From contig JBHGNT010000020.1 in assembly GCA_043228905.1 (NCBI GenBank), forward strand, positions 7,316,001-7,380,000: a stretch of 64,000 bases of DNA, written 5' to 3'. Both the position numbers and the translations under genes were made by a program. Origin of the DNA: Azolla caroliniana (Eukaryota > Plantae > Polypodiophyta). Below are positions 1 through 64,000 of the stretch, piece by piece. The notes beneath the pieces were generated by a model. The model searched no databases, was not told the origin of the DNA, and worked only from the letters and a program-made list of their open reading frames with translations. Within the stretch, counting starts at the first letter, position 1. Each line of letters opens with the position of its first letter.

Positions 1-2290
1 GACGGAGCTTTGGGAAGCTTCCAAAGCAAAATTTGACAGGAACTACACACTCCTTGCGTAATGCTCAGCCTCAACCGAGCTTAGAATCAAACATAGAAAA
101 CGGGGAATGAACACACGACACAAAGGAGAGAAGAATACACAGGATGTTTAACGTGGAAAACCCTGAGAGGGAAAAACCACGGGAGTCCACAGACTCCAAA
201 CTATCACTATATCACAATGATTACAACAGTGACCTCTCAAAGGCAATGACCTCGTGCTCACGATCTTCGCCACAGGCGGCGGTTACAACAGAGGCAACGA
301 CCTCTTCCTCTCTCTCTCTCTCTCTGTATTACGCGCTCTCTAGTCTTGCACCAACAAGAATGACAACAACTCTATTCTCTGTTTGCCCTAAGTCATATTT
401 ATACTAATATGACTTTTCGACTATTTACAAATATAGCCCCGATGGACTCTCAGAAACATATTTACAAATATGTCCCTTCATCCGGTGAGCACTTCTCACC
501 GGGCCTTCACCTTCTGACTCTTGCCGGGTACTCCTCATCCGGTTCACACCGGGTCTTCCGTAGCCGTGTACTCCTCATCCGGTTCACACCAGGTCTTCCG
601 TAGCCGGGTACTCGTCATCCGGTTCTCACCAGGTCTTCCGTAGCTGGGTACTCGTCATCCGGTTCTCACCAGGTCTTCTGTTGCCGGGTACTCCACATCC
701 GGTTTCGGCCTCGGCGGAGTTTTCTCATCAGTACTGTTCTTCTCACTTCCCATCCGGAGGGACCTGTTTCCTAACAAAATTATCGAGCTCAAGTGTCAGC
801 TCCGAGCAAGAAAAGAGAAGGGTCGGGCCGAACAACCCGCGCTCCCCACTTTCGGCCACATTATGCCTCTGCTCCTCCCAGAATCAGCCATCCCTGAACC
901 CACCTCAGCTATCCTCCATGAATTAGTTGAAACTCTGTTATCGAAGGCACCCACTCTACTCCCCATAATTGCCGACATGACTGTTGTAACCCATACATTG
1001 CTGCGACAGATTGAGAACATTGCTGCGACAGATTTGGCCATGCTAACAAAGGTGGCCGAAAAGGCCAAAGAACATTATCGTGAGGCCCTCGCTGAACTAG
1101 AGCAACTGCATGCAACCCTCCAAATGGCCCAACATAGAGAGGTCGAATTACAAGCACAATTGGACACAACATTGCAAACAAAGAAGGAGGAGTTCAACAG
1201 AGCCATGGAAGCATAGAAGGCGCAAGCTGCCGAACGCTTGAATAAGCACCAGCAAAATGCGGACCAGACCCTGAGCGTAAAGAAGAAGAGCATGCCACAA
1301 CCTTGCGTGTGCACGCCAACCGAATGGCAGGTGCCATAGAAACGATCGAAGCCGACTTTCAACAATCACTGCAGGATACAATCACCAACTATAAGGAGGC
1401 CCTAAAGGAATCTCAAGAGCGCTACGAGCAACTGGAAAAAGAGAACGACATATCGGTGGTAGAATTCATCAGATTTCACAAACAGTTGCTCGATCTTCGA
1501 ATCCGTGATCGATTGCAACGCGATGAAATTGCAATGTATTGTCAGGAACTCCACGACACCCTACACGCTATCGAATGGGCAAAGCACGAGCTAGCACACC
1601 AACTCGAAGTGGAATGTGATTACTACGACGCTCCAATCACTACTATCTAGGCTCAAATGGAGGAGATGTATAACTCAACACACACACAATTTGAAAGCAT
1701 CCTGAAAGAATGCCAGGTGAATAGTGAAATGGAAAAAACGCAGATTAAAATTTTGCTCCTCAAACACCGGCAACGATTGTACTCCCAGATCATTGACGCC
1801 CTATCTAATAGCTGGAAATCAGGGTTGGCACAGGCGGCCGAATTGCAGATTTTTCGGGCCAACCACGAGAATCGAAAAAAAAGAAGGTTGGGGATTTTTT
1901 AAGATGGACGAAAGTAGCGTCCAAATGCTCTGAGAAGACCTGACAAAGGAATTCTCCTCTCTCGCCCAGGCACATAGTGAGGCAATCGAACAATTACTAT
2001 AGGAATTCAAAGACGAGCAGCTATAGGTTGTCCTAGATCTTGAGCAGTACGAATGGGAGCGGCTCCAAAAAGAAATGGCATTCGAAGCCTCAGTAGAGGT
2101 CAACAATGAAGTCTTCCAAGAAAGCCACCCCGAGTTTGGGGACACACAAGCCAACGAGGAGCTAATAACCGATGAAGGGAGAGACATAGATAAGTAGCTA
2201 GAGTAGGCGACAAAGCAAGAGAAAGAGCCAGAGTAGGAGACATGGCCGAAACAAGAAAATGAATCTACGGAGGAGATTATTCGGCAAAAT
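1..2290 (+). pseudogene. Degenerate coiled-coil ORF, probably a retroelement accessory ORF, split by the solo LTR
   Basis: Removing the solo LTR gives DGALGSFQSKI|IELKCQLRARKEK in frame; E/L/Q/K-rich heptad fragments 863-1216, 1303-1650, 1657-1902 with stops and frameshifts; no recognisable domain. Confidence 0.5.
34..776 (-). mobile_element. Solo LTR, Copia family A
   Basis: TGACAGG..CTAACA ends; perfect 5-bp TSD AAATT (29-33 / 777-781); homologous to the LTR at 50325-50922, which is next to a Met PBS; CCGG-rich ~39-bp tandem units. Confidence 0.92.
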
Positions 2291-2291
2291 G

Positions 2292-3979
2292 AGATCACCC
2301 CTTAAAGAAACGTGTTCTTGACGTCCATCTGATGGAGACGCCCTCCCCTTACAACTATTATCACTAGCGCCACACAAATTGTTGTCATCTTCACCACTGG
2401 TGCGAAGGTCTTGTCGTAATCGATGTTGTGGGTCTGTGTTTATCCCTTGGCCACCAATCGGGCCTTATATCAGTTGACCAAGCCATCGACATTGTACTTT
2501 ACTTTGTACACCCATTTGCACTCGATCAGCTTGTAGTGTCGGGGAGGGTCAACCAATTCCCATGTCTTGTTGGCAGCTAGTGCCGGCATTTCTTCCTCCA
2601 TGGTTGAGTGCCATTTGGCATCCTGTGATGCCTCTGCGTAGCTCTTTGGCTCATGGACTCTACCACTTTTGACATGTACACATAATGATGCACCATGTAT
2701 TCGTTGTATCCGTATCAGATCACTAGATTCTTGTGGCGAGTCGATTGACGTAACTTCTCATTAACCGATTTTAGGGCCCTCTTGGCCACATCTGACCTCA
2801 ACTCCTAAGGCTCCTTATCGCTCTGGTTCGTGTTAGATTCTCCCTGATCCGATGCACCTTTATCTGTGTCGTACTCCGGCATCTTCATCTTCCCCTTCCC
2901 CTTCTCATTGTGCCTAAACTGTCTTCTGAATTTCTAGCACGGGGACTGCACTACTGCATCTTCACTACTCGTCGGCTCTTCATCTAACTGGTCATTCTAA
3001 CTCAGCTCTTCATTCGACCCACTTAGCCTAAATGAAACCCTGATTCTCTTCCGAAGGGTCAAATTCTTCTTCATTAACCACCATCTCAGCCTCACTGGCC
3101 TCATTCTCAACAATCAGCACAGAGTCCTTGGGGGTCAGAAGAGAATATCAGGATGCCAATTCGTCAAAGGCAATGTTGCGGCTCACTCGTACTTGCTTCG
3201 TCCGAGGGTTATAGCATTTGTACCCCTTTTGTCATTGCGAGTAGCTGACCAGGATGCATTTCTCTGACTTGGCATCCAGCTTCTTCCATTTCACATCCGG
3301 CACATGCAAATACACAATGTTGTCGAATACCCTCAGGTGCTTCAAATTCGGCTTGTGCCCGAAATACAACTCATGTGTTGACACCTTTCCTCCATGTGTA
3401 GAAATCTGATCCTAGATGTGCACAGGCGTTCGAACATGCTCTTCTCTTCCAGCATTGCCCGAGTCACTTCCATTGTCAGCTGGTTCTTCCTTTTGGCTAC
3501 GTCATTCTGCTCTGTATATATCTACATCTGAATTCACGACAAATTCCAATCTACTACAAATAACTGTTGAATTGGCCGAAAAAGTATTTTCTTCCCACCA
3601 TCCTACCACAAGCACTTGATTTTACTCTTTGTTTCCCATTCTACAAGATTCTCTAAGTTTCGGAAACAAGAGAAGACATCACTCTCCTTCTCTATGAGGT
3701 AAACCCATGTGTGTTGGTCGTAGTCATCGATAAAGGAGACGAAGTATTGACTCCCGCCTATATTCACATTTTGTGTCACTTGTTTGGGAAAAGAAGCTGG
3801 TATTTCTTCCTTAATTGGTAGGCTTCACAACTTGGGCCTCAGGCCACTGAATTTCCACATTCCGAAAACAATTTGTTTTGCTTGCAACTCTTGAAGCCTT
3901 TCAAAATTCACGTGGTCAATCCACTTATGCCACAAGTCAATATCCGATTCAACTTTTTGTCCTTTGCCGAACATAGAAG
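2292..3979 (-). mobile_element. Old Copia family-B-like pol remnant (GAG-pre-integrase/INT/RT); outermost host of the left nest
   Basis: Minus strand encodes KVESDIDLWHK, KLDAKSEKCILV and HQMDVKNTFL; continues at 21778-21995 (GRMFILDMNDVGTS|MFGKGQK across the A1 insertion). Confidence 0.85.
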
Positions 3980-4473
3980 TGTTGGGAATTTGGTCCCTCC
4001 GGATGGGATCCGGAACGTATCCAGTTGGATCCGGTGTGAACCCGATCCAGGGACATATCTGTAAATATGTTTCTAGTGTGCTTGTCATGGCCACATTTTT
4101 AAATAGTCCTAAACTCATATAAGTATAAATATGACTTAGGGCAAGCACTTTATGTGTGTGTCGATATATTGTTGTACAGAGATAGCAAAGAGAGAGAGAG
4201 AGAGAGAGAGATACAGAAAGCCTCTCTGTTGTAACCACCAATTGGCGAAGGTATAGAGCTTGACGTCGTTGCCTCTGAGTCTCTCCTTGTACCCTTCTTC
4301 TCATAGTGATAGTTGGAGTCTGTGGGCTCCCATGGTTTTTCCCATTTAGGGTTTTCCACGTAAACATCCTATGTCCTCTCTGTTGTCTATGTAAGTGTAT
4401 TAATCTCCATTTCTATTTTGTTCTTCCATTGAGTTTAAGACTCGGTTGTTGCTGAGCGCCATTCCGCACAAAC

Positions 4474-4485
4474 TGGTATCAGAGC
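4474..4485 (+). promoter_or_regulatory. tRNA-iMet primer binding site of A1
   Basis: TGGTATCAGAGC 3 nt after the LTR end CA. Confidence 0.9.
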
Positions 4486-5222
4486 GAAGGTTCTAAAACT
4501 TGAAGAAAATGGAAGAGTCATTCGGAAGCATATTCAAGCTCACCGGCTCCAACTACCCAATGTCGAAATCGAAGATGACAGACATGCTCGTTGTCGTGAA
4601 GATTTTCGGCAATGGTGTGAAAATCGTGTGGAACAAACAAAATCTAGAAAGTGTAATGAGCACTCAATCATTTGTAAATAAAATAAGACTAAAGCCTAGT
4701 AACCTTTGAGTCCATACAAAGGGGTGTAAGCAAGGCTTGAACCTTGCACCTCCATGATAAAAGACGAATTAACTTACCACTAAAGCCACTACTAAGAGCT
4801 TTAGATTTTGTATATTTTCTTTTCATATTCAATATTTCGTAGGAAGAAAACATATAAAAACCGTGGGCACAAAACCATGGTTTTAACCCATGGTTTTAGC
4901 CTGTGGTTTTAGCCCATGGTTTCTGCATGGAGAGACCTATAAAAGCCTATAGTGGGGCTTGTGTAAGGGGGCAAGTGATGTAAGTAAAAAATAAAACTGG
5001 TAATCAAAGATCTGAGTTATTCTAATGGTGATGTATCTTGTCTCATAAAACTAAAGTCAAGGGTTCAATCTCTATCTCAATTTCTCTCTATCTCTTCATC
5101 CATCTATCTATCTTCAATACTTTCTCGCTTACACTGTTAAAAACATCGAATCCTTCCGGTTCAAGACCCCAGTGGTCCTGCTTCATTTCACGAACACGCG
5201 AGGATTTCCTCAACATCTTACT

Positions 5223-5240
5223 TGGTGAACCCGACGTGAA
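5223..5240 (+). promoter_or_regulatory. tRNA-Trp primer binding site of G1
   Basis: TGGTGAACCCGACGTGAA is complementary to the plant cytosolic tRNA-Trp 3' end TTCACGTCGGGTTCACCA (recalled sequence). Confidence 0.85.
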
Positions 5241-5271
5241 AGAGGCGGTAGGGAGGATCTCAAGTACAACG

Positions 5272-7455
5272 ATGGCTTCGACAAGCGGAACTCAAGGAGA
5301 GGAATTAACAAAAGGTATGGTGTCCGTAGTGGAATACATGCTGAAGGTGAGAGATCAAGAAGCTTTAATCGACAAAGTTGTTGATCGTACGGTCGAGATA
5401 GGTGGACGATTTGGTGGCAAGAACATCACAGATTTCCTTGCTACCTGTCGGAACGAGATGCAGCAAAGGGATGTCAACGATCTCAAACAAATTTCAAGCT
5501 TCAAACATGTGGTGGAACCAGGGATCTGCAAGCGTGTCATTTTGATCCAAAACGAGCACACAACTTGGGTGGAGTTCGAAAAGGCGCTTCTCGCTGAATA
5601 CATGTTTGAAGACACGTCACGGATGACTTGACATATGCTAATGACATGGATCGAGAAGAAAGGGAGGAATATGTGTGCATCTGGAGTATATGTCGAATTC
5701 AACCAAAAGTACAACCAACTTCCGAGTGTTGATCAACGAATTCTCAATGGAGATAAAGTCCTACTATTCCTAAAGGTAGTGGATGCGAAAGATCGGCGAG
5801 AATTGGAAAACCTTTTGGAGGACGAAACACAACCAAATGGTTTGGTAGCGGATTGGGCGGCGGTGAAGAAGGCTTGTAGCCGTCTTGATAAGCATCGACA
5901 ATGGCAAGAGGAAACTGATATGGAGAATCCACAATTGTGGAGGAGGAAGGCGCCTATGACGATCGAGCCTAGCAAGCCGATCAACAATTTCGACAAGAAA
6001 ACAATGGAAGAATCCATAATCGAAGAGCTCTCCACGAAGTTTGAAGCGGTATCGTTGGCCAACTTAGGTCGACGCGGGCCCAAGGGAAAAGAAGCATATA
6101 GATGTGTGTGGTGCGACAGCTTCGAGCACTCGCGAAGGGAGTGCACTGACTTGCAAGATGTGATTCGCAAGAACGTCATCTATTTGGACGGCAACATGAT
6201 TCATTCGAGCGAGACCCGGAAGCCACTACGAGTGAACTTCAGAAGAGGCGGGCTGAAAAAGATCGTGGAAGAGGAAGATGCAAAGCATGTAGAAGCCATG
6301 CACTATGCCACATCAGCCAGTATACGAGTTGGAAGAGAGAATCTAAAGATGATCAAGTCGGGAGTTGGGTTTTGGCCAACAGTATTTGCGTGCGAAAAGA
6401 ATGGCGAAATCAATTTGAAGGATCTACAACTTGCTGATCGGAATGTGCGACGAGTTACCGGATGGTCGGATCCAATCAACGATAACACGAGCTTTGCGGA
6501 GGTTGTGTGTGACAACTATGAAGCTCTTGTCGAAGAGAAGAGGAAAAGAACCAGTGAAGAAGATGGCACATCAAAGCATCACAATACGAGGAATGCAGGG
6601 AAAGAAGGACAAGCCCAACCTACGCCACGAAAAGAGATAGGAGAAACAAGCATGAAGCCCGGTGGATCGAGCCAACCTTCTCGGATAGAAGTCGATGAAT
6701 CTGTGAAGAAAGGAAAAGAACGAGCAACGCCAACTTACAAGCTAAGGTCGGACATAGAACAATCAACCGACTTGCGGAAGGTCCTTGAGGAGAAGGTTTT
6801 AGACAGTCATGTCGACCTTACTTTGAGAGAGCTACTTGGGATCGCTAAGAAGGAGTTCCATGATACTATCGTGGACTTGATTAAGCGGAAGAGGCAACAA
6901 GCGGATGAAGAGGAGGTGAAAATAAGTGCGATAACTATGGCAAGATCGGAAGAGGAGAAAGAAGAAGAAGTGATGGTGGACATCCATTACTCTCAGCCTC
7001 ATTGGGCAAGAGCGACAACGGAGACGCCGGTGAAGATCAGGGAGAAGAAAGAGACCGTGGTAGCTTTGATTGACCATGGTTCGGAGATTAACCACATGTC
7101 GACTGAGGTCTACAAAAAGGAAAGATGGCCGATTAATACAAACCACGGATGGAAGATTCGAGCGGCAACGAAGGCCATAGAGGAGTTGTACGGAGCTTGT
7201 CCCAATGTTAAAGTCACGATTGGGGATGTGGAGATGGATCAACACTTCTTCGTGCAAGAATCGGCTTTGCATCCTGTTATCCTGGGTCAACCATATATCA
7301 CATCATCCCGGATGGAGACCAAGGAGTTCGATAATGGAGCATCCTTCGCGTGAATCAAGAGTCTTGACAATCAAAGATCTGTTCAATTCCTAACAGTGCG
7401 AGCTAATCATGAAAGAAATCGAGATAGTCTTGGAGGCAAATCCCCGGATTTTTAG
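5272..7455 (+). pseudogene. gag: G1 gag-protease ORF with two in-frame TGA stops
   Basis: Zinc knuckle CVWCDSFEHSRREC; aspartic protease LIDHGSEIN..ILGQPY; premature stops 5629-31 and 7351-53; terminal stop 7453-55. Confidence 0.85.
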
Positions 7456-8470
7456 AGAGGAATATTGAAGCATGGGGCACAAATAGTCCGAGCCATCGCA
7501 AGTCCCCACAAGGGAGTAGAGCGTGTGGATTGCGAGGAGAAGCAACATGTGTCACACCTAGTGGCGCATATAAACTAGTACTACCCGACAAGAAGGACAA
7601 GCATCGGATACAAGACTTCGAGAAGATGCTGAAAGGAGAAAACATAATAGAAAAAGAAGAGTTCGTGACTCATATTATGGAAGAAGCCTCATTTAACGAC
7701 ACCATTGGCAAAATCGAGGATGTTGTGGATTTGAGCTATCTACACGATCATTGTGTGATTTCGGTTAGCTCCATCAACATGTATGCTATCATCGATGAAT
7801 ATCATCGAAACATCTTGATGAAGGAAGCTGACATCAACACAAAATATAAAACGGTGGATAGGAAGATCAAGCCAGTTGCGGTTCCGCTACCAGAAGATAG
7901 CTGGCAAAAGATGAAGGAAGTCGCTAACGATCCAAGCTTAAGAGATCCAAAGACAATAGTTCATGTCTTCACCGAAGAGACGAAGGGGAAGCTACGAGTT
8001 GGAAGGGAGGATTTCCTCCTCCCTGAAGAGGAGCGAATGTTTCGCGACATGCTTGAGAGACATGGGAAGGCTTTCGCATTTTTCCCACAAGAAATCAGAT
8101 GTGTTGATCCAAGGACAATAGAGCCGATGGTAATCTTCACGGTGCCACATGTGCCTTGGAATTTGAAACCGATACCGGTTCCGAGAGCACACCTACCGAA
8201 GCTAATCGAGCTCTTAAAGGAGAAGGTGGATATGGGAATTTTGGAACCGTCGAATGCTCCCTATTCTAATAGGTGGTTCATGCTGCCGAAGAAGAATGGA
8301 TCATTGTGATTCATCCAAGATCTTCAACTCGTCAACAAGTTGACAATTCGAAATGTTGGAATCGTTCCGAGCGTGGATGAATTTGCCGAGGCGTTTGCGG
8401 ACCAGTCCATCTACTCCATTGGCGATCTCTACTCCGGATATGACCAATTCCAGTTGGCAATCGACAGTCT
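7446..8470 (+). pseudogene. pol: G1 pol N-terminus and first half of RT, in the -1 frame relative to gag-PR
   Basis: KYKTVDRKIKPV, PWNLKPIPVP, SNAPYSNRWF, GDLYSGYDQ; the RT core after this point is missing. Confidence 0.85.
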
Positions 8471-9225
8471 TGATCATCATCATCATTATGCTCATCGCCT
8501 CTTGTTGATTCTCCATCTCCTTGCTACCCGCTTTCACGTCGGGTTCACCACTTGTGTCGTGCCTTTCGGCTTCGGATCGTTACGTGAGTCGGGTGGGAAC
8601 CGCTGGGGTTTTGGACTAGGAGGTGGAAGAATTTGAGAAGAGTCTAGTTATGTATAGATTATTAGAAGTTTGTGAATCCCACAAGTAGAGTTGTTTTAGT
8701 TTATCTTAATCATAGTAATAAATTGAAATAGTTTAGAATAGTTTAGAGTAGAAATAGAAAAGAGATCAAACCTTGTGAATCCCACAAGTATTATATTATT
8801 TCGTGAATCCCCACAAATATATTTTATTGATTGTTGGTGTTTTAGGAAATATATCCAATTTCCCAAATATTTTTCACACCCTATTACATTGTGCTCCTCA
8901 TCCTTATATAGTGATGAGAGAGTCTTCACAATCCATGCTTTTTCTCTAACTATAGACTATATGCTTTATCTAACTTTAGTTTTCATGCAGATTGCATGTG
9001 CATGATTAGCTTTCTATCCATCTTTTCTTTTAACTCGAGTGTGTATGCATGAGTAACTTTTTGTACCATGCATATCTAGAATATTTACATGGGATAAAGT
9101 TTAGTATAACTTTAAAGTTCGTAATATGCTAGTATAGTGGTAAGGCTTAACATTATTAACATGGAGGTACAAGGTTCGAATCTTGCCCTATGCATGTAAT
9201 ATTTATTTATTTTTATATTTTTTTA
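8471..9225 (-). mobile_element. Inverted LTR + Trp-PBS + gag start of a second Gypsy family (G2), replacing the G1 RT core
   Basis: Same 18-nt PBS on minus at 8533-8550; LTR end at ~8555; AT-rich LTR body; tRNA-like module at 9124-9196. Confidence 0.7.
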
Positions 9226-9585
9226 TATTTACAAATATGTCTCTTCATCCGGTGAGAGACTCTCACCGGCCTTCTTCATCCGGGTCTCCTTACCGGTTCC
9301 TCCTTCCGGTTCTCACCGGGTCTTCCTTGTTGATTCCTCCTTCATCCAGTTCTCACTGTGTCTCCTTACCGGTTCCTCCTTCCGGTTCTCACCGGGTCTC
9401 TTTACCGGGTCTTCCTTGCCGATTCCTCCTTCATCCGGTTCTCACCGGCTCTCCTTACCGTTTCTCACCGACTCTCATCGGCCTTCTTCATCCGACCCTT
9501 GTTGGGTCTGCTTCGTCCGGTTCTCACCAGGTACTCTTCATCCGGTTCTTGCCGGCTCTCCATGTCCCATCCAAAGGGACCAAAA
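9226..9585 (-). repeat. Fragment of a family-A-type Copia LTR (U3, CCGG repeats)
   Basis: TTTACAAATATGTC..CATCCGG units..CCCATCCAAAGGGACC matches family A LTRs; both ends truncated. Confidence 0.7.
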
Positions 9586-9619
9586 ATGTAATTTTCACGT
9601 AGTGTGCAAATTACACTAC

Positions 9620-11374
9620 GACAACGGTATGCCATCCGGTTCAGAGCAAAGGTTCTCAGCGAACGACAACAAAGATACGCCCAAGTCAAGCGGGAACTTT
9701 GGGGTATTGTGTCGACAATGAAGACGGACAAAGACTACCTGATCGGGTCTGAAGTAATAATTGAGACAGATTGTCTCCCAATCCTCGGGATGATCTCAAG
9801 ATGTGCGACACCAGATCTAGCTATGCTAAGGTGGATCTCCTATATCAAGTCTTTAAACCCAGAGATCCACCATATTGCAGGGAAGAAGAACGTCATGGCT
9901 GACATGTTGTCGAGGGCAAGATTTGAGAATGAAGGTGACATGGTTTTGGGAGATGAAGACGTCACCCTCAACTTCTTCAAGATGGCTCGACTATCGGCGG
10001 AAGACAAGGGCACGCTAACCCTCCACGCCTTCAACGAGGACGAGTACGAAGGAGAGTGGTTACTAATCAGTAGATTCCTAAGAACAATGACGACGGATGC
10101 TTCGTTGACGAAGGAGGAGGCCCTACAAATCCGGAAGAAAGCTTACCAATACTTCTTGAAGGGAGGATTCCTTTGGCGACACCCAAAAAGAAGGACAGGA
10201 ATACCATGTCGAGTGGTGGTGAAGAAAGAAGAGCAAGTGACGCTAATGACCGAATTCCACGAGAGTGCCTGGGCAAGTCATAGAGGAACATGGGCGACGT
10301 TCAAGAAGTTGAAGGAGAAGTACCGGTGGCCAAGCATGTACAAAGATGTACTCCATTTTGTGCCCACATGCGAAACATGCCAAGTACATTCGAATATACA
10401 TCATCGTGATGAGCTACGACCGACATACCCGCTCACCATACACTTCAAATGGATGGTAGATCTGGTCTCAATGCCAATGGGAGTGGGACAAATGAAGTAC
10501 TTAGCTCTGGCAAGAGAAGACTTGACAAATCAAGTAGAAGGACGAGCCTTGACAAATAAGATGACGTCGGCTATTTGGAAATTTCTACTCGAAGAGGTTG
10601 TCTGCCGATACGGATGTGTGGGAAAGATAGTCACCGACCGAGGGGAGTTGGATGCACACGAAGCAACAAAGCTTTTCGAGCGACTAGGCGTGAAGCTCTC
10701 CCTCACGACTGCCTACAATCCAGAAGTGAATGGGAAGATCGAGCGAGGGCATGGACCTATCGTCAAAGCCATCGTACGAGCATGCAACGGTCGAGTCGGG
10801 AATTGGCCACGAATATTGCCCTGTGCCTTGTGGGCGGACAAAACGACACACAGCTCAGTGACAGGGTATATGCCAACGGAGCTTATGTATGGACAAAAAC
10901 CAATAATGTCCATCGAAAGGACGATCGCCTCATGGGTAGCGATACCATGGGAGAACGAGATGAGCTGAGAAGAGTTATTAGCAGCACGGATAAGGAAACT
11001 TGAAAGAAGACCTGAAGATGATGGAGGTAGCCCAAGTGAAGAACAAAATTCGGTTCAACAAGACGCATCGACTACGTCCCAAGAAGATCGAAGAAGGAGA
11101 TTGTGTATTGTTCTATGACAACAGCCTTGACAATCAACACAATACAACAAGAAAGTTCGCAAGAAGATAGTTCGGACCATATGTGGTGACAAGTGCCAAC
11201 AATAATGCCACATACCACCTTGCGGAGCTAGACGGATCAAGGTTGGTTGTACCCATTGCAGGGAAAAGAGTAAAGAATTTCAAGAAAAGACAAGACGCGT
11301 ATCCTGACCTCGATCACCTCAACGATGAAGATAATAGGATGGATGTGAATGAGGACATGGAAGAATCTGATTGA
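9620..11374 (+). pseudogene. pol: G1 RNase H + integrase
   Basis: RYAQVKRELWG, IETDCLP, NVMADMLSR, HHCC zinc finger (H..H..CETC), WMVDL, VTDRGE, NGKIERGH. Confidence 0.88.
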
Positions 11375-12121
11375 TCACCATAGCCGAAATCTCGCACTCT
11401 CTCTTCTTGGCACGTACCAGACGACGTGCGGTTTGGTGGGGGTAGATGTCGTGAAGATTTTCGGCAACAGTGTGAAAATTGTATGGAACAAACAAAATCT
11501 AGAAAGTGTAATGAGCACTCAATCATTTGTAAATAAAATAAGACTAAAGCCTAGTAACCTTTGAGTCCATACAAAGGGGTGCAAGCAAGGCTTGAACCTT
11601 GCACCTCCATGATAAGAGATGAATTAACTTACCACTAAAGCCACTACAAAGTGCTTTAGATTTTGTATATTTTCTTTTCATATTCAATATTTCATAGGAA
11701 GCAAACATATAAAAATCGTGGGCACAAAACCATGGTTTTAACCCATGGTTTTAGCCCGTGGTTTTAGCCCATGGTTTTAGCCCCTGGCTTTAGCCCCTGG
11801 CTTTAGCCCGTGGGTTTAGCCCATGGTTTTTGCATGGAGAGACCTATAAAAGCCTATAGTGGGGCTTGTGTAAGGGGGAAGGGATGTAAGTAAAAAAAAA
11901 AACTTGTAATCAAAGATCTGAGTTATCCTAATGATGATGTATCTTGTCTCATAAAACTAAAGTCAAGGGTTCAATCTCTATCTCAATCTCTCTCTATCTC
12001 TTCATCCATCTATCTATCTTTAATACTTTCTCGCTTACGTTGTTAAAAACATCGAATCCTTCCAGTCCAGGACCCCGGTGGTTCCGCTTCATTTCACGAA
12101 CACCCAAGGATTTCCTCGACA

Positions 12122-14604
12122 TCGTGGTCAAAGATCTCTAGCTGCATGTACAGTTCGGGGACAAGAAACCGGACAAGATTGATGCCACAATGTGGGAGTT
12201 GATGCATATGAAGACGACGGCATACATCCAGTGCTTCATCGACATGAGCATGTACAACAAGTTCAATGACGAAAGTAAGGCTCATGTGCTCTGGGAGAAA
12301 ATCGGCACCATGTTGGAGAGTAAGAAAGTCGTAAATCGGGTTTCAGTATTCCGGAAGTTAGTGAGACTCCAGTACCATGACAGATCCAGCATGGCAAAGC
12401 ACATGAATGCATTCGAGGGGCTCATAAATCAAACAACCTCGCTAGAAGTACCTCAAGTTGACGAGGTACTTGCGTTGATCCTGCTCGGTTCCCTCCAGGA
12501 TAGTTGGGAGACGCTAGTTGTCACTTTGGGCAACACCAAGCCAGAAGGAAAGCAGTTGTCCCTAGCAAGGTGTCCCTAGCAAGGGTAAAATCAAGCTTGC
12601 TGGATGAAGAAGCTCGCCGGAAGGACTGGGAGTTTAGAACCGATCCGAATGTCTTGGTCACTGAAGATGACCATAATCGAGGAAGAGGCTGAATTCGGAG
12701 TCCCCAAAACCAGGACAAATCAGGGACGAGGTCGAAGTCAAGGGGGAGGCCCACTTGTTTTTATTGCAGAAAGCTAGGGCACTTCCAAAAGAACTACCAA
12801 CACTTCCGGAAAGCCAAAGGGGGAGCCAACATTCCAGAACCGAAGAAGATTTCGGAAAGGCGAGGAACGTCGGTGATCGTGACAAGTGAAGAGGAACTAT
12901 TCCTAATCACCGAGGAGAGTGTGTTGCATCTTTTTAGCAACGAGATGACATGGTTGGTCGACTCCGGAGCGTCGTTCCATCTAACCCCCGACCGGAAATG
13001 CTTCTCATCATACAGAACCGAAGATCATGGTTCTATCCGGATGGGAAATGAAGGTGCATGCCGAATTGTTGGCATAGGAGATGTGTGGTTGATGACATCA
13101 ACCGGGTGCAAGTTGTTGTTGAAGGATGTCTGACACGTTTCGGAGGTTCGGTTGAACCTTATATCAGCCGATCAGCTAGATGATGAAGGCTTACACGGGT
13201 AGCATCCCGAACAGAGTCATGAAGTTTTGCAAATGGAAGCCTGATCATGGCCCGAGCCCAGAAGATCAACACATTGTACCTAATGCATGTCCGGATATGC
13301 CGAGAGGAAGTGAACATGGCATCCGAAAATGCCAGTGAGTTGTTGCACAAGAGGTTGTGCCACATGAGCCAAAAAGGGATGAGAAGACTGGCCGAAGATA
13401 ACCTCATTCTGGAGGTGAAAGACGTGCATCTTGAGAAGTGCACAGACTGCTTGACCGGCAAGCAGAACCGAACCTCCTTCCGAACCCGACCACCGTCGAG
13501 ACGGAATGCACCGCTGGAACTTGTGCATACCGATGTATGCCAAGTGGACAAGAAGTCACATGCCGGATCGCAGTACTTCGTGACGTTCATAAACTTCCAC
13601 AACCAGAAGTTGTGGGTCTCACCGTTGAAGACGAAGGATCAGGTGTTATCTATCTTCAAGGAATTCCATGCGAGGGTGGAAAGGGAAACCGGCCAGAAGA
13701 TAAAGGTGGTTCGCAGACAACGGAGGAGAATATCGGGGATAGTTCGAGGAGTACTGTGGGCCAAAGGGAATCGAGCTTGAATTTACCGTGCCAAAGATGC
13801 CGGAACTAAACAGATTGGCCAATGATGGACCAGACCATGATGGAGAGAGTCTGGAGCATGTTAGCACATGCTAAGCTGCCCAAGACGTTTGGGGCTGAGG
13901 CACTAATGACAGTGACGTACATGATAAACAAATCACCCTCAATGCCTTTGGAAGGAGACTCACTACAGAAAGTATGGACCGATAAAGACATGTCTTACCG
14001 TCATCTAAAGGTGCTCGGATGTCTCGCTTACGTGCATGTTGCAAAGGACAAGAGAGCAAAGTTGGATCCCAAGTCCCAGCCATGCATATTCCTTGGATAC
14101 AACGATGATGATTTCGGCTACCAAGTGTGGGACTTGGTCGACAAGGTCTTCTGGAGTAGAGACATAGTCTTCATGGAAGACAAGAACATTGCCGACTGGG
14201 AGTCGAAGAAGAAAAGAATGCACTCTAGATTGACCGATAGAGATCGGTTGGAAGATGTTAGGACACATCCGGTCAGAAGCCGGATGTCAAACGAGGACCA
14301 TGATGAATCGGCCGGATTCAGACAAGAAACCAAATTGATCGAAGAAGAAGAATCGATCACCGAAACCGGACAAGACCCCGAATCGGATTCAGATGAAGAA
14401 CCAACGGAGGAACTAGTGGCCGAAGACCAAGGAAGAAGATATCCTCTCAGGGAGAGAAGAGCCCCCCAGAGATTTCCGGATGCAGAGCATGTGTTGCTGA
14501 CTGATGAGGGGGAGCAGGAAAGCTTTGAAGGAGCCAAGAGAGACACCCACAACTTCAAGTGGTTAAGTGCCATGCAGGATGAGATGGATTCCTTGTGTGA
14601 GAAC
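12122..14604 (+). pseudogene. A1 gag-PR-INT (disrupted)
   Basis: ILLGSLQDSW, WLVDSGASFH, HKRLCH..CTDC, VHTDVC, KLDPKSQPCIFLGY. Confidence 0.88.
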
Positions 14605-17600
14605 TGTTGAGCGGCAAGCTCAACCGGAGCCGGATCGGCTGAATAAGCCGGAGCCGGTAAGCGAGACGGATCGGGCGAAACGGATCGGTATGACGGTGAG
14701 CAACCGAACCGGCAAGCATCCCCGGACAGCCGAATGCTGTACACGGGAACGGATCGGCTCCGTGGGCATGGTGGAAGAGGTGGGTCGGCACGCAATGGAG
14801 GCGGACGGCAAGAGCAGGAACGGAGGCACTATGAGCGTGCCGACAGCAGTTCCGGGACTTCCACAAGCAGGGGGAGTCAAGGTGGTGCCGGAGGCCGACA
14901 AGACAAATCCCCTACGGAATGCTGGTACTATGGCAAAAAAGACCACAGGGAAAGCGAGTGCTGGAGAAAGCATGCCGATTCGGACAAATCCGGATCCGGC
15001 AAGACCGGTAAGGATGGCCGGCAAAACTCGCACTACGCAAACGGATCAGGGGGATCCGGAACCGGAAAGGCCGGTAAGAGACCAGCCTTGGTGATGAATC
15101 ACAAGGCAAACTCAATGAAGAAGACCACTTCCAAAACGGAGGAAGTGTGGTATGTTGATTCCGACGCGTCGAACCACATGACGAGCCACAAAGAGTGGTT
15201 CTCCTTTCTGGAGAAACCGGATCAACCAAGAGTAGTCGAAACCGGAGACGACACTCCTCACCCAATCGTGCACGTCGGAGAAGTCCCTCTAAGCCACGTC
15301 GGACAGAAAGGGAAGCTGATGAACGTATTACACGTTCCGACAATCACGAAGAACCTGGTGTCCGTCGGTCAGATTGTCGACCAAGGGATGCAGGTGCAGT
15401 TTACGCACCTCGGGTGCTTCATTGAGGATGAGGGCGAAGTCATTGCGCAAGGGCGCAGAGACGGGAGGATGTTGATCCTCAACACCAATGACCTTGGCAC
15501 CACTCTGTTCGCGAATCGATAGAAGGTCGAGTCGGACATCGACCTGTGGCACAAGCGGATAGGCCACGTCAACTACCGGAGGCTTCAAGACCTGCAAACG
15601 AAACAAGTCATTTTCGGTTTGCCGAAGTTCAGCGGCCGGAGAGCCGAAATTTGTGAAGCTTGCCAACTTGGGAAGCAACACCGGCTTCCATTCCCCACCG
15701 AACGGAACCGGAGCCGTAACAAGCTCGATCTCATCCATTCGGATGTGTGGGGACCAGCACAAAGTGTAAGCCTTGGCGGGAGCCGATACTTCGTCTCCTT
15801 CATCGACGACTATACTCGACATACTTGGATCTACCTCATTGAGCGGAAGAGCGAAGTCTTCGACTGTTTCCGGAGCCTCCAGAAGATGGTGGAACGGGAA
15901 TCGGAGAGGAAGATCAAATGCCTTCGGTCGGATGGTGGAAAGGAATATTTTTCCGGCCAATTCACTAGTTATCCGCAGCAGAAGGGAATTCGGCGAGAGT
16001 TCAGCTGCAGATACACACCGGAGCAAAACGGTGTGGCCGAAAGGAAGAACCGGACACTCGTCGAAGCGGCAAGGGCAATGCTGGAGGAGAAGAGCATGCC
16101 CCGGTTCTACTGGGCGGAGGCGGTCCAGACGGCCGTCTACATACAAAACCGCATTGGTGACAAGGTGTCAGCTCATGAGCTGTATTTCGGGCGCAAGCCG
16201 AACTTAAGACACCTTCGGATATTCGGCAGCATAGCGTATGTGCATGTACCGGATCAGAAGCGAAGAAAGTTGGATGCAAAATCGGAAAAATGCATCCTAG
16301 TGGGCTATGCTCAAGAGCAAAAGGGGTATAAGTGTTATAACCCTCGGACGAAGGAAGTCCGAGTTATCCGGGATGTCGAGTTCGACGAATCAGCATCCTA
16401 GTACTCCGTACCGACTCCGACTTCCGATCCCAACCCAATGTCGGAAGATCAGGCCAGTGAGCCTGAATCAGCCCTGGCAGAGGATGATGAAGCCGGGACT
16501 CAAGATGAGAGTCTGGAATCGTTTCAGTTGAGTGGACCGAACGAGCGACTGAGTCGGTTGGACCAGTTGGATGAAGAGACGGCAAGTGGTGGAGACTCTG
16601 TCGTGCTCTCCCCGCGCAAGGAACCGAGGAAACGGTACACACGCAAAGAGAAGGGGAAGAGGAAGATGCCGGAATTGCGTTGCGCCGATCAACCCGCTAG
16701 AAGGATCCCGTCATACGGTATGGGTACAATGAATACATGGCGCATCATTATGCGTACATGACTAAGGTGACAGAAGTGTGTGAGCCGGAAGGCTACGCAG
16801 AAGCGGCAAAGGACGCAAATTGGCGTGCCGCTATGGACGAAGAAATGCGGGCGCTCGATGCCAACGAAACTTGGGACCTAGTTGATCCTCCCCGTCACTG
16901 TAAACCGATCAGATGCAAGTGGGTGTACAAGGTCAAGTACAACGTCGACGGTTCTGTTAACCGGTACAAAGCCCGGTTAGTGGCGAAGGGATACGCGTAG
17001 ACCCACGGAATCGACTATGACGAGACCTTCGCTCCTGTGGCGAAGATGACGACGGTTCGTGTGGTACTGGCGGTTGCTGCGGCAAGGGGGTGGCATCTTC
17101 ACCAGATGGATGTGAAGAACGCCTTCCTTCAAGGAGAGCTTGAAGAAGAAGTCTTTATGACTCAGCCCCCCGGATTTCAATCGGAGATGAACAAGTCGGC
17201 GGTATGCCAACTGAAGAAGTCGCTTTACGGCTTGAAGCAAGCCCCCCGAGCTTGGAACGCGAAGATCACGCACCGGTTGCGTAAGCTGGGGTTTGTTGTC
17301 TCAAAGTTTGCCCTAAGTCATATTTATACTAATATGACTTTTCGGCTATTTACAAATATAGCCTCGATGGGCTCTCAGAAACATATTTACGAATATGTCT
17401 CTTCCTCCGGTTCTGCACCATCCGGCTCTCCGTAGCCAGGTACTCCTCATCCGGTTCACACCGGGCCTGCACCATCCGGCTCTCCGTAGCCGGGTACTAC
17501 TCATCCGGTTCATACTGGGTCTGTATCATCCGGCTCTCCGTAGCCGGGTACTACTCATCCGGTTCATACCGGGTCTGTATCATCCGGCTCTCCGTAGCCG

Positions 17601-19816
17601 GGTACTCCTCTGTTCTTCTCCCTTCCCATCTGGAGGGACTTGTCTCCCAACATCTTGTATGTGGATGATTTAGTCATCACTGGACCGGGTCTTCCCGAAA
17701 TCAACTGCGTCAAGTCCCAGTTGTCGGACGCATTCGAAATGAAGGACCTGGGGGACCTTCATTATTTTCTTGGGCTCGAAGTGATCCGGACTCACGACGG
17801 CATATTGCTCTCACAACGACATTACGTGTTGAATATGCTGTATAAGTTCGGCATGACGGATTGTCGACCTGTCTCCACACCCCTGGACCGGAACCAGAAG
17901 CTCCGTCCCAACTCCGGACCGGCCTGCAATGAGAAACGGTTCCGACAGGTTGTCGGAAGCCTGATCTACTTAACCATCACCCGACCCGACATCAGCTATC
18001 CGGTCGGCATGGTAAGCCAGTTCATGCAGAAGCCGACCATGGAGCACCTTCAGTGCGCGCAACGAATATTACGGTATGTCAGCGGCACTAAGGACCGGGG
18101 ACTGTTATACCGGCGAGGTATACCCGAAGAGCTCGTCGGTTACACAGATGCTGACTGGGCCGACGATGCATCTGATCGCCGCTCCACTTCCGAATACATG
18201 TTCTCCATAGGTAGCGCGGCCGTTGCGTGGAGCAGCAAGAAGCAGCCCACAGTGGCTTTGTCAAGCACTAAGGCTGAGTACCGGGCCGCTACCGTTGCCA
18301 CTTGTGAAGCCATCTAGCTTCGGCGACTGCTGTGAGACTTGCGGATCAAGGTACCGACCCCGATCCCAATTTACTGCGATAACATGAGCAGCCTGCAGCT
18401 CGCCAGGAACCCTATGTTCCATGCTCACACAAAGCACATCGAGGTGCACTACCACTTCGTGCGTGAGCGGGTCCTGAGCGGTGAAGTTGACCTACGGTAT
18501 GTTCATACGGATCGGCAAGTTGCCGACATCTTCACCAAGCCGCTCGGATCGGACAAGTTGCAGCACTTTACCGACATGCTTGGTATTCAGCATCTCGATG
18601 TGCCGCACTTGAGGGGGAGAAGCAAGGGCAAAGTCTCTACCGAAACGGGCAAAGGCCAGCATCTCGATGTGCCGCACTTGAGGGGGAGAAGCAAGGGCAA
18701 AGTCTCTACCGAAACGGGCAAAGGCCAAAAACCTATTGAACCCGTCGGTAAGAGGAGAGCTGGAAGAAGAGGAGACAAGAAGCTGAAGGAAGCCGAGTCG
18801 ACGAAGGAAGTCGACACATCCGAACAGGTTGGAGCAAGCGGCTGTGAAGAAGAGTTGTGCACTCAGGAAGAGAAGCGCATGCTGTGCGGAGGTCATCACG
18901 ACGGTACTGACCATGATACAGAGTCGAATGAAGAATTCGATTTCGGTTCACTGACTGAAGAAGCCGAGGGAAGCATGGAGAAGGCCAAGACTCGAAAGTG
19001 GTCCGATGTGGTGAGAGGCCTAACGCCGGAAGTCGAATCGGAGTGTACCGATTCGGACAAGAGCTGGAACGAGTCGGAGACAGCTGACTCGGATCAACAG
19101 ATGGATCCGGATGAGACGGATCGACTGAAGGCCAAGGGGACACGGACACAGCGGAAGTCGATGCCATCGTGGGAGAACCGACAGATCGGCAAGCGCCGGA
19201 GTCACAACAACGTGACTGCTGAGATGGGCCGATTGAGCAGACATACCGACCGAGAGGGTCGAGGCGCGCAGAACCAAAGGGGTCGCGGCAAATGGGACCG
19301 GACCGGACGAGGAGCGCGAGCAAGGCGGAGTGACGCCAGGAGAAGTCGGTTGGAAGAACCGACTGCCACAGAGGTCGACACTACGACCCCACCTCAGGTT
19401 GAGCTTGAGGGGGAGTGTTGAGCGGCAAGCTCAACCAGAGCCGGATCGGCTGAATAAGCCGGAGCCAGTAAGCGAGACGGATCGGGCGAAACGGATCGGT
19501 ATGACGGTGAGCAACCGAACCGGCAAGCAGTGGAGGCCGGGTGCAATCCGTAACCAGCAGTCCAATAGGAAGCCTAGTATAGGATAGACTACTAGGTAGC
19601 TATAGTCTCGTAGTAAGTGTCAGATGCTCGTGTGAGCATTGAAGTACATGGTACTTATGTCAGTTCCAAGAGGACTTGTATAAATAGTGCTACTTAGTAT
19701 AGTGTGTATTGTCAGTGAGTCTTGATATAATTTTGAAATTGTGTTCTGCTCTCTCTGTCTCTCTCGCTCTCTCGGTTGTTCTCTGTTTTACGCTTCCGCA
19801 AACACTTACGTTTACA
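14605..19816 (+). mobile_element. Copia family B element B1 (Ale-like) with truncated 5' LTR
   Basis: TSD AGAAC both sides; removal restores A1 EN|HTYELTKL; 5' LTR only ~14605-14718; full 3' LTR 19416-19816; PPT TTGAGGGGGAG; [38 protein letters not shown], RNase H. Confidence 0.92.
17303..17652 (-). repeat. Partial family A LTR inside B1 RT
   Basis: Intact outer end (CTCCCAACA) plus TATA region; R/U5 and adjacent RT sequence deleted. Confidence 0.8.
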
Positions 19817-21260
19817 AGAACCACACATATGAATTGACGAAGTTGTCGAAAGGAAAGAGAGGCTCCGGAACAAGTGGGTGTACAAGCTGAAACCGGGAGA
19901 CTCCGGAAATCCACCAAGGTATAAGGCCCACATTGTGGTGAAGGGCTTCCAGTAGAAGAAAGGAGTGGACTTTGATAAGATCTTTGCCCCAGTAATGAAG
20001 ATGACATCCATCCGGATGGTGTTGAGCATAACGGCAAGCATGGATCTCGAAGAAGAGATCTACATGCAACAACTTGAAGGATTCGTCAAGAAAGGGAAGG
20101 AGCACCTACTATGCTGTTTGAAGAACAACGTATACAGACTAAAGCAAGCTCCCCGGCAATGGTACCAGAATTTTGACTCCTTCATGACCGACCAAGGATA
20201 CCAGAAGACGCAAGCTGACCACTGCATATTTGTGAAGAAGTTCGACGGAGGAAACTTCTTTGATACTACTGTTGTACGTGGACGACATGCTAATCGTCGG
20301 GTGAGACCATATAAAAATCAGAATGTTGAAGAAGGCATTGAGCCAGTCATTCGCAATGAAAGATATGGGTCCTGCGAGACAGGTCCTAGGGATGCACATA
20401 GTCTGGGACAGGTCGAAGAAGCAATTGTGGCTGTCACAGGAAAAGTATGTGACAAAGGTGCTTCAAAGGTTCAACATGTCGGATGCTAAGCTGGTTGGAT
20501 CGATACTTCTAGCAAACTGCAAGCTGTTCAGAAAGCAAAGTCCGAAGAACAAGACGGAGAAGTCAGAGATGATGAAGATACCATATGTCGTTATCATCGG
20601 AAGCTTGATGTACGCAATGGTGTGTACCCGGCCGGATATCGGATATGTTGTCAGAGTGGTCAGCCGATTCATGAGCAATCTAGGAAGAGAACACTGGACC
20701 GCAGCCAAGTGGATACTCCAACTCCAATACTTGAAAGGCAACTCGAGTATGTGCCTCCGATTCGGCTCTAGAAAACCCCAACTTGAAGGATTCAAGGATT
20801 TGGATATGTCGGCTAATGCGGATACCAACTGGTCAACTTTTGGATATGTAATGACATACGCAGGGGGGGGGTGTATTGTGGCAGTCGAGGTTGTAGAAGT
20901 CCGTTGCACTATCGACAACGGAAGCGGAGTACATGGTGGTTGTAGAAGTCGGCAAAGAGGTAATCTGGATGAAGGACTTCATTGGAGAGCTAGGGATCCG
21001 GCGGGAGGAATTCCGACTCTACTACGACAGTCAAAGTGCCATCCACCTCGCAAAGAACACAACCTACCACTCTCAGATGAAGCACATCTAGAGGAGATAT
21101 CACTGGCGCCGGGAGAAGGTAGAATATAAAGAGTTTTTGCTAACGAAGATCCATATGAAGGAGAACAAGTCGAACAAGCTAACCAAGGTGTTATCAGCCA
21201 ACAAGCTGGATGTGTGCAGGAGACGGATCGGATTGACAAGACATCCCATGTCGGAGTGAA
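19817..21260 (+). pseudogene. A1 RT-RNase H (disrupted)
   Basis: IFAPVMKMTSIR, LKQAPRQWY, MKDMGPA, GSLMYAMVCTRPDI. Confidence 0.88.
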
Positions 21261-21777
21261 GGAGGAGTTTGTTGGGAATTCGGTCCCTTTGGATGGGATC
21301 TGAACCCGACGGATCCAAAAGGTATCCGGTTGAATCCAGTGTGAACCAGATCCAGGGACATAACTGTAAATATGTTTCTAGTGTACCTGTCATGGCCACA
21401 TTTGTAAATAGTCCGAATGTCATATAAGTATAAATACGACTTAGGGCAAACACTTTATGTGTGTGTCGATATATTGTTGTACAGAGGTAGCAAAGAGAGA
21501 GAGAGAGAGAGAGAGATACACTCAAAGCCTTTCTGTTGTAGCCGTCGGTTGGCGAAGGTATAGAGCTCGAGGTCATTGCCTCTAAGTCTCTCCTTGTACC
21601 CTTCTTCTCATAGTGATAGTTGGAGTCTATGGGCTTCCATGGTTTTTCCCATTTAGGGTTTGCCACATAAACATCCTGTGTCCTCTCTGTTGTCTATGTA
21701 AGTGTATTAATCTCCATTTCTGTTTTGTTCTTCCATTGAGTTTAAGACTCGGTTGTTGCTGAGCACTATTCCACACA

Positions 21778-21995
21778 TGAAGTGCCGACATCATTCATGT
21801 CGAGGATGAACATCCTCCCTTCTCGTCACCCTGGTGTGATGATTTGTCCTTATTCTTCAATGAAGCAACCAAAGTGGGTGAACCGAACTTGCATTCCTTG
21901 TTCAACAATTTGTCCGACTAACACCAAATTCTTGATGATTATCGGAATGTGCAAGACGTTCATCAGTCTCCCTTTCTGGCCGATATGGCTCAAGG
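21778..21995 (-). mobile_element. Continuation of the outer family-B-like remnant
   Basis: Matches B1 protease-downstream region (NVLHIPIIIKNLV..GRMFILD). Confidence 0.8.
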
Positions 21996-24630
21996 GGATA
22001 TATTCGCACATGGGACAAAATGAGCCATCTTCGAAAACCGATCGACGACCACTAGCACCGTGTCATGGTCACCGACCCAAGGAAGGTCGGTGATAAAGTC
22101 CATGGAGAGAGATGCCCAAGGTCGACTGGGAATTGGAAGTGGGTGTAGAAGGCCGTATGGACGATGGTGAGCCGCTTTGGAGCGAGCACAGACGTCACAA
22201 GTTTTGATAAATTCTTTGACCAATTTCCAAGGTTGGGGCCACTAAAATCCCCGAGACAGCAACGCTGACGTTTTCGCGACCCCAAAGTGTCTGACAAGAG
22301 GATCATTGTGGCAAGTTTGTAGTACTCGGATGCGACATGTGCCAACTAGTACGTAAAGGAGTGATTATGATAGAGTAGCCCATCCTGAATTGTAAAGTGA
22401 CTGAGGTCCGAGCTTTGCATTTCCTCGGATGGGTTGTTGAGGTGCGCCATGATGTCAATAGCGAAAGGGTCCGACATGGTTGCTTGGGTGATCTCGTTGA
22501 GCAAGGAATCATCATGCAACATATAGGTTGCAAACATGTGGAGTTGATTGGGCCGCAATAAACAATGTGATTGTTGAGAATATGCGTCGTCACCTGAGCG
22601 TAGTGCAAAGTCGGGTCGCCAAGAGAGAGCATCCGCTTTCCCATGTTGAACGCCGAGTTGAAACAAGATTTCGAAGTCGTAGTCGGCGAGAAAAGATGGC
22701 CAACGAGCCTGCCGCCGATTCAACGTATGAGTGGTGGTGAAGTAGATGAGATTCTTGTTGTTGGTCAGCACCTGAATACGATGTTGGGACCTAGCCAGAT
22801 AGGGTCGTCATTCGGTGAAGGCCGAGATGATAGCTACAAGCTCCTTGTCGTAGACCGGATAATTGATTTTCGGGGTTGTAAACTTCCGAGAGTAGAAGGC
22901 GACCGGATGCAGGGTGCCATCGTCGTCGGGCTGAGACAAGACCGCACCTATGGCAAAGTTAGAGGCGTTGGTTTCATCCTGGAAAGGGTGGGTGGGGTCG
23001 GGGTGGACTAACGTGGGGGCGGAGAGATGAATACGATGTTGGGACCTAGCCAGATATGGTCACCATTCGACGAAGGCCGAGATGATAGCTGCAAGCTCCT
23101 TGTCGTAGACCGGATAATTGATTTCCGGGGCTGTAAACTTCCGAGAGTAGAAGGCAACCGGATGCAGGGTGCCATCGTCGTCGAGCTGAGACAAGACCGC
23201 ACCTATGGCAAAGTTAGAGGCATCGGTTTCATCCTCGAAAGGGCGGATGGGGTCGGGGTGGACTAACGTGGGGGTGGAGAGAAAATGGGGGCATCACTTT
23301 GTACTCGAAATGTCCATAGCGCGTTCGAAAGGCCATTTTCCACGCATCTCTAGGATTGATGCGCACCAAATTGTAGGCGCCCCGAAGGTCTATTTTGGAG
23401 AAGATATGTCCAGTTCGGAGTCGATCAAGGAGCGATGGAATTAAGGACAGGGGGTAACAAATACACACCGTAACTTTGTTGAGACCCCGATAATCCTCAC
23501 ATAAGCGTAAGGAGCCGTCCTTCTTTTTGACAAATAGGATTGGTGCCCTGACCGGTGATTTGGAGGGTTGAATGAAGCCCTTCGCGAGATTCTTAGCTAG
23601 ATATGTGCGGAGAGCCTCAAGTTCAGGTTTAGATAACCCATAGATAGGACCGAACGGGGGATAACCCATTCCGCTTTTCGAAGATGTCGGAAAAGTCGCT
23701 ATATCGGATGGGTAAATTGTTGACAAGAACGGTGACGTCCCCCAACACAACAACCAGTGTAGCGACCAAACCAGACTTGACCGCAACGGAATCACAATCG
23801 GATGTCGGGGGGTTGTGATGAGGTAGAACGTGAGTTCTTCCTAGTGCGTCCCGACTTGAACTACCAAAGGGATAGTGGCTTCGGTAACCGTCCCCGAAGA
23901 GAGAACCCGATCGTCGATCGCTTCAACGGATATGGTTTGTGATGTGCGGTCGGTGGGGATATTATGTGCACGGACAAACGATTTATCGATAAAGTAAGTA
24001 GATGCTCCGGAATCGAGCAAGGCATGAGATTTTATTGAAGTCGAACCAAAACAAAGACTTACTTGCAAAGAAAACCCTCCTAATGGCGGAACGGACTTTG
24101 TAGGAGCATGGAGAAGGTGAGTAATGGGAAGCGTCCAACGACATGGCTCCTACTGCAGCCAGACTTGGTCGTTTTCCTGTTGTCGAGGAACCTCTGCAAG
24201 ACGTGCACGATGGAATTGGTACCACGGGCCCCGCAACGGGTAGTGGCGGATGACATGACCGAGGTTGCCACAATAGAGATAGAATCCATTGTCCTGACAA
24301 TGTTGGCGTTGGGCTCCAGTTAGTGGTTGGAACCGAGCGTGGTCGATCTCCATCGGGGTATGGAAATCGACCTCCGTCGTGGTATGGGTATCGCTGGGTG
24401 ATGGTAAGGTTGGCGTGGGAGACAAGTAGGGCCTAGAGATTGATGCGTTTCGGGAAGAAGCCTGAGACTCGCAAGTCCCCCGTTCGTCTTGACGAAGTTC
24501 GAAGAGACGATTGTCACACTGGACAACTTGGGAGATTACTTGAGACAACGATGTGGGCTCCGGGAAGTTTAAGAGAAGGTTCTTGATGTCATTTCAGAGG
24601 CCGCGACAGAATGGTCGCATAGGGCTTATG
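21996..24630 (-). mobile_element. Tcn1/Tf1-type chromoviral Gypsy remnant (gag-PR-RT-RH-INT), no LTRs seen
   Basis: YCGNLGH knuckle; LLDSGAS; [36 protein letters not shown]; KADALS; PWASLSMDFITDLP; 255-bp tandem duplication in RNase H. Confidence 0.85.
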
Positions 24631-24950
24631 TGCACTTTATATATACAAGCCCATTTTTCAGGGTCATTGAGAAGTACTGACATGTACTTCAATGCTCTTA
24701 AAAGAGCATTTGACACTAATTGCCTACATTGGACCTGTTTAATAAAATAAGTCTACTCAGCACGTGTGACGTTTCAGACGGCTTCCGCAACCACTCCGTC
24801 ATCCGATATCCGGCTTCTTCAGCTAATCCGGATCCTAATCTAGAGCTTAGGCTTATCAACCTAAGTGGGCCTAGCCAATTGGATTGATTCCGGTCTAGCC
24901 TACCTGCTCGTCCAGCCAGTTCGACCCATGTTGAGCTTGCTTGCTCAACA
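24630..24950 (-). repeat. Partial family-B-like LTR just upstream of the host gene
   Basis: Minus strand begins TGTTGAGCAAGCAAGCTCAAC; contains the GAGCATTGAAGTAC motif and TATA of B LTRs; U5 missing. Confidence 0.75.
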
Positions 24951-26162
24951 TAGGGAAAGGATGGAAAGGGTACACTGTTTTACGATAGAGGGGAAGGAGT
25001 GAAGGGTCTAGTGCACTCGGTCTCTTTCGATTGAAGCATCAGGGAAGGAAAGGCATAAGGATGAAGAAGGAGGCGATGGTGAAAACTGATGGGCATGCTA
25101 AAAAGTCTGGGAATGGGCAATGGAAAGAAATGGAGGTGGAAGACAATGTAAGTCCTCTGTCCAGCGGATGTCGAGACATGCTATTAGTTAGTCAATCCAT
25201 GGATGGATGCGGGTTTTGAAGGTCTTGGTTTGTTGCTGCGTGTGCACAACATGGACACAACCGAACCGAACCGAACCGAACCGAGAGAGAGTATGTACAT
25301 ATAGTGTGTTGGCATGGTACATAGTATGTAGTTGTAGTTGGAGTGGGTGGGTGGGTGCGTCCGAACTCTAGGTAGGCAAGAATGAACAAAAACAATATGT
25401 ACACACATTATGTAATAGAAAGAAAGAAAGAAAGAAAGCCCAAAAAACTATGGTCTTGCTGCAGCATCATCATCTCCTCTTTTCCACCATTTCCTGCACT
25501 AAACTTACAGTAGCGATAGGTGCAACAAGTGCATACATAGGTTTTCCTCTCTGTTCCTTCTCCGGCCACGCGCCCGGTCCGAATTTCGAAGAATACCCCT
25601 GCATACATACATACATACATATTTGTATGTACGGAGATTGCAGAGACCTAACTCTATACACGCGCGAAGACCCCTCCTGCTTTGTGGGCGATTTCTCCTT
25701 CTTTCTGTCCTTTATTAAACTAATCCGAAGATCTCCTTCACCTCCTGGAGATCCTTCGTGTTTCAGGTTTGCCACTTATATTCCTGCCCTCATCTTTTTT
25801 TAAAATTTCTTCCCCGTTTTAACTATGTTTATTACATCTTCTCGATTTAGGGCTTGGATTAGGTTTAGAGTTCTCTTTTTTCTTTTTCTTTTTTGGTACA
25901 ACCAACCATTCATCAAGTTTTCTCATGAAAGATCGTCTTAGAAAGGTATTGATCCAAGCGAAAAATTTGACATGATGGGTTCGTTTTTAATTACTTTTTG
26001 AACAGTTTGATGAACAAATAATGAGTCAACATCATTCTAGTATATTCAGTTCGTTAAATTGTATTGCTTTCTAGTATAAAATACTCCTATTCATCACTGT
26101 GCATATGCCAGATTCTGATTTAGAGCAAAGATATTATTCAAAGTATCTGGTGCAAGATACAC

Positions 26163-29100
26163 ATGGCAGCTCCGGGAGATCGAAGGTAATCAATCACCTT
26201 ACAGCATCCAGATCAAATCCAGTTTGCAATTTTAGTTTTTATATTTTGTTCTATTTCCTTCTCTTGATGTTTAGTTGGAACGGGCTCTGATTTGTCTATA
26301 TCTTCTAATTTGAGTATTTATATATTTTTCTTTATATGCTTCTTTTTATGTTTGTGCAGAATTGGTGCAGGTCGAAGAGGCATGACGGTGTTAGGGAAGA
26401 TCCCTTCCCCAGCTGTTCCAAAACCAATAAATTTACCAAGTCAAAAGTAAGACCTACATTCTTTGTCTGTGTTGGTGATGACTTTTTCCAGAAATCAAGG
26501 ATAACTAAATGGTGAAACTGATTCTTCGATTTGACAGGTTGGAGAATAAAGGGTTGGAGACAAATGTTGAAATAGTGCCACGGTATGTCTTGGTGTCATT
26601 GAAAGATCATTTGGAATGCATTACAGATATTAATTGTCCGTGACTTTTGCAAAAGTGTATGTGGAGGTTCAAGGGGGAGAGGAGCAGCAGTGTAAAGTAT
26701 AAGAATCACAATCATTATATAGTCAAGATCACTCACATTGTTTCTGTCTCGTGTTAAGTGTTTGTTGCATCTAAGAGATCCATATTGTAGTTCAGTTTGG
26801 AGTAGAAACATAGCTAGGACAGGCCTTTGGGTTTATTAGGATATTTTTATGCAGTTTCGTATTGTTATTGCTCATATATTTTCTTCTATGCAACTCAAGC
26901 TGACTTGAAAATTAGGGTATTTTTATGTAGTTTTGAGTTATTATTGCCCGTATACATTCACCTGTGCAACTCATTGTGGCTCAAAAAAGATTGCTGTGGT
27001 ATGACCATGAAGTCATATTGGAATCACTTCCTTTAATTGTTTTTGCTTGCTATTTACTAATTTCGTGACTCCAGAAGTTTAACGAGACCAAGTGCACTAG
27101 ACCCTTCACTCCTTCCCCATCGAAGAATACCCCTGCATATTTGTATGTACGGAGATTGCAGAGACCTCTCCTGCTTTGTGGGTGATCTTTCTGTCCATTA
27201 TTAAACTAATCCGAAGATCTCCTTCACCTCCTGGCACTTGAATCGAAAGAGACCAAGTGCACTAGACCATTCACTCCTTCCCCTTCGAAGAATACCCCTG
27301 CATATTTGTATGTATGGAGATTGCAGAGACCAAACTAAACACTCGCGAAGACCCCTCCTGCTTTGTGGGTGATTTCTCCTTCTTTCTTGAATCGAAACTA
27401 ATTTCGTGCTTGAATCGAAAGAGACCAAATGCACTAGACCCTTCACTCCTTCCCCTTCGAAGAATACCCCTGTATATTTGTATGTACGGAGATTGCAGAG
27501 TCCTAACTAAACACATGTGAAGACCCCTCCTGCTTGCTATTTACTAATTTCGTGACTCAAGAAGTTTAATATTACCTGTATTTTATCTTTAGCGTTTGTT
27601 CTTGAGCTTGATAGGGTTATTATTTTCATCTGTCATATTCTGAAGCTATGAAATCTTACTGCTGATATTATCTCATGCTAGCATACTATATAAAGAAACC
27701 ATATTCGTATGTGTATTTGTATCTCTATCAATATTACTGTGAACAACCTAGAGAGAAGTTATGAAAACAAAGATGTATATTTAACTTTGTTGATGGGGGA
27801 ATTGTATTAACCTTAAAGTCATTGAATTTTGTGTACAGAAGCATTTCATCCACATTAACTATGGTGCTAAAATGGTTTCCAAGCATAGAAGCAACCTATT
27901 TTAATTATCCCTTCATTTATGGAGATAGAATTAAATATTACCCTCCCCTGACTTAAATTCTTATTTTGAGTGCATAGCCTTGAGATTTAGACATTCTTTG
28001 CTCCAACGAAGTTCCTCATTTCTGTCCAATTTTGTCTGATGCTTAGCTACTCTTTTAAGAAATCCATCCAATTTTGTCTGACGTGTATAATTCGCAGTGA
28101 GAATGAAAGACAGAAAATGAAAAGACATTCTTTTTGATGGATCCTTAATTTATGCATGTCAGCATTCTTTGTGAAGTTAAATTATTGATGGTACTTCGAA
28201 TTAACTTTTGCATCCTGTTGATAGAGGAACATTTAGCTGGGGGAGTACAAGCCGCAATGCATCAAGTACCAATAAATCAGGACCTCCTAATGTCACGCCT
28301 TCACCTCCTCTGGGTACTGGGGCATGGGGTGGTGCTGCAAAGATACAACCTATATCTGTTTCTGTTAATGAATCAGGAAACTTGGTTGAAAATACTCAAC
28401 CATCATCTCCCAGTAGTGCCGCACGGCCTTCTTCTGCTCCAACTTCAACCAGAGCTTGGGGTATGGGAGCGAAGGTAAATTATTCATGTGTGGTGTTTAA
28501 AATACCATTAAGTTATCTTTTATTGGTGTATTTATTATAGGCTAATGATTCTTATGTGTCACATTTTGTAGTCACAATCACATGGAGAATCCAGTGGCTC
28601 CAGCATAAATCCTGTGGAGTCTTGCCCACAAGAACCTCAAAGAACTAGAGATGCACTACCACAGAAAAGTGATTACTATATTTACTTGCTTTATCTAGTA
28701 TTTGCAAGTTTCAATTCCCATTTGGCAATGGTTTTCATGATTTTGATTAGCTTTATACATGCATTGAACTTATGTGGTGATTGGAGATAGAAGTTCCTAC
28801 TATTTAACGACAAGATTGTTCTTATGAAAGGGGTTTTGGTCCTTATCCATGGGTATAGTCTTGTAGGATTCTCAAGTTTCAATACCCTTTTGTCATGGGG
28901 TTTCATGATTTTGATTAGCTTTCTATGTATATTATATGTATTGTACTTATTGGTGATTAGGGATAGAATTTATTCCTACTATTTAACTAAAAGCTTGCTC
29001 CTTATGAAAGGGATTCTGGTTCATGTGTATGGTATTTAAATTCTGTAGAGCTAAATTCTGTGTTCTGTGTTGTACGTGAGTGAAGAAAAAATCATATTCT

Positions 29101-32100
29101 TTTGTGCAGACATTGCAGAACACTCAAATCGACCAATGTCTGCAGATGGCACACTTGTGGACAAAGATAGGCATCTCCTGCTTCATCCAGGTTTATCTTT
29201 TTCTAGCACAATATTTTCATTTTGAGTGTATCTATGAATGGTTAAAAATTTTCTTGAGATATCTTGAAGTTTCTCATACAGGTGCTAGTGGCTATGGCAG
29301 AGCTGGTCCTGGTCCTGGTCCTGGTCCTGGTCCTGTACCTGGAGGCTTTCCTCTTCCAGGAGGTGGCTACAATGACCATGTTATTAGGCAGGGAATGCAT
29401 TCACCAATTAGCCACGACGTACCTGCTGGTTTAGGAATTTATCCACGCCCTCCCCATCATGATGTATACTATCAATTTGGAGTTCCTCATTATAACAATA
29501 TGAAGGACAGGGATATAGCTGTAGTAGCCATGGTTAATAATGCTGGATACTATGGAAGCTATCCACCACAGGTTGCACACCCAGAGTATATAGGACAGCG
29601 TCCAATCTATGCAAATTATGGTCTCCGTGCTCCTCATCCGGAACAGTTTATTAGACCTGTCCATGGAAATATGGGCCCTCGGCCACATGATTTGAATATG
29701 AATATGGGCTATGTTCGCGAGGGTGAATTTTTATCTCATGAAGGAGAAGGCTTTTATGATCCAAGGAAAGATGCTAGAAAACATGGAGATGGGTATCATG
29801 GCTCAAAACCTATATATGGACTTGAGCAGAGCCACAGGACACTGAGTATCCCTGGTAGGCATATGTCTGGCAACAGAGAGGGGAGAGACTCTGGAAATGA
29901 TTTCAGGGATCATAAAAATCCCGTGTCTGAAAGGGCCTTTCCTGCACTGCTGCCTCCAGAAGGAAAATTCACATTGCTTACAAAGACTCCTCGACTTGAG
30001 GAGCAAAGTGATGGAGATATGGATCACAACATGGAAAAGAAAAGCAGTGAAGGTACTCAAAATGTAGAGAAGCCTAAAAGTAAGGCTGCCAAAAATTATG
30101 ATGAGACTACAGACGGTAAGGGTGAGGCTAAGGATACGATAAAGACCGATGAGCGAGTTGAAATTCAAAGAAAAGATGGTTTTCTGATAAACAAAGAAAC
30201 CAAGGAGAATAGCCTTCCTAAAAAGAATGAGCTTATTGCTCATATGAAGGATGGCCATATTGTTCCTAAAAAGGTTGGTCATATTGTTCCGAAAAAAGAT
30301 GAGCATATTGTTTTGGAAAAGGATGAGCATATCATTCCTAAAATGATCAAACAGATTACCTTATCCTCAGTGTCTGTAGGTTGCAAGAAAGATGAGCTGC
30401 AAATTGGTTCTATTGTGACTCCAGTTGCATCATTGTCATCCAAGAAAGCAGATTCTAAAAACAATATTGAATTTGTGTCATCAACTCAGGAGCTTCATCT
30501 CTCTGTGACAGAAGAAACCAAGAGTGATACGGAGCCGAAGACACTCATGAATAACAATACATTGTCTGAATCTAGCATTAATGGGCTAAAAACTAACAAG
30601 AAATCTGACAAAATTTCTATTCCCAACAGTAGTACTATTTCTGCTGGAGAACACCATCCAACTGTTAGCAAAGAGAGTTCCAAAAATACAGCAACAACAG
30701 AAACTTCTTTGAAAGATGAACATAAAGGTAAAGGCAGAACTTATAATCAGAAAGCTGGCAAGGGTTGGAGACCAAAATCACCTGTTAAAGATGTGAACCC
30801 ATCTTATAGTTCACACAGTTTGAAAGCAACTGACCAGGCCTCTAATACAAGTGGTTTCCCAGAATTACATCATGCTCAGTCATCTGAGAGAAATGATGGG
30901 AGTTTGAATGTCCGAGCTGATAAACTAGCACCTCTCTCTCTTGACGAGAGGTGTAATGGTGCAGCAACTGCAGAGTCTGGACGCCATAGTGGGAAAAAGC
31001 ATCATAAAGACTACTCAGCAATTTCCATTGGTGGACCTTTACTTAAAGATAACCATGAAGAAAAAAACAAACTTATTTCAACTGATAATTTGCCATTAAA
31101 AGAGGACCCAAAGGCGAAGTCAAGGCAAGTGAATCAGAAAGTGGATAAAGAGTGGAGGGCCAAATCCCCAGCTGTTGAGGCGCATGTTTCTGTCAAAGTT
31201 TCTGGTATTCAGTCTGGCAAGCAAGACATGGTCGACATTGAATCCACAGATATTCTGACCAAAAAAACTGCAGAACAAGAGGCTTCTGATGCATATGACT
31301 ATGAGAAACAGGTAACAACCATGATTTTTGTACAATTTTTAGACAATTGTTTTCCCATTATTGTTGTAAATTTGAGACATTAAGGTGTTTAGAGCTTGCG
31401 TTCTTATTGATCAATTTTTCGAAAGATAGGTCAGGAATATAGTTTCATAGTGGCAGGTGTAACTATTTAGTTATTTGCCCAAGCATCCATTAGATGCATC
31501 ACTGGTATGTAGTCTATGTTAAAAGCCGTGTATGTAGTGGGAACCTCCATGTGTGTCATCTATAGGGGAAACAGGAACTAAAATTGTAATATCTGAATCC
31601 ATTTCTTTAAGACATGAAGAAAGTCCTATTTCATTCTCTGAAATTCCTTTAAGGTATATGAGCCAATACAATCCGTCTGAGTGGGGTGCACATATTCTCA
31701 TGCAAAACTCGGATTTAATTAGTAGTTCTGAGTTTTATAACATTGTATGCTGTCATATTGTTCTGGATTCAAGCATCCCTGGGATGCAATATAGATAGCA
31801 TTGTAATATATGTTCAAGTCTTGTGTTCTTGTGGGCTATCAACAACTTTTCTACTATTTGTATGAATTATCTTGTGTTAATATAAAACTTCAAGTCACGT
31901 TCATTTGGCTCTTGGAGAGACAATTCCCCTTGTACTATTCTAATTTCTGAAGGTTTGGTTGCAACTTTTGAAACCCATATTTCACACAAAAACTGTCCAT
32001 CTGTGTCCCTGCCTACCAAATATGTTAGCGAACATGAAATTGTGCTTTGGCGCAAGTCTGGTTATATCTCAACTATGGTTCTATGAACTATAACTATGCA

Positions 32101-34672
32101 CAATTTTGAGCAGTTGCATGATGGAAGTCAGCAGTTTGTATAGGTAATAAATACAAGCTTTGTACAGGTTTTTTAGTATCATCATAACCTTGCCAAAAAC
32201 AGTAGTAAATATGTTCTTTACTTAATCAACTGACGCAAAATGCTGTTTGCGTCTATACTGAAATCTATGCAATTTTACCTTTTGCCTTATAGATAGGTTG
32301 TCTTCATATTCTTGTTATCTACTGACTTGACTCACGTCTGTCTTATTTTCATGCAGCGTGCAAAGCTCAAGGAAATTGCGGCACAAAGAGCAATGCAACT
32401 CCGGCAAGAGGAGGAGGAGCGAGCAAAAGAACAAAGAGCCAAGGCTCTTGCCAAGCTTGAAGAGTTGGATAGGAGAACTTTGGCACTTCCTACTTCTGTA
32501 GAAACATCTGAACATGATACTATGGTCAGTTTCTTATTATATTATTTCATATGTATAGATGGGACTAAGATTCAGTTTCATGTGAACATTGAATTTCCTT
32601 TGCAAGAATGTTTACTGCTCACCTAATGCTGGTTGCTTATTGACGTTAATTGGGTTTTCATACTTACCAAGATTGTCAATGATGATGGTGCCAATAAGAA
32701 GCTCAAACAGAAGCAGACATCGTTGAAGCACACTGCCAAGGATTCGACATTGAATGATTCCTCTGTTGTGGATAAGGATTTAACAAATAAGAACATTTCA
32801 TGGGTGGCACCTACACTGTCAAACAGGAATATTGTCAAAGCAGATGAGAAAAGGGAGCTCTCTGTAAATGCTACAATTCCCTTAACCGCCAGGGATAGCA
32901 TAGATGAGACTCAGAGAAATCTGAAGGCTCCACAGTTTGTAGCTAGCACTCATAAAGATCAAAGACAACATTCTCGAAGGGTGGAACTGGATCAGGTGTA
33001 TGATGCATCTTCAAGCAAGAAGCTAGAAGTAGAGAAAAAGAAAAATGAGGGCACAAAGTCCAGCCGTCCCCAACAGGAAAGAAATCATATAACTGAGGAA
33101 CACATCTCTATAGGTGACCCAATCAAAGATGATAAGCAACTCAATTGTCCAATGGTAACTCTAGGTGTTGAGGTTCATGGTAAAGGAGGACAGTCTGGTA
33201 GGGCAGCATCAGTGCAACAGCGCGCTAAGGAAGGTATGCATTACAAGCCCAAGCAGATGATTGCGCCATATACAAATGTACCAGAAGAACATATTGGTTC
33301 TATCTCTAATGTGGACAAGAACAGTGGAATGCAATCCACTTCCCAACAAGCCACTCCTGTTTCTGGATTGGATTCCCGGCACAGCTCTGAGAAACATGGC
33401 AGGTTGTATGGTTCATGGAGGCAGAAAAATTCAAGTGGAGAGAGCTCTTATGGAATTGGAGGTAATCCAAAACATACAGATAATATCTCTGAGGGGAACT
33501 TTGATAATTCAGTAGTGAGGCATCGTTTGAGGCACATGGAGAGTGTTGTTGAGGGAAAACTGGATAATTCAGCAGTGAAGCCTTGTGTCAAGCATGTAGA
33601 CAGTGCCTCTGAGGGGAACATTGATAATTCAGTACCGAAGCCTCGGTTCAAGCACATGGAGAGTGTCTCTGGGGTCAACTTTGATAATGCAGTTGTGAAC
33701 CCTCACATCAACAAGCATATGGAGAGTGCATCTGAGGGGTATTTTGATAATTTGTTAGGGAAGTCTCATGAAGTGAGGAATGGCCGAAAACAGCCATATA
33801 AAACTGCTAGTGAGATCCATAAGCAAGGTGACATACAGTCTGAAACAACTGAAATTTCTGGAATGGAGAAATCATCTGAAAGCTCTGTAGGATTGATCAC
33901 TTACGGTCCCAATTTAGAAGAAATCAAAGGTGGTGACGCAATGAAACCTGGCCGGTCTCGTAATTCATGGAGACAGAAGAACGTCAATGGACATTCTCTT
34001 CTTAAAACAAGTTCCTTGAAGGAACATTCAGCAGAGGCCAAAGAGTCACATGAAGAACAATTAAATTTTCCTCAAAATGAGTTGCTGCCATCTTCAGAGT
34101 TGAGCCATTCAAATAATATGAGAAATGATTCAAAATTTGCGGTGAAAGTGAGTTCTGGGCCATCAGTACGACTGAATAACCATCGATCACCGCGGGTATC
34201 AAGTGCTCCCAATCAAGGAAAGCCTACCCAACAAGCATTAGATGATGGTCCTAATATAGGACAACAAGGTAGATACAGTGGGCCCAATAAACAAAGTTGG
34301 GATAGCAAGCATATGCATGAAACTGACAATCGATTCGCTACCAACCAAAGAAAGAGTGGCGGATCACAATGGCAAGCTGAAGAAGCAGCATACATTGATG
34401 GAAATACACAGGGTTATAAGCAACCGAGGAAGGCCAAATTTGATGCTTATAAACCGAATCGTCAATACCAACCAGCATCTCAAGGCTTCAGACAACAGCC
34501 ACTTGATGAGCATTCTGAATCCAAGTCAGATGGAGTGTACCATGGTGAGAATCGACATGGAAGAGGACGAGACAAGTCATCAAGAAAGGCTCCTTTGAAC
34601 AGCTGTTCAACTTCCTTGGAGCTTGACAGAAAGGAAACTGGAGCGCCCATGAAATCCGAGATTAGTTATTGA
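26163..34672 (+). CDS. MOS1: MODIFIER OF SNC1 1-like (BAT2/PRRC2 N-terminal domain) protein. Predicted exons 26163-26185, 26360-26446, 26538-26582, 28225-28474, 28572-28668, 29110-29190, 29282-31311, 32357-32524, 32672-34672
   Basis: GT-AG junctions keep frame. N-terminus MAAPGDRRIGAGRRGMTVLGKIPSPAVPKPINLPSQKLENKGLETNVEIVPRGTFSWGS matches the BAT2_N/MOS1 motif; the conserved QRAKLKEIAAQRA..EEEERAKEQRAKALAKLEELDRRT coil is present. Exons 5-6 are less certain. Confidence 0.88.
27044..27569. repeat. Three chimeric tandem units in intron 3 flanked by a 39-bp direct repeat
   Basis: Each unit = reverse complement of ~24990-25037 joined to a direct copy of ~25586-25750; flanks 27044-27082 and 27531-27569. 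Confidence 0.85.
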
Positions 34673-36755
34673 AAAGACTCATTTATGAAAAACAAACAAA
34701 AAGAAAAGCAAAAACAGAAAAAAAGAACTTTCTTTTTTTATTGCCTCCCTAAAAAGGTGGGAGGAGGATGATTGTGATGTAAATTTTTGTATGGAAATGA
34801 AATTGGAGATTTTGCTGATGACAAGAAGACATTGTGGAGGCTGTCACGTTCACCTCTCAAATTTCAGAAATTCGTGATCCTGTTTTTGCATACAGTATAT
34901 GTCAACTGCACTGAAGACATTGATGTGAAGCTCTGCAGTTGTGCTTTTTATAACAACTTGCTTGCTGGATATTGCGATTGCATTTGAGTTGCCTAAATTG
35001 ATTTCTATACTTTCTCTAGACAGCTAGGGTGTTTTGCTCCTTTTTTATAAAATGATTGTATATTTGGAACATATACCTTGCACCGTTACCCCTTCCATCG
35101 ATATGCTAGATTTCATTTCGACCTTGAAAATGGTTCATTTGGGGAAGCTCCATGAATTTAGGTTGAGATGGATATTTCGAAAATGAAACCATCTATTTAT
35201 TTATCAAATTCTGTACATAACTATAATCAATTGTAAAAGAAAAATATTTCGAACAAACTTTCTTCTTATAGCTTTGAATACTTGGTGCTATTGGTTTTCC
35301 GAGACCGACACATGAGAACATTGTTGGCCTGTTTCTGCGACTAATGTATACAATTGTGCTACAGACATGTTATTGTGATCTTATACAAATGTTATAATGA
35401 ACACATGACATTGTCTTAGAAATTTGGAATCAAAATGGTTTGCAATGGCTAGTGTGAATAAGGTAATGCATGTTGTAAAGCTTAAAAACAATATTCATGA
35501 AGTTGTATGTAGGGATATAATGGTTATATTAAGATTTAAAAATGTTAGTTACTAGATTGTCTTGAGTTATATTTTAATACAATATGTATGTCATGCTTCA
35601 ACATATGGCAAATTAACAAGCATTGGAAGTTAAATGTTTGAGAGAGGAGTTACTTGCTATGAAGAGAATAACATTGTGAACTCAAGATGCTTGGATGCCC
35701 AAACTAGAGACTTTGCATAGAAGAAATATTATTTGGACAAGAGTGACATGTGTTTATCATGAGGACTTGGAAAACTACCTATGGGTTTGTAAGAAGATTT
35801 GTATGGGTTAAAGTAATACTATGTAAAGATAATCTTTTTTTGGCATGTTGTTACATTCCTCATAGAGAGTCCAACTACTACAATTTGTATGAGCTAGATC
35901 CTGATGGTCAGGTTATTCTAGTTTATGTGTTGATATTCTTACATATGAGAAGATTGCTATTTTAATGCAAGGGTTGAAACTTATCACATTGTAGAAATTT
36001 ATGATAATGTAATAGTGTTGGATTAAAAAACAAATGGTTCACAAGATTGTAGAATGTTAGATTATCTTAGACTTTTGTATGTATGCTTAATTGCATAAAC
36101 TAAAAAATTGTCAATGGTACCAATGCATTCCTAATGAGAAATCTTTTGACATGTCTCCTAGCTTTGGGAGGAAGTTTATATATCTATGGTGAATATATTT
36201 AGAATTGGCCCATTGCCATCAACTCAAACCAAAAACTATAAACTCACACATTGGCTAATAATAATGCATTAGAGTACAAAAGGAAACGAGGTATGTGATC
36301 TTGATATAACATAGCTAATCTATATGAAAATGAGTTTGAAAGCCATATCATGAACCTCTCCCTTAGTAAAGACGTGAAAACAAATTGACAACAATTGGAG
36401 GATGTCATTCTCAAGCTAGGGCATAGATATTTCGGTGCATATGCAGGTTTGATGAAGTATGCAAGATTCATCTCATGTTAAAGCTTGCAAATTAAAAATA
36501 TGAAAAAGGAAAATTCCTAACATAGTATAAACATTGAAGAATGGCGAGGAGAAAGGAGAGACAATATTATGGAATGCAAGAACGGAAGAAAATACGAATG
36601 TTTAAATACGAAGGAAGATATAATTGGCGAATTCACTAGTAAAGAGATAAACAATGTGTACATCAACATTATATGTATGATGAGATAATGCCTATGACAT
36701 TGAATATTGAAACAACATGTACTGTATGTGTGTTTATTAAAGATGTTATGAGTGG

Positions 36756-37253
36756 TAGCAATGGGCGGTTCGGTTCGGTTTCAAGGCAAAGAAACTGAAC
36801 CGAACCATTTACTTAAAACAAAAACCAAACCAAACCGTTTATGAACTCTCAGTATTTAAACCAAACCATTTAAGAAAAAGTTGAAACTAAACCGTTTAGT
36901 GAAAAGTTGAAACCAAACCGAACCATTTAATAAAAATTAAAACTTTAATTGAACCATTCAATTAAATAAGAATTTAAGTTAAATTAATTAAATCAATAAA
37001 AAACCATTAATTAAACCATTAAATCAATAAACTATTAAGGTAAAAAAAAAGTTAACCAAAAACCTATAAACCTTTAAACCAAACCTATAAATCTATAAAC
37101 CTATAAACTTGATTTTTAGAACCGAACTGAACCAAAATCAAACCGTTTATTGAAAATCCAAACCAAACCAAACTAGTAAATTTTTTGGGAATCAATAAAC
37201 CGTTAAACCATGGCTTAACGGTTCAGTTTGAGTCGAAACCGTGCCCATTGCTA
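36756..37253. mobile_element. hAT-type MITE (non-autonomous DNA transposon)
   Basis: 11-bp TIR TAGCAATGGGC/GCCCATTGCTA; perfect 8-bp TSD ATGAGTGG; many subterminal AAACC/AACCG motifs; AT-rich interior. Confidence 0.92.
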
Positions 37254-37306
37254 ATGAGTGGGGTGAAAGGAAGTCTAATGACAGTGATGGATGTGGCTTT
37301 AATAAC

Positions 37307-37995
37307 TGTAGAAAGTAGCGTGCGGAAGCAGGTATGAAGACAGAACAGAGGAAGGAAACTCAGGTTCAATGGAGAGCTTGGGCTTACACGGTATACGCGG
37401 GAGAGACAGAGAGAGTAGACACAAAAACTATATTCAATAATAATACTCAAGTCTGTACATAAGACGTGCTCAGTGAGCACTTTTATACAAGTCCTAGAAG
37501 GACTGACCGAAGTACTGACAGTACTTCAATGCTCATCAAGAGCCCCTACACTAACTCCCAAATATATTCCTCACGGAATATCTTTCCTAATGACCTCCCG
37601 GTTTACGTACTCGGCCTAACCGATCGGTCCCAACCGATCCGGTCCTCGGCTTCTTCAGCCGATCCGGCCGATGTTGAGCTTGTCTCTCAACACTCCCCCT
37701 CAAGCTCAACTTGAGGCTCTTCGGGATCTTCACAGCACCGGTTCCTCCTGGCTTCACGCCTCGCTCGCGCTCCTCGACCTGTTCGACTTCGCGCGCTTTG
37801 ACCCTTCCGGTCGGCTTGTCTGCTCATGCGGCCCTTATCAGCTTTTCTGCTGTTGCGGTGTTGACGCTTCTCCTCACGGAATATCTTTCCTAACGACCTC
37901 CCGGTTTACGTACTCGGCCTAACCGATCGGTCCCAACCGATCCGGTCCTCGGCTTCTTCAGCCGATCCGGCCGATGTTGAGCTTGTCTCTCAACA
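37307..37995 (-). mobile_element. Family-B-related mini element B3 (truncated 5' LTR + ~175 bp internal + PPT + full 3' LTR)
   Basis: TSD ATAAC both sides; 3' LTR 37307-37692; PPT TTGAGGGGGAG; ~37870-37995 duplicates the LTR start. Confidence 0.88.
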
Positions 37996-39119
37996 ATAAC
38001 AAATGAGCTCTTGAAATGGATAAGACCACAAACTTTCCAGTGTATGGAAATTACGTTGGATCAACTATCAAACAAGGTTTTCCATAAGATTGGATGAATA
38101 TTGTTATGGAAAAGTTATGTAGCTCTATCATTAAATAAAATATTAGCTCATGGGGAACTATTCAGAAACAAGCACTTGGTGAAACAAGCTTTAGACCACA
38201 ATGAGCAAGTTAGATGCCAATTGAAAATGGATAACGGTTTCTTGAAATACTTTTCCATCAACATGGGGGTTAAGCAAGGTTGTTCATTTTCTCCCATTCT
38301 TTAGTTGATGTATTAAGACTGCAAAAGAAGATTGATAAGGTGACCCAAAAATCATGCAAGAGCTTATGTTTTTTACTCCTATATCCTAATGAGGTTTTGA
38401 TATTCTCGTATAATGTGGATGCCTATGCAACACTTCGTCTATTGGAGACCTTCTATCAAATCAATGAACTAACAATAAACATGAAAAAACAAAAATGATG
38501 GCAATCAAGACAATACAACCACGAAACTACCCTAGTTCTTGATACAAAGGAGAACAAATACAATTGGTACAAAAATTAAAAAAGCTAGGTATTAGTGTTC
38601 TATCAATAAATTGGTGGAATGCATTATTTGAGTCCAGACTTCAAGCAAGTTGGAATAGTCATTAGGGTGCAAATAGGTTGGAATAGTTATTAGGTTGTCC
38701 TTGACATGACTTATTAACTATGCAAACAACAATATGGAATTTAGTTGTTTGGCCTCTATGGTCATTAACAATGCTCTCAAATAACAACATAAATAAGTGT
38801 CTAGAACAAATAACAATGTTACACTAAAAACTATAAACCAGATTCCTAGGGGGATTCAATGTTCCAATCATTGAGGCACCATTTGTGCCTGATCCTTCTT
38901 CCACCATAGTTGTCTCTGCTTGTGTATTATATGTTCGCCCCTACAAAGATCATTCTATCATGTCTCTGTCACTCATTCCTTTCCCCTCATTATTGTCTAT
39001 TCTGTGTCTTTACCACCGTGAACCTCTACATACCTTTGGAGAACTAATCTCTTTTTGGGAATAAGAATATCTACAATAAGAACTTCTCATTTATGGTTTT
39101 TTATTCATCTTTTGTCAGA

Positions 39120-39156
<37 letters not shown>

Positions 39157-39199
39157 AATAACGGCTTTTGTTATGAAAGAAAAAAACACCACCATGACT

Positions 39200-42100
39200 A
39201 ACTTATTACAAAGTATATAACCTTTCTATCTAGAGATCGAAATACTACTACAACTCCAAACTCAATGCCACCTTGCACACCAATTCAAATGACGAATATG
39301 ATGATATGTGACCTTGTAGAGTTCTCTCTCTTCATGGTTGAGATTTCGTGACTTCTCTGGCACTACCGATTGCCACAAAAGAAGTCCTTTTAACTTTACA
39401 ACATATTTTCTCACCCCAACTCGCGAATAAAAAAGGAAGGAATTCTGCATATTCCAATTGAACCATAGCCCCCAATACCTCAATGTTGAGCGGCAAGCTC
39501 AACCGGATCCGGATCGGCTGAATAAGCTTGAGCCGAATCAGTGAGCCGGTGAGTTGGGGAATGGCTAGCTCACTCCCGGTGGAGAAGCTTGACAGATCCA
39601 ACTATGCATCTTGGTCATACAAGATGCACCAATACCTGCTTGGGCATGGTTACTGGAGTTATGTCGACGGAGCTAACGACACAACACCTGATGCGGCACA
39701 CAAGGACTTCCAAGTGTGGGAACAGTTGGCAAGTAGAGTGATGTACTGCTTTGCGTCTAGTGTCAGAGACTAGTTGCTGAGCCATGTCCGAGATGCCAAG
39801 ACGCTAAAAGAAGCTTAGGGCAACCTGAAGAAGGTTTTCACGGCAAGCACTACGGCCCGGAAGCTGCAATTCCAACAGGAGTTGAGCAATGTTCGATAGA
39901 AGGACATGTCGGTAGCCGATTACACGGCCCGAATCAAAGAGATCTGTGACTCACTTGCCTCTATCAACGTCACTATAGAGGAAGATGAGATGGTGCAAAT
40001 CTGTCTTGGGGGCCTAGCATCTAAGTTTAGAGCGTTCCGAACGGCGGTATGTAGAAGGGAGAATACCCCGTCATTTTTCGACTTACAGTCGATGCTCTTT
40101 GTAGAGGAGAACCACGCCGGTGCGTCAACAAGTGCACCCACCGACAACCAGATGCTGTACACGGAGGCGGATTGGCCCTGTGGGCGTGGTGGACGAGGTG
40201 GGTCGGCTCGCAATGGTAGCGGCCAACAAGAGCAGGACCGAAGGCATAGAGAACGTGCCGTGCTGACAACAGTTTTGGACCCTCCATAAGCAGGGGGAGT
40301 CAAGGCGGCGCCGGAGGCCGACAAGCAAAGGGCGACACGGAATGCTGGTATTGTGGTAAAAAGGGCCACAGAGAAAGCGAGTGGTGGAAGAAGTGCGCCA
40401 ATTTGGACAAATCCACATACGGCAAGGCTGACAGAGAGAACTGACAATACTCGCACTATGTAGAAGGATCGGGAGGATCCAAAACCGGAAAAGCCGGTAA
40501 AGGGTCAACCTTGGTGATGAAACACGAGGCTAACTCGATGAAGAAGACCACTTCCAAATAAGAGGAAGTGTGGTACGTTGATTCCGGTGTGTTGAATCAC
40601 ATGATGAGCCACAAAAAGTGGTTCTCTTTCTTGGAGAAATCGGAACAACCGGGAGTCGTCAAAACCGAAGACGACACTCCTCACCTGATCGTGCATGTCA
40701 GAGAAGTCCCTTTGAGCCACGTCGGACAGATGGGGAAGCTGATGAACGTATTACACGTTCTGACTATCACGAAGAACTTGGTGTCAGTCGGTCAGATCGT
40801 TGACCAGGGGATGTAGGTGCGGTTTACGCACCTTGGGTGCTTCATCGAGGAAGAGGGCCAAATTATTGCGCAAGGGCGCAGAGACGGGAGGATGTTCATC
40901 CTCGACACCAATGACGTCGGCACCACTTTGTTTGCCAAAGGATAGAAGATTGAATCGGACATCGATCTTTGGCACAAGTGGATCGTCCACGTCAATTACC
41001 GAAGGCTTCAAGACTTGCAAATGAAACAAGTTGTTTTCGGTTTGCCGATGTTTAGTGGCCGGAAGGTCCAAATATGTGAAGCCTGCCAACTCGGGAAGCA
41101 ACACCAGCTTCCATTCCCCACCGAACGAAACCCTAGCCGTAACAAGGTCGACCTTATTCATTCAGATGTATGGGGACCGACACAGAACGTTAGTCTTGGC
41201 GGGAGTCGATACTTCGTCTCCTTCATTGACGACTACATTCAGCACACATGGATCTACCTCATTGAGCGGTAGAGCGAAGTCTTCGAGTGTTTCCGGAACC
41301 TGCAAAGCCTGCTTGAATGGGAAACGGAGAGAAAGATCAAGTGCCTGCGGTCGGATGGCGGAAAAGAATATTTTTCCGGCCAATTGAACAATTATCTTCA
41401 GCAAAAAGGAATTCGGAGAGAGTTTAGCTGCAGATACACACCGGAGAAAAATGGTGTGGCCGAAAGGAAGAACCGGTCAATTGTCGACGCGGCAAGGGCA
41501 ATGCTGAAGGAGAAGAGCATGCCCCATTTCTACTAGGCCGAGGCGGTCCGGACGACCGTCTACATCCAAAACCAGATTGGTGACAAGGTGTCAGCACACG
41601 AGCTATATTTCGGGCGCAAGCCGAATTTGAGACACCTTCGGATATTCGGTAGCATAGCATATGTGCATGTACCGAATGAAAAGCGGAGGAAGTTGGATGC
41701 AAAGTCGGAGAAGTGCATCCTAGTCGGTTACTCGCATGAGCAAAAGGGGTATAAGTGCTATAACCCCCGGACTAAGCAGGTTCGAGTAAGCCGGGATGTT
41801 GAGTTTGATGAGATGGCATCATGGTATGCCTTACCGGCTCTGACTTTCGACCCAACCTGATACCGGAGGATGAGGCTAGTGAGCATGAACCGGTCCAGTT
41901 AGAAGATGAAGGGTCCGAGACTCTAGATGAGAGTCCAGAATCGTTTCGGTTGAGTGGGCCGAATGAGTGACTGGGTCTGACAGACCAGTCGGATGATGAA
42001 CCGCGAGTAGTGGAGACTCTGCCGTGCTCTCCCCGTGCGAGGAACTGAGGACATGGTTCACGCGCAAGGAGAAGGGAAGAAGAAGATGCCAGAACACGAG

Positions 42101-44449
42101 ACCGGCAATGGTGAGTCAGATCGGAACGTATCCGACTCCGGTACGGAAGAAGGCGGATCTTCGGGAACGAAGACTGAACCGGCCAAGAAGGGCCCCAAAC
42201 TAGGTAACGCTAAGTTACGCCGGTCTTCCCGCTAGAAGAACCTTGTGAAGCGGTATGGGTATAATGAGTACATGACGCATCACTATGCGTACATGACCAA
42301 GGTGGCAGAAGTGCGTGAGCCGGAGAGCTATGTAGAAGCGGCAAAGGACACAAATTGGCGTGCCGCTATGGAGGAAGAAATGCGGGCACTTGATGCCAAC
42401 GACACATGGGACCTAGTTGACCCTCCCCGACACTGTAAACCGATCGGATGTAAGTGGGTGTACAAGGTAAAGTACAATGCCGACGGTTTAGTTAACTGGT
42501 ACAAGGCCCGGTTAGTGGCGAAGGGATACGCGCAGACCCACAGAATCGACTACGATGAGACCTTCGCTCCGGTAGTGAAGATGACGACGGTTGGTATGGT
42601 GCTGGCGGTTGTTGCAACAAGGGGGTGACATCTTCACCAGATGGACGTGAAGAATGAATTCCTTCAAGAAGAGTTCTTGAAGAAGAGTTCTTTATGAACC
42701 AACCCCCCGATTTCCAGTCGGAGATGAACAAGTCGGCGGTATGCCGGCTGAAGAAGTTAGTTTATGGCCTGAAGCAAGCCCCCTGAGCTTGGAATGCGAA
42801 GATCACGCATCGCTTGCGTAAGATGGGGCTTGGAATGCGAAGAACAGTTATCTGGTCGGCGTGATCAGCCAATATATGCAAAAACCGACCGTGGAGCACT
42901 TTCTTTGCGTGCATCGAATTTTGCGATATGTGAGCGGCACGAAGGACTCGGGATTGTTATACCTGCATGGTATAACCGAAGAGCTGGTTGGCTACACCGA
43001 TGCCGACTGGGCCGACGATGCATCGGATCGCCGATTCACCTCCAGCTATATGTGTTCCCTTGGTAGTGCGGTTGTTGTGTGGAGCAGCAGAAAGCAGCCA
43101 ACAGTGGCCCTTTCGAGCATTGAGGCTGAATACTGGGGCACTACCGTTGCCACCTATGAAGCCATTTGGCTTCGACGACTACTGCAAGACCTACGGATCG
43201 AGGTGCCAACCCCGATCCTGATCTACTGCGACAACATAAGCAGCATACAGCTCGCCAAGAACCTTGTATTCCATGCTCGCACAAAGCACATAGAAGTGCA
43301 CTACCACTTCGTGCGTGAACGTTTCTTGAGCGGTGAAGTTGAGCTTCGGTATGTTCATACGGATCGACAAGTTGCCAACATCTTCACCAAACCGCTCGGA
43401 TTGGACAAGTTGCAGCACTTCACCAAAATGCTTGGTGTTCAGCATCTTGACGTGCCGCACTTGAGGGGGAGAATGGGCAAAGACACCGGAATGGGCAAAG
43501 GCAAAGAAACTGCCGATTGCACTAGTGAGGGAAGAACTGACAAAGGGAGAGACAAGAAGGAAAAGGAAGCCGAGTCGACAAAGTAAGTTGGCACATCCGA
43601 ACAAGTCAGAACATGCGGCAATGACGGCAGAGTGAAGAAGGACAGAGCTGACCGGAAGAAGAAGGCCAAGACCCAGACATGGTCCAATGTGGTGAATGGC
43701 CTAGAACCGGAAGACTAATCGGGAGAGACCGATTCAGACAAGAGCTGGAATGAGTTGGAGACAGCTGATTCGGTTCAACAGACGGATTCGGAAGAACCGG
43801 ATCAACTGAAGGCCAAGCAGACGAGAAGGCAGCGGAAGTCGACGCCAACACGAAGGAACCGGCGGGTCGACAAGCGCCGGAGTCACAACAGTGAGGGCGC
43901 TGAATTGGGCCTGTTGAGCAGACAAGCGGACCGAGGAGGTCGAGGCATGTAGAACCAGAGGGGTCGCGACAAATGGGACAAGATCAGACGAGGAGCGCGA
44001 GCGAGGCGGAGTGACGCCAGGAGGAGCCGGGTGGAAGAACCGGTTGCCATGGAGACTGACACTACGATTTGACCTCAAGTTGAGCTTGAGGGGGAGTGTT
44101 GAGCGGCAAGCTCAACTGGATCCGGATCGGCTGAATAAGCTTGAGCCGGATCGACATCTGGAAGGATGAGCCGGATCGGTGAGCCGGTGAGCTGGGGAGC
44201 CGGATAGCCGGATCAAGCAGTAACCGGAAACCTAGTAGTAGCCTAGACTACTAGGTAGTTAATGTCTCGTAATTAGTGTTAGACGCTCGTGTGAGCATTG
44301 AAGTACACTGTACTTCTTTCAGTCCTCTTAGGACTTGTATAAATAGTGATGTTGAGCACGTTGTATGTACACAGAGAACTATTATTGTTTTGTAATAGAT
44401 TTTTAACGTTCTGCTCATTCTCTGTCTCTCCCGCGTACACTCTGTGTGT

Positions 44450-44504
<55 letters not shown>

Positions 44505-45900
44505 GTTATCCATCTAAGCCGGTTGTCTAACGCTTTCGCAACTTCGTTTTTACACTCAGGAACTCAAAAGTAAATTGGAAATGAGGCATCGGTTCATTGT
44601 TCTCCATATGTACAAAAGCCCAACTAAAGGAAGATAGGCTTACTCCAGTTAGAGACATCCACACTAAATTGATACACCTCCAAACCATCCTAGCTATTGG
44701 GCATGAAAGAAATTGATGCCTATTATGTTCCGATTCCACCGGAAAAAACAAACACATTCCTCTAGCAATGTTTCTTTTTTATAATGCATCCCCCAATGGT
44801 AAAGCCCCAACGATAACTCACCAAATGGATATCTTAGCTCGTAGCATCAATTGAGAAAACCAACTTGCCTTGATCACATGAGACCACCAGGTAATGGGCT
44901 TACGAAAACCCCATATCTTTATAACCCTTTCTTCCATCCACTTATGTTTTTTCAATCAATTTGTGATAAGCATCATTTGTTGAGATCATAGTAAATATCC
45001 TATTTCCAACAAATGTCCAATCAAGCTCTTGAGCTCCCCCATGTAAATCAAGAATTGGCTCATACGGAGATAGTAATTCTTGCAACTTATCCCAAATAAA
45101 GGAATAACATTTTGGAATACGAAATGTTGATCTTGCTATTCGAAAGGCCATTAGTCTTCTTTGTAACACCAACATAGCATCCTTGAATGTTACCAAACCC
45201 AAACTAGCCATCCAATCAAATTAAAGGTTAAGAATTTGTTTACCTTCCCACCTCAACAACCTTGATGTCGCCAAAACCTCAATTTGTAATAAATTGGCAC
45301 ACCACCCCCTTTCTTGTGGAGGATTACATTCCACAAAATCCAACATACTTTGCCAAGGTATCAACAAATGATTAACTATCAGAGGCCTTGCACATTTGAC
45401 ATCCCTTTCAGAATTAAGGACATTCCATCAATTAGCTTCAACAATCATGTTTCCAAGCTTAATTAGCTTCTTCTCAATAAAGTATGCCACCATTTTTGTC
45501 CAAGGCTATACACCCTCAAACATAAATCGAATGAAAGTAAATTGACGAGCCACCATATGCTCATATGAATTGAATATTGATGTCCCACTAAGACGCTTCA
45601 GAGTACAAACATGACCTTGTGCCAACCATGACAAGACACTTCTCCCTTTTCTTTTCCATAACAAGGAAGATAATAAGACATCATAGAGACCATAATCGAT
45701 TGAACCACCTTAAGTCATACATGAAAAGGCCAAAGTTGAGACCTCCCATACATAAACTTATCCTCAAACCTTTTGGATACCCATTCAATAAGTTTCATGT
45801 TGAGATACCAACCTCAACTAGGTCTACCCATGTTCTTATAGATAGAATTTAATTGAGTTAGTTTCCAATGCTCATGAATGAGACAAATGTCCTTGTGTCA
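39200..45900 (-). mobile_element. L1-like LINE ORF2 3' remnant (zf-RVT region) split by B2
   Basis: C..ESEHNRHQFLSCPIARMVW; FEFL|RYWGLWFNWNMQN rejoins across the B2 TSD; outer boundaries approximate. Confidence 0.7.
39484..44554 (+). mobile_element. Copia family B element B2 with truncated 5' LTR
   Basis: TSD CTCAA/CTCAG; 5' LTR ~75 bp fused directly to the gag ATG (MASSLPVEKLDRSNYASW); 3' LTR 44097-44554; PPT; many stops. Confidence 0.9.
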
Positions 45901-46043
45901 ACCCATAACCTTTATGAGAGGAATCTAGGGCTTTATATATAATCTGCTCACGGAGCATGGTTGTAAGTGTTGACTGTTTTGTTAATGAAGGCGTGGTCTT
46001 CTATTTTGGGCACATATTGTCTCTCTGTGTTATTGTCTTGATC

Positions 46044-49000
46044 TCCATCCGGTGAGCACTTCTCACCGGGCCTTCACCATCCGGCTCTTGCCGGGTACTC
46101 CTCATCCGGTTCTCACCGGGTCTTCCGTAGCTGGGTACTCCTCATCTGGTTTCGGCCTCGGCATATCGGCCTCAGCCAAGTTTCTCATCAACACTGTTCT
46201 TCTCACTTCCCATCTGGAGGGACCTGTTTCCTATAAAACTCCCCCTTCACTCCAGCATGGGATGTCTTACCAGTCCGATCCGCTTCCGACATGCATCCAG
46301 CTTCTCGGGTATCATTACTTTGGTAAGCATATCTGATCTGTTCTCGGCCGTGTGGATCTTCGTCAGCGCGAACTCTCGATCTTCTACTCACTCCCGGATC
46401 CAGTGATACCTACGCTGGATGTGCTTCGTCCTGGAATGATACGCTGCATTCTTAGCAAGGTGGATGGCACTTTGGCTGTCGCAATAGAGCCGATATTCAT
46501 CTTGCCGGATACAAGGCTCTCCGATGAAGTCCTTCATCCATAATATTTCCTTGCCGGCTTCCACAGCCGCCATGTACTCCGCCTCCGTGGTTGACAACAC
46601 AACCGTCTTCTGCAGCTTCGACTGCCACGAAACAGCTCCCCCTGCATATGTCATTACATACCTGGATGTAGACCGGCTGGTATCCACATCAGCCGACATG
46701 TCCGAATCGGTAAAACCGTCAAGTTGAGGTTTACCAGAGCCAAATCGGAGACACATGTTCGAAGTGCCCTTCAAGTACCGGAGTATCCACTTGACCGCGT
46801 TCCAGTGCTCCTTGCCAGGATTGCTCATAAACCGGGTCACCACTCCGACTGCGTATCCTATGTCCGGTCGGGTACACACCATTGCGTACATCAAGCTCCC
46901 GACGGCAGAGGCATATGGAACCTTCATCATATCAGCCTTCTCTACTTTCGTCTACGGGCTTTGCTTACCGGATAATCTGCAGTTTGCCGGGAGTGTCGAT
47001 CTGACCGGTTTCGCTTCTAACATGTTGAACTGCTGAAGCACCTTTGTCACGTACTTCTCCTGTGACAACCACAATTACTTCGTTGGCCGGTTCCGGATGA
47101 TATGCATCCCCAACATCTGTCTTGCCGGACCCAAGTCTTTCATTGCGAAAGTTCAGTTGAGAGCCTTCTTCAACATCCGTATTCTGGCTTGGTCCCGTCC
47201 GACGATCAACATGTCATCCACGTACAGAAGGAGTATCAGGAAGTCGCCTCCTTCGAACTTCTTCACAAACACGCAGTGATCGGCTTGCGTCTTGTGGTAC
47301 CCTTGATTGGTCATGAAGGAGTCGAACTTCCGGTACCATTGTCGGGGAGCCTGCTTCAGTCTGTATAGGCTCTTCTTCAACCGGCAAACCAGGTGCTCCT
47401 TCCCTTTCTCCATGAATCCTTCCGGTTGCTGCATGTAGATCTCCTCTTCGAGGTCACCGTGAAGGAAGGTCGTCTTCACATCCAGCTGCTCTACCTCGAG
47501 GTCCATGCTTATCACTATACTCAGCACTGTCCGAATGGAGGTCATCTTTACTACTGGGGCAAATATCTCGTCGAAGTCCACACCCTTCTTATGCTGGAAC
47601 CCCTTCACCACGATTCTGGCTTTGTATCTCGGGGGGTTGCCGGCATCTCCCGGTTTCAACTTGTACACCCACTTGTTTCGGAGTGCCCGCTTTCCTTTCG
47701 GCAACTCCACCAATTCGTATGTATGGTTCTCATGCAGGGAATCCATCTCATCCTGCATGGCACTTAACCATTTGCGGCTATGGGTGTCATCCTTCGCTTC
47801 TTCGAAGCTTTCTAGCTCCCCCTCATCGGTTAGCAACACATGATCTGCATTCGGAAATCTCCGGGGGGCTCTTCTCTCTTTGAGAGGATATCTCCGTCTT
47901 TGGGCTTCGGTAACCGGCTCCTCCATTTGCTCTTCATCCGAATTCGACTCGGGGTCTTGGCCGGTTCCGGTTTCAGCTTCCTCTACTTCTTCTTCTGCCG
48001 GTTCGGTATCCTCACCGTAACCGGCTGGTTCCTCGAGTGCTAACCGGTCTCTTGCCGGTTGGGTCTGCTCATCGTAGAATCGATCCTTACCGGTTGACTC
48101 GGAGTTCATTATCTTCTTCTCCGATTCCCAATCGGCGAGCGTCTTGTCCTCCATGAAGATAATATCTCGACTCCGGAATACCTTCTTGTCGACTAGGTCC
48201 CACACTCGGTACCCGAACTCATCGTCGCCGTAACCGAGGAATATGCATGGCCGGGTCTTCGGATCTAGTTTTCCTCTCCGGTCCTTAGTAACATGCACGT
48301 ACGCAAGACACCCGAATACTTTCAGATGCCGGTAGGACACTTCCTTACCGGTCCAGACTCTCTGTGGCGTGTCTCTGTCCAAGGGTACTGAGGGTGATCT
48401 GTTTATCACATATGTCGCCGTTGACAGTGCCTCAGCCCAAAACTTCTTGGTTAGTTTTGCATGCGCCAGCATACTCCGGAGCCTCTCCATTATGGTCCGG
48501 TTCATCCTCTCGGCCAGCCCGTTTAGTTCCGGTGTCTTCGGCACGGTAAATTCGAGCCGGATTCCCTTCGAGCAACAGTACTCCTCGAACTTCCCCCGTT
48601 ATTCACCTCCATTATCTGCTCGAACCGCCTTCAGCTTTCGGCCGGTTTCTCTTTCCACTCTCGTGTGGAGCTCTTTGAAGACGGATAGCACCTGATCCTT
48701 CGTCTTCAACAGTGTGGCCCACAGCTTCCGGCTGTGATCCTCTATGAATGTCACGAAGTACTGCGATCCTGCATGTGACTTTGTTTCCACTCGACACACA
48801 TTAGTATGCACCAACTCCAATGGTGCATTACATCTCATTGGTGGCCTTGGTCGGAAAGAGGTCCGGTTTTGCTTACCGACCAGACAGTCAATGCACTTCT
48901 CCAAGTGCACGTTCTTCACTGGTATGAGGTTGTCGTCTGCAAGCCTCTTCATCCCCTTCTCGCTCATATGACACAACCTTTTGTGCCACAACTCATCGGT

Positions 49001-50922
49001 AGTGTCGGATGCCACATTCACTTCCTCCGGACATAACCGGGCATTCATCAGGTACAATGTGTTTACCTTCCGGGCCCGAGCCACAATCAGGCTCCCTTTG
49101 CTGAACTTCATAACACCGTTCCAGATGCTACCCGTGTAGCCTTCATCATCTAGCCGACCGGCTGATATCAGGTTCAGACGAACCTCCGGAACGTGTCGGA
49201 CATCCTTCAGCAGCAGGTTGCATCTAGTTGGTGTTGTCAGCCACACGTCTCCTATGCCCACAATTCGGCATGTACCTTCATTCCCCATCCGGACACAACC
49301 ATGATCACCGGCTGGGTAGGATGAGAAGCATTTCCGGTCCGGGGTAAGGTGGAACGACGCTCCAAAGTCTACCACCCAGGTCATCTTGTTGTCGGCAAGG
49401 TTTATCTCACTCTTCTCGGTGATGAGCATCAACTCTTCTTCACTTGCCGCGATTGCCGTCGTTCCCTTCCGGTCCGTTCCTCTCCGGTCTTTACCGTTCC
49501 GGTCCGGTGTCCGCTTCGAATTGGTATCGTCGGTTTCCTTGTCTTTTCGGAAATGCCGATAGTTCTTCTGGAAGTGTCCCGGCTTGCCGCAATAGAAGCA
49601 AGTAGGCCTCCCCCTTGACTTTGACCGTGTCCCCAACTTTTCCCGGTTCTGGGGACTACGGTTCCTTTGTCTTCCGTGTTCCGATTCGGTAAGGAGCGCT
49701 TTGGAGTCGGAGCTCGTATCCTTTTCTTTCCGACGCGCCTTCTCATCTAGCAAGCTCGACTTCACTCTTGCTAGGGATAACCGTTTCCCTTCCGGCCCGG
49801 CGTTGCCCAAGGTGACAACCAACGTCTCCCAGCTATCTGGGAGGGAACCGAGCAGGAGTAGTGCAAGTACCTCATCAGCAAGATGTACTTCCAATGATGT
49901 TGCCTGGTGGATCAGCCCCTGGAAGGCATTCATGTGCTCCGCCATGCTGGAGCCATCTTGGTACCGGAGTCTTACTAGCTTTCGAAATACCGAAACCTGA
50001 TTGACAACATTTTTGTTCTGAAACATAATGCCGATCTTCTCCTAGAGCTCATGAGCCTTGCTCTCTTCATTGAAGTTGTTGTATAGATTCATGTCGATGA
50101 AGCACTGTATGTAAGCCGTTGTCTTCATGTGCATTACCTCCCATATCGTGGCATCGATTTTGTCCGGTCTCTTGTCCCCGAACTGAACCGGCAGCCAAAG
50201 ATCTTTAACCACGAGCATGTCCCTCATCTTCGACTTCCACACTGAATAGTTGGAGCCGGTGAGCTTGAACATGCCTCCCACCGAATCGTCCATTTTTCTG
50301 TGTCGCCTCGCTTTGATACCACTTTGACAGGAATGCACGTTCCGTAAGCACAACACTCGGCCACAACCGAGCCTAAAATCAAACACAGAAAACGGATAAT
50401 GAACGCACGACACAGTGAAGAGAAGGGTGCACAGGATGTTAACGTGGAAAACCCAAACTAGGGAAAAACCACGGCAGCCTACAGACTGCAAACTATCACT
50501 ATATCGGAATGTACAATAGTAAAGCACCGAGGGAACGATCTCGAGCTTGCTATCTTCGCCACAGGCGGCGGTTACAACAGAGGCAGCAACCTCTTCCTCT
50601 CTCTCTCTCTCTCTGTACACTGTTACGCGTTTTAATCTTGCACCAACAAGAATGACAACTACAAAAAAACTAAGTTTGCCCTAAGTCATATTTATACTAA
50701 TATGACTTTTCGGTTATTTACAAATATAGGCCCGATGGACTCTCAGAAACATATTTACGAATATGTCCCTTCATCCGGTGAGCACTTCTCACCGGGCCTT
50801 CACCATCCGGGTCTTGCCGGGTACTCCTCATCCGCTTTCGGCCTTGGTATATCGGCCTCAACCGAGTTTCTCATCAGCACTGTTCTTCTCACTTCCCATC
50901 CGGAGGGACCTGTTTCCTAACA
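46044..50922 (-). mobile_element. Copia family A element A2, nearly complete gag-pol, 3' LTR truncated
   Basis: 5' LTR 50325-50922; PBS TGGTATCAAAGC 50310-50321; gag ATG 50293; ORFs 48599-50026, 47153-48544, 46388-46930 (CFYCGKPGH, YVDD, RH); PPT ~46239-46254. Confidence 0.92.
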
Positions 50923-51210
50923 CATCTTGGGAGTACAAGATGCACAAATATCTACTTGGATGTATGGATATTGGAGTTATATAGATGGCGCCAACGAAGA
51001 AGTGCAGTTGACACACAAGGACTTCCTGGCATGGGAGTAGGTAGCAAGTAGGGTGCTTTATTATCGAGCGTCCTATGTCCAAGATCAAATGCTCCGCTAC
51101 ATCAAGGATGCAAAGATGTCAAAAAAGGCATGGCAAAATCTGAAGAAGTTTTTCGCCGCTTGCACCACGGCTAGGAAGTTGAAGCTCAAGCAGGAGCTCA
51201 ACAATATCCA
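50923..51210 (+). mobile_element. Family-B-like gag fragment
   Basis: SWEYKMHKYLLG..YWSYIDGANE..ARKLKLKQEL matches B2 gag. Confidence 0.7.
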
Positions 51211-53050
51211 TCCCTAGCCACCGTAACGGCGCCTCCGCAAGGCACACACACTTAGCCAACATCCCGATGTGCTGAAGAAGCAAACAAAATCACCGGCTCC
51301 ACTTTCAGGGAGCAATCGCCGCCTCTGGTATAAGACGCCCAATCCACCGCAATTCACGATCCCGCCTCTGAAGTCGACCAACCCGAAGATAACCTATTTT
51401 TGGTCGCACGGGAGGATCCTGACTTTGACACCATGCCTTATCCCTATCAGAGATATACACCAATGGTGTTGATGCGGAAGCGCATATTTGAACCTTCTTG
51501 ACTACATGGCAAGAAAACCATGTGTCGTAATGATTGGCTGTTGCCGATGCCGAAACATAAAAAATCGTGGAGTTTGGCTCGTCTCTCGATGGGCAAGCAA
51601 CGCACTGGTACTCCCAACACAACTTGGAGGAGTTTGCTTTCTTTATAGTCCTCCGAGATGGGTTCATCCACCTTTTCCATTGACAGATACCCAAGTGAGA
51701 ACTATTGAGCCATTTCTAAACCATCTCGAAGGAGCCACAAGAGAGGATTCCACAATTCATGATTCGATTTCATAACCTATACCGTCAACTGGCTCGGGAA
51801 ATCTCGACTGACGATATGAAGGAGACTTTCCTTACGACTCTTCGTGAGCCCCTTCAAACCACTTTGGGGGTTCTCGACTTTTCTCAATAGACTATTGAGC
51901 AAGTTATCGATCGTGTCCTCGCCATGGATAAAACCCAAAACATCAACTCTTTCTCCATGATTTCCTTGCATGGTACCTTACCAACAACCGAAGAATCCCA
52001 ATTCTGGCAGGCCATTTAATGCACCACTTGCCTGGACCCGGGCCACTTGGCAGTGTAATGTAGCCTACGCTCGCACCGACCCATCTATTATTCCCGAGCT
52101 CACACCGTTGACCAATGTGAGTACATGATCAACCACGTCGCCGCCGCCCTAGTCCGAAGGATCGAGCCATGCAACGATCATTTCCGCCACGATGATCGTG
52201 CCCACCAACAACCTCGTTTTCGGGACACCGAACGACCCCATTATGAGGACCGCTATCGACCGCTATCAACCAGGCGAGGACCGTTTCTAGTTTGCTGAAG
52301 ACACCTATGGCCACTATTGATATGATTACGACTGCGACGAGGACTATGAGCCTCGGTACCACCCTGAACCACGGCAAGAGCAAAGGCCTCCCAACAATAA
52401 TCGCCACAATAATCGACAATATGGAAATAGTCGACGCCCCTCGGACAATCCGTGCCGAGAGAATCCTTGGTCAGACCACCACAACCTTCCCAACACCGAG
52501 CAGCGGGATGATCGCCGATGACCCCCGCAGTACGAACCGCTACTCCGCGATGAGCCCCCTCGACAACCTCAGTTCTGTCAAATTGAACAAGGAGAATCTA
52601 ACACATTTGTCTCGGTAAGATGCTTTCACTGTAAGAAACCTGGCCACTATGCTATGCAATGTCCAGCCAATGATCGCACCAAAGGCCCAATAGTCAACAC
52701 CATCACGACCGAGGTTCAACAAGTTACAACACGAAGTAAGGCTCAACAAACGCAATGGGAAGTTCAGGACGAGGTTAGACAAGCCGCTAAAGCATGGATC
52801 AAGAAAGCCAATACTGCAAACTTGGGGGATATGAACAAAGATATAACCATCAGTGTAGCTTCTTCCTCGGCGTCCACCGCGCTTTCCGAAGATGACCCGA
52901 TTTGGCAGATTTAACCAGTTGCTAAATGTCCATGCTGCGCAGCAAGCTTCTACACAGGCTTCCCTGCTTCAAGGACATGGTTGTGTCCTTGACCACCGAC
53001 AAGGAACGACCGAACGTGCCGATACACCTCACTGAGTCGAGCGAAGGTCC

Positions 53051-53728
53051 TGACGAGAACTTGACGTTCCTTATGCGCAAGACTCGGCCACAACCAAGAT
53101 TCTTTTCATACACAGAAAACAGGTAATGAAACGTGACACAGAGAAGAGAAATGGTACACAGGAGGTTTACGTGGAAAACCCCAAACTAGGGGAAAAAACC
53201 ACGGCAGCCCACAGGCTGCAAACTGTCACTATGTATGAATGTACAAGACAGTGAGTTCACGGAGGCAACGACCTCGGACTCACGCTCTTCGCCACATGCG
53301 GCGGTTACAACAGAGGCAGCGACCTCTTTCTCTCTCTCTCTCTCTGTACAACGTTACGCACTCTTGTTTCTTCTTGCACCAACAAGGAAGAATGACAACA
53401 ACCACTAAAAGTTTGCCCTAAGTCATATTTATACTAATATGACTTTTCGGCTATTTACAAATGTAGCCTCGATGAGCTCTCAGAAACATATTTACAAATA
53501 TGTCTCTTCATCCGGTTCTCACCGGGTCTGTACCATCCGGTTCTCCGTAGCCGGGTACTCCTCATCCGGTTCATACCGGGCCTGCACCATCCAGCTCTCC
53601 GTAGCCGAGTACTCCTCATCCGGTTCATACCGGGCCTGCACCATCCGGCTCTCCGTAGCCGGGTCCTCCTCATATGGTTTCGGCACTGTTCTTCTTCCTT
53701 CCCATCCGGAGGGACCTGTTTCCCAATA
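53051..53728 (-). mobile_element. Solo LTR, Copia family A
   Basis: TSD GGTCC both sides; terminal CA mutated to TA; removal restores EG|PPVMD of G3. Confidence 0.9.
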
Positions 53729-56700
53729 GGTCCGCCAGTGATGGACGCATAGAACCCCACAATCAAGTTGTTCGTTAAAAGGCCCGAAGTGAGTGGTTGC
53801 ATCATCGATGGAGGGTCCAAAGTCAACGTAATTGGCGGGACCACCTGCCAATCCCTTGGCATTACACATTGGGATCCTTGCCCATTTTGGCTACGAATGG
53901 CGGACACTCGTTCTGTCCGACCCCTTGGCCTTATTTGACAACTCGATTTCGTCCTCAGGGGCCATACTTTCACAATCTCGGTAGTGGTATTGTACCTCGA
54001 AAGTCCCTCGATGAAGAAGTCGACAACTACCTCGATGATCACCTGAAGTTAATACCTCTGTTTGATATCGACATCGTAGAGTTGTCAGTCCCTATGTATC
54101 CAAACCAGCTGAGGAGGATTAGGATATCGACTGAGAACCTGACCCGAATTTGGTGGAGGAACTCCGGCTTGCCCGTGACACCCTAGAATGAGAATTAGCA
54201 ATATCTCAAGGCGTGAAGGCTTCGACGCTCATGGAAATCAATCTTGGCACAATCGAAGAACCACGACCGCTAAAAATTGCGAAAGAGCTCACGGTCGACG
54301 AGCATTCGACATTGGTAAGCTAGCTATCTAACTATTTTCGTTTGGTCTTATAACGATATGAAATGCCTCAATCCTTATTATTACCAGCATCAAATCCATC
54401 TAAAGCAAGACGCCAGACCTGTGCAACAATGACGTTATCGAATGAGCCCCAACTATGCGGCGAAAGTGAAAGAAGAAATTGACAAACTCCTCCAAGTCGG
54501 CTTCATTTGGCCCGTCAAGCAAGCCACTTGGGTTAGCCCCATAGTCGTCGTCCTGAAGCAAAATGACAAGATAAGAGTATGCGTCGACTATCTAAAATTA
54601 AATGCTGAGACTATTACCAATGCGTTCCCTTTACCATTCACAGATGGTGTAGTGGATGCGGTTGCGGGCCATGAGATGTATAGCTTCTTTGATGTCTTTC
54701 GCGGGTACAACCAAATTCGAATGCACCCAGATGATCAAGAAAATACTGCATTCGTTACCAAGTGGTGTGTTTTCGTAGCCGTTGTAATGATGTTCAGAGT
54801 TAAAACGTCTCCAGCCTCTTTCCAGCGGATCATCACTGAAATATTTGGTGAGTATATTCCAGGTTTCATGCAAGTATTTCTGGATGATTTTGCTGTTTAT
54901 AGCCGCCAACAGGTGTTGGGGACAAGGCCGTCAATGCAAAAGTGCAAGCAACATTCGTGATGAAGAAGAACCTGTGTATGCGTATGAGCAAGATAGACAC
55001 AGAGGGAGAGAGAGAGAGAAAGAGAGAGAGATAGGCATAAACAGTTACAACAATAGCCTTTTCTAAAGGTTACAAAGTCACTTTATATAGTGACTGTCCT
55101 AGGGCAACTGCCCTTTATGCTATTTATAGAAATAGCCCAAACTTGAGCTGTCCAAAGGGACAATGTGAATACGGCCATTATACACTCGTATTCGACACTC
55201 CCCCGTAATGGGCGTATACATGGGTTATCTAAAGAATTATAGGTATATACAAGGTTTATTGGACAGATCGGTTTTGTTAGAGTCAGCAAGATCCAAAGAC
55301 AGAAGATTGAATCGGTCGGGTCAGAAGAGCTGAAGTTGATCCTCAGAGAACCGATGTCGATGGTCCGAAACCATCCTGTGTTGTGTGTCCGACTTTAACC
55401 GGACCGATTTTTCGTTACGCCCATCTGGTGCCGAAGGGACCAGAAACGATCCGCTGAAAGACACTTGGTCATTCCATCTGCGACATTATCGATTGTGGAT
55501 ATCTTCTCTAGACCAATTTTCCCTGAAATGACGCAGTCCCGAACGAAGTGATATCGAACGTCGATATGCTTGGAGGCGTTGTGGTGAACCGGATTCTTTG
55601 ACAAAGCAACAACACCCTGATTGTCGCTGTAGACAACTGGAGCCGAGTCGGAGTCGACTTGTCGAAACGTGTGCGCCAGCCGACCGAGCCATAAATCTTC
55701 TTTTGCCGTGTCGGACGCATCTACATATTCCGCTTCGGTCGTTGAGGTGGCTGTGCACTCCTGAAGTTTCGACCTCCACGAGATTGCTCCATTGCCGAAT
55801 TTGAAACAGTATCCGGTTGTTGATTTCCGACTGTCCACACAGCCGGCGAAGTCCGAGTCAGTGTAACCGACTACGCCTGAGGTTGAGTTCGGGCCGAAAA
55901 GAATGCCATGGTGTTTTGTGCCAACTAGATATCTAAACACATGCTTGACTGCGTTCCAGTGCGATCGGCCTGGGTTGTGCATGAATCTGCTGACGACTCC
56001 TACGACGTGAGAAATATCAGGTTGTGAGAAATATCAGGCTGTGTTGCTGACGACATAAGGGAGCCGACTACCGGTGCATACGGTACCGACTTCATATCTT
56101 CCCCCTCCCGACCGGATGTTGGGCAGTCTCACTGAGAAAGCTGAAGGTTAATGGGAAGTGGGGTCGAACCAGACTTGGCCGAGTGCATGTTGAAGTGTTC
56201 CAAGACACGTCTGATGCAGTCGGTTTGAGACAAGACAAGTTGTCGTTTATCATGATGCCGACTAATCTTCATACCAAGTATGTGTCTTGCCGGACCGAGG
56301 TCCTTCATGGCAAACTTCAACCGTAGTTGCCGAATGAGTTCGTTGAGCTCTCCGGCATGCTGGCTAGAGAGTAGCATGTCGTCCACGTAAATGATGAGGA
56401 AGACAGGAGACCCGTCTTGAGCTGTTTTGGTGAAGAGACAGTGGTCCTCATCGCTCATGGAGAAGCCAACTGACTGGATGAAGTCGTCAAACTTCTTGTA
56501 CCACTGTCGGGGTGCCTGTTTCAGACCGTAGAGACTCTTCCTGAGTCGGCAGACTAGATGTTCCTGGCCGCATGCCACAAAGCCTTTCGACTGCTCCATG
56601 TAGATTTCCTCCTCTACGTCAACGTGGAGTAATGCCGTTTTTACATCTAGCTGAATCAGCTCCAAGTTGTCGGCGGCCACGATGCCGAGCATGAAACGAA

Positions 56701-59700
56701 GGGTTGTCATTTTCACCACTGGTGAAAAGATTTCAACGAAGTCGACGCCATATTCTTGTCGAAATCCCTTCGCAACTAATATGGCCTTGTACTTTGGGTT
56801 TGTCGAGTCGGACGTCTCTTTTAGTCGATAGACCCACTTGCACAGAAGAGCACGTCGATTCTTCGGTAATTCGACCAAGTCCCAAGTCTTGTTTGCGTGA
56901 ATGGAGTGCATTTCCGACTCCATCACCAGATGCCATGTGGCTGTATCGGCAGATGCCGATGCTTCTTGGTAAGACGTCGGTTCGCCGGCGTCAGTAAAGA
57001 AAATTCCGGGAGAGTACCTCTCCGGAGGTTGCGACAGTCTCTCGGATCTGTGAGGTATGACTGGACTAGTCGCACTGAGTGTCGATGTCGGATGGTCGGG
57101 AGCCGAGCCATTCGGTTGTGCCGAATCGGTGGATTCGGTGCGAGAGTTGTCGGTTACTCGTGAAACCGATCTCGTGTGGTGGGCTAGGCTATCATGAGGG
57201 TTGGCACTTCGGAGACTTGAATAGGCCTTTCGGCCGTTTTATGCATCGCCGACTCATTGAACACGACGTTCGAACTTCGGATGATTTGTCTGTGCTTAGG
57301 GTCCCAGAGTCGGTATCCAATCTCGCCATTGGGTCCATACCCAAAGAAAACGCATTTCCTTGATCTTGGTTTGAGTTCCCGGTGATCGTCTTTCGGTATG
57401 AGGGCGCATGCCTCGCAACCAAAGATTCTCAGGTTGTCATAATTCGGCTTACTGCCGGTTCATATTTCTTGAGGTATTTGAAGTCCTAGAGGTCTACTTG
57501 GTGACATATTGATTATGTGTACTGCCGTAAGTAGAGCCTCTGCCCAGAAGCCGCCCGACAGTCTAGAGTGTTGGAGCATGGATACTACGCGTTCTTGAAT
57601 CGTCCGATTCATGCGTTCATCAATTCCGTTCTGCTCCGGACTATAAGGTGCTGTATATTCACGTCAAATGCCGTGTTCCCGACAAAATTTGACGAATTCT
57701 TCAGACTTGAATTCTCCTCCGTTGATAGTTTGGAGACATTTCAGTTTCCGACCGGTTTGATTTTCGACCATTGCAAGACATTCAGAGAAGATCGAGAACA
57801 CCCGATCTTTGGTTTTGATGGGGTAAGCCCACACCTTCCGAGTCGAGTCGTCAATAAAACTAACGAAGTACGAAGCACCGTCGAGAGACCGATGTGGCAT
57901 CGGGCCACAGATGTCTGAGTGAACCAAATCGAGGGGACTCGATTCTCTTGGTGCTGATGTCGGGTGTGATGTGGCTACCTGTTTGCCATACTGGCAATGC
58001 TCGTAGAATTGGTGATCCGAGAAGGAGAGTTTGGGGATGTAACCGGCTCTGGATAGGTGCATTATGCTGGCCTTGCTGAGGTGTCCAAGTCGTCTGTGCC
58101 ATAACGATGACACGTGGATATCAACTAAAAATAAGTCACCCTCTTTGAGTGTGACATATAAAGGATACAAGGAATGTACCTTTGGTCCTCGAGCAAGCAG
58201 GAGGTTCCCTTTGTGGAGTGTCCACCCTCCTGATGAGAATCCGGCACGGATGCCAACTTCGTCAAGCTGTCCGACTGAGATCAATGGCCTTGAGAGCTCA
58301 GGAACGTGTCAGACGTTGTGTAGTACGAGTGTAGAGCCACCCGGAAGGTTGAGCTCTACGGTGCCGATTCCGATTATAGCACAGTGCTACGAGTTTTTGA
58401 CTCGAACTGAGTCGGAGTGCCGGTCCAAGTATTGCCGAAACTGAGATCGGTGAGGTGTCACATGATACGATGCGCCCGAGTCTAGGAGCCATGTGCTCGA
58501 TTCCTCAGTCATAAGCAGAACTTCTGATTCGACTGGGTTCTCTATGGACAGTATGTTCGGGTCGGTCGTCAAAATTTCGGCTGAAGAGCCGACGTAGTTG
58601 ACCTCCTCATGCTGGCTACTCTTCTGATCCGCTCTTTGAGCTTTGTTGGTTCTTGCTTTGAGTGCCCGACAGTCGTCTTTGATGTGTCCCGGTTTCTTGC
58701 AGTAGTTGTAGTTTCGGTTGTCCCGTGACTTGCTCCGGCTTCGCTGATTGTTTGGCGGTCGGGAAGAACTTCTTTCTCGGTTGTTCGATTGGTCGGTCAA
58801 ACCTTGTACTACGTAAGCTTCGTCTACCGAGTCTTTGGCGAAAGACTTTCTCCAAGCTTCTTCAGTCAGGATTGTGCTCGTGATTTCGGAGTACTTAATG
58901 GCATGTGTTGAAGCGTTGCACACGGTTGTAACGAAAGTTTCCCATGAAGAGGGGAGACTACTCATGAGTATCATTGCTGTGAGTTCATCCTCGATTGCCA
59001 TCCCCTGAGACAAGATTTGGGAGCTTATGCTTTCATACTTGTTGAGGTGTGCCTGAACCGAATCAGATTCTTTCATCCGCAAGTTGTAGAAGCGCTGGAT
59101 CAGATACATCTTCGTTGCAACGACCTTCTTTTCATAAGTTTTTGACAGTGTTTTCCAAAGTTCAAAAGCTGTCGTGCATGATTGCACTGTGAAGTACACT
59201 GACACCGACAGGTGCATCCGAATCATGGTGCGGACAATTCTATCCAGCTTTAGCCACTCGTTTGCCTTGTATGCTTCTGGAGGATTTTCATTCTCAATCG
59301 GGTCTATCTGACCCTTGACTATGAGATAGTCTTGCATTTGTTCCTTCCAGAAGTTGAAGTTCGAACCGTTGAACCTCCCTAGACTCATTTCCGATGAGCC
59401 GGATGTTGATGCCATCTGATTCGGTTTCGGTTGGGAAGACTCAGTTCGGAGTTGCCTACGAACCTTAGTGGGGTGCAGCCGGTCGACTCACTCGATATCG
59501 TTCTAGTTTGTTTTGAACCCGAGTCGGTTTGGTTTCGGATACATGTTGCTGAACTTGCTCGGAGTGACTCCGGTAACTTGAGGGACAGAACCGGCTGGTC
59601 TTCCTGAATGTTGCCGAGTCGGAGTGAGCCTGGTTACCTTCCGATTGTATGCCGAATACTGATTACAAGAAACCGATTGTTTGGGCCGATTTTGCTTCAG

Positions 59701-59830
59701 ATGACTGCAACGATGAGAGGGATGGACCCAACTAATCCTCCCGAATGTCGATCAGCCGAGTGAAGCACAAATTTGGTTGTTTCCTGGAGACCAATCTGCA
59801 GCGGGTGGTTATAACAAGCGGGTGAATAGT

Positions 59831-61999
59831 TGTCAAGATACGAACTCTTGACATAACCATGTTGTAATCGAGTGTTATGTGTTAACTACACATCTAGCAT
59901 ATAATCATGTATATACTTCCTCATTGTAGGTTTTAGCTAGCATCATGTGCATAATTTATCCCTTGTATTATTAACACTTGGCACATGCATGCGTACCTAC
60001 TGCCTACATGCTCTATTGTATCACATGCGTGCAACAGGTACGCATGCCACTTAGTATAAATAGTTGAGTTCACCTTGAAGGAATTCAAGGTGAACAACGC
60101 CAGTCATGGACATATCAATCTAGTATTCTCATTTCGCCCATCTTCTCTCCTTGATCTTCATCTCTCTCTTTATGCTCTTGTGTCATTCCATCATCGCTCT
60201 ATCGTAGCCTCATCATCTCTGCTCTATCTTAGTCCGCACTTGGTGTGTCCGTGACAGTTTGTTCACCTTCCAACTAGAAGCATCACCCATCTCCGTCATC
60301 GCCTTTGCTTCTAGAGTTACCATCGTCACCGTACCATCATCAACATCGTTTCATTTCCTATCTTCCTCACCGTTTCTATCTCCTAGTTTCTTCTCATAAT
60401 TTTCATTGGCTTTTAGTTCTCCTCATCATTGTCTCTATTTTTTAGTTTCTTTCCGGTTCGTGTTTGTGTTCTAGTTCTCGGTGAGGGCCGCACAAGGCCG
60501 CTCACTCCCGTTGGTGTTCGTGTTCCAGTTCCCAGTAAGGGGCGCATGGTCGCTCACACCCGTTCGTGTTCGAGTTCCCGGTGAGGGCCGCATGGTCGCT
60601 CACGCACGTTCGTGTTCGAGTTCCCGGTGAGGGCCGCATGGTCTCTCACACCCATTCGTGTTCTTGTGCCCGGTGAGGGCTGCATGGTCGCTCACTCCTG
60701 TTCGTGTTCCAGTTCCTGGTGAGGGCCGCATGGTTGCTCACACCCATTCATGTTCTTGTGCCCGGTGAGGGCCGCATGGTCGCTCACTCTCGTTCGTGTT
60801 CTAGTCTCCGGTGAGGACCGCACATGGTCGCTCACTCCAGTTATTTTTCATGTTCCACATCCCAGCGAGGACCGACATGGTCGCTCATGCCCATTGTGGC
60901 TCATGTTCCAGTTCTCGGTGAGGACCACACATGATCGCTCACGCCCGTTGGTTTTCGTGTTCCAACTCTCGGCGAGGACCAACATGGTCTCTCATGCCTG
61001 TTGGTGTTCATGCTCCAATCTTCGGTGAGGACCACACATGGTCACTCACTCCAACTATTGTTTGTGTTCCAGATCCCGGTGAGGACCGACATGGTTCCTC
61101 ATGCCCGTTGTTGTTCATGTTCTAGTTCCCGGTGAGGACCACACATGGTCGATTACTCCCTTTCGTGTTCCTGTTCCCGGTGAGGGCCACATGGTCGCTC
61201 ACTCGTTCATGTTCCATTTCTTGGTGAGGACAACATGGTTGCTCACGCCCGTTGGTGTTCGTGTTCCAACTCTCAGCAAGGACCATTCCAATTCCCAGCA
61301 AGGACCCCACATGGTTACTCATGCCCCTTGGTGTTCATGCTCCCCATGAGGACTGCACATGGTCGCTCACACCCGTTGATATTTGTGTTCCAGTTCTAGG
61401 CGAGGACCACACATGGTCGCTCATGCTCGTTGGTGTTAAATACCTCGTCTTGTGGAAGGGTTACTCCTTGTCTAGGGTTTACAAAATACTTTGGAGGTGA
61501 TCTAAGATTTTCATCAACAATATCCCCTTAAGCCGACAAACGATTTGGGAAGGCATCGTTGGAGGGGGGATAATGTCAAGATTCGAACTCTTGACATAAC
61601 CATGTTGTAATCGAGTGTTATGTGTTAACTACACATCTAGCATATAATCATGTATATACTTCCTCATTGTAGGTTTTAGCTAGCATCATGTGCATAATTT
61701 ATCCCTTGTATTATTAACACTTGGCACATGCATGCATACCTACTGCCTACATGCTCTATTGTATCACATGCGTGCAACAGGTACGCATGCCACTTAGTAT
61801 AAATAGTTGAGTTCACCTTGAAGGAATTCAAGGTGAACAACGCCAGTCATGGACATATCAATCTAGTATTCTCATTTCGCCCATCTTCTCTCCTTGATCT
61901 TCATCTCTCTCTTTATGCTCTTGTGTCATTCCGTCATCGCTCTATCGTAGCCTCATCATCTGTGCTCTATCTTAGTCCGCACTTGGTGTGTCCGTGACA
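59831..61999 (+). mobile_element. Non-autonomous LTR element D (TRIM/LARD-like) with putative self-priming, inserted in the Copia C 5' leader
   Basis: 426-bp LTRs 59831-60256 and 61574-61999 (about 4 differences by eye); TSD ATAGT/ATAGC; PPT GGAGGGGGGATAA; no coding capacity; no TGG-type PBS. Confidence 0.92.
60470..61435 (+). repeat. Tandem array of about 20 units (46 bp and ~54 bp) inside element D
   Basis: Core GTGAGG(G/A)CC..ATGGTCGCTCAC at 60581, 60627, 60673, 60719, 60765, 60811 (period 46), then period ~53-54. Confidence 0.9.
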
Positions 62000-64000
62000 A
62001 TAGCGTCCGGTGACCTATTCGGATGCCGTTTAACCGAATGAAGCACGATTGGGTCGGTTGTTGCACAAGGAGCTCCCCTCAAGCGGTTACAATCACAGGA
62101 ATAGAGTACAGCTGGCTGGCTTACTCCAATTTGTGATTTAACACAGTGAGATGCGAGCTTTTTGTTTTTCTTCTTCCTTCTCTGTTCTTCAAGGAAAACG
62201 AAAACAGAATGTTGTGTGGTGTACTATGACGGCCGACAGCGGGTTGAAGAACCTCCAACACTCTGATACCAAATGTTGGGGACAAGGCTGTCAATGCGGA
62301 AGTGCAAGCAACATTCGTGATGAAGAAGAACTTGTGTATGCGTATGCGTATGAGCAAGATAGACACAGAGGGAGAGAGAGAGAGAGAGAGATAGGCATAA
62401 AGAGATGTTTTATTCCTCAATAGCAACAACTACAACAACAACCTTTTCTAAAAGTTACAAAGTCACTTTATATAGTGACTGTCCTAGGGCAACTGCCCTT
62501 TATGCTATTTACAGAAATAGCCCAAACTTGGGTTGTCCAAAGGGACAGTGTGAATACGGCCGTTATACACTCGTATTCGACAACAGGAGCACCTCAACCG
62601 ATTACGACTATGCCTGGAATGATGTCGGCAAGCTTGACTAAGCCTCAATCCCACGAAAGGCGCATTTGGCGTATCTAGCGGCGCCCTACTTGGGCATATC
62701 GTGACTCGGGAAGGGATGGCAATGGACCCCGACAATGTCAATACTATTTTGGCCACTCCGGCCACAACAACTGCGAAAGCCCTCGATTGATTTTTAGGAC
62801 AAATTCGATGGCACAACCGTATGCTCCGCCACTTGGCCGACTTCGCGACTCCCTTACATGCGGAGGTTCACCGAAAGCCCTTTCGATGGACATCAACAGA
62901 GGATGAAGCCTACATGGCCCTGAAGATTATTTTGTCTCACGCACCTATAGTACAACCACTCGATTGGTCACAAACTTTCCACGTGTTCGTCTATGCATTA
63001 GACGTGGCCATCGGTAGCGCACTCATGCTGATGACGTTCCCTAATAGTATCAACCAATATACTACGCCAATTGATGTCTCTCAGCCACCGAAAAGAATTA
63101 CTTGACTAAGGAGAGCGAAGCGCTTATGATGATATATAACATTACCTTCTCGGCTGAAAATTTACTTTTCATGTCGACCACTTGGCGTTACTTTACTTGG
63201 TAACGAAGCAATCTCTTATAGGCAGGTTGGCTTGATGGATGCTATTACTACATGAATTCGAATTCGACATCCATCATCGCCTAGGGGTCCAACATGATGT
63301 GGCCAACTACCTCAGTCACCTCGAATCGGGGGAGCTAGTCGAAGCCGTACCCAATGATCTTCCAGATGCTGAGATTTTTGGAATATCCTCGAGACCGCCT
63401 AATCCAAATATCGAAGACAAGTGGATTGATGAAATGACTCACTTCCTCAACACCGGTCTCCCCCCTTGAGGAATTGTCCCTCGACAAAAAGAAGCGACTA
63501 GTCGTCTGTAGTCGGAATTTTTGTTTACTTCATGACACCTTATACCACAGGGGCGCGGATGGCATATGGCGCTGATTAGTCTAAGAATTCGAAAAAGACG
63601 CCATCCTTCGTGACGCACATTATGGAATAGCAGGAGGACATAACGCCAGTGATGCTACAACTCACAAATTCTGGCAGAGTGGATTATGGTGACCGACAAC
63701 ATAGAAAGATGCTCACCAATTTTTTCGAAAATGCGATCTCTACCAACGAATGGGCCAACGAAGTACATTATTGTTGCAATTGACTACTGCACCAAGTGGA
63801 TCGAAGTGAAAGCGCTTTGGGATAACATGACCGCCTCCATGGTGAAATTCTTCTACGAATACCTCTAGTGTAGATTCAACTGTCCCATTGAATTAATGAG
63901 CAACCAATGTCATAAGACTTCGCGAGTATGTGTCCGAATGGGGTGGGACTACCGGGGTCCTAAACAAAGGAGCCAGTAAAGATGGGGTAAGCGGGAGAGA

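What the first reader, a model, noticed from the sequence alone, without database searches (positions are those of the whole stretch)
4724..4793. tRNA-like Pol III A/B-box module embedded antisense in Gypsy LTRs of two different families
Seen: the minus strand of both G1 LTRs (4724-4793, 11580-11648) reads GTGGCTTTAGTGGTAAG..CATGGAGGTGCAAGGTTCAAGCCTTGC, i.e. an A box, a B box and a T-arm-like GCAAGG/CCTTGC stem. The otherwise dissimilar G2 LTR carries TAGTATAGTGGTAAG..CATGGAGGTACAAGGTTCGAATCTTGC (9124-9196), again antisense to its element and upstream in U3. Known analogy: Cassandra TRIMs carry 5S-derived Pol III promoters in their LTRs. Inference: a conserved tRNA-derived promoter or TFIIIC-binding insulator in this Trp-primed lineage.
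Basis: partly seen in the sequence, partly recalled or inferred. Interest (0 to 1): 0.72.

Follow-up and report, generated by a model that had tools for sequence, protein, structure and literature searches.

The report
tRNA-type promoters inside moss retrotransposon LTRs
The end repeats of a protein-coding jumping-gene lineage, likely from a moss, carry tRNA-like pieces that have lost the tRNA fold but kept both promoter boxes at tRNA spacing, in either direction around the element's own TATA-like promoter, and they likely dock the tRNA-gene transcription machinery to keep that promoter open.

Summary
Observation confirmed: three A-box/B-box modules at the stated places (3 matches, 0.04 expected). 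G1 fits the Phygy Gypsy lineage (4-bp NCGN target duplication, Trp primer site). The module is the best-conserved block between G1 and G2 LTRs (z 9.5). In 80 loci fetched by integrase alone, 11 of 40 usable LTRs hold a full module. Strong box pairs at tRNA spacing: 13 in 55 kb of LTR, 0 in 220 kb of internal DNA. Boxes and spacing persist while the cloverleaf is gone, so it is not a tRNA gene.

The module is not always antisense, LTRs can hold 3-4 copies, G1 has a second, weaker sense copy after its TATA box, 27 of 40 LTRs lack it, and a Copia-like LTR has one.

Best reading: a tRNA-derived TFIIIC/Pol III docking site acting on DNA; function untested. Closest known: Helenus TRIMs, which are non-autonomous. 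The scan's index held no matching earlier finding, only a fungal Gypsy with an internal tRNA-like capture.

The parts
4588..4591 (+). G1 target-site duplication TCGT, left copy (NCGN type); G1 sits in a Copia gag gene
   Evidence: the Copia element resumes at 12122
4592..5215 (+). G1 5' LTR (624 nt)
   Evidence: 32 mismatches in 620 aligned columns against the 3' LTR
4734..4788 (-). tRNA-like A-box/B-box module, antisense, in U3; 148 nt from the TATA-like box; first T4 run 50 nt past the B box
   Evidence: (E 1e-12, training sequence)
4937..4945 (+). TATA-like box of the G1 LTR (Pol II promoter inferred)
   Evidence: aligned with the G2 and L059 TATA-like boxes
5018..5071 (+). second, degenerate tRNA-like module, sense, after the TATA-like box; no T4 run for 468 nt
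   Evidence: score 26/30, spacing 44; homologous copies in L059 and L033
5223..5240 (+). G1 primer-binding site, tRNA-Trp type (isotype label recalled; Trp is the dominant Phygy type in PMC6317226)
5241..8470 (+). G1 gag (DUF4100), protease-like stretch and start of RT, broken by stops; ends at the G2 fragment
   Evidence: protease and RT read by eye from the translation, no Pfam hit
8533..8550 (-). G2 primer-binding site, same type as G1
8555..9623 (-). G2 5' LTR (1069 nt), inserted antisense in G1 RNase H; flank CCGT (NCGN); most of G2 and the G1 RT-RNase H stretch since deleted (inferred)
   Evidence: (aligns end to end with the L036 LTR)
8903..8911 (-). TATA-like box of the G2 LTR
9130..9182 (+). 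tRNA-like module of G2, antisense to G2; score 30/30, spacing 43; T5 run 27 nt past the B box
9627..11375 (+). G1 RNase H and integrase, broken near the C-terminus; no chromodomain seen
11426..11446 (+). G1 polypurine tract
   Evidence: same tract before the LTR in relatives
11447..12121 (+). G1 3' LTR (675 nt)
11589..11643 (-). antisense module, 3' LTR copy; differs from the 5' copy at 2 spacer sites and no box site
11924..11977 (+). sense degenerate module, 3' LTR copy
   Evidence: 24/30; E 3e-6; not itself in training, but its 5' twin was
12122..12125 (+). G1 target-site duplication TCGT, right copy

Best explanation
These are likely tRNA-derived type-2 Pol III promoter modules (A box and B box 42-45 nt apart) kept in the LTRs of protein-coding Phygy-like Gypsy elements, where they are predicted to bind TFIIIC and recruit Pol III as a DNA element that likely shields the neighbouring TATA-type promoter from silencing. 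Shown: boxes, fixed spacing, LTR-restricted position, either orientation, one to four copies per LTR, lost cloverleaf, retention while flanks diverge. Inferred: a tRNA or SINE-head copy was captured into an LTR, copied to both ends by reverse transcription, then duplicated, inverted, lost or swapped between families by U3 recombination; selection acts on the protein-binding boxes and not on an RNA fold; an assembled complex 85-240 nt from the TATA box would hold chromatin open in nested-transposon heterochromatin, as fission-yeast tRNA genes do in either orientation. Any short Pol III RNA would be a by-product.
For: Position: score >=28 at spacing 42-45 gives 13 hits in 55,442 nt of LTR, 0 in 220,201 nt internal and 1 in 48,938 nt of other DNA. 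In the LTR set, eight other 4-nt spacing windows give 0-1 hits against 15. With spacing free over 38-61, 19 of 25 LTR hits fall at 42-45. Columns not in the search pattern are conserved at tRNA positions: 43-47 (18-20 of 20), U33 15 of 20, A38 15 of 20; 10 of 13 each with one module per group (nominal p 4e-3 and 2e-4, tree not corrected). Mean pairwise identity: boxes 0.72, spacer 0.33, flanks 0.34 and 0.31 (box value partly circular). Within the G1 group even the spacer stays 0.50-0.64 alike while flanks are 0.38-0.50. A profile of the 3 window modules alone finds L036, L038, L033 and L059 at E<=1e-5. The fold is gone: 47.9% of cells paired against 49.5% shuffled. Both orientations and both sides of the TATA box occur. 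Module edge to TATA is 84-241 nt, with 6 of 12 at 148-165. T4 lies within 45 nt downstream in 11 of 15 upstream modules, including 3 of 3 sense ones, against A4 in 1 of 15. Precedent: tDNA barrier activity in S. pombe needs TFIIIC and Pol III and is orientation-independent (PMC2040200, passages).
Against: No binding, chromatin or transcript data exist for these elements here. 27 of 40 LTRs lack the module, including one strongly supported 15-row clade, so it is dispensable. L004 lacks it although its integrase is nearly identical to that of L059 and L033. Spacers of different module groups are no more alike than chance, which fits several captures as well as one old capture. Copies occur in a Copia-like LTR (L080) and, with a weak A box, outside any recognised LTR (L010), so a mobile tRNA-like repeat may exist in these genomes. 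The G1 sense copy has imperfect boxes (26 and 24 of 30). The passages read of a plant barrier review cite TFIIIC barriers only for yeast and animals (PMC9540200). In yeast, tRNA genes can also repress nearby Pol II promoters (PMC2040200, passage). 77 of 80 loci come from 14 assemblies with near-consecutive accessions, probably one campaign, and repeat contigs can be chimeric.
Confidence: 0.5

Rival explanations
1. Passive relics: tRNA retrocopies or tRNA-derived SINE heads landed several times in AT-rich U3 regions and are spread by U3 shuffling; the boxes were polished during an earlier SINE life and do nothing for the LTR.
For: Patchy on the tree (6 changes, 4 forced). Both orientations; unrelated spacers between groups. 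All but one of the module-bearing LTRs are at least 57% AT in their first 400 nt. LTRs are mosaics. Copies in L080 and L010. A CCA-ended partial tRNA copy lies beside a Phygy integrase fragment in L035 (22.9 bits, E 0.011).
Against: The G1-group module stays alignable, spacer included, across integrase branches whose LTR flanks are near random. No consistent target-site duplication or shared 3' tail: longest flanking repeats were 4-8 nt in 18 of 20, and the 10- and 12-nt ones are low-complexity. Upstream copies sit in a narrow band before the TATA box. Tandem copies in L021 and L023 each keep their boxes.
Confidence: 0.25
2. The product matters: Pol III makes a short RNA. From antisense modules it would pair with U3 of the element's own RNA (self-limiting or siRNA-steering). 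From the sense copy after the TATA box, a roughly 500-nt R-U5-PBS RNA could template strong-stop DNA, as proposed for Helenus.
For: Nearby T4 terminators in 11 of 15 upstream modules and none within 45 nt in 4 of 4 downstream sense ones. The G1 sense copy would read through U5 and the PBS (first T4 468 nt on). U33 and A38 conservation could reflect an RNA-level constraint. Foamy viruses make Pol III RNAs from U3 (PMC3993851, passages).
Against: No conserved fold or covariation and no conserved spacer sequence. Orientation varies, so no single target. No pairing to the PBS or polypurine tract (longest 6 and 5 nt) or to the internal RNA (10 nt). T-richness after antisense modules is expected from A-rich U3.
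Confidence: 0.2
3. A pair of Pol II transcription-factor sites that only resembles A and B boxes.
For: U3 enhancers are modular; module-less LTRs carry other recurring motifs at a similar place (5 LTRs).
Against: Fixed 42-45 spacing and conserved columns 33, 38 and 43-47 match tRNA numbering (numbering recalled).
Confidence: 0.05

Closest known systems
Helenus TRIMs / TRIMp3 (Kojima 2024, PMC10886601; read parts 2-4 of 6 plus passages)
   Same: tRNA-like sequence in LTRs, conserved around boxes A and B, mostly non-functional as tRNA; one plant family (Selaginella); origin proposed by SINE insertion into an LTR. The paper also says that 'not a few LTRs' in Repbase hold tRNA-like parts, without describing the non-TRIM ones in the parts read.
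   Different: Helenus is non-coding, 311-1263 bp, and its Pol III promoter is proposed to make the template RNA. Here the carriers encode gag-pol, keep a TATA-like box, and hold 1-4 modules in either orientation. The paper argues that autonomous partners must use Pol II and are unlikely to share long LTR stretches with TRIMp3. Plant Helenus has 5-bp duplications; these have 4-bp NCGN.
Cassandra and Ajax TRIMs (as described in PMC10886601)
   Same: Pol III internal promoter carried in both LTRs.
   Different: 5S-derived (box A, IE, box C) and non-autonomous.
Foamy-virus U3 Pol III miRNA cassettes (PMC3993851, passages)
   Same: Autonomous LTR element with A/B-box Pol III units and T-run terminators in U3; dispensable in culture.
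   Different: Those make structured hairpin precursors with a shown product. Here there is no conserved fold, and the modules keep tRNA numbering.
tDNA/TFIIIC chromatin barriers (S. pombe cen1, PMC2040200, passages)
   Same: A and B boxes acting independent of orientation at a heterochromatin edge: the working model here.
   Different: Host tRNA genes at fixed loci, shown by experiment in yeast; here transposon-borne, fold-less and untested.
Phygy non-chromovirus Ty3/gypsy clade (Neumann 2019, PMC6317226; passages and one supplement row)
   Same: 4-bp NCGN duplication, tRNA-Trp primer site, compact coding region, no chromodomain.
   Different: No tRNA-like LTR module is mentioned in the passages or the table row seen.

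Membership tests
Phygy | 4-bp NCGN target-site duplication | tested here: met
   TCGT on both sides of G1; the one surviving G2 flank is CCGT; Phygy 100% NCGN
Phygy | tRNA-Trp primer-binding site | tested here: met
Phygy | no chromodomain, no extra ORFs | tested here: met
   Pfam finds RNase H and integrase only in the scanned ORF; 25 relatives end in a GPY-type motif and an acidic tail; the last G1 integrase piece was read by eye
Phygy | length 7.7-10 kb | tested here: inconclusive
   G1 spans 7530 nt but holds a G2 fragment and lacks part of pol
Phygy | groups with reference Phygy RT/RH/INT in a tree | not testable with these tools
   no REXdb references available; nearest named proteins are from Riccia, Ceratopteris and Adiantum at 42-64%
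Type-2 Pol III promoter | A box and B box | tested here: met
   28-30 of 30 on a recalled generic consensus for the three modules
Type-2 Pol III promoter | tRNA-like A-B spacing | tested here: met
   19 of 25 LTR hits at 42-45 nt
Type-2 Pol III promoter | T4 terminator downstream | tested here: inconclusive
   11 of 15 upstream modules within 45 nt, G1 at 50 nt, 0 of 4 downstream sense modules; AT-rich context
Type-2 Pol III promoter | TFIIIC/Pol III occupancy and a transcript | not testable with these tools
   no ChIP or stranded raw reads available
tRNA gene | cloverleaf with covarying stems | tested here: not met
   47.9% paired against 49.5% shuffled; acceptor stem 38.5%
tRNA gene | called by ARAGORN or Rfam RF00005 | tested here: not met
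   0 calls; at relaxed ARAGORN thresholds modules do no better than box-fixed shuffles
Helenus / TRIMp3 | tRNA-like A/B boxes in both LTRs | tested here: met
Helenus / TRIMp3 | short, non-coding element | tested here: not met
   G1 and relatives encode gag-pol; the coding state of G2 itself is unknown, its LTR relative L036 follows an integrase
Helenus / TRIMp3 | Pol III promoter placed to make the template RNA | tested here: not met
   12 of the 19 Phygy modules analysed are antisense and most upstream ones are followed by T runs
tRNA-derived SINE | own target-site duplication and shared 3' tail | tested here: not met
   identity 3' of the B box is at background; old insertions could have lost both
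tRNA-derived SINE | many free-standing copies outside LTRs | not testable with these tools
   no genome held; 1 weak-A copy in about 49 kb of non-LTR flank (L010) and 1 in a Copia-like LTR

The most novel reading that the evidence does not exclude
Autonomous moss Phygy retrotransposons bracket their Pol II promoter with back-to-back tRNA-derived Pol III promoters (antisense before, sense after the TATA box, as in G1, L059, L033, L021 and L023), a portable TFIIIC/Pol III chromatin barrier that lets them stay transcribed inside nested heterochromatin. The module is traded between Gypsy and Copia LTRs as an anti-silencing cassette and may be the raw material from which Helenus-type TRIMs arise.
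Probability: 0.3. Interest if true: 0.82.

Novelty: new variant of a known kind. Interest (0 to 1): 0.6.

Why it matters
Pol III promoters in LTRs are described for tiny non-autonomous TRIMs, where they are thought to make the genome RNA. Finding them selected in full-size coding elements, in either direction and in multiples around a TATA box, points to a different use: borrowing the host tRNA-gene machinery as a cis-acting shield. If true it would be a transposon anti-silencing strategy written in DNA, and a natural test of whether TFIIIC barriers work in plants. Mosses allow precise gene targeting, and sister families with and without the module give built-in controls. Such modules can also confuse tRNA and SINE annotation in bryophyte genomes.

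Tried and rejected
Functional tRNA: rejected.

Module RNA as primer for either strand: no complementarity to the PBS or polypurine tract.

Targeting of tRNA genes as in Ty3: no tRNA gene in the window; G1 lies in Copia gag and G2 in G1 RNase H.

The LTR TATA box serving the sense module: its distance to the A box varies from 73 to about 130 nt, so unlikely.

Expression: no RNA holder listed, which is no evidence either way. One 955-nt contig in a run only guessed to be RNA (X21) covers 4714-4762; contigs show neither strand nor transcription.

Laid contigs of DNA runs: summed depth peaks over the B-box half (X1 28,610 against 1,212-3,524 just upstream; X18 29,823 against 10-171), near the TATA-region value and below the LTR terminus in X1. 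The tool warns that such depth cannot rank parts of a stretch, so I do not count it.

Relatives: none in viral contigs; one in prokaryote genome bins (L081, probably plant contamination), with no module.

A search for a Trp tRNA to compare with returned 80 listed viral loci; 60 were scanned and held one unrelated tRNA-Met, so the parent isotype is undetermined.

No whole genome is held.

Literature: ten full-text searches turned up no description of A/B-box modules in autonomous moss LTRs. The library lacks most subscription papers and Repbase entries, and the Helenus supplements were not opened. The P. patens TE paper PMC7466625 (passages) has no mention of tRNA or Pol III. PMC13437025 (passages) reports no lineage-specific A/B-box differences and weaker flanking signals outside angiosperms.

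Full report
Setting. The window is a nest of plant LTR retrotransposons, mostly Copia. G1 is a Gypsy element with LTRs at 4592-5215 and 11447-12121, 5.2% apart (32 of 620 columns), a 4-bp TCGT duplication, a Trp-type primer site at 5223 and a polypurine tract at 11426-11446. It encodes gag with DUF4100, RNase H and integrase, with no chromodomain. The Phygy clade of Physcomitrella is defined with 100% NCGN 4-bp duplications and 81% Trp primer sites (PMC6317226), so G1 is Phygy-like. A tree with reference Phygy proteins could not be made. The nearest named proteins are from liverworts and ferns at 42-64%; a moss host is inferred. G2 is the 5' LTR (9623-8555), primer site and a short internal piece of a second family, inserted antisense into G1 at an NCGN site. 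It aligns end to end with the LTR of L036.

The observation. Sliding 40-nt windows of the G1 LTR against G2 peak on the module (z 9.5; next best 4.8 and 4.7 near R and the U5 end), and the shared blocks are colinear. The LTRs are therefore distant homologues whose best-kept part is the module. A generic box scan also found a weaker sense-oriented pair after the TATA-like box in both G1 LTRs.

Sample chosen without regard to the module. 77 of the 80 come from 14 assemblies with near-consecutive accessions. 40 loci had a recognisable 3' LTR with at least 400 nt; the other 40 were dropped as too short or lacking a recognised LTR start. LTRs without a following primer site were cut at 1500 nt, so that class holds some flank.

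Box pairs scoring at least 28 of 30 at spacing 42-45 number 13 in 55,442 nt of LTR, 0 in 220,201 nt internal and 1 in 48,938 nt of other DNA. The spacing window was chosen after seeing that 19 of 25 LTR hits fell there when 38-61 was allowed. Eight other windows of equal width gave 0-1 hits against 15. A sequence model from 23 modules gave 38 hits at E<=2 in 391,903 nt. Of the 15 hits not in training, 14 lie in Phygy-like LTRs by my reading, one lies at an uncertain LTR edge, and none lies in coding DNA; several are near-twins of training rows. By that model 11 of 40 LTRs have a full module, 2 a half module and 27 none.

Architecture varies. Antisense before the TATA box: G1, G2, L018 (no TATA box located), L021, L023, L025, L033, L036, L038, L059, and L024, L029, L063 outside the 40. 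Sense before the TATA box: L003, L006/L007, L039, and a second LTR in L075. Sense after the TATA box: G1, L059, L033, L021, L023, L026, and a half copy in L024/L025. L021 and L023 carry two or more antisense copies plus a sense one. The edge of the upstream module lies 84-241 nt from the TATA box, with 6 of 12 at 148-165.

On an integrase tree of 41 rows (3 short rows dropped), the label needs 6 changes, 4 forced by strong branches. One 15-row clade lacks it wholly, and half-modules survive in L028, L030 and L031. This fits ancestral presence with losses, or repeated gain. LTRs here are mosaics: L004 and L033 share their first 65 nt and then diverge, and the 5' part of G2 U3 matches Copia repeats in the window. 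A Copia-like LTR in L080 carries a 30/30 module. U3 exchange therefore likely moves the module; chimeric contigs cannot be excluded.

What is conserved. In 20 modules the conserved columns are the two boxes, positions 43-47, and also U33 and A38 (15 of 20 each; 10 of 13 with one per group), none of which besides the boxes was in the search pattern (tRNA numbering recalled, p values not tree-corrected). This argues for tRNA origin. The stems are not kept: 47.9% paired against 49.5% in shuffles, covariation 0.202 against 0.230. ARAGORN and Rfam call no tRNA, and relaxed ARAGORN does no better than box-fixed shuffles. Spacers of different groups are at background identity, while those of the G1 group remain 0.50-0.64 alike with flanks at 0.38-0.50. 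No consistent target-site duplication or tail flanks the modules.

Mechanism. Boxes and spacing kept, fold lost, orientation and number free, position near the Pol II promoter: this pattern is what a protein-docking DNA element would leave. A and B boxes recruit TFIIIC, which places TFIIIB and Pol III (PMC13437025). In fission yeast such a complex blocks heterochromatin in either orientation (PMC2040200). I put this reading at 0.5. Passive relics of repeated captures (0.25) explain the patchiness but less well the retention and position. A functional short RNA (0.2) is favoured by T runs after 11 of 15 upstream modules but not by the lack of fold, fixed sequence or complementarity. Nothing here shows binding or transcription.

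Known systems. Helenus TRIMs have tRNA-like LTR boxes but are short and non-coding, and their promoter is proposed to make the template. The paper notes other tRNA-like LTRs in Repbase in passing and argues that autonomous partners use Pol II (PMC10886601). Foamy viruses carry Pol III units in U3 that make miRNAs (PMC3993851). This finding fails membership in Helenus, tRNA genes and SINEs on tested features, and works most like a tDNA barrier. Ten searches found no prior description for moss elements, within a library that lacks subscription papers and Repbase. The scan's own index gave no look-alike by sequence and two loosely related notes by words.

Verdict. Real, selected-looking, and a new variant of Pol III promoter-bearing LTRs; function untested. 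Interest 0.6.

Noticed in passing
window 9225-9590 against 458-636, 17306-17610, 46043-46233, 50751-50919, 53488-53726: The 5' part of the G2 (Gypsy) LTR shares a CCGG-rich repeat block with Copia-associated repeats of the window, and L036 has it too: a likely Gypsy-Copia U3 exchange.
   Followed up: partly
L035 1148-1211: 5'-truncated tRNA copy (anticodon TCT by relaxed ARAGORN) ending in CCA, with intact T arm, next to a Phygy integrase fragment; Rfam tRNA 22.9 bits, E 0.011. It shares 16 letters around the B box with L021 modules.
   Followed up: partly
L080 1000-1053: A perfect-scoring sense module in an LTR that looks Copia-like (class judged by eye), so the module is not confined to Trp-primed Gypsy elements.
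   Followed up: no
L010 12017-12069: Module-like copy with a weak A box outside any recognised LTR, near Copia-like coding DNA.
   Followed up: no
L004, L014, L019, L020, L048 LTRs, offsets 111-217: Five module-less LTRs share a short CCCACAT-containing motif before the TATA box; L036 has both. Possibly an alternative U3 cassette.
   Followed up: partly
L004 5834-6550 and L033 LTR: Integrases nearly identical, LTRs share 65 nt, then L004 follows the L048 type and L033 the G1 type: recombinant LTR or chimeric contig.
   Followed up: partly
window 9598-9620 and 5216-5222: The G2 LTR starts with a hairpin-forming inverted repeat, and LTR end and primer site are separated by 3-7 nt in this lineage.
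   Followed up: no
window 29080-31383 and 32627-34672: Two long plus-strand open frames (767 and 681 codons) with no Pfam hit.
   Followed up: no
window 59831-61999: A 426-bp direct repeat pair at 99% identity enclosing 46/107-nt tandem arrays: a very young non-coding LTR-like element or a duplication.
   Followed up: no
L081: A Phygy-like integrase contig inside a cyanobacterial genome bin, probably plant contamination.
   Followed up: partly
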